54,530 nt of DNA, filler included, from Sphacelaria rigidula (GCA_964200075.2; 5 parts of 5 records of this genome joined end to end with filler, not necessarily neighbours in it); one strand, 5' to 3'. Positions 1 to 54,530 are shown, numbered from the whole stretch's first letter. The notes: generated from the sequence alone by a model not told the origin. Made by a program: numbers and translations.

Positions 1-1348
1 AAAGTTGATCGCTGGTCCAAGGGGTATCCACGCAACTTTTGCGCCATTCCACGTGTCTGGGCTGCGTGTACCTGGGTTGCAACGCTGAAATAAAGCTTCG
101 TCACGAGTCGACTCATTATACTAAAACCAAGTAATTTCCAGACGAATCGTCATTTGTCCGACCCTTGCAATGTATCGAGCCATGTTCCAAGCACTCCGAT
201 ATGGCCCGGAAGGGTATTTCACGACAAAATATCTCTTTGGTACTTCCGCAAGTACCCGAATTCCAGCCGGGATACCGTACAGAACACAGCCTTGGAAGTT
301 TTTGACCAGTTTTGCCTTACCGTATCTCTTCGTTGGTATTGCTTTGCGGACCGGGTCTATTTTCGTCCTCACAGCGAACGCGTACGTTGACTGCACCTTG
401 CGTCGGCTATAGGAGAAGGTAAGTAGACCGACTATTATATCAACTTTGAACATGACGTTTGCGCAGATATACCTGTTTTTTCGGGGAGGGGGGGGGGGGG
501 ATTTCCCCTGTCATTTTAAACTCCTCCCCTTCCCGTGTACGAGTCCACTGTATGGAGGGGACCAAACCATTTCTCCTCCAGTAAAACAAGAAAAAATCGT
601 TTCACAATGCATCAACACTTGGCACTTTGTTGTCGCGGATTGGCTCAGCACTCCCCACACCGCATTGACTTTCAGTCAGGATTTCGTACATCACTGCAAT
701 CCTCATGTTTTCAGCGACGCAAAATAATATACTCCTCAGAAGGAGGCCGTATCTGTCCGGATGATGATCTTCCGCTCCGCCCCGACTAATTTTTATAATA
801 CTAAACCGATTGTATTTTTTTTGTTTCTTGTTAATTTTCCTTTTTTTGTCGTGTAAAGCCCATTAGTAAGCTCACAGTTACGGATCCCTGATGGATCTTG
901 AGTTATCTCTGATCTCGCGAGATCTCGAATTTTTGGGATTCAAAATTTGATCTTCAGCAGGCTTTTGGTGCCAGCACAGCGCGGGGTGTGGGACAGTATG
1001 CTCGCTCACTGATAGGTTGATTGCAAGTGTCGGACGAATAATGATTCGACTACAAATCACTCGGTTTCAATTAATAACGATTCGTCTGAAAGTTACCTGG
1101 TTTTTAGTGTAATGAATTCGTACTATGCCAACCAATCCTCGGGCTGGCTTTGTTTCCTGCGTTGCACCCCAGGTTAAGGTACGCGCAACCCATGCATGTG
1201 AAACGAGCGCATAATTTGCGTAGAGGCGTTTCTGACTCGCGGTTAATTTTCCCCCCCTATTATGTTTTCCTTTCTAGTGAGAAGGCCTCGGATATCGTAG
1301 ATTTTGGTGATTTAAACCATCAATGATCCGCCCCATCCTTGATTGATC

Positions 1349-1429
1349 TTGCTCCGTCTCGAAAGGGATGCGTGGTCAATGGTCAAATGACTAAGGCAAG
1401 CAACAAATGAGTACGCCCCCCCCTCCCCC
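1349..1429 (+). mobile_element. Short poly(C)-tailed retroposon copy with TSD
   Basis: Body CTCCGTCTCGAAAGGGATGCGTGGTCAATGGTCAAATGACTAAGGCAAGCAACAAATGAGTACG + C-run; flanked by CCCCATCCTTGATTGATC at 1331-1348 and 1430-1447. Confidence 0.85.
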
Positions 1430-1465
1430 CCCCATCCTTGATTGATCGATTGATGATTTATATGA

Positions 1466-1640
1466 TTGATTGTCGCACCTCAACTAATCCCCCAGAAGTC
1501 ACGATCCAGCCGTGGTCACTCTCCACATTATAGATATCCCCCAGGAGTCATGATCCAGCCGTGGTCATTATCCACATGATGAACATCTCCCACGAGTCAT
1601 GATCCAGTCGTGGTCATTATCCACATGATAGCTGTACCCG
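1466..1640 (-). repeat. RTE 3'-tail copy with a triplicated 49-bp unit
   Basis: GATCCAG(C/T)CGTGGTCA at 1503, 1552, 1601. Other tail copies at ~3390-3460, 5300-5370, 8100-8170, 10490-10570, 33320-33400, 39610-39680, 40820-40890, 46880-46950, 50420-50490. Confidence 0.75.
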
Positions 1641-2926
1641 AGATAATGAACCAAAATGGAAACACTCGCTGAAGAAGAGTGAAGGAAACAGAAAGGTAGA
1701 ATAGAGTATACTAAGAAAATAAAATAGAAGGGGTGGGGGCGAGAAGTACCAAAACAAAACAAAAGCAGGAAGAAGAGAAGTAGCGCATTAACCCTGTGGG
1801 GACCCTCCCCGTCCGTCCCCGGGCCAGACGCCACATTATTTCAAGCCCTGAGAGAGAAGAAAAGATGAGAACAAAAAAGACCGACGGCAACCATTTCAAC
1901 GGCGGAAGGCGACAGAAGAAATAATCCACCAGCATACGTCATGCGCGCACCAAAAATGTCACCCCGGTGCGGTCAGATTATTTTTGTCGAGTGAGGGACG
2001 CAACGCGTCAAGTTTGTACGAGTTTGTGCACGCGGCCAAGATCAGCTCTCGCGTGCCTGAAGTCTAAATAAACAAAAATCGGCACCACGTGTCTATTTTC
2101 TATATACGGAGTCCCGTGCGGCACTGGGGCATATTTTTTCACGGGTGTGAAAAACACGCCTCGGGCTAATAGTTTTGCGTGAAAGCTGTGAATACTCAAC
2201 CATATGCCGTCAACAAAATAGCACCTCAAAATCGACACTTTTTTTTACTGCCAGTACGTACCAAAAGGAAAGGGTTAAGCTCACTGAGCAGCATGTACTA
2301 CGAGAGCACTGTATCTGTAAGCGCACAAGGGTCTTTTTCAAGTCGTTTTTGAGGTGGCAGATACGGGAAACGTCGGACGTCGGCGATATGCGTCAGTTAG
2401 CTGGGGCACGGTTTAGCGTTGCGTATTTTGTGTGTGCTGTTACTCTGATGGTTGTTCTTGTTTTGCGCACAATATGCGAGTCAAATAGGTCACAGGTCGA
2501 ACGAACAGTGATTCGTGTTGAAGTACAGTAGCTTGGCTTTAGTTTAATCGATTCGTACCGTAAGAATCAATCCTCGGGAGCATTTTTGTCAGTGTTGTAC
2601 TACCGCAGGTTAAGGTACGCGCACCCCGGGCACGTGAAGATATTGGCGCAAAAAAATCGTTTGAGACTTTATTTATCCGCGATCAACTTTTTTTTTTTTT
2701 TGATTGTGTCCGTTTTTCGAGCAACCAGGCTTCGAAAATCTTAGACTGGGCGAGATTTCCGAACCAGCGATGACTCGTCCGACCCCTTTCAACAGTTGCC
2801 GCCGCGTTCGACTCAGGGCTGTTGTTTTGATAGTCGCCGTTCCTTGCCTCCTGTTTTTTGCTTCCTCCTTGAAAGTACCATCACTCACACTATTATATGT
2901 TATCACGAATTCTCACCGCGCCAACC

Positions 2927-3162
2927 ATTGCACGGTTCAGACGAATCATCGCCGGTTCGAATAACCAAATTCACGATTTCTCAGGCCTGATTGCTCGAAA
3001 GAGGGGGGAAAAGTCAACCGCTGGTCAAGCAGGTCTCCACGCAACGCTTGCGCGTACCTGGGTTGCAACGCTGAAAACAAAGCGTAAGGATTGATTCGTA
3101 TCAATCACACTGAAATCAAGTAATTTTCGGATGAATCATAAATTCGTCCGACCCTTGAACCA
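2927..3162. mobile_element. ~250-300-bp MITE family (TIR approximately TTGCAAGGGTCGGACGAAT)
   Basis: Ends ATTCGTCCGACCCTTG; core GCGTACCTGGGTTGCAACGCTGAAA. Other copies at 1-171, ~1020-1330, ~2490-2795, ~40100-40325, 43706-43841, ~51125-51345. Confidence 0.8.
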
Positions 3163-4469
3163 TTGCACACGCCGGGCAGCTCATGAGCTACCTGAATATT
3201 ACTTGTTATTAGTGTACTTACTGATCCGGATCAGCTCATGTGGCTGCTTTTCCCATATTTGTTCCCTGCAGCGCTGGACGCCGACCACGCGTAGTAGCAT
3301 AAATGTAGCGCTTTGACTTCTCGGACCCTGCTGTCACGTAGTTTTTGTTGTCGGATAAGGGATCTGACAGTCCCCTTTTTTCAATTTTCATTGATTGTCG
3401 CACTTTAACTGACCACCCATGGGTCCAGTCGTTGTCGCATGATGGACGTAACCAAGCAAGACTGAAACACTCGTTCAAGAAAACGAAGGAGCAGAAAAAA
3501 TTCAAACAGAACGGCATAGTAGACTATAATAAGACGTTAAAAAAATAAAAACGAGAAAGAAAGAAAGAAAATCAATAGAAGCAAAGCACAGGAAGAGATG
3601 GCCGACCTAAAAAAATAAAAAGAAGAAAAAAGAAGAAAAGGAGCAGGAAAAAAAAATGGAATAAAATGATTCGAAAACAAGAAAAAAATAAGGGATTGAG
3701 GGCAGCATTCGACTAGTTATTTTGGGTATTAATAGCTCATGAGCTGTCCGATGTGTGAACCATTGTAAACGACTTACTGACAGAGGCAAACGCGCGCGCA
3801 CACAGACACATACACAAATCTCCGTAGACCTGCAAGCAATATATATAAATATATATATATATTTATATTTATACCAGTCTATTTCCCGAGTCGTGTCGGG
3901 AACATATTTTCGTTCATGTACCTTTTTTCTCCGTACAGTTGTTTCGTGTGTGTATGTGTGTGTGTTTTCCCTTCAACTGTACCCGTTCTGTGTCAGTTTT
4001 ATGTTTCCGTTTTGTGTATGATACCTTGCGGTACGTCTATGCCTTTTGTGACCGCGGCGGGATCTGTCGCGAACCAGTTCATTTGCGACCATCACGCCGC
4101 GTCTTGGCAAATCATGTTTCGATCGAAAAGGTGCGGTGGGAAACATAAAAATCCGATCTGATAGGTTGTGATTTTCAGCCCAGAATAAGATGTAGATGAA
4201 ATCATGACTTATCACATCGGAATTCTCCTTTTCCACTTCATTTTTTCCGGGGGTCATTTTCTAGGGAGGGTCATTTTCTAGGGGATCAGTAAAAGTTCGA
4301 CAACCAATCAATCAAATCAATCAAATTGTTCTCGATCGAAAAATAATGTGCTACCGTAAGACACGCCCTCAAACTATCAGTCAATTATATCATAACATTG
4401 CGGTAATTTGTTCAACACTCTCTGGGTTGGCTTGGTCCTGTGTGCTTGGTCCCGGCTTTGTAGGGGCGG

Positions 4470-4985
4470 ATCCCTGATGGGTTTGGCGTCGGTTGGCGAT
4501 GACGCTACAAAACACGACACTCACTGCGTACGCTGGGCAACCAGGTTACCGATTTTTTTTCCGCGCTCACGTTTTTTGGCGGTAACCATGACGGTAGCCG
4601 AGCTGGATCATCTTAGGCGGCGTGGGAGAACCTCTACTCCGCGCAAAGGGGATGGTCGTACTATGTAGTGTTTACATGGTGAGGCACCCATGAGGTAGTG
4701 TATGAGCAGCGGCTGTCTCTGGAAGTGGCGATACCAGGAAATGAAGCAACTCATTGGAGGCAGTCATCCAAATGCAAGATAATCAGTACGCTTCGGGCCG
4801 AACAGTCGTGGCAGGATGCAGCTCACCCTTCTTGCGACTCGCCGAACACACCACGGTGCTTCGCGCTTGGTGATCGAGTGCGAGCCTGGTCCGTCGAAAA
4901 CCCGGCGTACTCCGTTCCGGCTTTCTAGAGACGCGAGGTCAATGGTCATATGACTATGGCATGCATGATCATGAGTACACCCCCT
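4470..4985 (+). mobile_element. ~510-bp interspersed element sharing the 3' end of the poly(C) retroposon
   Basis: Aligns with 41520-41935 (+), 46990-47462 (-) and 32781-32850; ends GGTCAATGGTCATATGACTATGGCATGCATGATCATGAGTACACCCCC. Confidence 0.8.
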
Positions 4986-5739
4986 GGGATGGATTATGGG
5001 CTGTTTTCAGCACTACAATAAGTGCGGGTCCCAGAACAATGTGGTCAAATTCACTTTTGTCACAAGTCCAGGTCGCTGTATGTACTAATATCAAGTGATT
5101 GCAAGTATTGTCCGGGGTCCCGGCATAGTGCGGTCATGCCCGGACTGGCAGCCCACCTGCTATGCTGGGACCCCTATTTGTCGTATACCATCCCGTGTAA
5201 ATATCACCCTTGAATGATACAGCTTCGCTGCCCGAAAGGTCATTACCCGGGGGTATTCTTAATGCTATCTGATGTACGTTAAATGGATTGGTTCGTTGTT
5301 CGATTGGTTGTCACACATTAATTGATTCGCGAAGAATCCAGCCGTGATCACAAAACGTCCTGTACCACGAAGTTTTTGTGAAGGGAAACAAACTCGATGA
5401 AGAGAGGGAGGCAACCATTGAAGATGTTAGAAAAAAGGAAATTAACAGACTAAAAACCTGAAAGTAGTAAAGAACCTCCCCTCCCCTCTCCCCCCATGCT
5501 CCGTCTCGAAAGAGATGCGTGATCAACGGGCCAAACGACCATTGATTGATTGATTATCTCACATTAGCTGATTGCAACAATCCAGCCCTTGGTCAGGAGC
5601 TACAAGAAAAGAGCAGAATAAGAAAGGAGGAAAGGGGCAGAAAAAGACAGCAGCAACAGCCACAGAAAGGAAAGAAGGAAGGACGCAGCGACAACAACAG
5701 CAGCAATAACAAAAACAACACACATACAAACACTACGCG

Positions 5740-6362
5740 ATGATTATCTCGCATTACGTAGCTGATTGCAACAATCGAGCTCGTGATCAGAAATGAAAAA
5801 AAATGAGAAAAATGAAAGAAAAATGTAAAATAGAAGAATAGAACGTAGACGAACGAACACAAAAGACAAAAAGACAGAGCCAGGCTCGTTCCCGAGGGGG
5901 GGGGAGCACAGACAAAACAAAAAACAGACGAGGATTCACCTGGAACAAGAGGTCAGCAAATCAGAAACGAGAACCAAACACAAAGCTTTGTATACCTGGC
6001 GTAGGCTATGACTAGTTGGTGTTGGTCCGTGCATCTTGGCCTGCAGCGTTCGCGTGCCGTATCGCTGTCTCTGCGTCATCCTTTTGGCACCAGTCCGCCA
6101 TAAACCTTTCTGCTTCCTGTTCAACACAGCTGTGCCTCTCTACTGCACTCAAGGCTCTAGTAGTCCATCCCTACCATTCGATACCGAACGCCTCCAGGTC
6201 TTCCACTAGGCAGCGGATCCAGTCCTTGTTCCTGCCGTTAACCTTCCGTCATTGCCCCTTTACGACTGTTATTTCACCGAACATGAAGTTTCGGTATCCG
6301 TCCTGGTGACCAGCGTGTGACGAAACCGACGACGTGGAGTCTGCTCTTCCACACCGTCATGA
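5740..6362 (-). mobile_element. 5'-truncated RTE LINE 3' fragment (second subfamily)
   Basis: Minus strand reads TVWKSRLHVVGFVTR..RIPKL/MFGEI..KDWIRCLVEDLEAFGI, an RTE C-terminus with stops and a frameshift. It is followed by a T-rich UTR and tail CTGATCACGAGCT..TTGCAATCAGCTACGT..GAGATAATCATC; the same tail occurs at ~5550-5600 and 35799-35860. Confidence 0.8.
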
Positions 6363-6434
6363 CAGAACGTGGTCTGTGCGATTGACTATGGCAAGCAACA
6401 AACGAGTACCCCCCGCCCCCCCCCCCCGAGAAAC

Positions 6435-6504
6435 GCGGTGCTCCGTCTCGAAAGGCATGCGTGGTCACTGGTCAAACGACTAAGGCAAGCAAAAAATGAG
6501 TACG
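6435..6504 (+). mobile_element. Poly(C)-tailed retroposon copy inserted at the C-tail of an older copy (6370-6427)
   Basis: Same body; flanked by CCCCCGAGAAAC at 6423-6434 and 6505-6516. Confidence 0.85.
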
Positions 6505-6629
6505 CCCCCGAGAAACATCATACTACAGTAAGATATAGTAGAACAAGTACTTACGGATCTCTAGAGAAGTAAATGTTCCGATATTTCATATCGTTCCCTC
6601 TTTTTTTGCGCCACCCCTCGAAAATGCAG

Positions 6630-6790
6630 GGCTGGGCAGACGCCTCCCTCCGCGCTGGACTGCCATACTACCCAAAGCTATTGGTTGGGGTACCTTTTAC
6701 GCCGGCGGGAGGCGCGAGAGTTTTGATAGCTCCGTCGCTAGACAAAAGCACGCAAGAGAGTGTTCGAGTAACGGTGGCCGTGTTTTTAAG
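6630..6790 (+). CDS. Internal exon of FemAB-like (DUF482/PF04339-type) GNAT-family protein
   Basis: Pyrimidine tract + TGCAG acceptor at 6629, AG|GTATGC donor at 6791. Peptide GWADASLRAGLPYYPKLLVGVPFTPAGGARVLI matches the family signature WAxA-x5-YYPKL-x3-PFTP-x2-G-R. Flanking exons not found in this contig. Confidence 0.8.
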
Positions 6791-7123
6791 GTATGCAATA
6801 TGCCGCCGTCCCCCGATGGTTTAGCTGGTGCAGTGGTATCGTACCACACTATGGACGAATGATTTCAATTTCCAAAAAAATGTACTGCGTACAGTATGGA
6901 ATCTATCATCTACGAGTTTTGCAGTAGACGCAATGATCGATACTTCCTGCAGTACACTTTATGGGAAGTAAATATATTGTCATTATCCAGGGTGTGTGTT
7001 GATTGTACCCGTTTAGGGCTCAAGGTGGCAGGGTCGAGCCGAACCCCGTCATTCGTTTCGTTCGCTAGTTCGCTCGCTCGCTCATTTTTTTTTTTCCGAG
7101 CAGAATCTGGTGTCCGTCCTTGA

Positions 7124-7642
7124 ACATGTTAGGGGACGTACGTAACAAGGAATAGACCGACGGGAGATGACGGGGTGTGGTAATAATAGGCTCTCTTCAA
7201 AAATCAGTTTCAACGCCGAAATGGTGCTTTCCATGACGTGAAGTCATGACAAACGACTTTCATATGGACGACCTCATATGCCCTCCGACCTCCCCGAAAC
7301 GTTTTTTGGGGGGGTTCCCGTTTCCCCAAAGGGTAAGGGTATATACGAAAGCACCATTTTCGGGCTAGAAGCGTTGCTTTTTTCCCCCCCGAAATACCGG
7401 AATAGAGGCAAAGTGGGGCTTCCGTACATTCCTTTCAAGGGAGGGGAAGGCGGGAAGCCCCCGAAATTAGGTTCAGGGGGGTAGGGGGGCGTGAGGTTAT
7501 CAACATGAAATGTCATTTGTCATGACTTTAGGTCAGGGAAAAGGCACTGTTTTGGAGTTGGAAACTCATTTTTGATGCTCAACCTCATTTCCGAAGATAG
7601 TTTGTTTGGTGTTGGTGTAGTCCTCGATACATTCCAACATGT
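7124..7642. mobile_element. Foldback/long-TIR element
   Basis: 7195-7300 (CAAAAATCAGTTT..AAGTCATGACAAACGAC..TTCAT) is the diverged reverse complement of 7470-7578; outer ACATGTT/AACATGT. Confidence 0.7.
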
Positions 7643-7761
7643 CGGGCAGGTGTGGGGGGAAGAAGGTGGATTGATTGGTCCGACCTCTTGAGACTATGGA
7701 TTCGCCGGGAGGAAGAGGACGGGTTAAATAAATTAAAGTAAAGCAAAGAAAATGAAAGAAT

Positions 7762-7892
7762 TTATGTATGTATGTATGTATCTATCTATCTATCTACGTA
7801 TGTATGTATGTATGCATGTATGTATGTATGTATTATTACTATTACTACTATTTCGGCACATTAGTCCGATTTATATATATATATATATATAT
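7762..7892. repeat. Compound microsatellite (TATG)n/(TATC)n/(TTA)n/(TA)n
   Basis: Direct reading. Confidence 0.9.
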
Positions 7893-8694
7893 GTTTATGC
7901 GTACTGGTTGCGAGTTTTGCGAAATCTTCTGACGATCCATGATTTGTTACCCGTGTTCTGTTTGTTCGGGGGGATTTTGGCGAAGGTTCCGATGATCCTT
8001 GACACTGTCTGTTGTCATATTCCAACGTGTGAACACGCACTGTTGATTGGTCGATTGATTGATTTGATTGATTGATCTGATTGGTTGATTGGCCGATTGA
8101 TTGACTGTCGCACATGAAGTGATCCACGAGGGACTCAGCCGTGGTCATTATCCACAATGTAGACGTACGTAGAGGAAGTAAAAAAACGGAAGCGAGACGG
8201 GAAACAAGACGGGAGCTCTCGCTAAAGAATGAAGAGAAGAGTGAAGAAAAATCGAGAGGACAAGACCATAATGAGGGAGTGAACTGAGGAAGCAAAAACA
8301 AACCAGAATCAAAATCCAAGAACAAAATATAGAACAAAACAAAAAATGTAAAGAGAAGCACGCAGGGAATGGAACAGAATGAAATGAACTGAACTTAGAA
8401 GTAACAGAACGAAAAACTTCCTGCGTGGACGTGGAAGGGTGTACCCCGAAAGAACAGCGTGAGGTGTAATCCCCGTCAATTCATTCTAAACGCCCACGAG
8501 GAAGCGGAAGTGCTGGAACCGCCATGGCACTATCAAGTGAAGTACCTGGTTGCGCTTCCAGTCTTTGGGACCCCGGGTCGTCGGTTCCGGAGACGTTTTA
8601 CACCCTGGACAATGCGTGGTTAATAGTTGCAGTAGAAAAATGTACTGGGTAAAGTATTGGCCTATTGCAACTTTTGCCGATCCCCGGACAAGAT

Positions 8695-8711
8695 CCTCCG
8701 ACATGAGTACG

Positions 8712-8745
<34 letters not shown>

Positions 8746-8893
8746 AGGCCGACGCCGGCGAACAACAAAAAAAAAAAAAAAACAAACAAAATATAGTGAC
8801 AACACAACCAAANNNNNNNNNNCTTTTTCACTTTTTTCTCCCCCCCCCCCAAACACCCCCCAAACGGAGACCCGCCCCCCCCCCCCCCTCCCC
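8695..8893 (+). mobile_element. Very short poly(C)-tailed retroposon copy (tail region garbled around an N gap)
   Basis: ATGAGTACG + long C-run; flanked by CCCCGGACAAGAT at 8682-8694 and 8894-8906. Confidence 0.6.
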
Positions 8894-9186
8894 CCCCGGA
8901 CAAGATGTGGTTGACAGTTGCAATAGAAAAAAATTGTACCGCATACAGTAGTATAGGCCTACTGCAACTAATGTCGGGCCGATTGTCCAGGGCGTGAAAC
9001 TATGATCGTGGGATGGAAGAAATGAACAAGTTCTAGTGACTCAGTTGAGATCCATGTTGCTCTGCGATGGAGCTTCTGTTTTGCCTGCCTAACGGCACGT
9101 TCCACCGTATATGATAGATTGCTTGATAGGTTTGATTTGTGCGTGTGTTTTCCACATCCTGGAAAACGACAAAGGATTACGTGATC

Positions 9187-9876
9187 AAAAAATGTATTGC
9201 GTACAGTATGGAATATGTTGTCTATTGCAGTAGACGCAATAGTCGGTACTGTACCCAGTACGCTTTTTTACAATGTAATGTATTGTCATTATCCAGGGTT
9301 ATCTGTTGCAATAGACGCAATGTTTGATACTGTACGCAGTACATTTTTTGACAATGATATCAATTGTCATTATCCAGGGTTGTCTATTGCAATAGACGCA
9401 ATAGTCGATACTGTACCCAGTACACTTTTTGACAATGATATCAAATGTCATTATCCAGGGTTGTCTATTGCAATAGACGCAATAGTCGATACTGTACCCA
9501 GTACACTTTTTGACAATGGTATCAATTGTCCTTATCCACGGTTGTCTATTGCAGTAGACGCAATAGTCGATACTGTACCCAGTACACTTTTTTGACAATG
9601 GAATGTAATCGTCGTTATCCAGGGTTGTATATTGCAATAGACGCAACAGTCAATACTGTACGTAGTACACTTTTTTGACAATGGAATGTAATCGTCGTTA
9701 TCCAGGGTTGTATATTACAATAGACGCAATAGTCAATACTGTACGTAGTACACTTTTTTTACAATGCAATGTAATTGTCATTACCCAGGGTTGTATATTG
9801 CAACAGACGCAGTAGTCGATACTGTACGCAGTACACTTTTTGACAAAAGCAATCTGTTGTCATTATCCAGCGTGTG
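9187..9876. repeat. Tandem array of ~8 units of 81-83 bp derived from a MITE arm
   Basis: Anchor TTA(T/C)CCA at 9289, 9370, 9451, 9532, 9615, 9698, 9781, 9863; single-unit relative at 6875-6997. Confidence 0.93.
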
Positions 9877-10107
9877 AGTTTTCGTCCCATTCATTCTGGA
9901 CGCCCACGCCTACACCGTCCGGTGTACGTCAACGCACCAGCTGGGGTCACAGAGGACCTTCTTTGTCCTCCGCCTTTCTTCTGCGGCGATTGAGTTTGAA
10001 AAGTAAGCTCAACGGCAACAAATTCAGCCCGTGGTCGCCATATGGTGGATATGGATTGTATATTTGACCATGGAGCATAAGCGGCACTCTTAGCCACGCC
10101 GGAATGC

Positions 10108-10375
10108 GTATCGAACACTCCGGTATGGTCCGGAAGGGTAGTCACCGATAGAAGGTTTATTTTTGTACTTTCGTAGATGCTGTACTGTACCCGAATTTCG
10201 GCCGGTATACTCCACAGAACACAGCCTTGGTTTCTTTTTTGCCGCTGATACATGTACTGAGTACTTCGGGTAACCAGGGGTATCGGCTCCCTAAAATACT
10301 GGGTGCTCCAGGTATCAAAGGGACACACTGTCGAAAATACTCGGTATCGTAGAATACCACCCACGGTATCGATAG
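10108..10375. repeat. Interspersed GTAC-rich repeat (probable MITE)
   Basis: ATGGTCCGGAAGGGTA..TACCCGAATT..ACAGAACACAGCCTTGG shared with 172-310 and, inverted, with 39695-39810. Confidence 0.6.
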
Positions 10376-10828
10376 CCAAATATACTCATTTTTTATCATT
10401 TTTTTTCTTTTCCCAGTGTGCTCTCTTTGTCTGTTGTACCTTTTCTGTTTTCTTCACCTTCCTTCAGCGAGTGGTTCAGTTTTGTGTTGTCTTGGGTACG
10501 TCCATCATGTGACCACGGCTGGATCCCTGGGGGGTCAGTTAAAGTGCGGCAAGCCCATCAATCGATCAAACTCAGTATTACAGTGTCCCTAGGGCATTGG
10601 AATGCAAAAATACCCGACTTGGTACCCTAGACCACCTCAACGCCCCACCTGTGATGATATATACTCGCAGCTACATGTGCGATTTTGTTTCTCGTTCTGC
10701 GGTTGGAATTTTTTTCGTAATGATCTCGAGTTACGTTTTTTTTTTTTTTTTTTTTGTTGTTTTTTTTTTCAGTCGATTAGTTGAATCATTTATCGAAGCA
10801 CTTGAACTTGTCCCCCCCGGATTTAGCC

Positions 10829-10928
10829 NNNNNNNNNNNNNNNNNNNNNNNNNNNNNNNNNNNNNNNNNNNNTTAATTAATTAANNNNNNNNNNNNNNNN
10901 NNNNNNNNNNNNNNNNNNNNNNNNNNNN
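10829..10928. other. Artificial 100-bp contig linker (N44-TTAATTAATTAA-N44)
   Basis: 44 N, TTAATTAATTAA at 10873-10884 (stops in all six frames), 44 N. Confidence 0.97.
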
Positions 10929-10996
10929 GAATCGAACCCCACAACCCAACCATCAGAAGGTTACGAGGTTACCAACTGAGACACCGGGGCGACCGG
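10929..10996 (-). mobile_element. SINE tRNA-like head, cut by the contig start
   Basis: Near-identical to 46748-46815. Confidence 0.8.
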
Positions 10997-11004
10997 CATC
11001 GTAT

Positions 11005-13632
11005 ACCGGGGTAGTTCGAAGATGCTGAAATCAGGACGGAATTCAAACTTGCCTGGATGGAGAGGAAAAGGGCGAGATCAACGGCCAGACTGAGATCATC
11101 TCGAGATGAATTCGCATGGCGCACGTTGCGAGCAGCATGCAAAAAGATCAAAGGGATGATCCAATTTGGGGTGGAGAAATATATGGATGTGTATACTAGA
11201 TAACTAGAGGAGTATACTCGAGCGGGGGGCATGAGAGGATGGTACAAACATCTCGGCGGAGGGTGGAGACTGTCTGGACGACCAATCGAGAGTGAACAGT
11301 GCATTCGAGATGAGGACGGCAATTTACTGAGGGACAGAGGTTTGATCAGTGGGAGATGAGAACGGTACTTTTCCACATTGCTGAACGCCATATCGGCAAC
11401 TATAGACCACACTACCATCGAGAAGACTGCTCAACGACCAATAGCTCTGTCACTAAGAGACTCATCAAGCCCAAGTGAAACTGAAGAAGCTCTGAGAGCT
11501 ATGTCGAATGGCAAAGCAACCGGTCCGGATGGTATTCCTGCTGAAACCCTGAAGCTTGGACTGAACGGGGAGGCGTCGGACATTCTGTGTCACTTCCACG
11601 GCATCGTCTCTGCGGTTTGGACATCTTGCGAGGTGCTGCAAAAATGGAAAGATGTCACCATCAAAGTGCTACACAAAAAACATGATAGCACCCAGTGTAG
11701 TAACTACAGAGGCATTTCACTCGTGGCACATACTGCTCAAGTTCTCCTCCCAATCGTGGCCAACAGGCTCGGTGATTTTTGTGAGGAAACAGATGTCTTC
11801 CCGGAAGAGCAGCGTGGATTTCGGCGTCAAAGATCGACCATATACATGATGTTCGTAGTACGCCGATTCCAGGAGTTGGGACGGGCGAGCGATATCCCAA
11901 TGAACATGTGCTTTATCGGTTTGTAGAAAGCCTATGGTTCTGTAGACCGTACGCTCCTGTGGGAAGTGCTTGCCCGTTTTGGAGTCCCGTCGCGAATGAT
12001 CACGATCATCCGTATGTTTCACGACGGCATGCGAGCTCGAGTACAGCTGGATAGTGGCGAACTATCAGCCTGGCTCGACGTCTGCCAGGGACTCAGACAA
12101 CCAGTCTCTGCTGCTCTTCGATATCTTCGAAGCAGGCTTGGTGGAAGTGATCATCCAGCGGTTTGCGGCGAACCCAGTCATCATCTCAGACTTGGTCTTT
12201 CTAGATGATGCGCCACAAGGTGTCGGTGGTGATCCCGTGGAAGAGACACCACTGGGAAAGGTGCGACGCGCGGTGTGGGAAATGCTTTATGCGGACGACG
12301 CCGGCATAGCCTCGAATACCTCAGAAGTCGTTGCTCGAATGATGGCCGTGATAGCGATAAACTACCACGAATTCGGCCTGATGGTCTCCGAGAGCAAGAC
12401 AGAGTCCATGCGCCTTTGGTCAGTACCCAGTACCACGGAGGCCACCCTGACTATCAAAGCTGCCGGTCAACGGTATAAGCAGACGGGGAAGTTCATCTAC
12501 CTTGGTGTAGCTATCAGCGCGCATGCGAAAATGTCCATCGAAATCAGCCGCCTTATCAGCGCCGCGTGGGTGCGTTTCCGAAATATAGCTACCAACTCTA
12601 CGACCGACCCAACGCCAAGATATCCTTGAAAGTTCGACTGCTTAAAGCGGAGGTGGTAAAACCTCTGTTGTATGGGTATGCCACATGGACGCTACGTTCT
12701 GAGGACTTCGACAGTCTACGCACTGCCCATCGCGAGCTCTTGCTGCGAGCGGTTGGATTCCGCAGGAACGATCGAAATGGCCATACGACTCTTTCGTACA
12801 GACGGTGCTCGAGATGACCAACTGCGAGCGTATCGAGATGACTACCCGCAAACGTCAACTCTGGTTCACGGGAGCCCTTGTCCGGCAGAAGGACACACGC
12901 CTTCCCAAGCTTGTCATGAACGGTCGGCTTTCCACACGACGACCCAAGGAGGTCGGCCGCCCCTCGAAGCAATGGGAGGACACCCTAAAGGAGAACCTAC
13001 GTGCGCTAGGGGCTGTCCCGCACGACGGAGCACGACGAAAGTGGTTCGTCCATGGTGTAGAGGTTAACGATGCATACGATCGGGTCACTGCGGCGAAGAG
13101 CATGGGCAAATGGCATACTGGAATCGAAAAGGGAGCGAAGAGTTTAAGGACACGTGTCGACGCGCGGACAAGCGAGAATCAGACCGCCGTCACAAGCGAG
13201 AGGCTGCTGCGTCGAGGGCTGCCATTTGAAGGATCCTGTCTGCTGATATCGGTTGTTGATTGTGCCCTTAGTCGGTGGCTCTGCGGTGCCCACTGGTGTG
13301 TATCTGTATCTACGCTGCTGCTCTGAATCCCTTGGGATTTTCTCTTTTTTTTTCATCATACTATTTTATTTCATTTTATTGGCTCTGTACTTTCCTTTTC
13401 TTTTCCTTTTTTTGTTTTAGGTCGGCCATTTCTTTCTGCGCTTTGCTTTTGTTGATTTTTTAATATTGTTCTTTTCTGTTACGTTTTAGTATACTATGTC
13501 GTTCTGTTTGATTTTTTCTCTTCTTTTCTTTTCTTTTTCTGTTCCTTCAGTTTTGCTTTTTTTTGGTACGTCTATCATGAGACCACGGCTGGACCCCTGG
13601 GGGGTCAGTTAAAGTGAGACAATAATAAAAAA
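11005..13632 (+). mobile_element. 5'-truncated, decayed RTE-clade LINE (RT domain, C-terminal region, 3' UTR and tail)
   Basis: Motifs [78 protein letters not shown]. In-frame stops (~11201, ~11358, 11924) and frameshifts (~12100, ~12580, ~12800). T-rich 3' UTR ends CCACGGCTGGACCCCTGGGGGGTCAGTTAAAGTGAGACAATAATAAAA. No endonuclease domain seen. Confidence 0.93.
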
Positions 13633-15328
13633 ACAAGAACATCATTCAGTGTGTTCCGGGCGTATTGTTTCTGATTAACTGGGCCCGTTTTGGGGAGGAT
13701 ACCTACAAAAGCGGGGTGAAATTCCCACGAGAGTGCTGTTGAGACACGGTTTAGAGACGATAGCCAGGCGCCCTTTGCTTTCATGATGTCATCGACGTTG
13801 AGGACTTGATGGAAACGTGTGATACCGTTGATTCAAAAACTGGACTTGTCTGAAAGCATGTTGCCTGATTGTGTCCAAGCGCAGCAATTTTGCCACGTCG
13901 ACCACGGGTCATCTGGTGGCCGGATATGGTGGACACGGTCAATGAGAGGGGCTGTTCCGTCGCGTCGTCGGTGTTAAGATGATAGGGCGGGGACTTGGTC
14001 GAGTAGCTGTTGAGAACTTGCTGTGTGTGTCCGGCAGGCAAGTACTTGGGCATGTCGCTTGTATCATGCGAGTTCGTGCAGGGTTTGCATCTGTGCACGG
14101 AGACGCCGGGTTTGGTGCCCTTGCCCTGGAGGTCGCGAGGCAGGTCGGGATAGAGCAGTTTGTTACAAATGGGTTCATCATCCGGTGATAATGGTGATGG
14201 TCCGACTGTCAGGATGTTGAATGGCCTTGTCCGATTGAGGGACAATTTTGTCTTCAAAATTGTTTCGTTGGCTGCCTCGCTGGTGCCTTGGCGGATGGTC
14301 TACAAACTGTTGTAGATCCGAACCCGATCACCCAATTCCCAGTTGGGGCGTTTGTGAATGAGGTTGTAAAGAGCAGTGTTAGATCTCTCAGGGCGCGAAG
14401 CGTTGGTAGCGTGTTGTTCGCGCACGAGGGTAAACGCTTTGCGTTGTCGTGAATTCGGTAGGTCGCGATAGGATATCTGATCCGGATCCAATCCTTGGTG
14501 GCCATCGAACATGTGTCGCTCAAACACCGTGCTGGGCAGCCGAGGGTAACGTCCAAGATGGAGTTCGTTCGGGGAAAGGCCTGTGGCGGCGTTGACCGAG
14601 TCGTTGTAGGACAACATGATGTACGAGAGATGTAGGTCCCGGGCATTTTAGCGGTCATCGACGACCATAGAGAGCATCTGGGCCATGGTATGATGAAGTC
14701 TTTCGGTACCACCGTTACCGTTCGGGTGGTAGGCGCTCGTGGCAATTTCGCGGATGCCTAGGAACTTGTAAAGCTCATCAGAGAGATCTGAGCAAAATTG
14801 CTGACCTTTGTCTGAAAGAAGTCGTTTCGGACAACGTTAGTGCTTGATGTGGTCGTGGACCAATATATCGGCCGTTCCGGCGGCAGTAAAATCTACAGCG
14901 GTTACCGCGTGCATGGACGCGTGGCGGCTGAAGCGGTTAGTGAAGAGGAAGATGTAGGTGTTGCCGCGACTGGTGGTCGATACAGGCCCAACGTGGTGGA
15001 AGGACACAAGGTGACCCGGGGCGTTGGGGAGTCCCATAGAGATGACCGTCCAGCGTACTGTCTGCCGTGAGGGTTTTCGAGCTTGGCATTTGAAGCATCG
15101 CCGGATCCAGAAGCGGGTGGAAATGTCCAGGCCAATCCACCAGTAGAAGCGTTCCAGGAGTGCTAGGGTGCGAGTGACGCCAAGTTGACATGAAAAGTCT
15201 GTGTGACAACATCTCATGAACCAGGGGCGCATCAACAATGGGACATATATGCTCGTTGGTTCATCATTGAGTAGTCGCGCGTGGCCTTCCGTGGTCGAGA
15301 CGGAAATTGCGCCTGTCAAAGGCGTGGG

Positions 15329-15585
15329 GACACTTTCTACGATAACCCCCTCCAAAAAAGTGCCTGGTTTGGGGAGGCAAAGTGTTCACGTAAATCGATG
15401 TGGAAAAACGCCGACCATAACGACCAGTTGGTGATTTCCGCGCTTGGGTTCTTTCTCATCAATGTCGCCAATATGAGGTGCTTCATGCAGCCTGAACCCA
15501 AACATCAGGCGCTATATGGTCATTTGTTTCGTGACACCTTTGGGCTGTTTTTTTTCATGGAGGAGGGGCTATCGTAGAAAGTGTC
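15329..15585. mobile_element. 257-bp MITE (TIR GACACTTTCTACGATA), 4-bp TSD TGGG, nested in Gypsy pol
   Basis: TIRs at 15329-15344 and 15570-15585; TGGG at 15325-15328 and 15586-15589; removing it restores the frame LVRRP-TPLTG. Confidence 0.93.
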
Positions 15586-17771
15586 TGGGGCGACGCACGA
15601 GTAGTTGTACCCCTTCATCCGCAGTGAAAATGGTGCCTTTACGCACGAGTACGTATACGTCAGAGATACCTGGTGATGGCAGTGTGCCAACCGGGGCCAG
15701 AAGAGCAGATGGAAAAGGGACTGGACAGTCAAACTGTGAGTACTGGATGGCTGCGCGACATAAAGATTCCGCGTTTTGTTCGCGAGCCCAATCGCGGTGA
15801 GAGTAGCTGGAGAAAAACTCGCGCAGTTGACCTTCCGCTGAAGAGCCGAACAAACATGGTGGGGTAGGCAGCGGGGAACTAAGCGATGGGGCCGGAATGC
15901 CGACGTCAATATCTGCCCCGGGAGCAGGAGCTGAGTCGTTGCCTCCATGCTCGGGAGCGGTAGATGTTGGTGGCACCGTTAAGGGCGGCGGGGTAGTAGC
16001 AGTGCGCGACGAAGATTGTCCGTGGCGCGTGGTGCACGTGGAAGTAATATTCGCGGAGCGTTGTGTGCTGGTCCGTGGGACCGGTGCTGCGTGGCTCGTG
16101 CAATCTGCAGATGTCATCGGTGGCGGCGGGGAACTCGGGGGGGGGGAGGGGGGGGGGGGGGGGGGGCAACAGACCGGGGGCGCGTGGTGTCGGCGGTGAG
16201 GGGGATGACCGAAGGTGTCTCCGCGNNNNNNNNNNGGCCGGAGAGGAGAGGGGGAGCGGGGGGGGGGGCGACGGGGGGGCGGGGGCGAGGGGGGACGGAG
16301 GGCGGGGGCAACAGACCGGGAGCGCGTGTTGTCGGAGATTAGGTGGATGACCGAAGGTGTCTCCGTGAAGAGCTTCGCGTGAATACCAAAAGAGCGGAAA
16401 TCGACAAGTTCGAAGGTGGTGGGCTTTGACCCACCCAAGACGGCGTCATATGGGACAGGGCGAGATCCTCCCATGTGCATACCAGTGTCTAGGCACTGAA
16501 GGTCGAGGGCAAGAACGGGCGTTGAAAAACGTTTAATAGGGTAAATCCCAGGTTCATCGGGTTCCGTTAAACGACAAGCCGGGCTGGAATCTGCAGCCGT
16601 AGACGGCAGTAGTAGTCCGGAAAGATGATCAGCGTTCCCGTTATTTTTGCCTGAGCGGTGCTCAATGGTATACTGGCATGCTGTTTGAAACTCCAACCCT
16701 CGTTGTACACGCGGGCTGTGTTCGCCAACCTTGGCGAGTTGTTCGAGTGCCCCATAATCCGCGTAAAGCTCAAAGGGCATGTGAAACAGATATTGTCGAA
16801 TGCGCTTCATGGCCCAGGTGATTACCCCGACTTTCAATTCTAGCGGGCTCCAGTTGGACTCGTTGGGCAGGGTTGCGCGGCTAATGTAGAGGATGGGTCG
16901 AACAGAGCCATCAACCTGGGGTTGGTTCAAAATTACTCCAAATCCGTCTGTGCCGGCGTTAGTGTGGAGTTGGAAAAAGCGAAAGCTATCGTGTACTGCT
17001 TCCCAATCAGGAAAATAGTGTGCCAGCTTTTCGGTAAGCGTTTTTAGCGATTCGCCGGTGATATTTTCCATATCGGCGATGAAGGCACACACGGCTGCTT
17101 TCTTGAGTAACTCAGTAAGGGGGCGAACCCGTTTGGATAAATTCGGGAAAAAAATGTGGTAAGACTAGTCCGCCCAATAATGAGCGCAGTTGAAAGTTGT
17201 TGGTTGTCATCGGCAAGTCGGTCATCGCTGTGACTTTGTTTGTATCCGGATGTAGGCCTGATGGCAAAATGGAATGCCCCAGGGAATCCAGGTCAGTCGC
17301 ATCAAGGCGAGCTTTGAATGGAGACAGTTTTAAGTCGCGTGTTCGTATGCGAGGGAGAAATTCTCGTAGAGTGCGGATGTGTGCAATAAGTGAGGCATCG
17401 AAAGCGATAGCGTCATCTAGGTACATGATGATGTGCTTGAGGGCCTCAGTGACACGTCGCATCAAGCGTTGAAAGCATCCCGGAGCAGTGGCAGCGCCTT
17501 GTGGCATTCGAAGCCACTCGTAGAGCCCGGACGAGGTACAAAAGGCCGTAAGTGGGACTGTGTCAGGGTGAATAGCATTCTGGAAAAATCCAGAAGCGAG
17601 GTCGAAGGTGCTGAGTATATGTTTTTTGCCTAAGGAATGGAAGACAACATCAATGCGGGGGATTGAATGTTTACCAACCATAATCAAGCGGTTCAACCGT
17701 TGGTGAATCACGGTTATGTGTGTGTTTCCATCCTTTTTGGGAACGACAACAAATGGCGAGGCCCAAGGAGA

Positions 17772-18028
17772 GAGTGATGCTACGGTAGGTGTGCACAAAT
17801 ATTTTCTGAGGTCAGGATTGTTAGAAGCCTTTTATCTCAAGCAAAACGCGACTTATTCAAATATGTAAAAGTACGCCAGGATTACTACTACAATATGCTA
17901 GGGATATCCCGAATGAATTTGCAAACGGGGATGCCCTGTCCCATACTATTGTGCATCTAGAATCGTGAGGAGCCCCTGAACAAGACAAGATTTCGCGAAA
18001 AACGTGCACCCCTACCGTGACATTGCTC
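17772..18028. mobile_element. 257-bp MITE with GAG...CTC termini and 4-bp TSD GAGA (Sola-like), nested at the start of Gypsy RT
   Basis: Imperfect 25-bp TIR GAGTGATGCTACGGTAGGTGTGCAC vs reverse complement GAGCAATGTCACGGTAGGGGTGCAC; GAGA at 17768-17771 and 18029-18032; removing it restores QDTYS-PWASPF. Confidence 0.88.
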
Positions 18029-21000
18029 GAGAGTAGGTATCTTGTATTAATCCCGCTCCCAAATATGCATCCAAGATGGCATTTACTCTTCTGGTAAGGA
18101 TTGCGTTTGTCCGGTATGATCGGGAAGAGATTAGGGAGACGCCGGGTTGGATTATAACTTTAAAGGGCAGCGTTTTGCAATGCCCAAGATCCGTCTTGGA
18201 TCGAAGAAGTCGGTCTTGGTACTGTGGCAGGACATCGCTGAGTTCTCGGGTAACTGCTGGTTCCCAGCCGGGCCCATGAACGTCAAAATTGATATCACGC
18301 ATGTGTGGCGGCAGTTGGTTCCACATTTGCAAGAAATTGTTCCAAGAATCTGGTGATGGGCGTTGGAGTTCTTCAGCTATAGGATCGGTATTTGACTGGG
18401 CAGGATTCACGGCGTGGACCTGGGGTGGAGTTGTAGAGGGAAGGTCGAGATAGGGTTCGTTGACACAATGGACCGACGCCGTCGGAGATGTTGCGTTTGG
18501 TGCGGCAGGCTCTGTTGCGCACGTCTCGAGTAGGATGTGCATCAGGGGACCAGCGGCGATTCCTAAAATATCGCCGGGTTCCAAGTTAGCATGATCCATA
18601 AGAGGGAGGAGTTGTTGTCCCGCCGAGACAAAATGTTCTATGTCGGCTGGTGCGCCAAGACGGGGTAACGTTTCGGCAAGATAATGACCCGTAAGTGCAG
18701 GCATGCCATTTCGGCGAACTAAGGCAACTTCTAAAAGTTGAGAATCGTCGCAGAGTGTAATACCAGCACTACCGTTGTATCGTAGGTGGTATGTAGCTCT
18801 GGTTGCTTGAGTGTTATTTTGGTAGGCCAGGACGCCGTGGAGTGTACGAGAGTGCTCGAGGTAGAATTCCCCACCAGGCGTGGAGTGTGGTGATGGTGGT
18901 GGAAGCGTGCGGTAGGTTCGTTGATCAGACCGCATATAGCTACCTCTGCCCAGTTGTATGGCATGATGCATGGTGCTGTCGGGGACACTATATACCCAGA
19001 CGGCCAGGCTGGCAGAACAAGTGGTGTTGTGGAAAAAATGTATGCTGAGACGTACGGGTTTTTGTGTCGTCAGGGGTGCAGTAGAGTCACTGAAACCGCC
19101 CCATACTCGAGGTTGAGTGGTGGTTTCGCAAGCTGTAGTAGCAGCGCCAGTCTGTTTCATGTGTTGCCGTGTTGATTCTCGAATTGATATTTGCGGGCTG
19201 CCGCTGTCCAAAAAGGATACGCATTTCGTAGGCGTGGTAGCATGTGGACCAGCGTGGATCGCGACGCGCGTAGTGAAAGTGGTCGGATCCACAGAGACTC
19301 TACCACCGACAAGGTCCGGACCGTGTTCCGCCAAGGTAAATTATTCATGGTTAGCGGGGCTGACAGCAAAAACGAACGGCGGATGATCCGCCGGTGGGTC
19401 AGATTTTTCATCAGAGAAGGGGGTGGACGGTATGTTGTTTCCAGGTGTGGCACGGTTAGAGTGATCATTAGAGATTTCGTAAATGATCACCTGCGGTTGA
19501 CAGAGATCACCGCCCGAGGCGGACCCAGATTTTGCGGTCCTGGAGTCGTCGATTGAAGAAGCAGCGGCGTCATAAATATTTGATCTTGTTCCTTCCGTGA
19601 CAGGACCGCCGAGCTTAAAGTCGTCGCATTTTGGAGAGATTGAGGTCGAGGTTTTTCGCTCGAGAGAGGTGTCCGTGATGATGCACGCGCATCCTTAGGA
19701 GCATGCTTGCGGGGCTTCCTCTTTCGCCGTGACAACGGTTCGTCAAATAAACATCATACCAAGTTTCTTCGGAGATCGGCAAACCATCAAATCTCGCACT
19801 GAATGCATCTCTGTTACTCTCAACATGCATAAGTGAACCGGCGACCGAACCGGGGGTTCATAAGGTGCGAGATGAACTCGAATTCTTGCCGCGAGATCGG
19901 TGGGCGTTCGCGGGAGACACAACCGTGGGGTACGAACGCAGAGGCGAAGAAGGTTCGCCACGTTTGGCGGGCGTTAGGTTGGCCTCTTGGTGTATAAAAG
20001 CATACCGCATTGAATCTACGGAGGCGTAAGGCACCTCACGATACGCCAAGACACCCGGAAACAACAAAGGCATCAGAGCCGGATACTGCTGAGCAACGCT
20101 ATCGCGAACATATGTCTAGTACACTGCGTCGCTTGGTCCGTTCTAGCGTCCGACACCCGTACTACCGGAGACTAAAAGCTCAAATTCACGAAGATAATCC
20201 GCGAAGGGGACATCCGATGCGACAGAAGAAGAACTCAATCTTTAGATGGCGCTCGCTTGGTCGCTCCGGTCGAAGTCACCCACGAAACGCCTTTCCAAAT
20301 CAGCGATTGATGTTGGGCCTGTCCTCCCTCTTGGCACGATTCGGATCCATCTTGGTGAGGATCTGTCAATGATCTGTGTGAGGGAAGCAATAGTGTCGGG
20401 AGAGCGGCGGCTGATAGATATATGCAGTGCTTTATGCAATGGGGTCTGCCAGCCGCACTATCGTTAAGCGCCAGCCGCTTCTGCCAACTGAAGGGTATTG
20501 CGGACGGTACGGCAAACGTATGTGATAGGAGCAGAAGTAAACTGTCCCGAATCTTCGTTATCTGCAGCAGGCATGGTTTCAACACGCCGAAGCTTTTTCA
20601 CGTCCATCTGAATGTACTATTTCTGTATTGGAGCTACTCGAGCAGACTCGACTCAGCTGAAGCTGCTCTTTTACAAGCTTCGGAATGTTCTTTGTCAGCC
20701 GCGGTGGTTGCTAAGGCCCGGGCTGCAGCGAAAGACAATGGACGGTCTGGTGTGTCCGTATCAGATCAACCCGAAATGCGACCCGAAATATCGGCCAACC
20801 CAGGTATCACTTGCCTAGTTGTTGCCAAACCCGAAGGGGGTAGATCTGTGTCAGACTGGTTCAAAGAACACCCGGAAGATACGGAAGAGCTGCCTCCGGT
20901 TTTCTTTCAGTTCGGATTTCGGGTATTGCGGCCCGAGCGGTTCGGTCCCAATCCGCCCGGGGAGGATCCTCCACCACCATGGCGGCGGCGTGAGCGTCCT

Positions 21001-21755
21001 CCATCGTTGTCGTCGCCGTCCCTCCTGTTATTTTTCCTGCCGCGGCAGTCGGCAGTCGTCGGAGTCCACCCTTCTTCATCTTGATCTTCTTCGGCCATGT
21101 CGGCGTCCAGACCAGAGTGGTGGGCGTTGCGTAGTGCCGCAACGAGGTCATGTACCGCCGCGACATACCGAGGTTGGTCTGGTCCGGCGCCGATGGTCAC
21201 GTGTAGGACCAGTGGGCCCAAGGTGAGAGACGTCATGCCGTCGTCGGGGAAGAGACCGCCCTGGGCCACAAACAGACCGACAACCCGATGTACCAGGCTG
21301 GACAGCGATTTCCAGGCATGCTTAGAACAGCGCAAGCGGCTGGGGCTGTAGAATGCGCAGATGTATGCCACAGGGGCCATTCTGGGCATCTACTTCCTGC
21401 TCCCCTTGACTACTGGTATACCTTTTTTTTTCTTTCTTGCATGTCCAGGTCCCCAACCCGAAATCGATCCTTCAACGTTTCGTGGAGTCCGTTGGGCCGT
21501 GCAGATGTGAGTCCATTTCTGCTCTCATGCTACGATAGGAGGGGCGGTTTTTGACTCCGCGAAAAACAGCGGCTAATTGGTGTGTCAGACGACCTATCCT
21601 TTCGTGGTGTGTTTGTGTCTTGGTGAAAACGGTGTAAAGTGGTATGAATGACTGTGCCATCTTGGTAACAAGCGCGTTCGAACAAACGTTGCTGCTTTCT
21701 ACGACGATTTTTGGACGGAATTTCGTGGGAAGAAATGGCCCAGGTTGCCCCCCCC

Positions 21756-21855
21756 NNNNNNNNNNNNNNNNNNNNNNNNNNNNNNNNNNNNNNNNNNNNT
21801 TAATTAATTAANNNNNNNNNNNNNNNNNNNNNNNNNNNNNNNNNNNNNNNNNNNN
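21756..21855. other. Artificial 100-bp contig linker
   Basis: Same structure, core at 21800-21811. Confidence 0.95.
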
Positions 21856-21993
21856 GGGGGCCATAACGACAAAACAACCGTGGGCAAAAAAAAAACACGC
21901 GGAGAAACAATGAGGAATACTGAAGATGTTATGGACTAGCCGGACCTGTGCCGGTCCTGTGCCGAACGAAACACACGCTCCATCCCAACTTAC

Positions 21994-24900
21994 CTAGGTT
22001 TAGTATGCGAGAGCTGTAATACTTTGCGTCGCGTAGTTATTGAGACAGGGAGCAAACCGGCCTGAGACACTTCACGGCCCCCCCGTGCACACACAAGACC
22101 TAGTCACTCGCGCCGCGGATTTGCTCAATTCGCCAAAGCGGGTCCGAAAAAACCGAAGACGTTGAAGGAAACGCGTTTTACTGTACATTTTGTGTTTGGT
22201 GCGGCGGTTTGTAGAGTACTGCTGCCTCTGCGGCACGCGTTACGGAAATCTGCGTCGCGAGTGACCAGGTTTGATGTGTGAAGCGCACGCGTCAAACCGC
22301 AGTCCAACCTGCTTGATTACCGAGGGAACCGCCTTGAAAGATCGGCACAACAACATTCTGCAAGAAGAGAGGCACCACAACAACACGAGCAGCTGACTTC
22401 TATCTTCCTGTTGTTCTGACCCTGTGTATAGGTGTACAGCAACGTCAGTCGCAGGTTTGTTGTAGAATATACTATAAAAGTAGTACACTTCATATGAGCG
22501 AGGTCGTTATTTGGAGGTGACGCGTTTATTTTTGATTCATATGAACGGCTCGATTACGAGCCAATTTTTCTGCAGCGAGGGGTTGGTGTACATTTTCCCA
22601 AAATGTAGTGCCCAAAATCGGCGCCCATTCACCCCCATAACTGTACATGAGCTGTGTACCCCTCTCCTCCTCACCCACCCCGGGGTCGGAAACTAGTATC
22701 TCCGTCCAGACCAACAGGTGACTACAGTGCTGTGCCGTTTGTGCGGTTATACTGTACCCGTAATGTTGTGAGAGAGACAGGCCACCCTTATGCGTCGCAC
22801 TGTACTGTAGGTTTTCTTCTCCCGTGTGGTGAACAAAGCGTTGATGTCTATCAGATCGACGGTTGGCTTGTGCTTCGTACATGAGAAACTAAATAACTAC
22901 TACTGACACCACTCATACAACGTTTACTGTAGATGAGCGTCAGAAATGCAAGCTGCACGGAAAAGTGCGTATTCCTGCCCTTGCCTTATAGACGCGTGTG
23001 TTCTGCCAAATGTTCTGCCGGTGCTGGCCATCCACCATTATGTTCGGGCTACACATCGTACGCGCTACGGTATACTGCCACGTACTGCACTGTCCTGTAC
23101 TGTATTGTCGGACTCCATTTTTGCACATGAGCACAGAAACTGAGCCACTCCTGCCTACTTTTGAATCGGCTGTTGACTTTTCCCTTGGCCTGTGCTCTTG
23201 CGGTGTCCCCCTCTTGTGCCCGTTCGTAGTTATTTTACTTTTTATTGTCATGATTTCCGCGAGTTTGTTTTCCGTCCGTTTCCTTCCATGTTTCTGTTTG
23301 TTTTTGCGTTCGTTGTACGGTTTGCTGTAATTTTTTATTCTTCACTTCACTCCGTTTGTGTGTGCGCTACATCTTCTTGTTTTTTCCACTTTTGTTTTTT
23401 TATTCAGCGTTTCCTTTTCGTTTGCCTTGGGCGCGTCTATTTAGTGGATAATGACCAATCACGGTTTGGTCTCTGGGAGATCAGCTAATGTCCGATAACC
23501 AATCAAGCCATGCAACAACCGATGTAAAAGGATGAAATAACCCCCATTACTTCGAACAACCGGTGAATTATTATACATACACTGTGAACTGCCTGCGTTC
23601 CCAACTGAGGTCGTATCTCGGGGGAAAGATTTATTGGAAAACTGCTGTTGAATATAGATCAGAGAGCGAACCGTCTTCATACAGGAATGCTTGCGGGTTG
23701 ATTGCCAGGGGGTCAAGTTGTTTCGAACGTTTACCATGCTGTGATTTTCTTCATTTCTTGGAGAATAAAACAGAGGTTTTGGAAAAACGGCTTCATCAAC
23801 TCAAGCTACACGGATGCTTTGAAGGGCCCTTGCACCAAGGCATGTCCGATCTTCCTGGAAAACTGAAAAAAAAAAATGATATAAGTGGCCGAGTTCGATC
23901 CTACCCAAGACATCCTTCTGCTCTCCATACTTTTCCGCATCCGGGGATATGGCTGCGCTACCCCCGGGTCCGTACACATCGGCATGTAATTTGAGTGGCT
24001 ACACCTAACTCGGAGATGAGTATGTTTACCAAGTTCCAGGTTTCAGAGGTTGGTATTATAGATCCTACGAAATCGGATATCTTCATACCCTCTCATTTAT
24101 CCGTATGGATTTGTTGTTTGCTTGTTTGGGCCGGTAGATACGTCATACTTGAGATGAGAGCGAACCGTTACATTCGATTTCATTTTTTTCCTTCATCCGA
24201 TGCGGTGCAAACTTTCCCAGGAAGCGCATAAGCATCATATGGATATCAACATAGCGGTTACAGCCGAGTCACGTCGTTTTCGGCACCGTGATCCGCAAGC
24301 GTCTCTTTATACCCATCTGTCCATGTTCCCTCCGAAGGGTATTGACAACGCAAAATATTGGACGGTAGTGAAACCTGTGAGCGACACGCCTTCACCTTGC
24401 ACCGACTTTCACACTTGACAAACAGGCTGGCCGACGAAAAGCTGCTGCGGAATCGAAAGCTCGGTCGCGCTCCCCTTCTTTTCTGATGCGAAGAGATAAG
24501 ATGGGGAAAACGGTGCCCGGTACTTCTAATCATGGGACGGTACTATATCATCGACCTCAACTTCAGCACCGAGCGGGTAGCTCAGATTTTGGTCGACATT
24601 TCGAGCATGTGAGAACAGTGCAGAGCGACGTACAATATCCCGTTCGACCAACCCTTATCATAAAGGGAGTGTGATGCGTGTCTCGTAAGGAATCAAGTTG
24701 TTTCATGGAACAATACGGTATACACACAACGATGGCGGAAAACAAAAGCACCAAATTCCCTGGGCGTCACTCGGTAGATGTGCGTGCCTATCTTGCCATA
24801 AAGCGAGCTGGCGTCGATACGGCACCAGCTAAAGCCCCGTCATGGACGGTCTCTCTATGTAAGATTTGGCACATTTTCCCATAGCTTCGAGATGTGAACG

Positions 24901-26553
24901 GGAGTATTGAACGATGCGGCGCCAGACGTTTAGCCAAGCCCCCAACCTTGCCAGCGTCTTCCGGTCTGTCATTCCACGGTGTACAAATTGTACCAACCGC
25001 GCAACTAGGTCGGGGAGGGAGGAAGCTATGCCACTAGACCCAAGTCAGCTCCTGATGTTGTCCAAGCTGCAAGTCCGGCGAAGTGGGTGGAGGTTCGAGA
25101 TCGGAATCATGCTGCTAGGGGACCAGGCCCAACATCTCTGGCATTCGATCACTACCAAAGCGGTGATTACCGGGAAAGAAAACGAGCGCGCCCTTCCGGT
25201 GAGAGGTCGCGTGCGGAGAAAATGGGATTTACGGAAGGGGAGGAGCGTGCGGCAAAGAGGGTGGCGGCGGAGCTTTCATGGGGGATGCATACTCCAATAC
25301 TAAAATGTTGAGCGTCGTATGAGATATCCGTATCCTGACTTCTTCTGATTGTCTGGCTTGTTCTATTATTCCGGGAATATTCTCTGCAAAAAAATGAGTT
25401 TCGTGGAAGCTGTTTGAACCTCTAGACGTTCCACGTAGACCTTCAGATATTTTTGTGTATTTGAAATAGTTCAGAACAGAACGTCTCCGCGCCCTGGTTT
25501 TCGGAAGTGGCTGATCGCGCAAAAGTAAAACGGATCCTCCGTTATCAAGTGGGCTAACACTAACTGGTCGTACTCCCAGTGGTGAAGCCCGGACAGAGAA
25601 AACTTGTGTTGCGTTGGATTTCTCGGCAATAGTTGCAATTTTGGTGCTTGTATAATTACCCGCACGTACTGCGTCGTCCTCGCCATCACCACATCGAGGT
25701 AAGTCCACGAGATGAAATGAGTAAGAAAAATGGCGGGCAATGTCACAATCGACCAACACACGTTGCTCCACGCCATTCGATTGATGGCACGGCAGTCGTA
25801 AACGACAAGCAAAGCGAAGAGATTGAAGTCGATCCACATTTTGTGAGGCTTTGTATTGGTGCCGATATGGACTATCGTTGTTGTGAAACGATACAGTACT
25901 ATTTAATTTTGGTGATAGATTGGTCCATTGATTGATTACCGTACGTTGAAAGACCCATGGCGAATACAGCCGGGTCAGGGGATAGATGTGCCCAAGCCCA
26001 ATGGACGAGAAAATTTCTAATATATCGTAACGCATCGGTGATCAACGCCAAGATGTGAACAGCGTGCCTCTACTGAGTACGAACAATGGTACATAGGTCA
26101 TTGTCCATCCGGTGATGATGCCATGGGAAATGACCAATGCATTGGCTACATGCGGCGCGTAGTACAGTGCTCTGCCGCGATACAGTGGTCTGTTCGTGAA
26201 AATTTGTGCATGATCTTTTCAGTGAAGCTGGGCGCTCACTCTTTCCAAAGTTGTTTCACCATGATCAGTACGTTCTTATGTCACGTTGTACGCCTGCCGC
26301 ACAAGCATGCTGATCGATGTTGAAGGGAAGTGAAGCTAAGTTGCGATTTTCTATTCACCTCCAGCGGAGCTTCCAGCGCGGAACCCTTCTCAGTCGGGGA
26401 GTGGAGCGTGTTGGCACGGGCTTGTGCCTTCGCCCGGTGCCTGAGCCGCGGCAACCGATATTTTTGTGCTATACTGGCTTCATCTACCGATATACAAAGA
26501 TATTGTGTTTTTACAAGTTTCAACGCACCGAGGTCTTCCTCCATTCGAGACAT
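21994..26553 (-). CDS. Putative multi-exon gene of unknown function
   Basis: Candidate first exon 26553-26359 (ATG..GAG|GTGAAT, 65 codons); 268-codon ORF 25229-26035; phase-compatible exons 22866-22806, 22692-22558, 22421-22309; AG|GTAAGT donor at 21993. No recognisable domain; middle exons unresolved. Confidence 0.4.
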
Positions 26554-26808
26554 CGTTGCATGATCGCACTACCGCCACTTCAGTTGATTTCACCCCCTCA
26601 TGGTGACGAGTAATTGATACATTGATCGATTGCCGCACGCTCTCATCCGCTCACGATCTCAGCCGTGGTGAACAAATACACGTATCGACACACGATACGC
26701 GAAAACGTGCTCCACACACAAGGTATGAGCATCGCCCAAGCCCACGGGCCGTCAACCTCCCGGCGGTTTTGCGTTATCGTACCTCTTTGTCTCCTACACC
26801 TTCAACAG

Positions 26809-27123
26809 CGAGGCCAGGCAGTGCACCCTTCCCTCGTGGACGCTTGCGGCAGCCAGTCGCGGCACCATTAACAGAGCGCCAGCGTCTGAAGTCGCAACGA
26901 GCCTCGGCCTGGCTAGCTCCCCGGATCAAACGACTCGAAAAGCACACCGATGACCTGATTCGGGCCTGTAGCGGCACGGGATCTGGCAGCTTTTCTTCAC
27001 ACGATCCCTTCCGATATCTGCGGGAAGCGCGGTCGAAGTCTCGACATCGTGGTGAACGGCGCCGAAATCGAAGCTATCCAAAACAACCATTGCCCAGCGT
27101 GACACCGACGACGTCTCTGTATG
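26809..27123 (+). CDS. Exon of SAM-domain protein (basic N-terminal region)
   Basis: Pyrimidine tract + ACAG acceptor, G|GTGAGA donor; the phase-1 end joins the next exon as GAC. Confidence 0.6.
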
Positions 27124-27532
27124 GTGAGAGGAAGTCACGTGAATCATTGACAGTGTGGCTGCGTACTTCATCAATGGTGGTCCAATGCACGAGAAGCAAG
27201 CGGCATACTATCAAAACGTATACCCCAGGGTGAAAATATTTGCCTGGTCAGGAGATCTCATTGTGTGTGTGTGTGTGTGTGTATTTCAGATATATGGCTC
27301 GCATGGCGTGTGAGATGTCCATACACCTGAATGCGATGCGAATGTTCTGAAATCTGGGCTCAGGAGTGTGTGCTACATAGCCCAACGAATAGCTGTTGTA
27401 TGTGTATGCACGTTCTTTCTAGATATCTCCAGGCGTGAAACCTGCAATGATTCGAAGATTCCAGACAAGGTGCTCGCCCTACTCATATCTTCGTGCAACG
27501 ACAACACGTCCGGAATTATACCTGTTGCACAG

Positions 27533-27692
27533 ACGAGAGGATGGAAGACCTGGGAAGGGGTGCGGTGGTCCGACTTCTTGCGAACCTTGGTATGGGTCGA
27601 TACGCTCACAGATTCCGCGCTTTCGGAGTGACGGGGTCTGATCTGGCTTCTTCCACGGAAGATGACTTGATTCAGATTGGAGTCAACTTCAG
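27533..27692 (+). CDS. Exon encoding most of a SAM (sterile alpha motif) domain
   Basis: CACAG / AG|GTGAAG; peptide VVRLLANLGMGRYAHRFRAFGVTGSDLASSTEDDLIQIGVNFR. Confidence 0.85.
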
Positions 27693-29075
27693 GTGAAGGA
27701 AAGTGACACTTAGGAAGAGATTATCTATTTTAGCCTGGGCGCCAGTTGAGCCCTGGAGCAAAAGAGGCGTACCTGACACCGAGGATTTCACGCCCGCTTC
27801 ATATAGAAAATATCTCGAAATTGCGTAATATAGGATACAATACAGTACTTCGAAGTTCTGAGTGCATCAGCGTATTTGCAGCAGCGAGTACCCCCGAAAC
27901 CTGGAATACCCACCGTCCTAAAAATTCATTCTCGTAGGGAAAGTACTCAGTGCAGTACTCCGTGCCTCCAAGTACCTGAGGCATTGATTTCTCCAAAGAG
28001 CTGAGTATCCTACCTCCGAAAATACTAGGTACGATACTGAGAGTGTTCAGTATAGTGAGAGTATCCTTAAGTACCCGCAATACCGAGAATGCAAGACGCC
28101 GAGTAATTCAGAGTGCCTGAAGGATTGACTACCGAACTACCGGGCGTCTGAGAGTGCCTCGAGTATCTATTCCCCGATTCCTAGAGAGCACTGACTCCCG
28201 AATACCGCCATTACAGACACCTCAATACTGGACAATGGTCAATCCTAGGTACAATGCACGTACCGTAGATACCCATTGAAGGGTTTGATGTCGCATGGTA
28301 CCTCAATACTAGAGAATGATCTGTCCTGGGTACAATGCACGTATCGTAGATACTCACGGAGGGTTTTGATGTCACAGGGTGACACCTTGTGTGGTCAAAA
28401 GCCATACCGCCTGTTCTCATCGGCGAGCTTCACAAATACACATCCTTATTCTTATGAAGGAATTCACAAAATGGCAGAGTACCAGGTTACATAGCGGCGC
28501 GTGTAGTGCACGTACATGCAAACCGCTGCCAGCCGCAACAGTTGTCACATCGTCAGTGACATTTACATTGCGTGTGGAGCATCGTGTGTATCAAGTGTGT
28601 TGCCCATTGTTATAGCTATCTTCAGTGCTTGCAGCTCAGCCACTGTACGCTTTAGTATGACTGTTATCTGCTTCCCAAAGCAGAGTGGGACCTCTCGAGC
28701 ATTACTGCGTACCCGCTCAAATCAAGACCCCCAAGGTACTCAACCTTTCACAGGGTGCCGTGTGTTTTTGTAACATGGGTATCAGTACTACCAGTACAAA
28801 TTAGAATCTGCTCTACATTACTGAGTATTCTGCAGCTCCTTCAGTGCTGACTGCTCCAAAGTACTGAATAGGTTACAGTACGTATAGCATCGACTCCTGC
28901 AGACTCCGGGGCACCTCAGACTACCTGCAGTACCCAACCTCCGAAATAACCTTTAGGGTTACGGTATGGTACAAGGAGCCACGAGGATATCACTCGGTAC
29001 CCGCAGTATGTGGATTACGCACGCTTGAAAACGCTCGATCTAGCACCGGGAGTAGTCAACATGGTACTCAGTACC

Positions 29076-29330
29076 GACACTTTCTACAATAGCCCCCCCC
29101 CGCGTAAGTGCATGGTTTTGGGAGGCAAAATCTTCACATAAATCGAAATGGGAAAAGCCGAGCACAACGCGAAGCTGGGAATTCCCACGCTTGGGTTTGT
29201 TCTAGCCAATGTCGCCACTCTAATATGAGGCGCTTCATGCAGCCTGAAACCGAACATCAGGCGCTGTATGGCCATTGTTTTCGTGACACTTTTGAGCTGG
29301 TTTTGGGGGGGGGCTATCGTAGAAAGTGTC
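29076..29330. mobile_element. MITE, GACACTTTCTAC family, 4-bp TSD TACC
   Basis: TIRs GACACTTTCTAC..GTAGAAAGTGTC; TACC at 29072-29075 and 29331-29334; interior aligns with the 15329 copy. Confidence 0.92.
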
Positions 29331-29863
29331 TACCCCCGAGTACGTTGAATCACAAGTTTCAAGTACCGGGCCAGTATCTGGAGTACCCATCCCCGAGAAT
29401 ACTCGGCCTAGTACTGGGAATACTCCATCAGTACCGTTACCTCGAAATACTAAGTATTGGGGAGTATATGGAGTATCCACCGCCAAGGTGCTGAGCACTG
29501 CGAGGCACCTAGAATCTGGACACCGGAAAATACTTGTTGTCGGACCCGACCCTATCCTACGCACTTTCGAAACACATGTGCAGCGTGACAACAACTGAGA
29601 GAGAGGAGTAGATGATCGATTTTTTCGATGACTGAAGAGGCATACGCCGCCCGTTCGAGTACCGTAAACTTTAAACAAAGATCACGGGTCGCAGCTGGCG
29701 AAGCTTGTCTTTTGTATCGTTGAAGTACGGCACATGGAACGATCAGAGATACGAAGGGGTGATCTGCTTCGAAACGCTGTATCGCGGAAGGTGTCGCTCT
29801 TGGCGCGTCATCATTACTGTTCGATAACCGTCGATTTCGGACGCACCTCTCTCTTGCATGCAG

Positions 29864-30714
29864 ACCCCACCGACTACGCTTGCTAAGTGAGGTTCGAAGG
29901 TGGAAACGAACGCAACGACGGAGAAGCAGGACTGATGAAAGTCAACGAAAAATCTCTCGATCATCCCCCGATGACAGCCCCCGCATCCGGCAGGAACACT
30001 CCACCACAGCCAACGACGCTTCCTCGGACCCACCACTGACAATGTCGCATGTACCGCACATTGAAAATGTTCCGGCGCACTCATGCAATGCTGAAGATGC
30101 CGAAGAATCTCCTGAAACAGTCCACAAACCAGAAACAGACTTGAGCGAAGGAACTATCGAAGACACTGAAAGGAGCGCTCAGGAAGACACCGCCAGTGCG
30201 CGACTACACAACATGAGATCTTCGGAAGGCGCACCTCGATCGTCATCAACCGATCCAGGCTTGCCAGAAGATGCAGCCCACGCTCCTATCATTGCCGTCG
30301 ACTCGCCGCGCCACAGCGCATCGACAACAACGCCTGTGTGGGATCGGAACGAGGATCTCGTAGAGTGCACACGGCAATCAATTCCATCGGGCGCGGCGGC
30401 GTCAGGGGTGGTGCGTGATGCCGGAGCCGCGGTTGCAAATGTCAGACAATCTCCGTCAACCACCGATAAGGATAGCGGGCATGAGCTAGAGACCAAAAGG
30501 CCGCGGTCGGAAAATATTGAGGAAGATGGTTGCACGTCACAAGCGCCTCGCGAAAATTTTGAGGTGCTGAACAGCTCAAGGGGAGTAGAAACCGGTGCCA
30601 GAGAGTGCTGGAACGAACATAAAGGGGAGCGAGGTAACGATTCGGTTGGGCTCGCACCCCGCCGAACCCCTTGTGCTGAGTGCTCGGCAGGCGACATCAT
30701 TTCCAACGGCAAGG
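29864..30714 (+). CDS. Exon completing the SAM domain (PHRLRLLSEV) plus a long disordered region
   Basis: TGCAG acceptor; phase-2 join gives VNFR-PHRLRLL; the donor at 30715 was chosen for phase compatibility with the next exon. Confidence 0.78.
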
Positions 30715-31150
30715 GTACACTGCACATTTCAAATGTTCGGGACGTCAACGTACGAGTATCTTTCGGAGAGAAGAATCATTTCCTGCGGGTTAGTACCTGC
30801 AACCACTTGGTACGAATCAAGCCTGCAAATGGCCTCGGTGAGTTATGCGGCATAAACGACGGTTGGGCTGGATGAGTTCTGCAGATCTGTGGGACGGTTC
30901 CGCGCGATATTAAGCGTGACGACGTTTCCCGGCATGTGGGTAAAGAAAAATATTCAAGAAGTCCGCTAGAGGTCAAATACGTAGGGTTGAACGACTGCAC
31001 GCGCAACATGCATTGCTGAATATTGCACACATTGTTTACGTAAGTGCCATCCTGCTCTGGATCATAGCATCGGGTGGCTCTACTTTCATCTTCAACAACT
31101 GAACATCGACACTTAGCATGTGCAACAATGCCGACGAGCGTATTTTGCAG

Positions 31151-31425
31151 GTGACGATGTTTCGCTACCCTCAACAGGGGCGGAGCATGTCCGGGCAGAG
31201 GTGGGGCTATCGTTCAGGGTAACAGGCCAAGATCTCGCAGCAGGAGGCGTTAATGTAGAACTGTGTGGCGATGGAACCGGCTCTCAAAACGCCCTTGCCT
31301 CCGGTAGTATAACAGGCGGAACCACATTGGAGCTCCTGAAACGCTCAAACTCAAACGCTGGAGCTCATCCTAGTTGCGGACCCTCGTTGGTTGCGGGCGC
31401 CTCACATGCTGGCGTTGATACGGAG
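31151..31425 (+). CDS. Exon of SAM-domain protein
   Basis: TTTTGCAG acceptor, GAG|GTGAGA donor, open frame, phases 1 and 0. Confidence 0.68.
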
Positions 31426-31535
31426 GTGAGATGCCCATCGGCGGAATTCGATTTGAATGACAGGTGTTTTTCCGGGTAGGGTGGCGGGAGGGTGACTTCG
31501 CCGGGCTACTGTGTTGTGTTCACCTTTTTGTGCAG

Positions 31536-31689
31536 GTTGCTGGTCTTTTTACGAGGAGTCGTATTTTGCGATCCCTCAGTGCAATACCTCTGCATTGTAG
31601 TCAAGGGATCAAACACGCAAGCCCCTCTCTCGATGACCAAAATCCACAAAAACTCGACGATGGGGTCTCCTGTGTTTCGAAATCACCGA
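31536..31689 (+). CDS. Probable exon of SAM-domain protein
   Basis: TTTTTGTGCAG acceptor, phase 0; weak donor GTACCC chosen by phase. Confidence 0.4.
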
Positions 31690-31897
31690 GTACCCGCGTG
31701 GATCCTTGCCTAGGATAATAAACAGGGTTGTACATTGCCCGGTGGGTTAGGGCACTTGGGAAGGTTGTGGCTCGCGTGACCGGGGACACTTAAGTGCTTC
31801 CGTCTCGTTGACTAAAACACTCTTCAGGTACGATTGTTCGCCAAGGCCGGGGGGGGTGACGTCGGCGGTTGCATCGTGAACCTCTTGTTTCGGCCAG

Positions 31898-32124
31898 ATA
31901 GTACGCGTGTGCTGGATCAACATGTGCAAGCTGCTGAAGTCGCATATAGAGACGATAATCCCGCGAAAACAGCCGATGACGTCTTGAGTGGAATTTTGGT
32001 GGCGGCTGAGGTACCACAGGATGCCATCCTAACTGCCGAGGATAAGCGACAGTCGTCTCTGCTCCTAGAGGAAGCTGCGTGGCATATAGAGGAAGTTGCC
32101 CGGCATATGGACAGCATCAATGAG
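31898..32124 (+). CDS. Probable exon of SAM-domain protein (acidic, helical)
   Basis: CCAG acceptor; peptide TADDVLSGILVAAEV..LLLEEAAWHIEEVARHMDSINE; 3' end uncertain (possible GC donor). Confidence 0.5.
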
Positions 32125-32610
32125 GCGAGCTCTCAGACGTTTAGCTGCAATTTTGGAAGTGCCCTCGCTCGTGAACGAAGCAAGACATGTATTAAATTCA
32201 GCCCCAACATTTCCCGCTCTCTGTTCGGCATAATGGTATGGTGGTACGTTTCGTCGTCATGTTTGGTGCTGGGAATGGGCTTGGCGAGGTAGCTCTAGTT
32301 CATCGCTGGTCAAGCCTTCACACCACGTCCATGAGTCGAAACACGATTGCTGCAACGGGGATGATTACCGTATGGAGTTCCCGGGTAAACGGTGCCGACA
32401 GGATAAAACAACAAGGATCTTGCCGAACATTTGCTGCGTATAGCTTACATCATTTCGGCTCGGAGCTGTATACATCAAGTACAAAGTCAACAACTTACTG
32501 GATCCTAGCTGCTATGATGTGCCAAAGGTCTGCAGGCCCTGCAGAAGAACATACGACTGTCTCGTGAGCTCGATCGTCGTCAGCTATCACTCAAGTCATT
32601 CACACAACAA

Positions 32611-32650
<40 letters not shown>

Positions 32651-32680
32651 CCCCCCCCCCCGCCCCCCCCCCCCTCCCCC

Positions 32681-32780
32681 NNNNNNNNNNNNNNNNNNNN
32701 NNNNNNNNNNNNNNNNNNNNNNNNTTAATTAATTAANNNNNNNNNNNNNNNNNNNNNNNNNNNNNNNNNNNNNNNNNNNN
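32681..32780. other. Artificial 100-bp contig linker
   Basis: Same structure, core at 32725-32736. Confidence 0.97.
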
Positions 32781-32987
32781 CGGCTTTGTAGGGATGCGAG
32801 GTCAATGGTCTTATGACTATGGCATGCATGATCATGAGTTCCACCCCCTCACGAACCCGGCGAAAACCTGGCGTGCTCCATGCCGGCGTCTTAGCGATGC
32901 GAGGTCTATGATCTTCTGACTCGGGCATGCAAACTCACGAGTACAGCTCTGTCATCCACTTTGGGATACTTCCATTACTCGCTGCAG

Positions 32988-33179
32988 GCTCGAGCTCAGG
33001 CAGAGGGGGAGGCCGCTGGCGGTGAAGGTGCGGAGAAGGGTGGCGGTGCCAATGGTGGCGGTGCCAATGGTGGCGGTGCGGGTGGTAGTGGGGCGCCACG
33101 CAAGGCTGTCTCTCGGACTGAGTGCTGTGAGGATCACGCGGATCAGGAGAGGAGGAAACGGCGGGAGCTTGCCCTCAAG
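32988..33179 (+). CDS. CXXC-WSD chromatin protein, exon a (Gly-rich)
   Basis: CTGCAG / AAG|GTGTCG, 192 bp, phases 0-0. Confidence 0.75.
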
Positions 33180-34267
33180 GTGTCGATTTTCTTTGATGTA
33201 ATCTCGCTGAATGGCGGAGGGAACGGGGGACGTTCATTTTTGGCCGCGGCTGGATTTCCCTCGGGGGTCCCTCAATTTGCGGCAATCGGTTAGCTTTGAT
33301 ATTGATTGATTGGTTGGTTGATTAATTGATTGATTGATTATCGCACTTTCACTGACCCCCAAGGGGTCCAGCCGTGGTCTCATGACAGACGTACGCAAGA
33401 AAAACGAAACTGAAACACGCTCTGAGAAAAAAGAAGTAACATTGCGGATCAGATAAGCACTCCCGCGCACCATGACTGGCTCTCAGCCTTGAGATTTCTT
33501 GACTCCTCGCCTTCTCACGCCGTGAAGAGAGGAAAATCACATGTTGCCATGATAGTGTGTAGGGTCTTTGTTAAGGGGACATTTTTTCCGTTTTTGGTCT
33601 TCTTCTTTTCTGTTCTCCTTTTCCGAAAATTGGTGGGGGGAAAAAAAATTCAAATTTTCTCGGGAAAAAAAATGGTGAGATGAAAATTCCGACGAGTAGA
33701 TTTTTGGGGGGTGAAAAATCCGTAGTCCGTGTTGAATTGATGTTCTTGTCTGACCTGGATGGGTTGAGAAATCTGTTATCATACCTTACGGGATTTTTTT
33801 TCTCTCGCAATCAGAAATTTCGGTGAAGAAACGGACCTGTTCGTAATGTATACGCCAGAGGGAAAGAATACTCGCTCATGTCGGCATGCAACTTTTTTTG
33901 GAATACTAGCTGTTGTTATACCAGCTTGACCCCACGGCATCGGTCGCGGCGGTTATAACCGCACTGAAATGCGAGACTTCCGCTGCGTACTCACCATCGA
34001 GATCCAACATGCACATATATCCGCAGCAATCTACAGTACCGACCTACCAACTGATTGGCTCTCCTCTTTTTTTCTCGTTTTTTTTTTCTCCTTTTTTTTC
34101 TTTCCTCATTTCTTCCAACATAATGTTTGTGACTGCGTGTGTTTCTATTTTCGTCTCACTTTTATTTTTTTTCATTCTCTTTATTTTTTGTTGGCGGGTG
34201 GGTATCGTCCTGTGCCCCTTGTCTCGTTTGTTTTCCCTTCATCTTGAACGTCCCGCATAAAACGAAG

Positions 34268-34461
34268 AACGTGGTGGTCGAGCGCATCATTGAATCGAAG
34301 ATACGGGCGGAGAAAAAGAAAAATCGATTAAAAGAAGAGGCGTCGGGAGAGACGTCCGAGGCGGCCGCGGGAGAAAACAATGGCAAAGGTGGTACTACCG
34401 CTAAGCGCAAGCGGTGCGGGAACTGTGCGGGGTGCCGAGCGAAGGCGTGCGATCGATGCAA
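34268..34461 (+). CDS. CXXC-WSD chromatin protein, exon b (first half of zf-CXXC)
   Basis: Ends KRKRCGNCAGCRAKACDRC; AA|GTGAGT donor, phase 2. Confidence 0.88.
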
Positions 34462-34553
34462 GTGAGTGCGTAACATTTTTCAGTATTATTTATTTACTTT
34501 TTGACTTATTTACTTACTCACTTATTTATTTACTCATTTATTTGCTTACTTAC

Positions 34554-34783
34554 GACACTTTCTACGATAACCCCCGCCAAGAAAGTGCATGGTTTTGGGA
34601 GCCAAAATCTTCACGTAAATCGAGATGGGAAAAGCCGAGCACAGCGAGAAGCTGGGAANNNNNNNNNNTGTCGCCAATATGAGGCGCTTCATACAGCCTG
34701 AACCCGAACATCAGGCGCTCTATGGCCACTTTTTTCGCGACACTTTTAGCTGGTTTTGGGAGGGGGCAATCGTAGAAAGTGTC
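34554..34783. mobile_element. MITE, GACACTTTCTAC family (internal 10-N gap)
   Basis: Same TIRs and interior; flanks TTAC/TTAA (3 of 4 match). Confidence 0.88.
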
Positions 34784-34844
34784 TTAATTATAATTTTTTT
34801 TTTTAATATAATTATTTATTTGTCGCACTTTGAAGTGCTTCCCT

Positions 34845-35113
34845 TCCTTGAGACGAGTCCGTGGTCTCAAGGGATCAGCTCTTCTCTCCCCGGTACACAC
34901 CTTGCATTTGGGTCTCGCGGATCAGGTCTCCCCCACCGCGTCACCTCACGTCAAACAAAACTCAGTCAAGTTCTTCGTTTCCTCACATTCTCACGCTTCC
35001 CACGATGGAAATCACATACTACGAAGAAAAACCCCATCACATCGGCGGGAATCGAACCCTCGTTTCCTCCACCCTAATGGCGACAGTTGAACCAGTGCAC
35101 CATCGAGGCACGG
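34845..35113 (-). mobile_element. Second tRNA-derived SINE family (single copy in this window)
   Basis: Minus-strand A-box-like TGGTGCACTGG and B box GGTTCGATTCC followed by an unrelated body. Confidence 0.55.
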
Positions 35114-35387
35114 TGAAACATGCGACCATATGTTTTTGTTGTTTTTGTCTTGTTTTTTTTTCCTAGTTGTTTTTTCTTTTCATTTTTTTGTGTCGTTGGT
35201 TTCAGTTTCAGTCCGGTTGCTTTTTGTGGCTAAGTCATATCTGTGCTACGTTTTGATGCCGACTTCTCTTTTTTTCCGTGTATTGGACGTTTCATTTGTA
35301 TTTGCGTTCTTCTTTTTTTGCTTTTCCGTTTTCGTTTTTTTGCTTTATTTTTTGCTCCTACTTTTGCTTTTGATTTGCTTATTCCAG

Positions 35388-35490
35388 GTATTGCTTGGAT
35401 TCGAAGAAGAACAACGGACCGAATAAGTTGAGGCAGCCTTGCATCAAGCGACGTTGCCGGAACATGCCGGGGGATGCCATAGACTGGGCA
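35388..35490 (+). CDS. CXXC-WSD chromatin protein, exon c (second half of zf-CXXC)
   Basis: TTCCAG / GCA|GTAAGT; KYCLDSKKNNGPNKLRQPCIKRRCRNMPGDAIDWA; absent from the ORF track in this frame. Confidence 0.9.
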
Positions 35491-35861
35491 GTAAGTGTTT
35501 TTTAGGATGGGAAGGGAGGGGTGTTTATTCATGATTTTGCACATCGTGGTCGTACGACCATTGCCCACGCATCCCTACAAAGCGGAATCAAGAATGGAGC
35601 TTTCTACTATTTTATATGGATGTTTTTATTGTAGTCTATCCCGCATCTGACTCTTTTTTTTTCGAAAAGGAAAATTCTCGGAAGTGTATGATCTCTACAC
35701 CCTGGACGGTGACAAAGTATTACCTTGTGAAGAAATGTATCAGGTACAGTAGGGAATCTATTGCATACGGCAATAGACACACACAAACACAACTACAAGA
35801 TGATTATCTCGAATCACGTAGCTGATTGCAATACGCCAGCTCGTGATCAGAAAAAGAAATC

Positions 35862-35870
35862 ATAATAATA

Positions 35871-35916
<46 letters not shown>
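35862..35916. repeat. (TAA)n microsatellite
   Basis: Direct reading. Confidence 0.95.
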
Positions 35917-35917
<1 letters not shown>

Positions 35918-36212
35918 GTAAAGAAAGGAATACAAGAAACAAAAAGACAACCAGGCTCGTTTCCGGGAGAGGGGGGGGCACTGTTCAAAAGTCGAGTCAA
36001 ATCAGGGCTCCCCACGTGGCTTCCCACCGTAGTACTAGCCTGGCTTAGCTTTTGACGGCTTTTGACGTGAAACGGGAACGTAACGAGTGAAACGTGTAGA
36101 CCGTTAAAAACAACAAAACCCGTTCCCATTCATTTACCTAAACCATAGTATCGATCCATACGAATGCTGAAATTGTGTTTTTTTCTCCTGTTTTTTGTGT
36201 CTTGATTTTTAG

Positions 36213-36359
36213 GAGGCGTTTTTGCCCGACCGAGGGGAGAACACCCAGGCCGAGGGAGAGTGTGAGTACTGCTGCAAGCGGGACAAGGAGCTGTGCAGCC
36301 CTATGGTGTATGATTTGAACGCAGAGGAGGCGGAGGAGTTTCTCAACGCACAGGAGGCG
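36213..36359 (+). CDS. CXXC-WSD chromatin protein, exon d
   Basis: TTTTTAG / GCG|GTGCGT, 147 bp, phases 0-0; EGECEYCCKRDKELCSP. Confidence 0.82.
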
Positions 36360-37553
36360 GTGCGTATCACTACAACTGGATGATTGAATGTAAAAGCCGT
36401 ATGTCCATTATGCGTTGCTTGCAACGTGTTGGTGCGTTTTCTTGTTTTCTTGATGTCCTGATTTGTATTTTTATTTTTATTTTATCGTTATTTATTTTTT
36501 TATTTCTATTTGTGTGTTTTTGTTTTATTTACGTCTTGCGTCGATTTATTACTTTTATTATATGGTTTTGGTCACGCCTTGCATGATTTGATTTTTTTGT
36601 CGATGCTCCAGCGATTTCTTGTTCTATGTTTTTCCTTCTCTTTCCCCGTTTTCCCTTCCCCCCCCGCTCCCCTTTTTTTTCTCCTTTTTTCCACCGTAGA
36701 GTCCATGTTGAGTACTGTTATCTGTGGTGGTGATGATGGGAGGAAACAAGGCAGAGGAGCTCCTTGTTGATAACAAGCAAGTAGATTTTTTAATTGACTC
36801 GCAGGTTTGCTCCTCCGTTGTTTTCCCGACGGGATACTTTTACTCCCCCTTCCCTTTTTATTGTTCATTTCATTGGTGGTATCCCACTTATAGAGTTGAG
36901 AAAATTTGTTTGTTTATTTTTTGACAAAGTGACTGATCTGTCGACGTGCTGTATTGTTTTCATAAAGTACACGCAGTCCCGAAAAATTATTCTTGTTTTC
37001 ACTCGAAACAACTGTCATGCACAACTCAAGGTTCGCTGATAGGACACTGCAAAGTTCTTGAAAGTGTATCATAATCAACTTCATGACATGCACGTTGACA
37101 AAAGATATCATGAAAAAATATATATATTTCCGAAACTTCTGTTCATTATGATTAGTTGTTGTTATGGTGGTGGTGGTGGTGGTGGTCATTGTCGTCGTCG
37201 TTGTGGTCGTTTTCATAATTTATCATCACATGTCTACGTATCCTTCCTTCTGTTACTCCAATTCATCAGGATTTGTTTTGATTCATAAGGAGAACTTGTG
37301 CTGGTCAGATTGTATCACACACTCCAGAGTAAAGAATAATAAATATATTATGTTGAAATCATACATCAAGTCAAGCTACGAATCCATCAATGCGTTCGTA
37401 AATTCAACACCAAGCGATTTCAAACACTGTCGCATGACAATGTTACATCATATTCCAATTATGGTGCTTCCTTTTTCGTTTTTTCTCTCTTTTTGTTGTT
37501 GTTGCTTTTCCTTCACGGATGACGTATGCGCAATGAAAAATAAATTGCGCCAG

Positions 37554-37730
37554 GAATACACGGAGAACAACGGGGGGGGGAACTCGGAGGGGGCGCACCG
37601 AAAGGTCCGGTTCCCGCGGTTTCAGAAGGTGAAACTGAGGTCGACTGCGTCATCCACCAGAGATTCAGGTCCCGTCGTGCACGAGGTTTGCGCGCAGAGC
37701 ATGTTCAGGGCTCGAGCGGAGCGAGCACAG
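37554..37730 (+). CDS. CXXC-WSD chromatin protein, exon e
   Basis: GCCAG / CAG|GTTCGG, 177 bp, phases 0-0; VVHEVCAQSMF. Confidence 0.78.
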
Positions 37731-39830
37731 GTTCGGTTTTTGTTTCTTGAGGCTTTTTGTGTGTTTGGGGAGAGAGTTCTAGAGCTTCGCGATCACAAGT
37801 TGAGTTGATTCGTTGTTGTTGTTGTTGTTGTAGTAGTTATTGTGTTGTCTTCACATTAAAAACCGTTACGATATCTGCGCGGTACATTCGCACTGGGAAT
37901 CTGACACGGACGCCTTCCGTGGTCACAGGCTAGCTACCTACAAAAAGGTATGAGGAAATCAAACAAAGCCAAAAAAGACAAGATGGAGCTAGATTAAAAC
38001 TCACCAAACGCGAAATAAGTAAAACAGGGATAACTATTAAATAGAAGAAAGAGAATGCACGTGGCTAACATCGGAAGTGCCGGTGTCGCAGGTGGCCATT
38101 CGGATTTCAGGGGGTGGCACCCCGCTTTCCAACTCGACGCGCGAGGCCAAGTAGAAATGAACATAGCGTCCGACTACGGGCGAGACTCAAGGCCCCAAAT
38201 ACCACCAACCAAAGAAGTAAGAATCGCAAGGCTCCATCTTCCGACCTCTCGAGAGACAGCCATACGTACAAGCATACCAGGTGTATCAGGACAAGCACTG
38301 CATGGCATAACGACACCCCTATCGGGGGGGTTCACCCCCCACCCACCCCCCTTCTCTGGACCGTCGTTATTGCTGTGCTATTTGGGCTTCGTTGGTCTCC
38401 CGTTCAATCGCACGCAGTCGGTTGGTCTCCTCTTCATTTCTGTGCCACGAGACCATGAACCTCTCCGCTCCCTGCAGCACTCCCGCGTGCCACGGCAACC
38501 CCCCCCCCCTCCTTGTTTGCTGCTGAGAGCCACAGGACGCGGTCAATTCCAGTATTTGAAAAAAATGGAAGAACAAAATGCTGCTTAATCTGAGAGTTTT
38601 TTCCCTTGTGATACTTGCAATGGAAAAGTGCTGCTGATTTCGAGGCGTTTTTTTTTTGACGACATATGATTGATCGTTTGCAGCTTCCAAGGACCACTGT
38701 TTTGCCCAAGGCGTGCTTTTCAGACCCGCGACCGCTTTCAATTGGCGGTAATATCGCGAAAATTCTGTATCGCACCTCAATCCTTCCACGTGTGGTGAGG
38801 GGATTTCTGTATGCTTTCCAAAACTGTCGCAGCCTGAAACCAGTTATCATATATGAAGTGATGCATGCATATGGGCGACAGTGACGAAAACGATCTCAAG
38901 GGTGGGAGGTCTCAGCTGCTCGTATGCTCGGCTTTTGTCACTTATTTTGATTTTTATGTAGAATTTACCTCCTCAAACCAACCACTTCTCTGTGGTGTGA
39001 GCTATTGCGGCATCAGTCCCTGGCGAGGCTGTTGCAGATGAGTAGCCATACGAGCACAACCCACGCGTGCCATTGTGGTATGCTCAGATGTCGAACAAAT
39101 TCCAGACTTGTGAGTACCAAATGACAGCAATAGATCTACGATATCAATGAAAGGACCGCGCATGATCAGTCGATCGCCCATATGGGCGATCATGGACGAA
39201 AAAGCGTACCGGCCGACCGAGCAAAGGCCAGAACGACCAGAGACAAAAGCCAGTGGCTGTAATGAAGATGAGCGAGAGGGGAAAGCGTGCGTGCTCTGCC
39301 TACCCAGGCCACGAGCCTTTTTACTTGCTACCCGCGAGCCCTCAACACGCGTGTTTCAGAAGAGCATGTTGGTTACCGGTACGAGGCACACCTTGCACGA
39401 AGGCAAACTTCCAAGGTTGTGTTTTCTAGGGTATTCACGATTGGGTATGCTTATGGTTTCTGCGGGAGATCTTTTCCACCAAAACCGTGTGCTAGAGAGG
39501 CCAACTATTCCTATGTTTTTTTCTTTTTTGGTTTACGCTGTCTATCTTGTACCCTTTTTCTCCTGTTTCTTCTTCACTATTCTTCGGGAAGTGTGTCAGT
39601 TTTGTTTTGTCTCGAGTACGTATATCATGCGGCCATGGCTGGATCCCTGGAGCTCCAGTTACAGTTGGATAATCAGTTGAAAAAAAATCGGATCAAACCT
39701 GCTGAAATTCGGGTATACTTATTCTCAGGTACGAAAAAGGGTATCTTATCGGTGAAAAAATACCCTTCCGAATCATGCCGGAGTGTTCGAGGCAGGGCTC
39801 GATACCCTGCGGAACCGCTCCGGAATTTCC

Positions 39831-40007
39831 CACACCCTGGACAATGTATGGTCAATATATGTAGTGGAAAAAATATGCACTGGATAAAGTATAGGCCTAA
39901 TTGCAACTAATGACGGCCGACAATAGTTGCAATAGGCCTATACCTTGCCCAGTACACTTCTTGTCTGTTGCATCTGTTGATCATATATTGTCCAGGTCCA
40001 GGATGTG
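39831..40007. mobile_element. Hairpin MITE, TIR CACACCCTGGACAA family
   Basis: Near-palindromic over its length (TATAGGCCTA..TTGCAACTA / TAGTTGCAATAGGCCTATA); relatives at 8600-8996, 35697-35790, 40340-40513, 47536-47673. Confidence 0.75.
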
Positions 40008-41136
40008 GAATTTTCGGTACACGTTCCGGCATGGCTTGGTAGACCAACCAAGAATTCCCCACTTCCGCGTGTGCCCTACAGAAGGTACCCTTGCCATATT
40101 CCACGATTCGGACGAATTCTGCCGGTTCGAATCACCAACTCCACGATTTTCAGGCCTGATTTCTCGAAAGACGGAAGAAAAGGTTGAGCTCTGGTCAAAA
40201 AGGTCACAACGCAATTTTTGCGCGATTCCACGTGCCTGGGCTGCGCGTACCTGGGTTGCAACATTGAAAACACTAATATTACGTAATTTAGAGACGAGTC
40301 ATTCATTCGTCCGACCCTTGCAATGTTTCACATCTTATTGTAGACAAGACATGGTCAATAATTGTAATATAAATAGAAATATACTGTGTAAGTATAGGTC
40401 TATTGCAACTATTGACGACAATAACAATAGTCAATAGTCGCAATAGATCTATACTTTACGCAGTACATTTTTTGTCTATTGCAACCATTGACTATATATT
40501 GTCCAAGGTGTGCAGTATTTCATTCGGATTTTCTCGTTGAATCAACGAATAACACGCGCGCACACATTCGTCTCCACCGCTTGATAATGACCTTTTTTTT
40601 TCACAAAAAGGTCAGATGCGTGGCAAATGCGTGCGATCGCGTAACACATCCATAGATCTCCTTGCTTCGTGCAATCGACCCCCTCCCACCCCCATCCCAA
40701 CCCCGCTATCCTAGGATTACTAGGCTTGTAGAGGGTGCTCGAGCATAGTTAGTTTTGATTTGTAGAGTGACGAATATTTTTATACGAATAAAATAAGCTG
40801 ATTTATTGATCAGTTTATTGATAAATTATCGCACATGAACTGATCCTTGAGGTACCAAATCATGGTTGGTCACAAAGTCAACGTGCCAAAGGTGAACAAC
40901 ACGGAAAACACTCGTTAAAGAAGAAATATGGGAAAGGGAGGATGGAGGGAAGGGAGAGGAGAGGAGCACACAATAGAAAAGAACGGAACAAACGGAGTAA
41001 TAAAAGTGAACTACGGACAAAAAAAAAGGGAGAGAGAAGGAGAGAAAGAAAAACTTGTTTTTTTTTCCCGCAATATCATGTTCTTTATCCCCTCGCCCCC
41101 CTCCGCCCGCCCCCTACCCCTCTCTCTCCTATACAG

Positions 41137-41305
41137 CATAAGATGCGAGCACTGGGAGAGCAGGCTGTGGAAGAGGCAATACGCCTCGGGGGATATCGGA
41201 CCCTGCCGCTGGGCCGAGATCGTCATGGCCGCTTTTACTTCAGATTTGCAGGCGACCCGAAACGGGTTTTCGTTACGCACAAGATTCAAAAGGGGGACGA
41301 GGAAG
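41137..41305 (+). CDS. CXXC-WSD chromatin protein, exon f (WHIM2/WSD motif)
   Basis: TACAG / AAG|GTCAGT; RTLPLGRDRHGRFYFRFAGDPKRVFV matches R-x2-PLG-x-DR-x2-R-x-Y[WF]. Confidence 0.88.
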
Positions 41306-41519
41306 GTCAGTGCTATACACGCCATTTTCCAATGATGTTACTGAATTGGTGTGACTTTTTTTTATTTTTTATTGTCAGCTGCGTTTTGGCCTGGGTCAGG
41401 TATGTTTCTCTTCCAAGGACGGAGGCCGGGGGGGGGGGACAAAAAATGTTGACGTTGATGTATGGACCGGATGTGGATGTGGATGTGGATGTGGATGTGA
41501 TTCGATCGGTCGTCTGCGC

Positions 41520-41935
41520 GTTTTGTTTTGCGGTAACCATGATGGTGGTCGAGCTAGGTATTGTTGTGCGGGGTGGATAACCTGAAGTCTGCGGAAAGGG
41601 ATGGTCGTAATACGTAGTGGGTCTATAGTGAGACACCCATGAGGCAGTGTAAAAGCTTTGGCTGTCTCTGGAAGTGGCGATGCCAGAAAATGAAGCAACT
41701 CATTGTAGGCTGTCATGCATATGCAAGATGATCAGTACGCTTCGGGCCGATCAATCTTAGGAGGATGCAGCTCACCCTTCATGCGACTCGCCCAACGCAT
41801 CACGGTGCTTCGCGCTTGGTTATTGATTGTGAGGCAGATCCGTCGAAAACCCGGCGTGCTCCATCCCCACTTTGCAGGGATGTGAGGTCAATGGTTTTAA
41901 TACTAAGGCATGCAAGATCATCATTACCTCCTCCC
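41520..41935 (+). mobile_element. Copy of the ~510-bp element (intronic)
   Basis: Shares GCTGTCTCTGGAAGTGGCGAT, GATGCAGCTCACCCTTC and CACGGTGCTTCGCGCTTGGT with 4470-4985. Confidence 0.8.
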
Positions 41936-42540
41936 CAAGAAAAAAAAGGGGAAAAGGTTGCGATTAACTCATTTGCCTGAAATGAACAGGAATTCATCAA
42001 CTTTCGGTCACCCTATTTGTGGGTTTGTCGGATAACTTTTTTGGCCCCTGGTATGAGACGGGCTACGGATATGTGTGTCGTTTTAGTCATTCGACACCAG
42101 TCCCACCAGTCCCCCGTGCCCCGTGCCCTTTGCCCCCCCCCCCCCCCCCCCCCCCCCCTCCACCCACATACTTTCTATGCTCCGTGNNNNNNNNNNCCCC
42201 CCCCGCCCCCCCTCCGTCCTTTTACTCTTTCCCCCCCCGCCCCCCCCGCCCCCCCCCCCCCGGGCCCTTTTCCCCCCCCCCCCCCCCTCCTTCCCCTGAC
42301 AAAAGAGGAACGTTTGAGCTATGGAGGCGCCGTATATCACACACGAACACGGCGTGGCGTCGCGTGCGTGACATGACGTGGCATGTTGCAAGGGAGAAGG
42401 GGCGGGAGGTTATACGGGAGTTATGAAAGCATGTTGGAAAAATTGTGTATCTTCGCAAAAAAATCCTTGGGGACGGCTTACGTTGTGTAACATGAAACCA
42501 TGCCTTGTCATCGTCATGCCGCGCGTGTGCATGATTTCAG

Positions 42541-43409
42541 GTTTGTATGAGATCACCTTCAGGAACAGCAGAGGATCGGAAGACAGCACGATGGATGTGG
42601 ACGGAGGGGACGATAAGCAGACGCAACATCCCCACCGTCTTCCGCCGCCGCCGTTATTAAGCAAAAATCCGCCCCCGAAAGACCTCGCTGTCTACCAAAC
42701 CGAAGCCGACATTCGCGCCCTCATTGCCTGGCTCAACGAGAGCGGACAGCGAGAAGGTTATCTCCGCGCCGCTCTACTCCGCGCCTTCCCCTGGTCGCAG
42801 ACGTCTCAGTCACCGATGGATGAAGGCGAGACGACAGGGGAAGCTTCCTCTGGTGGAGGAGGAAGCGTAGCCAGGGGGTCTGGATATGACAGTCACCCTG
42901 GCGACGAATCAACGACCGTCTCCGTGCCGGCGGTGGGTGGCGAAGTAACAGTAGGTCGGGAGGGTAGTAGCAGTTGTGTGGGTGGTATCTTAGACAGGAG
43001 AACCAAAGGAGACGCCGACGCGGATAGTGCCAACAGTGAGGTTGGATCGAACGGCCCCGCTCACTGTGATAATGGTGACTATGGGGGAGGTCGCAGAGAC
43101 GGGGAATCAACGGCAGTAAGTAGAACTGAGAAAGAGAAGAGCAGTACTGGAGCAGCGGGCGGCGAAGCCAGCGGCGGCGGTACTGCTAGTGTCACCGACG
43201 GCAGGCGGCGGGGGCGCGGCGGCAACGGCTCTGGCGAGCCGCGGGTTACGTTGGCGCACCCGAAGCGGAGCCAGGAGCTACCACAGTTGTTGGCGGAGGG
43301 GAAAGTGGAACTCAGGATGGCGGTGAACCCCCCCGGTGCGCATGGGAATGTGATGATGCCGGCGTCGGAGGCTGTTGTTGAGTTTGAGAATGATGCGGCG
43401 GCAGATCAG
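42541..43409 (+). CDS. CXXC-WSD chromatin protein, exon g (WHIM3 motif plus disordered region)
   Basis: TTTCAG / CAG|GTACGG, phases 1-0; VYQTEADIRALIAWLNESGQREGYLRAAL matches the WHIM3 G-x-RE-x2-L pattern. Confidence 0.87.
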
Positions 43410-43605
43410 GTACGGTCGGGTCTGGGGTGTTTGTTTTATTTTCATATGTAGTTAGGTTCCGAAGGTTGGTTCGAGATTTCTCTTTGTATCGGTTACACTG
43501 TGGATTGATCTAGGATGGTTTGCGATGACTGGTTACGGGGAACGCTGGTTTAAGAGTAGACGAGGAAAAATTGGGCGTGGTGCAGATAGGTGGGAAAGCG
43601 GGGAG

Positions 43606-43705
43606 NNNNNNNNNNNNNNNNNNNNNNNNNNNNNNNNNNNNNNNNNNNNTTAATTAATTAANNNNNNNNNNNNNNNNNNNNNNNNNNNNNNNNNNNNNNN
43701 NNNNN
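43606..43705. other. Artificial 100-bp contig linker
   Basis: Same structure, core at 43650-43661. Confidence 0.97.
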
Positions 43706-43871
43706 ATTCCACGTGTCTGGGCTGCGTGTAACTGGGTTGCAACGCTGAAAACAAAGCCTAGGGATTGATTCGTCACGAGTTGACTAATAATACTAAAACC
43801 AAGTAATTTTTAAACGAATCATTATTTTTCCCACCCTTGGAATTTTTGCAAAAATGCTTCTTCGGGCCCTT

Positions 43872-44255
43872 GTGTGTGAGTGTGTGTGTGTGTTCATGTG
43901 TGTATGTGTGAGTGTGTGTGAGGGTTGTCCCATTTATTTTGGACGCCGGTCTGCACCTTTCGGTATATGTGGGCGCACCAGCCGGGACCACACAGGAGAA
44001 AGGTCAACACAATCTTTTTTTTTATAGTATCCCACCTTCCTTCTGCGGTGCTTGCCTTTATTCTTCATCGCGAGAGGGCTTCAGCAGTCCCTTTCCCTCG
44101 TCGGCCATCAAGTCGAATTTTGTGTACCCACAACATAGTCGCTCTCCACTGTTGGGCATTGTGCGAGAAAAACTCCCAGATCGCTCGAGATTTGAACCTA
44201 CGACCCAACCATCAGAAGGTTTCGAGGTTACCAACTAAGCCACCGGGGCGACCGG
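43872..44255 (-). mobile_element. tRNA-derived SINE with (CA)n tail
   Basis: Minus-strand head GCCCCGGTGGCTTAGTTGGTA (A box) ... GGTTCAAATC (B box), ~280-bp body shared with other copies, (TG)n on the plus strand. Confidence 0.85.
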
Positions 44256-45096
44256 CAGACCCTTGAAACAAAAAATGTACGAACCATAGGTGCACCGTGT
44301 ATGATTGCTTGAGGTCGCTCGTTCAGCCAGCAAATAATACTGTGGAGAAGCTGCCACAATATTAGTTCAACTGTGCTCTTTAAAATAGAGTCTCTAGTTT
44401 CTATTATAGAACAAGCAATACTAGATCGAGGCCGCACCACTCATCTCACAGTAGTTGTAGTCCGGCCACTTTTTACCACATATGATACACACTAATGCAT
44501 ATATGATATGCGCTGCTGATGTGAAGGGTGCAACTTTCAACACCGGAACCACTAACAGAGCATCACCGCTCCCCCAGCTCTCTCCGCCCAATCTACCAAG
44601 ACGGAACCCCGAGCCTGAAGATTGAACCCCCCCCCCCTCCCCCTCCCCCTCCCTTTCCCCCTGCCCTCAGGTCTCGGTACTTCGATGTCCAGCCGTTTCC
44701 TTCAAACTACGACTGTAATAACGTCGTATCACCCATCTCCTACTGGAAAAAACCATCAGATCGAATCAACGAACGTTTCTCGGCAACCTCACTTGGAGCC
44801 CGTTGGTTGCACTTCCATGATCATGACCACGGCTTCGCACGAGAGCGAACTGCGACGTGTACCTGTCGAGACTTCATTTTCAATACCTCAGCCTTCTACA
44901 TATTTTCTTCCACGGCACGGTGCACCACGTTCGGACCCCACCGGTAAATTCCTCCCATCTATACGTCATCTTCCTCTAACCCATTTTTCCCCCAACCACG
45001 TTACCCAGAATTTGTCGGTATGGCTTATGGTGTATAACCCAACATACTGTAGTAAACTTGCACACGCGGACACCCTGAGCATCATGAGTATTTGAA

Positions 45097-45370
45097 TGAT
45101 CCCGCGAGACCGCTCCCCCCATACAAGTGGCTGGTTTATGAGTCGAAATCTACATGTAAACCAAAATGACCAAAGCCGACCGCACCGAGCAGCTGGGAAC
45201 CCCCTCTGCTTGGGGTCGTTTTCGCCAATGTCGCCCATATCAGGCGCTTGATGAAAAACAGCAACTAGCTCAAGTATGATGCGCTGTACCGCCATTTTCT
45301 TCTTGACAGTTCTGGGGCTGGTTTGGGGGTTCCGGGTTTGGGGAGGGGGGGGGGGGGTTTCACGGCATCA
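45097..45370. mobile_element. MITE sharing the interior of the GACAC family but with different termini
   Basis: Interior AATCTACATGTAAA..AAAGCCGACCGCAC..GCTGGGAA..GCCAATGTCGCC..CAGGCGCT resembles 29130-29265; imperfect TIR TGATCCCGCGAGACC / GGTTTCACGGCATCA. Confidence 0.6.
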
Positions 45371-46456
45371 CTTATTTGCGTTATGTGTAAAACTAACACG
45401 AAAGTATAGGGTAAAAACCTGTCGTTCGGTTCAGAGTTGTCTATAAGAGATTGACACATGCGGTACGTACTCATACACCCCGCATTCCCCTTCCTCGCCG
45501 CACCCAATCAGAGGAAGGCCTCATTATTTCAGTCAAGTCACTCAGTGTTTTGCGTCAATATGCGAGTCTACAACAGACAGGAAATACGGGCACGCCCCTT
45601 TTCCCTGTCAAATTTCTTGAAGTTTGCCCTCCCCCTCCTCTTGAATCAACATCTTGTTCGAGGCAAGTCAACTAGAAACTGTGATTTCGCCGCGTCAAAC
45701 CTCCCACCGCAGCTCAATTTTGTGGTCTAGATTCTATCCATCATCCACCTATGATTTTTTTTCGCCGATCGAAGCTTCAAGCATGGCGCACTTTCGCTCT
45801 TGCTGCACTTGAAGAAGCTCGCCTATAAATCTCATTGTCGTGTCGCCCAAAATTCCTCATTTTTTGCCAATCGGATTTTCACAGGGAGTATACCGCAACT
45901 TCGTACTTGAAAACGTACTTGAAACGTGAAATAGAAATTCCATGTTGGGGGTTTCTCTCCCCCTCCCCCCGCTGCCGCCCGCAGGCAAATTACGAGACAA
46001 GACATGATTGATCATCACCAGGGACCGCTCAAAGGGAAGCAAATTATCCGTCTCCTGCAACGGAGACGCGTGGTCAACGGTCCAGCAGCCGAGGGCACTC
46101 CAAGCACACAAAAAGTACAGTATCATGTATGCCCCTTCTTGTCTCCCATCCCCCACGAGAGAAAGTTTGAGAAACAGAGATGCAATCCTTCCTCCCTCCT
46201 CCTTGTCCTCTTCCCGTTCATTGATGCGTATCGTCATGCTCCAGCTAGTGTAGGCGCTTCAGGTCTGTGAACATATTTTTGCATCTCTTGCATCTGTAAC
46301 CGGGTGAACGGGACAGAGAAGATAGCGAGGGGGGAAAACGTTAGCACAGGCGAGGGAGGAGAGAGCAACCTTGCAGCGATGACATATTTTACAGAAAGCG
46401 CGACGTTTATGCTGAGATCACTCGATACCATAATAGTACCAGTTATGATCCCAGTA

Positions 46457-46815
46457 TGTGTGTTGTGTGTCGTCGTCTCATTTACTCTGGGCGCCAGTCT
46501 ACACCTTTCGGTATATGTGGGCGCATCAGCCGGGGTCACGCAGAAGGAAGGTCAACACAAGAGCTTATTTTTTAGTTATTGTAAGTACCCCACCTTCATT
46601 TTGCGGTGCTTGCCTTTTATTTTTATCGCGAGAGGGCTTCAGTAGTCCCTTTCCCTCGTCGATCATTGAGTCGAATGTTGTGTACCCACGACAAAGTCGC
46701 TCTTCATCGTTGGGCATGGTGTAAGAAAAAATCCCAGATCGCTCCGGGAATCGAACCCCACTACTCAACCGTCAGAGGGTTACGAGGTTACCAACTGAGC
46801 CACCGGGGCGACCGG
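46457..46815 (-). mobile_element. tRNA-derived SINE (same family)
   Basis: A box TGGCTCAGTTGG, B box GGTTCGATTCC; body aligns with 43872-44255. Confidence 0.87.
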
Positions 46816-46989
46816 TATATTTCCAGTACTGCCTTGCTTTGCATTACATGCGTCGGTTGCATACTTGCTTGATCGGTCAGTTGTCACGCAGTCAGTGATC
46901 CTCTAGGAAAATTTAGCCGTGGTGACACGACATGGACGTACCCAAGGCGAACCAAAAGCGGAAAAACACTCGATAAAGGAAGCTCCGGA

Positions 46990-47462
46990 GCAGGGTGGAT
47001 ATACTCATGCTCTTGCATGCCGTAGTCATACAACAGTTGACCGTTCATCTCTACAAAGCCGAGACGGAGCACGCCCGGTTATCGACGGACCAGGCTCGCA
47101 ACCAGTCACCAAGCGCGAAGCACCGTCATGTGTTCGGCGAGTCGCATGAAGGGTGAGCTGCATCCTGCTGAGATTGTTCTACCCGAAACGTACTGACCAT
47201 CTTGCGTATGGATGACAGCCTCCAAGGAGTTGCTCCATTTTCTGATATCGCCACTTCCAGAGACAGCCACGGCTTACACATTGCCTCATGGGGGTCTCAC
47301 CATATACCCACGAAATTGAGGTTCTCCTACCCCGCACAATATGATCCAGCTCGACCATCATCATGGTTACCGCAGTAAAAAACGTTATCCTGGTTGCCTA
47401 GCTCACGCAGTAAGTGGCGTGTTTTACAGCATCGTTGCCAACCGCCAACACCATGAGGGAGA
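46990..47462 (-). mobile_element. Copy of the ~510-bp element
   Basis: Reverse-complement match to 4470-4985; its 5' end lies at about the same position. Confidence 0.8.
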
Positions 47463-47535
47463 TGGGGGGCTAAAATGGAAAAGGGAGGACTGAAAACACT
47501 GAATACACTGAAAAACGAAAAGCGGAACACACACA

Positions 47536-47673
47536 ACACCCTGGACAACTAGATTTCATAGTCCAGAGGTGTACTACATACAGTATCGAAAAAAAAATCC
47601 GTTGTAATAGACGCAATACTTGATACCGTGCACAGCACAGTTCTTAAAAGTGTTTTCCAATGTCCAGGGTGTG
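47536..47673. mobile_element. MITE, CACACCCTGGACAA family
   Basis: ACACCCTGGACAA ... TGTCCAGGGTGT termini. Confidence 0.7.
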
Positions 47674-49920
47674 GAACCGACACAAAAAAAAAAGAAGACA
47701 AAAGCTTGTGCGAGAATGTAAACGCGTCTGTGCGAAAAAAAATGCCAAAATTTGCTGCGCACTGCATTGCCAGGCAAGGCTTTCCATCGCCCTCACCGGC
47801 CGCCTGTAGCAACCTTCATCGCGCAGCTCTTGCAGAACGCGAGGCACCCGCAGGGTATGCACTGGTATTCCGTCTCGCGTACTTTACACGCCAAGCACGA
47901 GTTCGAATCGTCCAAGCCTGTTTTTTGTTTTCCGCCGTTTTCGTGGGGGGGGGGAAGGGGGGTTGTTCGGAAGGCGGGCGGGCGGGGGGATGATGATTGA
48001 TTCGGTGATTATCACAGTAACTGATGTGCTGCAGATGTAGCGAAGGTAACAGGACTGACATAGTAGAGGTAAAACTGCACGGAAAGACGCGCTAAAAGGA
48101 ACTCGACAAAGGCGAAATAAAAAGATATACGAAGTAGGCGGAGTAACCTGAACAAAAAAAAAAAGAAGAAGCACATATGCTCAAAAACAATGAAACGATA
48201 TATTTTTCGAGATTTCATGTTTGATAACCACGTTATATATTTGTTTGTTCCCACAATTTGTGCGACGTTCTTGGACACATGGAGCTCGCCCAAATACGAT
48301 GAAAAAAATCACAACAGGAAGCAAGGCAGAATATCCACAACACACAAGAGTAAGGACACAATGATGGGGGTGAGATTGCGACATTCGACAGGTTCATGTG
48401 ACTGAACGGCAAAAATTGGAAACGAACGGTGCACGGATGAGCCGGACATTGAAACTCACCGTGTGATATCATTCTCATGATCATAATACGTGAGTCAATG
48501 CTCAATGCTTCCATCAGTGTACCCATCTATGCTCCCCTTCCTCTCATTGCTGTACGTTGCCGCCTCAGCCTACGTTGTATACCACCCTCTTGGAAAAAAT
48601 ATCCGGGTCTCGTCTATATTGGCACGAAACCGGTAAAGTGCAGTAATATACGGTGTATAGAATATCATTTTTGTCTTCATATTTACCCTTTTTCGAGGTT
48701 TCTTCACGTCATGTTTTCATTGGGTGCATCTACCCTGTAACCTCGGTCAGATGCCTAGTGGTTTATGCATCACTTCGTGTGCGAGAAATCGATAATCAAA
48801 CCAATTAATCAATCGACCAAGACCCGTACGTTGAATGTCACCCTCTGCACAACACCCGGGGGGCGGCGAGTTTTGAGTGATGTTCAGCCCTATATGTTTG
48901 CATCTGTACGTGGACCCACATCACGTACGGCCACGTCTAGAAAGGAGATGTACTCATGTACTCAGTACCTTATAAAATCCCATCATACTTACATTCAGAG
49001 ACTGCCTTACACTAGATGCTAACGCTCACGAAAGCGGTGTACTGTACCCGCAAGAGTCATGCCATCCTTCATCAGGTCTAATACTGCATACCACTATGTC
49101 CCATAATATAAGGTCGGCTCCAGTTGAGTGTGTTGCGAATGGTTTGAAACTGCCACCCTTCGTGACAATGCTTTTGCAACAAATATAAGGCGGCCTGACG
49201 CCAAAGTTTCACCTGGAACGCGGGGATGGTTCGTGTCTTCCCCCCCCCCCCCCCCGAGGGATATTCGAGGACGGCAGAGATTTCTCCAGTAAGGAAATAT
49301 GGTATTTTTCAAAACGCTCTTACGGGGCCAAGAAGTACTCTCTTGGCACATTTTTTTGTTTTTTGTTTCTCGTCTCTCTGGCCTTCTACACGAATGCCTA
49401 TTTTGTATATCAGCAATGGTATCGGTGCACACCGAGTGAATTATCCAAAACTGAAAAAGTCTGTCCGACCTTCAGGCACGAGGGAACTTGAAAGAAAGAA
49501 AAAAGAAAAAAAAAATCAGATATGTCGGGAAATAAACGTGGCCGTTGCGGGGCTCGAATCCGCGTCCAAAAATTCGACCTGGGAGTGGAGATATCCTGTT
49601 TTTGTCCATATCGACCTTATATTATGGGACAAAGTGGTATCTCCCTCCTGTACATGGTGTACCACCCCCCAAAATCACCTACGGGTGACGACACTTTGGG
49701 ACACAAGTTTACACCATCGCATATGCGGGTTGCAAACCATAACCGCCTGGCGTAGTTGTCCCAAGGGTGTACAAGACGCAAGCGCCATCATTACAACAAC
49801 AGCAAGTACCGACATTACTAGTAATAACACCGCGGCTATAACTACTGCTAACAGTACGACTAACACTACTACTTCTACAGTACCTCCTCACCCTGAAAAA
49901 CACACCCAATACACACTCAC

Positions 49921-50134
49921 TTATGCTGTTCCGTGCCGATCCCCCCCCGGCCTTTTTGGTGCATGACAAAGCGAGCAGGTTGAATTCCTTCCCCACGCCA
50001 AAAGCCCCCTTCTCCCCGTCCTCCTTCCTGAAAGGTAAACGATCTACGGTCGTGTTCTCGAGCACCCCTGTGCTCGCGCACCAGCCAAGGAGATCCGTCT
50101 CTCGCAACCCGTGGTGTTCCAGTTGGTTCCCGAT
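49921..50134 (-). CDS. C-terminal exon of the same methyltransferase
   Basis: GGCAG acceptor, phase 0; EHHGLRETDLLGW..KEFNLLALSCTK; 3' boundary tentative (AA|GTGAGT after a G-run). Confidence 0.68.
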
Positions 50135-50661
50135 CTGCCCATGGTCATTTTCCAGCCACAAAATCACATGTAATGAGCAAGGGGGGACAACACTCCTAGC
50201 ATTTTCTCAACGAAAACGTACGATATCCACTTCGGAAACACGAGTTGACCGCGCGAGTCAGCAAGATCGAGTGGATGTGTTGAGTGAAAAAACCAATGTT
50301 TTCTGTAGGGCACACTTGGAGGTGAGGGATTTTTGTTTGGTACACCTTCATCCATGTCTCCGTCTTTTATGTCGTTTTGTTCGACTTTTTCTTGAGCGAG
50401 TGTTTTAGTTTTGCTTTCCTTAGGTACGTCCATAATGTGACCACGTCTGGACCCTTGGAGGGTCAGTTCAAGTGCGACAATCAAATAATTAAACATATCA
50501 ACACTACCGGGCAGAGATGAGTTGATCCCTCGAGACTACGGACGATGATGATGATAATTAACACTAAAAACACCGATAAGGCGGCTGAGTACCTTCCTCA
50601 AGACCGTGCCGCACCCTGCAGGGAGGGTGTCGGGAAAAATTACTAGCTTTCAGCGTAATTA

Positions 50662-51116
50662 TGGGTTCGAATCTCGGTGCAGTCTCACGGTCTGGGATTT
50701 TTTCTCAGACCATGCCCACCAGTGGAGAGCGACAATGCCGTGAGTACACACAACTCCGACTCGACGGTCGACGAGGGAAAGGGACCGCTGGGCCCATCTC
50801 GTGATAAAAAATAAAGGCAAGCACCGCAGAAGAAAGGTGGAGTACTTCATTGTCATATATTATTATATTCGTCACATTAGCTCGATATCTCGAACACGTG
50901 GTCACAGAATGCAAGGAGCATACCACCCATACCCGGAACTCAAACAGCCCGCAGAGGAAGGTGAGAAACAAAACATCTACACGAAGGAGTACTAAAACAT
51001 TAAAAAAAAAAACCTGTGCTGGCCTTTCTCCTGTGTGACCCCGGCTGATGCGTCCACATATACCGAAAGGTGTAGACTGGCGTCCAGAATAGATGGGATG
51101 ACAACACAACAACACA
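50662..51116 (+). mobile_element. tRNA-derived SINE (same family; head eroded, extra internal sequence)
   Basis: B box GGTTCGAATC, body GGGAAAGGGAC..AAGGCAAGCACCGCAGAAG..CATATACCGAAAGGTGTA..GGCGTCCAGAAT, (CAA/CA) tail. Confidence 0.78.
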
Positions 51117-51377
51117 GTCGGGGGTATTGATTCGTACCCTACGAGTCAATCGTTGAGCTGGCTTTGCTTTCGGCGTTGCACCCCTAGGTACGCCCACCCA
51201 GGCACGTGAAACAGGAAATAATATGGGTCAGGAGTTTTGTGGCCCGCGGTCATCATTTTTTCTCTCGTTTGAGCAATCAGGCCTCAGAAATCTTAGATCC
51301 GGTGATTCGAACCAGCCATGATTCATCCGAAAGATCAATTCACGGGCGAAAACCGATCAATGGAACCACTAAATTAC

Positions 51378-51578
51378 CTCAAACTCTGGCGGATGGAACT
51401 GGTGAGAATCATCGTTGGCTTCAAGGTCGAACACCACCAGCCGCCCTCCCGGCCGCAGGTACCCCGCCAGGGTCGATACAGCGCGCTCGCAGTCGCGGAT
51501 GTGGTGCAATGTGAGGCTGGTGTAGATCAGAGCGAACGACTCGTCCGCGCCCTCGCCAAGCTGCCCCGGACCCGTCAG
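51378..51578 (-). CDS. Exon of class I SAM-dependent methyltransferase
   Basis: AACAG / GAG|GTAATT, 201 bp; ESFALIYTSLTLHHIRD..LRPGGRLVVFDLE (post-motif II and motif III). Confidence 0.85.
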
Positions 51579-51765
51579 CTGTTGTTGAGGGATTATTTTT
51601 TTCATCGGTTTCGCGCACGTAAAAGGTGCGAGCGGTGCGGTGATAGATTTTCATTAGGTGGAAAGAAACGGTCGGGAAATGGACGAGTGGCTGGGGGGAG
51701 ATCGAGAATTACCTCAGAGACCTGAGACCTTTCAACACATGAAAAAACAGCGTTGACATTGCTCA

Positions 51766-52818
51766 GGCCGACTCTAATCGGAGCCGTCCAGTATTATATT
51801 TTTCGAAAATTTCAAACGCGTTTTTTTTTCCCGCCATAACTCTGAACGGGGACCAAAACACAGTATTATGGCATGAAGTTGGAAGTGCACATATATATTT
51901 CAGTTAGCGTTGCCTAGGAGTTGTGCACCTGTACAACAGCACCCAAAGAAGACATGACGGCTGCACAGCTATCTAATGACTTCTTCAACCTTGTGTGTCA
52001 ACAGCACTTTGTTCCCGCCCATCTGTACAGACCAGACCAGTGGCGGTTCAGTATCTCGGGCGATCTCCCGCTTAGATCAAAGCGTTTTCATAGGATTCAA
52101 ACGCACTACAGTAAGTAGAACGACAACTACAGCATGGCAATGATGGACATGAGCACAAATTGCGTCGTTGGTTTCATAAACGACACAAGGCATCCAACAC
52201 ACCATGATCGTGGCGCTTTCGGCAGTGTCTTAGACTCGGGTACTAAGCGGGACACAACAACAGTACTGCAGTTCAGGCAATCCTCAGCGCAGATCAAACC
52301 GTCTTCGCAAGGCACCACGCTACCTGTCAGCTACAGGACAGGAATGCTGGCTCTGCGCACCAAGGACCTTGTTTGTTGCGAAAGACACAACATCCAACAA
52401 ACACATACTGTAGAGCATTTTTGACTTCGACAAGACAGCACTTGTTCGTAATACAAAAGCAGTACAGCAGCTAAGGTAACTCCAGCAGAGACCAGAAAGT
52501 TTCGGCAACATCCAAACACACGACTGTGCAGTGACAGGCGCAGCACATGAGAGACCCAGTCTACGTGTGCTGTATAACAGTAAATTAAAAACATGGTATG
52601 TCCCATGTTACTACTTGTGACAAATTCCAAACAGGTTCTCAAGCGTTCAGAATCGTCCCCCAATTCTGAGCGGTTGGTCGGAATTTAGCAATTTTCTTGG
52701 GTCCGTTCAGAATTTTGGGGGGCTAAATTTTGACGATTTTTTTCCCCATAATAGTCGTTTTTGTGATCACCCGTGAAAAACTGTTGAAAAATCTCAACAG
52801 CTCACATTAGAGTCGGTC
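51766..52818. mobile_element. ~1.05-kb non-autonomous TIR element, PIF/Harbinger-like
   Basis: GGCCGACTCTAATCGGAGCCGT vs reverse complement GACCGACTCTAATGTGAGCTGT; flanks TCA/TTA. Confidence 0.6.
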
Positions 52819-54451
52819 TTAGCAGAGAAATTGACAAAGCTTCAGGCAAGGAGCCATCACTTCAGCCAATTTTCATAATATCATGGAGGTGAGCTCAGGT
52901 GTCAAAAACAGTGCTAGACCCTCTGAGTAACTCATGACAAGCCCATCATCAATAAGGGGGGGGGGCGACACAGCTACATTCATCATGCCGAACATTTTAG
53001 AGAAACGGGCCCGTCGTTCGGTGATACCAACTTCCGCAGAATACACCGAACTGAACGTCATGGAGAAACGAGCCCAGTCAAAAATGACCTCATCACTCGG
53101 TCATTATCCAAAACATTACGCCGAAATGAGCAGGTTAACCCTTTGACCGCGAGGGTTGGTCACCTGCTGAATCGGCATCAATTTCACTTGAAAAAATCAT
53201 GCGTGATCCAGACGGACTACTCGCATCGCGGCCTGCAGGGTTACCGGTTCACATGTCCCCATCCGTTCATTGCGCCGAAAAATGTAAGGAGGACGATCGA
53301 TCGGAATGCCTCATCCCATCCCGCTATCGCACAAATGATCATTCATCACAACTCGTCATTGAACAGACACTCCCTGCACGACCATGTACATGTGAACATA
53401 CAGCACGCTGTACTTACATTTGCAACGCATCTTGTACGATGAAATGAGTCGTAAGCGCTGACGTGGCCTCTTTCAAGGAAATTAAATAAAATAGCAATCA
53501 TAATGATAAAAATAAGACATGTTAGCGCGATCACTGTTCCCATACGACTGCTGTTATGTCGAAACTGTGAGACGGCAGCGTCTGTGGCCCCGCCATGTTT
53601 GCACGATCAACCAGTAGTATACCACTTGGTCGGTTAGAACCTTCCCGGAATTTTCTTTTTTGATGTGAGTGTAAACGCCGAAATTCGTATCTTTAGTGAG
53701 GCTGACAGCCCCAACTGCTCCTCGTGTGCGCAGAGCGCGTTTTCGTCAAAACCGCCGCCGGCGGCTCCGTTTCGAGATTTACCACCCACACCTTGCCCAG
53801 CGAACGCTTCGCATCCCTCTCGCCCGAGTTCTTGGTATGCCTTGAGTTGCGGTTAGGGTTAGCGTTATTCTAAAACATATGTTCATGAGGAATTTCTCCA
53901 CCGACCAAGCGGTGAATACACCTCCGATTAACTGACTACGGGATGGACTCCACTGTGGTGCTGTGATGTCTGTGATACGCGCGTGTGCATGGCAACGGCG
54001 TCTCTATGTGGATGTTGAGTCTCCACTTGAACAAAACAAGTTACTCCGAACCGCCCTCTGAAAAAAAACGGGAGTAGGACGGTGGGTGCTCAAGGATTTC
54101 ATTCAACGATACAAGAAGTAGAATAGTTTGGCATCTGATCCCCAGAATCATTATCGGAGCCATTCCACCCGACACCGTTATCTCGTTGTCCGCACATGAT
54201 CAAATGACGATGTAAGGAATTTATTCATGGGAACATGACCACAGATTTTTACACTTCGTATTTATAACGCTATGATACCATTACTGGGCCTGCGGGATGG
54301 GTTGGTGGTAGGGTTGGGCTCGGGGCTAGCACTAGGGCCAGGGTCAAGATTAGACAAAAACACGTTTGTCAACCATGAATTTTGGCGACTGGTTGGAGAA
54401 AACGGACGTCAGGATGAGTGCCCCGTTTGGGCAAAGAAGCTGACGTTGGGG

Positions 54452-54520
54452 GGGGGGGGCGTACTCATTTGTTGCTTGCCTTAGTCGTGTGACCATTGAC
54501 CACGCATCCCTTTCGAGACG
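54452..54520 (-). mobile_element. Poly(C)-tailed retroposon copy with TSD
   Basis: Reverse complement of the same body; GACGTTGGGG at 54442-54451 and 54521-54530. Confidence 0.85.
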
Positions 54521-54530
54521 GACGTTGGGG

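Follow-up and report, generated by a model that had tools for sequence, protein, structure and literature searches.

A short poly(C)-tailed repeat in Sphacelaria rigidula is very probably the 3' end of an APE-type LINE that inserts at CCCC targets

Mammalian L1 nicks DNA at TTTT/AA and L1 duplications start with A. The insect R1-clade LINEs Waldo, Mino, Kibi and Koshi carry a tail repeat equal to the target repeat, need long repeat arrays and pile up in them, and the RTE elements are typified by A/T trinucleotide tails and short UTRs; untemplated bases at the 3' junction are also known for R2-type enzymes. According to the available text of PMC6007223, the first duplication base in RTE-clade LINEs correlates with the tail repeat, and its authors propose that the tail guides the choice of nick and/or primes by base pairing; the tails given in that text are (GTT)n, (CAA)n, (AT)n, (A)n and T stretches, and (C)n is not among them. 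The accessible part of a 2025 survey of Ectocarpus transposable elements reports CRE, RTE, RTE-X and unclassified LINEs, and RTEX-1/2_Ec32 with a ~600-bp partner, RTEX-N1_Ec32 (PMC12477816); it makes no mention of tails. No printed description of a (C)n-tailed LINE was found in our literature search, which was weak as 'poly(C)' is unsearchable as written; in the text available to us, 'poly-C' refers to tracts inside L1 3' UTRs in PMC5381506 and to a DNA-transposon terminal repeat in PMC9942856.

The short repeat described here is very probably the 3' end of an algal APE-type LINE with a C tail, which uses CCCC targets and target-primed reverse transcription. It was recognised in 54,530 nt of S. 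rigidula DNA (the window, by which we mean the whole stretch analysed), made up of five pieces, each ~10.8 kb, separated by linkers of the form N44-TTAATTAATTAA-N44 (all features are listed in Table 1). The window has the character of retroelement-rich eukaryotic DNA. Homopolymer runs of at least 7 nt number 29 for C, 17 for G, 30 for A and 47 for T against shuffle means of 2–4, and three of the four N10 gaps (8813, 16226 and 42187) adjoin long C/G runs. There were no tRNA genes and no Rfam matches at the gathering score over the whole window, no Rfam matches at E <=10 over 4400–5050, and no Rfam match to a hammerhead or other ribozyme in the body of the repeat.

The four pairs of flanking repeats reported in the first-pass annotation are correct letter for letter in their coordinates, and all four duplications start with CCCC, as expected from the claim that each begins with at least 4 C (the CCCC rule is drawn from three clean duplications and one composite). 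The target-site duplications are 18, 12, 13 and at least 10 nt long, the last being clipped by the end of the window and perhaps longer, and LTRs and TIRs are absent. Insertion at C homopolymers, which had also been claimed, holds for the CCCC at the start of all four targets, but two of the three resolvable targets contain exactly four C (gCCCCa and tCCCCg) and a long homopolymer is therefore unnecessary. A scan of 61 runs of at least six C on both strands recovered only three in which 'CCC plus at least five downstream bases' was repeated no more than 1 kb upstream, and all three were cases already annotated; the fourth, with only five C, lies below the six-C limit of the scan. The other 58 of the 61 C/G runs had no duplication, so that orphan C-runs, read as tail-only insertions, are without duplications, and this, together with the enrichment of all four homopolymers, indicates that the element does not account for all of the C-runs.

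The window copies are unit-length mini-copies of 62–70 nt, comprising the last 19 codons of a LINE, the stop, a 5-nt UTR and a C tail (5 to 34 C). The body end ATGAGTACG followed by a C-run was confirmed in these copies, and the 3' end is indeed fixed, as ATGAGTACG is found in the three clean window copies, in the 9-nt remnant at 8703–8711 and in all three of the parent elements described below. The terminal 21-mer of the body occurs four times at <=3 mismatches, with a chance expectation of 0.01 and none of 100 shuffles reaching four. Variable 5' ends had been proposed as well, and this stands only for the 8695–8893 insert, which retains 9 nt of the body; four short copies begin within ~8 nt of each other in a cluster at TGCTCC (1350, 5490, ~6436–6439 and 54520–54522), and the start of an older diverged copy was placed by eye near 6341. 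Plain 5' truncation does not account for this clustering of 5' ends.

Individual copies differ in their surroundings. A single T separates the 5' duplication of copy 1 from its body. The target of copy 2 was the junction between the C tail of the older copy and its flank, which has produced a head-to-tail pair in which the C's of the tail and of the duplication are indistinguishable; the 3' end of the older copy reads ACGAGTAC, not ATGAGTACG, and no duplication of its own was found. The composite insertion consists of 8 unassigned nt, ATGAGTACG, C34, a low-complexity stretch of ~150 nt, an N10 gap (8813–8822) and a second C-run which is not behind a canonical 3' end, and its interior is uninterpretable given the assembly gap. 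The 13-nt duplication around it is genuine: it lies inside a ~80-nt repeat array, its two copies are identical at 13 of 13 positions, and the neighbouring unit differs.

Table 1. Features of the window, with positions counted from its first nucleotide.
Feature	Position	Strand	Remarks
Copy 1, 5' duplication CCCCATCCTTGATTGATC, 18 nt	1331–1348	+	Identical to 1430–1447
Copy 1, body, 66 nt: last 19 LINE codons, TGA (1408–1410), 5-nt 3' UTR GTACG	1350–1415	+	
Copy 1, tail C8 T C5, merging into CCCC of the 3' duplication	1416–1429	+	
Copy 1, 3' duplication	1430–1447	+	
~490-nt non-coding older relative; common part is the 3' module (last ~70 nt) only; tail ACCCCC	4500–4984	+	
Copy without 3' end; starts at TGCTCC directly behind a C-rich run	5490–5541	+	blastn 86% over 43 nt
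Older diverged copy, body to ~6409, tail C5 G C12	6341–6427	+	
Copy 2, duplication CCCCCGAGAAAC (6423–6434 and 6505–6516), body ~6436–6504	6423–6516	+	94% identical to copy 1
Composite insertion between two CCCCGGACAAGAT copies (8682–8694 and 8894–8906)	8682–8906	+	
Linkers	10829–10928, 21756–21855, 32681–32780, 43606–43705		
Decayed LINE	11360–13620		
Gypsy-type RT/RNase H	~13.8–19.3 kb	-	
Two long-family 3' modules, head-to-tail	32781–32849 (clipped at chunk boundary), 32857–32945	+	
Decayed 3' module, C-rich tail remnant	35519–35587	-	
Second ~490-nt copy	41523–41927	+	81% identical to first
Third ~490-nt copy	47002–47440	-	78% identical
Copy 4, duplication CCCCAACGTC (54521–54530 and 54442–54451), body 54460–54520	54442–54530	-	97% identical to copy 1
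Copy 4, tail C8	54452–54459 (G on + strand)	-	

An autonomous partner with endonuclease and reverse transcriptase had been predicted for the repeat, and we found it in three public contigs (L001, L002 and L004) as an element of ~5 kb whose one ORF codes for both a reverse transcriptase and an endonuclease of the APE type. The search of metagenome contigs with a degenerate pattern of the 3' module returned three loci, L001, L002 and L003, of which L003 was rejected as a chance match to the pattern; viral contigs gave no DNA-pattern matches and none confirmed by protein alignment, and a scan of prokaryote 'genome' contigs with the protein alignment gave 29 loci in evidently mis-binned eukaryotic contigs. 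The ORFs of L001 (1253 aa, still open where the contig stops) and L002 (1426 aa), both on the element strand, match Exo_endo_phos (E = 3.1e-11 and 6.7e-13, respectively) and RVT_1 (E = 7.7e-33 and 1.1e-30), and have a C-terminal Cys-His motif (CPCG...H....C); the best solved-structure match of the protein is L1 ORF2p (E = 3e-22). L004 is a third full copy whose DNA, compared over 4.9 kb, is 95.5% identical to that of L001 and 78.5% to that of L002; no other copy was found in the record that carries it. We found no duplications for L001, L002 or L004, whose 5' ends fall outside the contigs or have no clear boundary. A separate ORF1 was not found in the 0.7–0.9 kb upstream (in the 0.7 kb available for L002 there is no other element-strand ORF of at least 80 aa), where the 5' ends lie at or near the contig ends.

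In these parents the ORF crosses the 67-nt body and reaches a TGA stop within ...AAATGAGTACG, which is followed by 5 nt and then by the C-run (C8 in L001, C10 in L002 and C13 in L004), and the direction of the ORF places the C-run at the sense-strand 3' end. Window positions 1350–1415 are identical to the final 66 nt of L001, and residues 1235–1253 of the L001 ORF align to 1351–1407 by tblastn with 100% identity over 19 aa. The body had first been regarded as a separate non-coding retroposon of ~70 nt, a view that has to be abandoned as the body is the end of the LINE coding sequence. Judged by these matches, the window copies and the ORF-bearing copies belong to the same element, and its endonuclease N-terminal to the RT, fixed 3' end and variable duplications make it an APE-type non-LTR retrotransposon. 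A tRNA-, 5S- or 7SL-derived SINE, a MITE or an LTR/TIR fragment might have been suspected from the body alone, which is short, abundant and non-coding when viewed by itself, but the body matches the end of the LINE ORF exactly and in the same frame, the window has neither tRNA genes nor Rfam matches at the gathering score, and duplications of 10 to 18 nt are unlike the products of a transposase; we regard all of these readings as refuted.

Of 5086 candidates, 382 proteins reached E <=1e-3 in a homology search with residues 230–1330 of the L002 ORF. Ectocarpus sp. CCAP 1310/34 supplies the nearest named ones, annotated as 'unnamed protein products' (57% identity across 78% of the query and 50% across 64%), and a fused model from the same strain (68% across 33%) has a C-terminus which is almost the same as that of the LINE; the family is therefore resident in brown algae. 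Searches of the protein Atlas and PDB provided no usable clade label. Possession of one ORF and a UTR of only 5 nt, together with A/T trinucleotide tails in a relative, may suggest a placement with RTE/RTE-X. Membership of the L1 clade is not indicated, as the tail is C in all three parents and the 0.7 kb upstream in L002 showed no ORF1; the C-terminal CPCG...H....C motif is present. Curated brown-algal libraries may well include the C-tailed LINE already, without comment.

The three ~490-nt copies in the window form an older, longer family, for which we also found no duplications. The copy at 4500–4984 has no tRNA, Rfam or protein match. We rejected the possibility that this family derives from the coding end of a LINE (no tblastn match at 1e-4 with any of the 120 homologues listed), and also that its head is represented by the 3' flank of L004 (blastn not significant).

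The 3' end of the element is under constraint. L001 and L002 are 79% identical overall and 94% identical over the last 100 columns of their alignment, with other 100-column windows ranging from 0.52 to 0.89, and protein relatives at ~40% identity keep a C-terminal ...GCVVNG..AMAA which is the translation of the conserved TGCGTGGTCAATGG block. An alignment of 15 diverse 3' ends was used to examine a hairpin in this region, and predicted partners pair in 89% of cells compared with 24–42% when the partners are slid. The inner stem is TGGTC/GACTA in the C-tailed group, TGGCG/CGCTA in a related lineage and TGGCA/TGCTA in L006. Compensatory changes occur at two hairpin pairs (11 cells), with a covariation score reached by none of 500 shuffles; it should be noted that the sequences are related, and that these cells may represent perhaps 2–3 independent changes, not eleven. 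In folding energy the body has no advantage over shuffled sequence (z = -0.10).

The related lineage was found at many loci in a 16-Mb record (G002) and encodes proteins 35–59% identical in amino acid sequence to L002. It shares the hairpin and the stop motif with the C-tailed LINE, its ORF ending at the TGA of ATGAGTA, which is followed by (ATT)n or (ATTT)n. Our 3'-module search of this record gave 44 matches at 30 loci, with the end motif in 29 of the 30. Among these 29, 24 tails start with ATTA, ATTT, TTTA or TTAT, the first six bases are all A/T in 20, and none start with CCC. Seven duplications were obtained, 13–18 nt long and all A/T-initial (AATT, ATTA, TAGT, TTTT, TTTA, ACTA and TACT). 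Duplications of the C-tailed LINE start with CCCC and those of the (ATT)n lineage with A/T, and the tail and the target start have thus changed together.

These observations support the earlier suggestion of a non-LTR system, with an RNA that would end in oligo(C), which primes on a G-run at the nick, given the APE and RT parents, the CCCC start of four of four duplications and the A/T-tailed lineage with its A/T starts, the priming itself being what we infer from them. We propose that the endonuclease would nick the bottom strand immediately 3' of GGGG, and that the freed G-ending 3' OH would pair with the C tract of the RNA and prime the cDNA, with a second nick 10–18 nt away resulting in a duplication beginning with CCCC. 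The reverse transcriptase may recognise the conserved stem-loop, which occupies the final ~45 coding nt. As every tail presents a G-run on the bottom strand, tails would attract new copies and lead to head-to-tail arrays. Tails as preferred targets would explain the pairs at 6341–6516 and 32781–32945, and the many tail-to-head joints seen in the reads of the host.

The first 8.8 kb of the window is present in 8 of the 10 public datasets listed, from 3 studies, and we compared contigs from four public sequencing runs with window positions 1–8800. The element is extremely abundant in the host alga: summed contig depth reaches 4.5 million in the bin 1177–1470 and 9.0 million in the bin 4705–4998, compared with ~54–78 per single contig for unique stretches, a difference of four to five orders of magnitude, although a summed depth is not a copy number. 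In run X1, 345 contigs continue past 1433 and 580 past 4984, with a consensus of a C-run and then unrelated sequence, and 556 diverge before 1350, where the consensus matches the LINE upstream of the body. The joint 4984->1350 is found in 65, 52 and 44 contigs and the joint 1423->1350 in 35, 26 and 13 contigs (X1, X3 and X4, respectively), and the best-supported joints lead from a tail into 1350–1352 or the equivalent positions at 6436 and 5490 (15 of 2665 joints listed). Contigs of X1, X3 and X4 reach only 24 nt into the element from unique flanks, and as bridging needs 31 letters the junctions do not count as bridged; the compared contigs showed no empty sites. Since a long C-run shares one node with its complement, the opposite-strand joints through C-runs (1423->4984) may be artefacts of the graph.

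Such joints, and the three gaps adjoining long C/G runs, could raise the suspicion that the C-runs and duplications are themselves assembly or sequencing artefacts arising from two-colour poly-G calls or homopolymer collapse. This is nearly refuted. The window, L001, L002 and L004 were assembled independently and all four show the same 3' end and C-run, as do contigs from three studies; read along the sense strand of the ORF the run is C without exception, and short tails of 5–13 C sit within exact duplications of 10–18 nt. A real C-run could still have been produced by the same LINE in another manner, the RT adding G's to the nicked primer before it engages the RNA at ...GTACG. The broad range of tail lengths, which extends in the window well beyond the 8–13 C of the three parents, is what untemplated addition would give, but it predicts neither the CCCC at the target start of all four duplications nor the A/T tails with A/T-start duplications of the related lineage, and the genomic C-run of the parents would in any case reach the RNA by read-through transcription. 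We therefore consider untemplated G's unlikely; CCCC at the target favours a templated C tract and pairing.

The origin of the short copies is more evenly balanced. The clustering of their 5' ends near -67 suggests either a discrete small template or a strong stop of the enzyme. In the former case the 62–70-nt copies would be a discrete, tiny non-autonomous family with a fixed RNA 5' end, mobilised in trans by the parent LINE through the retained 3' recognition module, and we regard this as having an even chance of being correct. It agrees with the starts of four short copies within ~8 nt and of the older copy near 6341, and with the best-supported read joints going from tail to 1350–1352 or its equivalents; however, those joints are the 15 listed of 2665, neither a promoter nor a small-RNA head, tRNA-like or otherwise, was found, and a strong RT stop at the 5' side of the module gives the same picture.

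The element can be compared with several described systems. Like mammalian L1, Alu and processed pseudogenes, it has a homopolymer tail complementary to the nicked primer strand and new copies in old tails, and its duplications are variable, as are those of L1 systems (roughly 7–20 nt). Unlike L1, it has no ORF1 in the 0.7–0.9 kb seen upstream and a tail of C instead of A, which is therefore not derived from polyadenylation, and the conserved 3' stem-loop suggests 'stringent' and not tail-only recognition. The tail repeat equals the target and copies form arrays as in Waldo, Mino, Kibi and Koshi, but here four C suffice in two of the three resolvable targets. With the RTE and RTE-X systems, as far as they are covered by the text available (RTEX-1/2_Ec32 and RTEX-N1_Ec32, PMC12477816; PMC6007223), it would share a single ORF with APE and RT, a minimal 3' UTR and a simple-repeat tail, and also non-autonomous partners with only the 3' end in common, which here are the ~490-nt family and the 67-nt copies; the lineage of the host agrees as well, with the nearest named proteins coming from Ectocarpus. 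The LINE differs in having an ORF of more than 1400 aa with a C-terminal Cys-His motif. The duplication start matches the tail repeat as in the RTE-related retroposons of PMC6007223, but these overlap by 1–2 nt in the part of that paper available to us, whereas our LINE has a C homopolymer and four duplication bases that match the tail. A terminal stem-loop common to a LINE and its short partners is likewise a feature of the zebrafish and eel L2-type stringent LINE/SINE pairs in the accessible text of PMC4176376; there it lies in the 3' UTR, and here it is within the coding sequence (the codons of ...CVVNG...).

Taken further, and held tentatively at somewhat less than an even chance, our reading is that a LINE lineage of brown algae has switched its pairing of tail and target to a C homopolymer and a four-G DNA primer end, as opposed to the A/T-rich microsatellite of its close relative, that its main product is a ~67-nt mini-retroposon (last 19 codons, stop and 5-nt UTR) at very high copy number, whose own tails give rise to head-to-tail arrays and which sows poly(C)/poly(G) tracts genome-wide, and that all of this is as yet unpublished. 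The two lineages, with the same hairpin and stop motif and with (C)n in one and (ATT)n in the other, offer a natural comparison for the start of LINE reverse transcription, in which the matching duplication starts point to tail–primer pairing, or to nicking that has co-evolved, as what determines the insertion site. A tail which does not come from polyadenylation must be template-borne or enzyme-made. An element of ~67 nt at very high copy number is easily overlooked in repeat annotation, and assembly gaps and tracts prone to G-quadruplexes or i-motifs in these algal genomes are probably due in part to its C-runs.

A ~55-aa coding fragment in the window resembles the C-terminal third of the protein of the C-tailed LINE, a ~5-kb APE-type non-LTR retrotransposon, and is a more distant relative; the conserved terminal ~70 nt of that LINE (the 3' module) was absent nearby. 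Dozens of eukaryotic LINE copies (loci L005–L032 and L034–L063) are carried by G002, a 16-Mb record labelled as a bacterial MAG with contigs of up to 2.7 Mb, where the LINE 3' end also forms tandem arrays (L062), and this record is probably eukaryotic DNA misplaced in a prokaryote bin.

The window holds a second, decayed LINE family, represented by a copy with broken RT frames and by several scattered, truncated 3' ends; the 3' terminus of the family reads ...GACCACGGCTGGA.CCCTGGGGGGTCAGTTAAAGT and lacks a C tail. An LTR-type retrotransposon shares 38–47% protein identity with the Gypsy part of the Ectocarpus gene model P0039, in which the Gypsy part is fused to a C-tailed LINE end. One unit of the 81–83-bp repeats contains the composite insertion at 8682–8906, which carries an exact 13-nt duplication at its two ends.

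Features of the window (positions along the whole stretch)
Feature	Position	Strand	Remarks
~55-aa coding fragment	21352–21516	-	42–46% identical to C-terminal third of C-tailed LINE protein
Decayed LINE	11360–13620	+	RT frames broken (GPDGIP..., YADD)
Decayed LINE family, further 3' ends	10450–10545, 39570–39665, 50378–50473		
Decayed LINE family, 3' ends	near 1490–1560 and 3385–3455		reverse-complemented
LTR-type retrotransposon	about 13832–19340	-	RVT_1, RT_RNaseH
Tandem array	9217–9860		81–83-bp repeats
Units related to array	8603–8960, 6914–6993, 47597–47664		
N10 gaps beside long C/G runs	8813–8822, 16226–16235, 42187–42196		runs C34, G19, C26
Filler linkers N44-TTAATTAATTAA-N44	10829–10928, 21756–21855, 32681–32780, 43606–43705		join five ~10.8-kb pieces

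Features on separate pieces are not necessarily genomic neighbours, and piece ends truncate elements at 32781 and 54530. Of the four N10 assembly gaps in the window, three border on long C or G runs, and such runs seem to break the assembly of this genome. Homopolymer runs of at least 7 nt number 30 for A, 29 for C, 17 for G and 47 for T over the whole window, compared with means of 2–4 in shuffles, an enrichment which holds for all four bases. No recognisable element or duplication was found at the long C/G runs at 32612–32680, 42133–42287, 49240–49255 and 16137–16166.

In L001 and L002, the metagenome contig loci with ORF-bearing copies of the C-tailed LINE, the terminal motif (AACGTAATGAG...) has a second, out-of-frame copy ~110 nt upstream of the real 3' end, and the last ~37 codons of the ORF may be the product of a duplication of the terminus.
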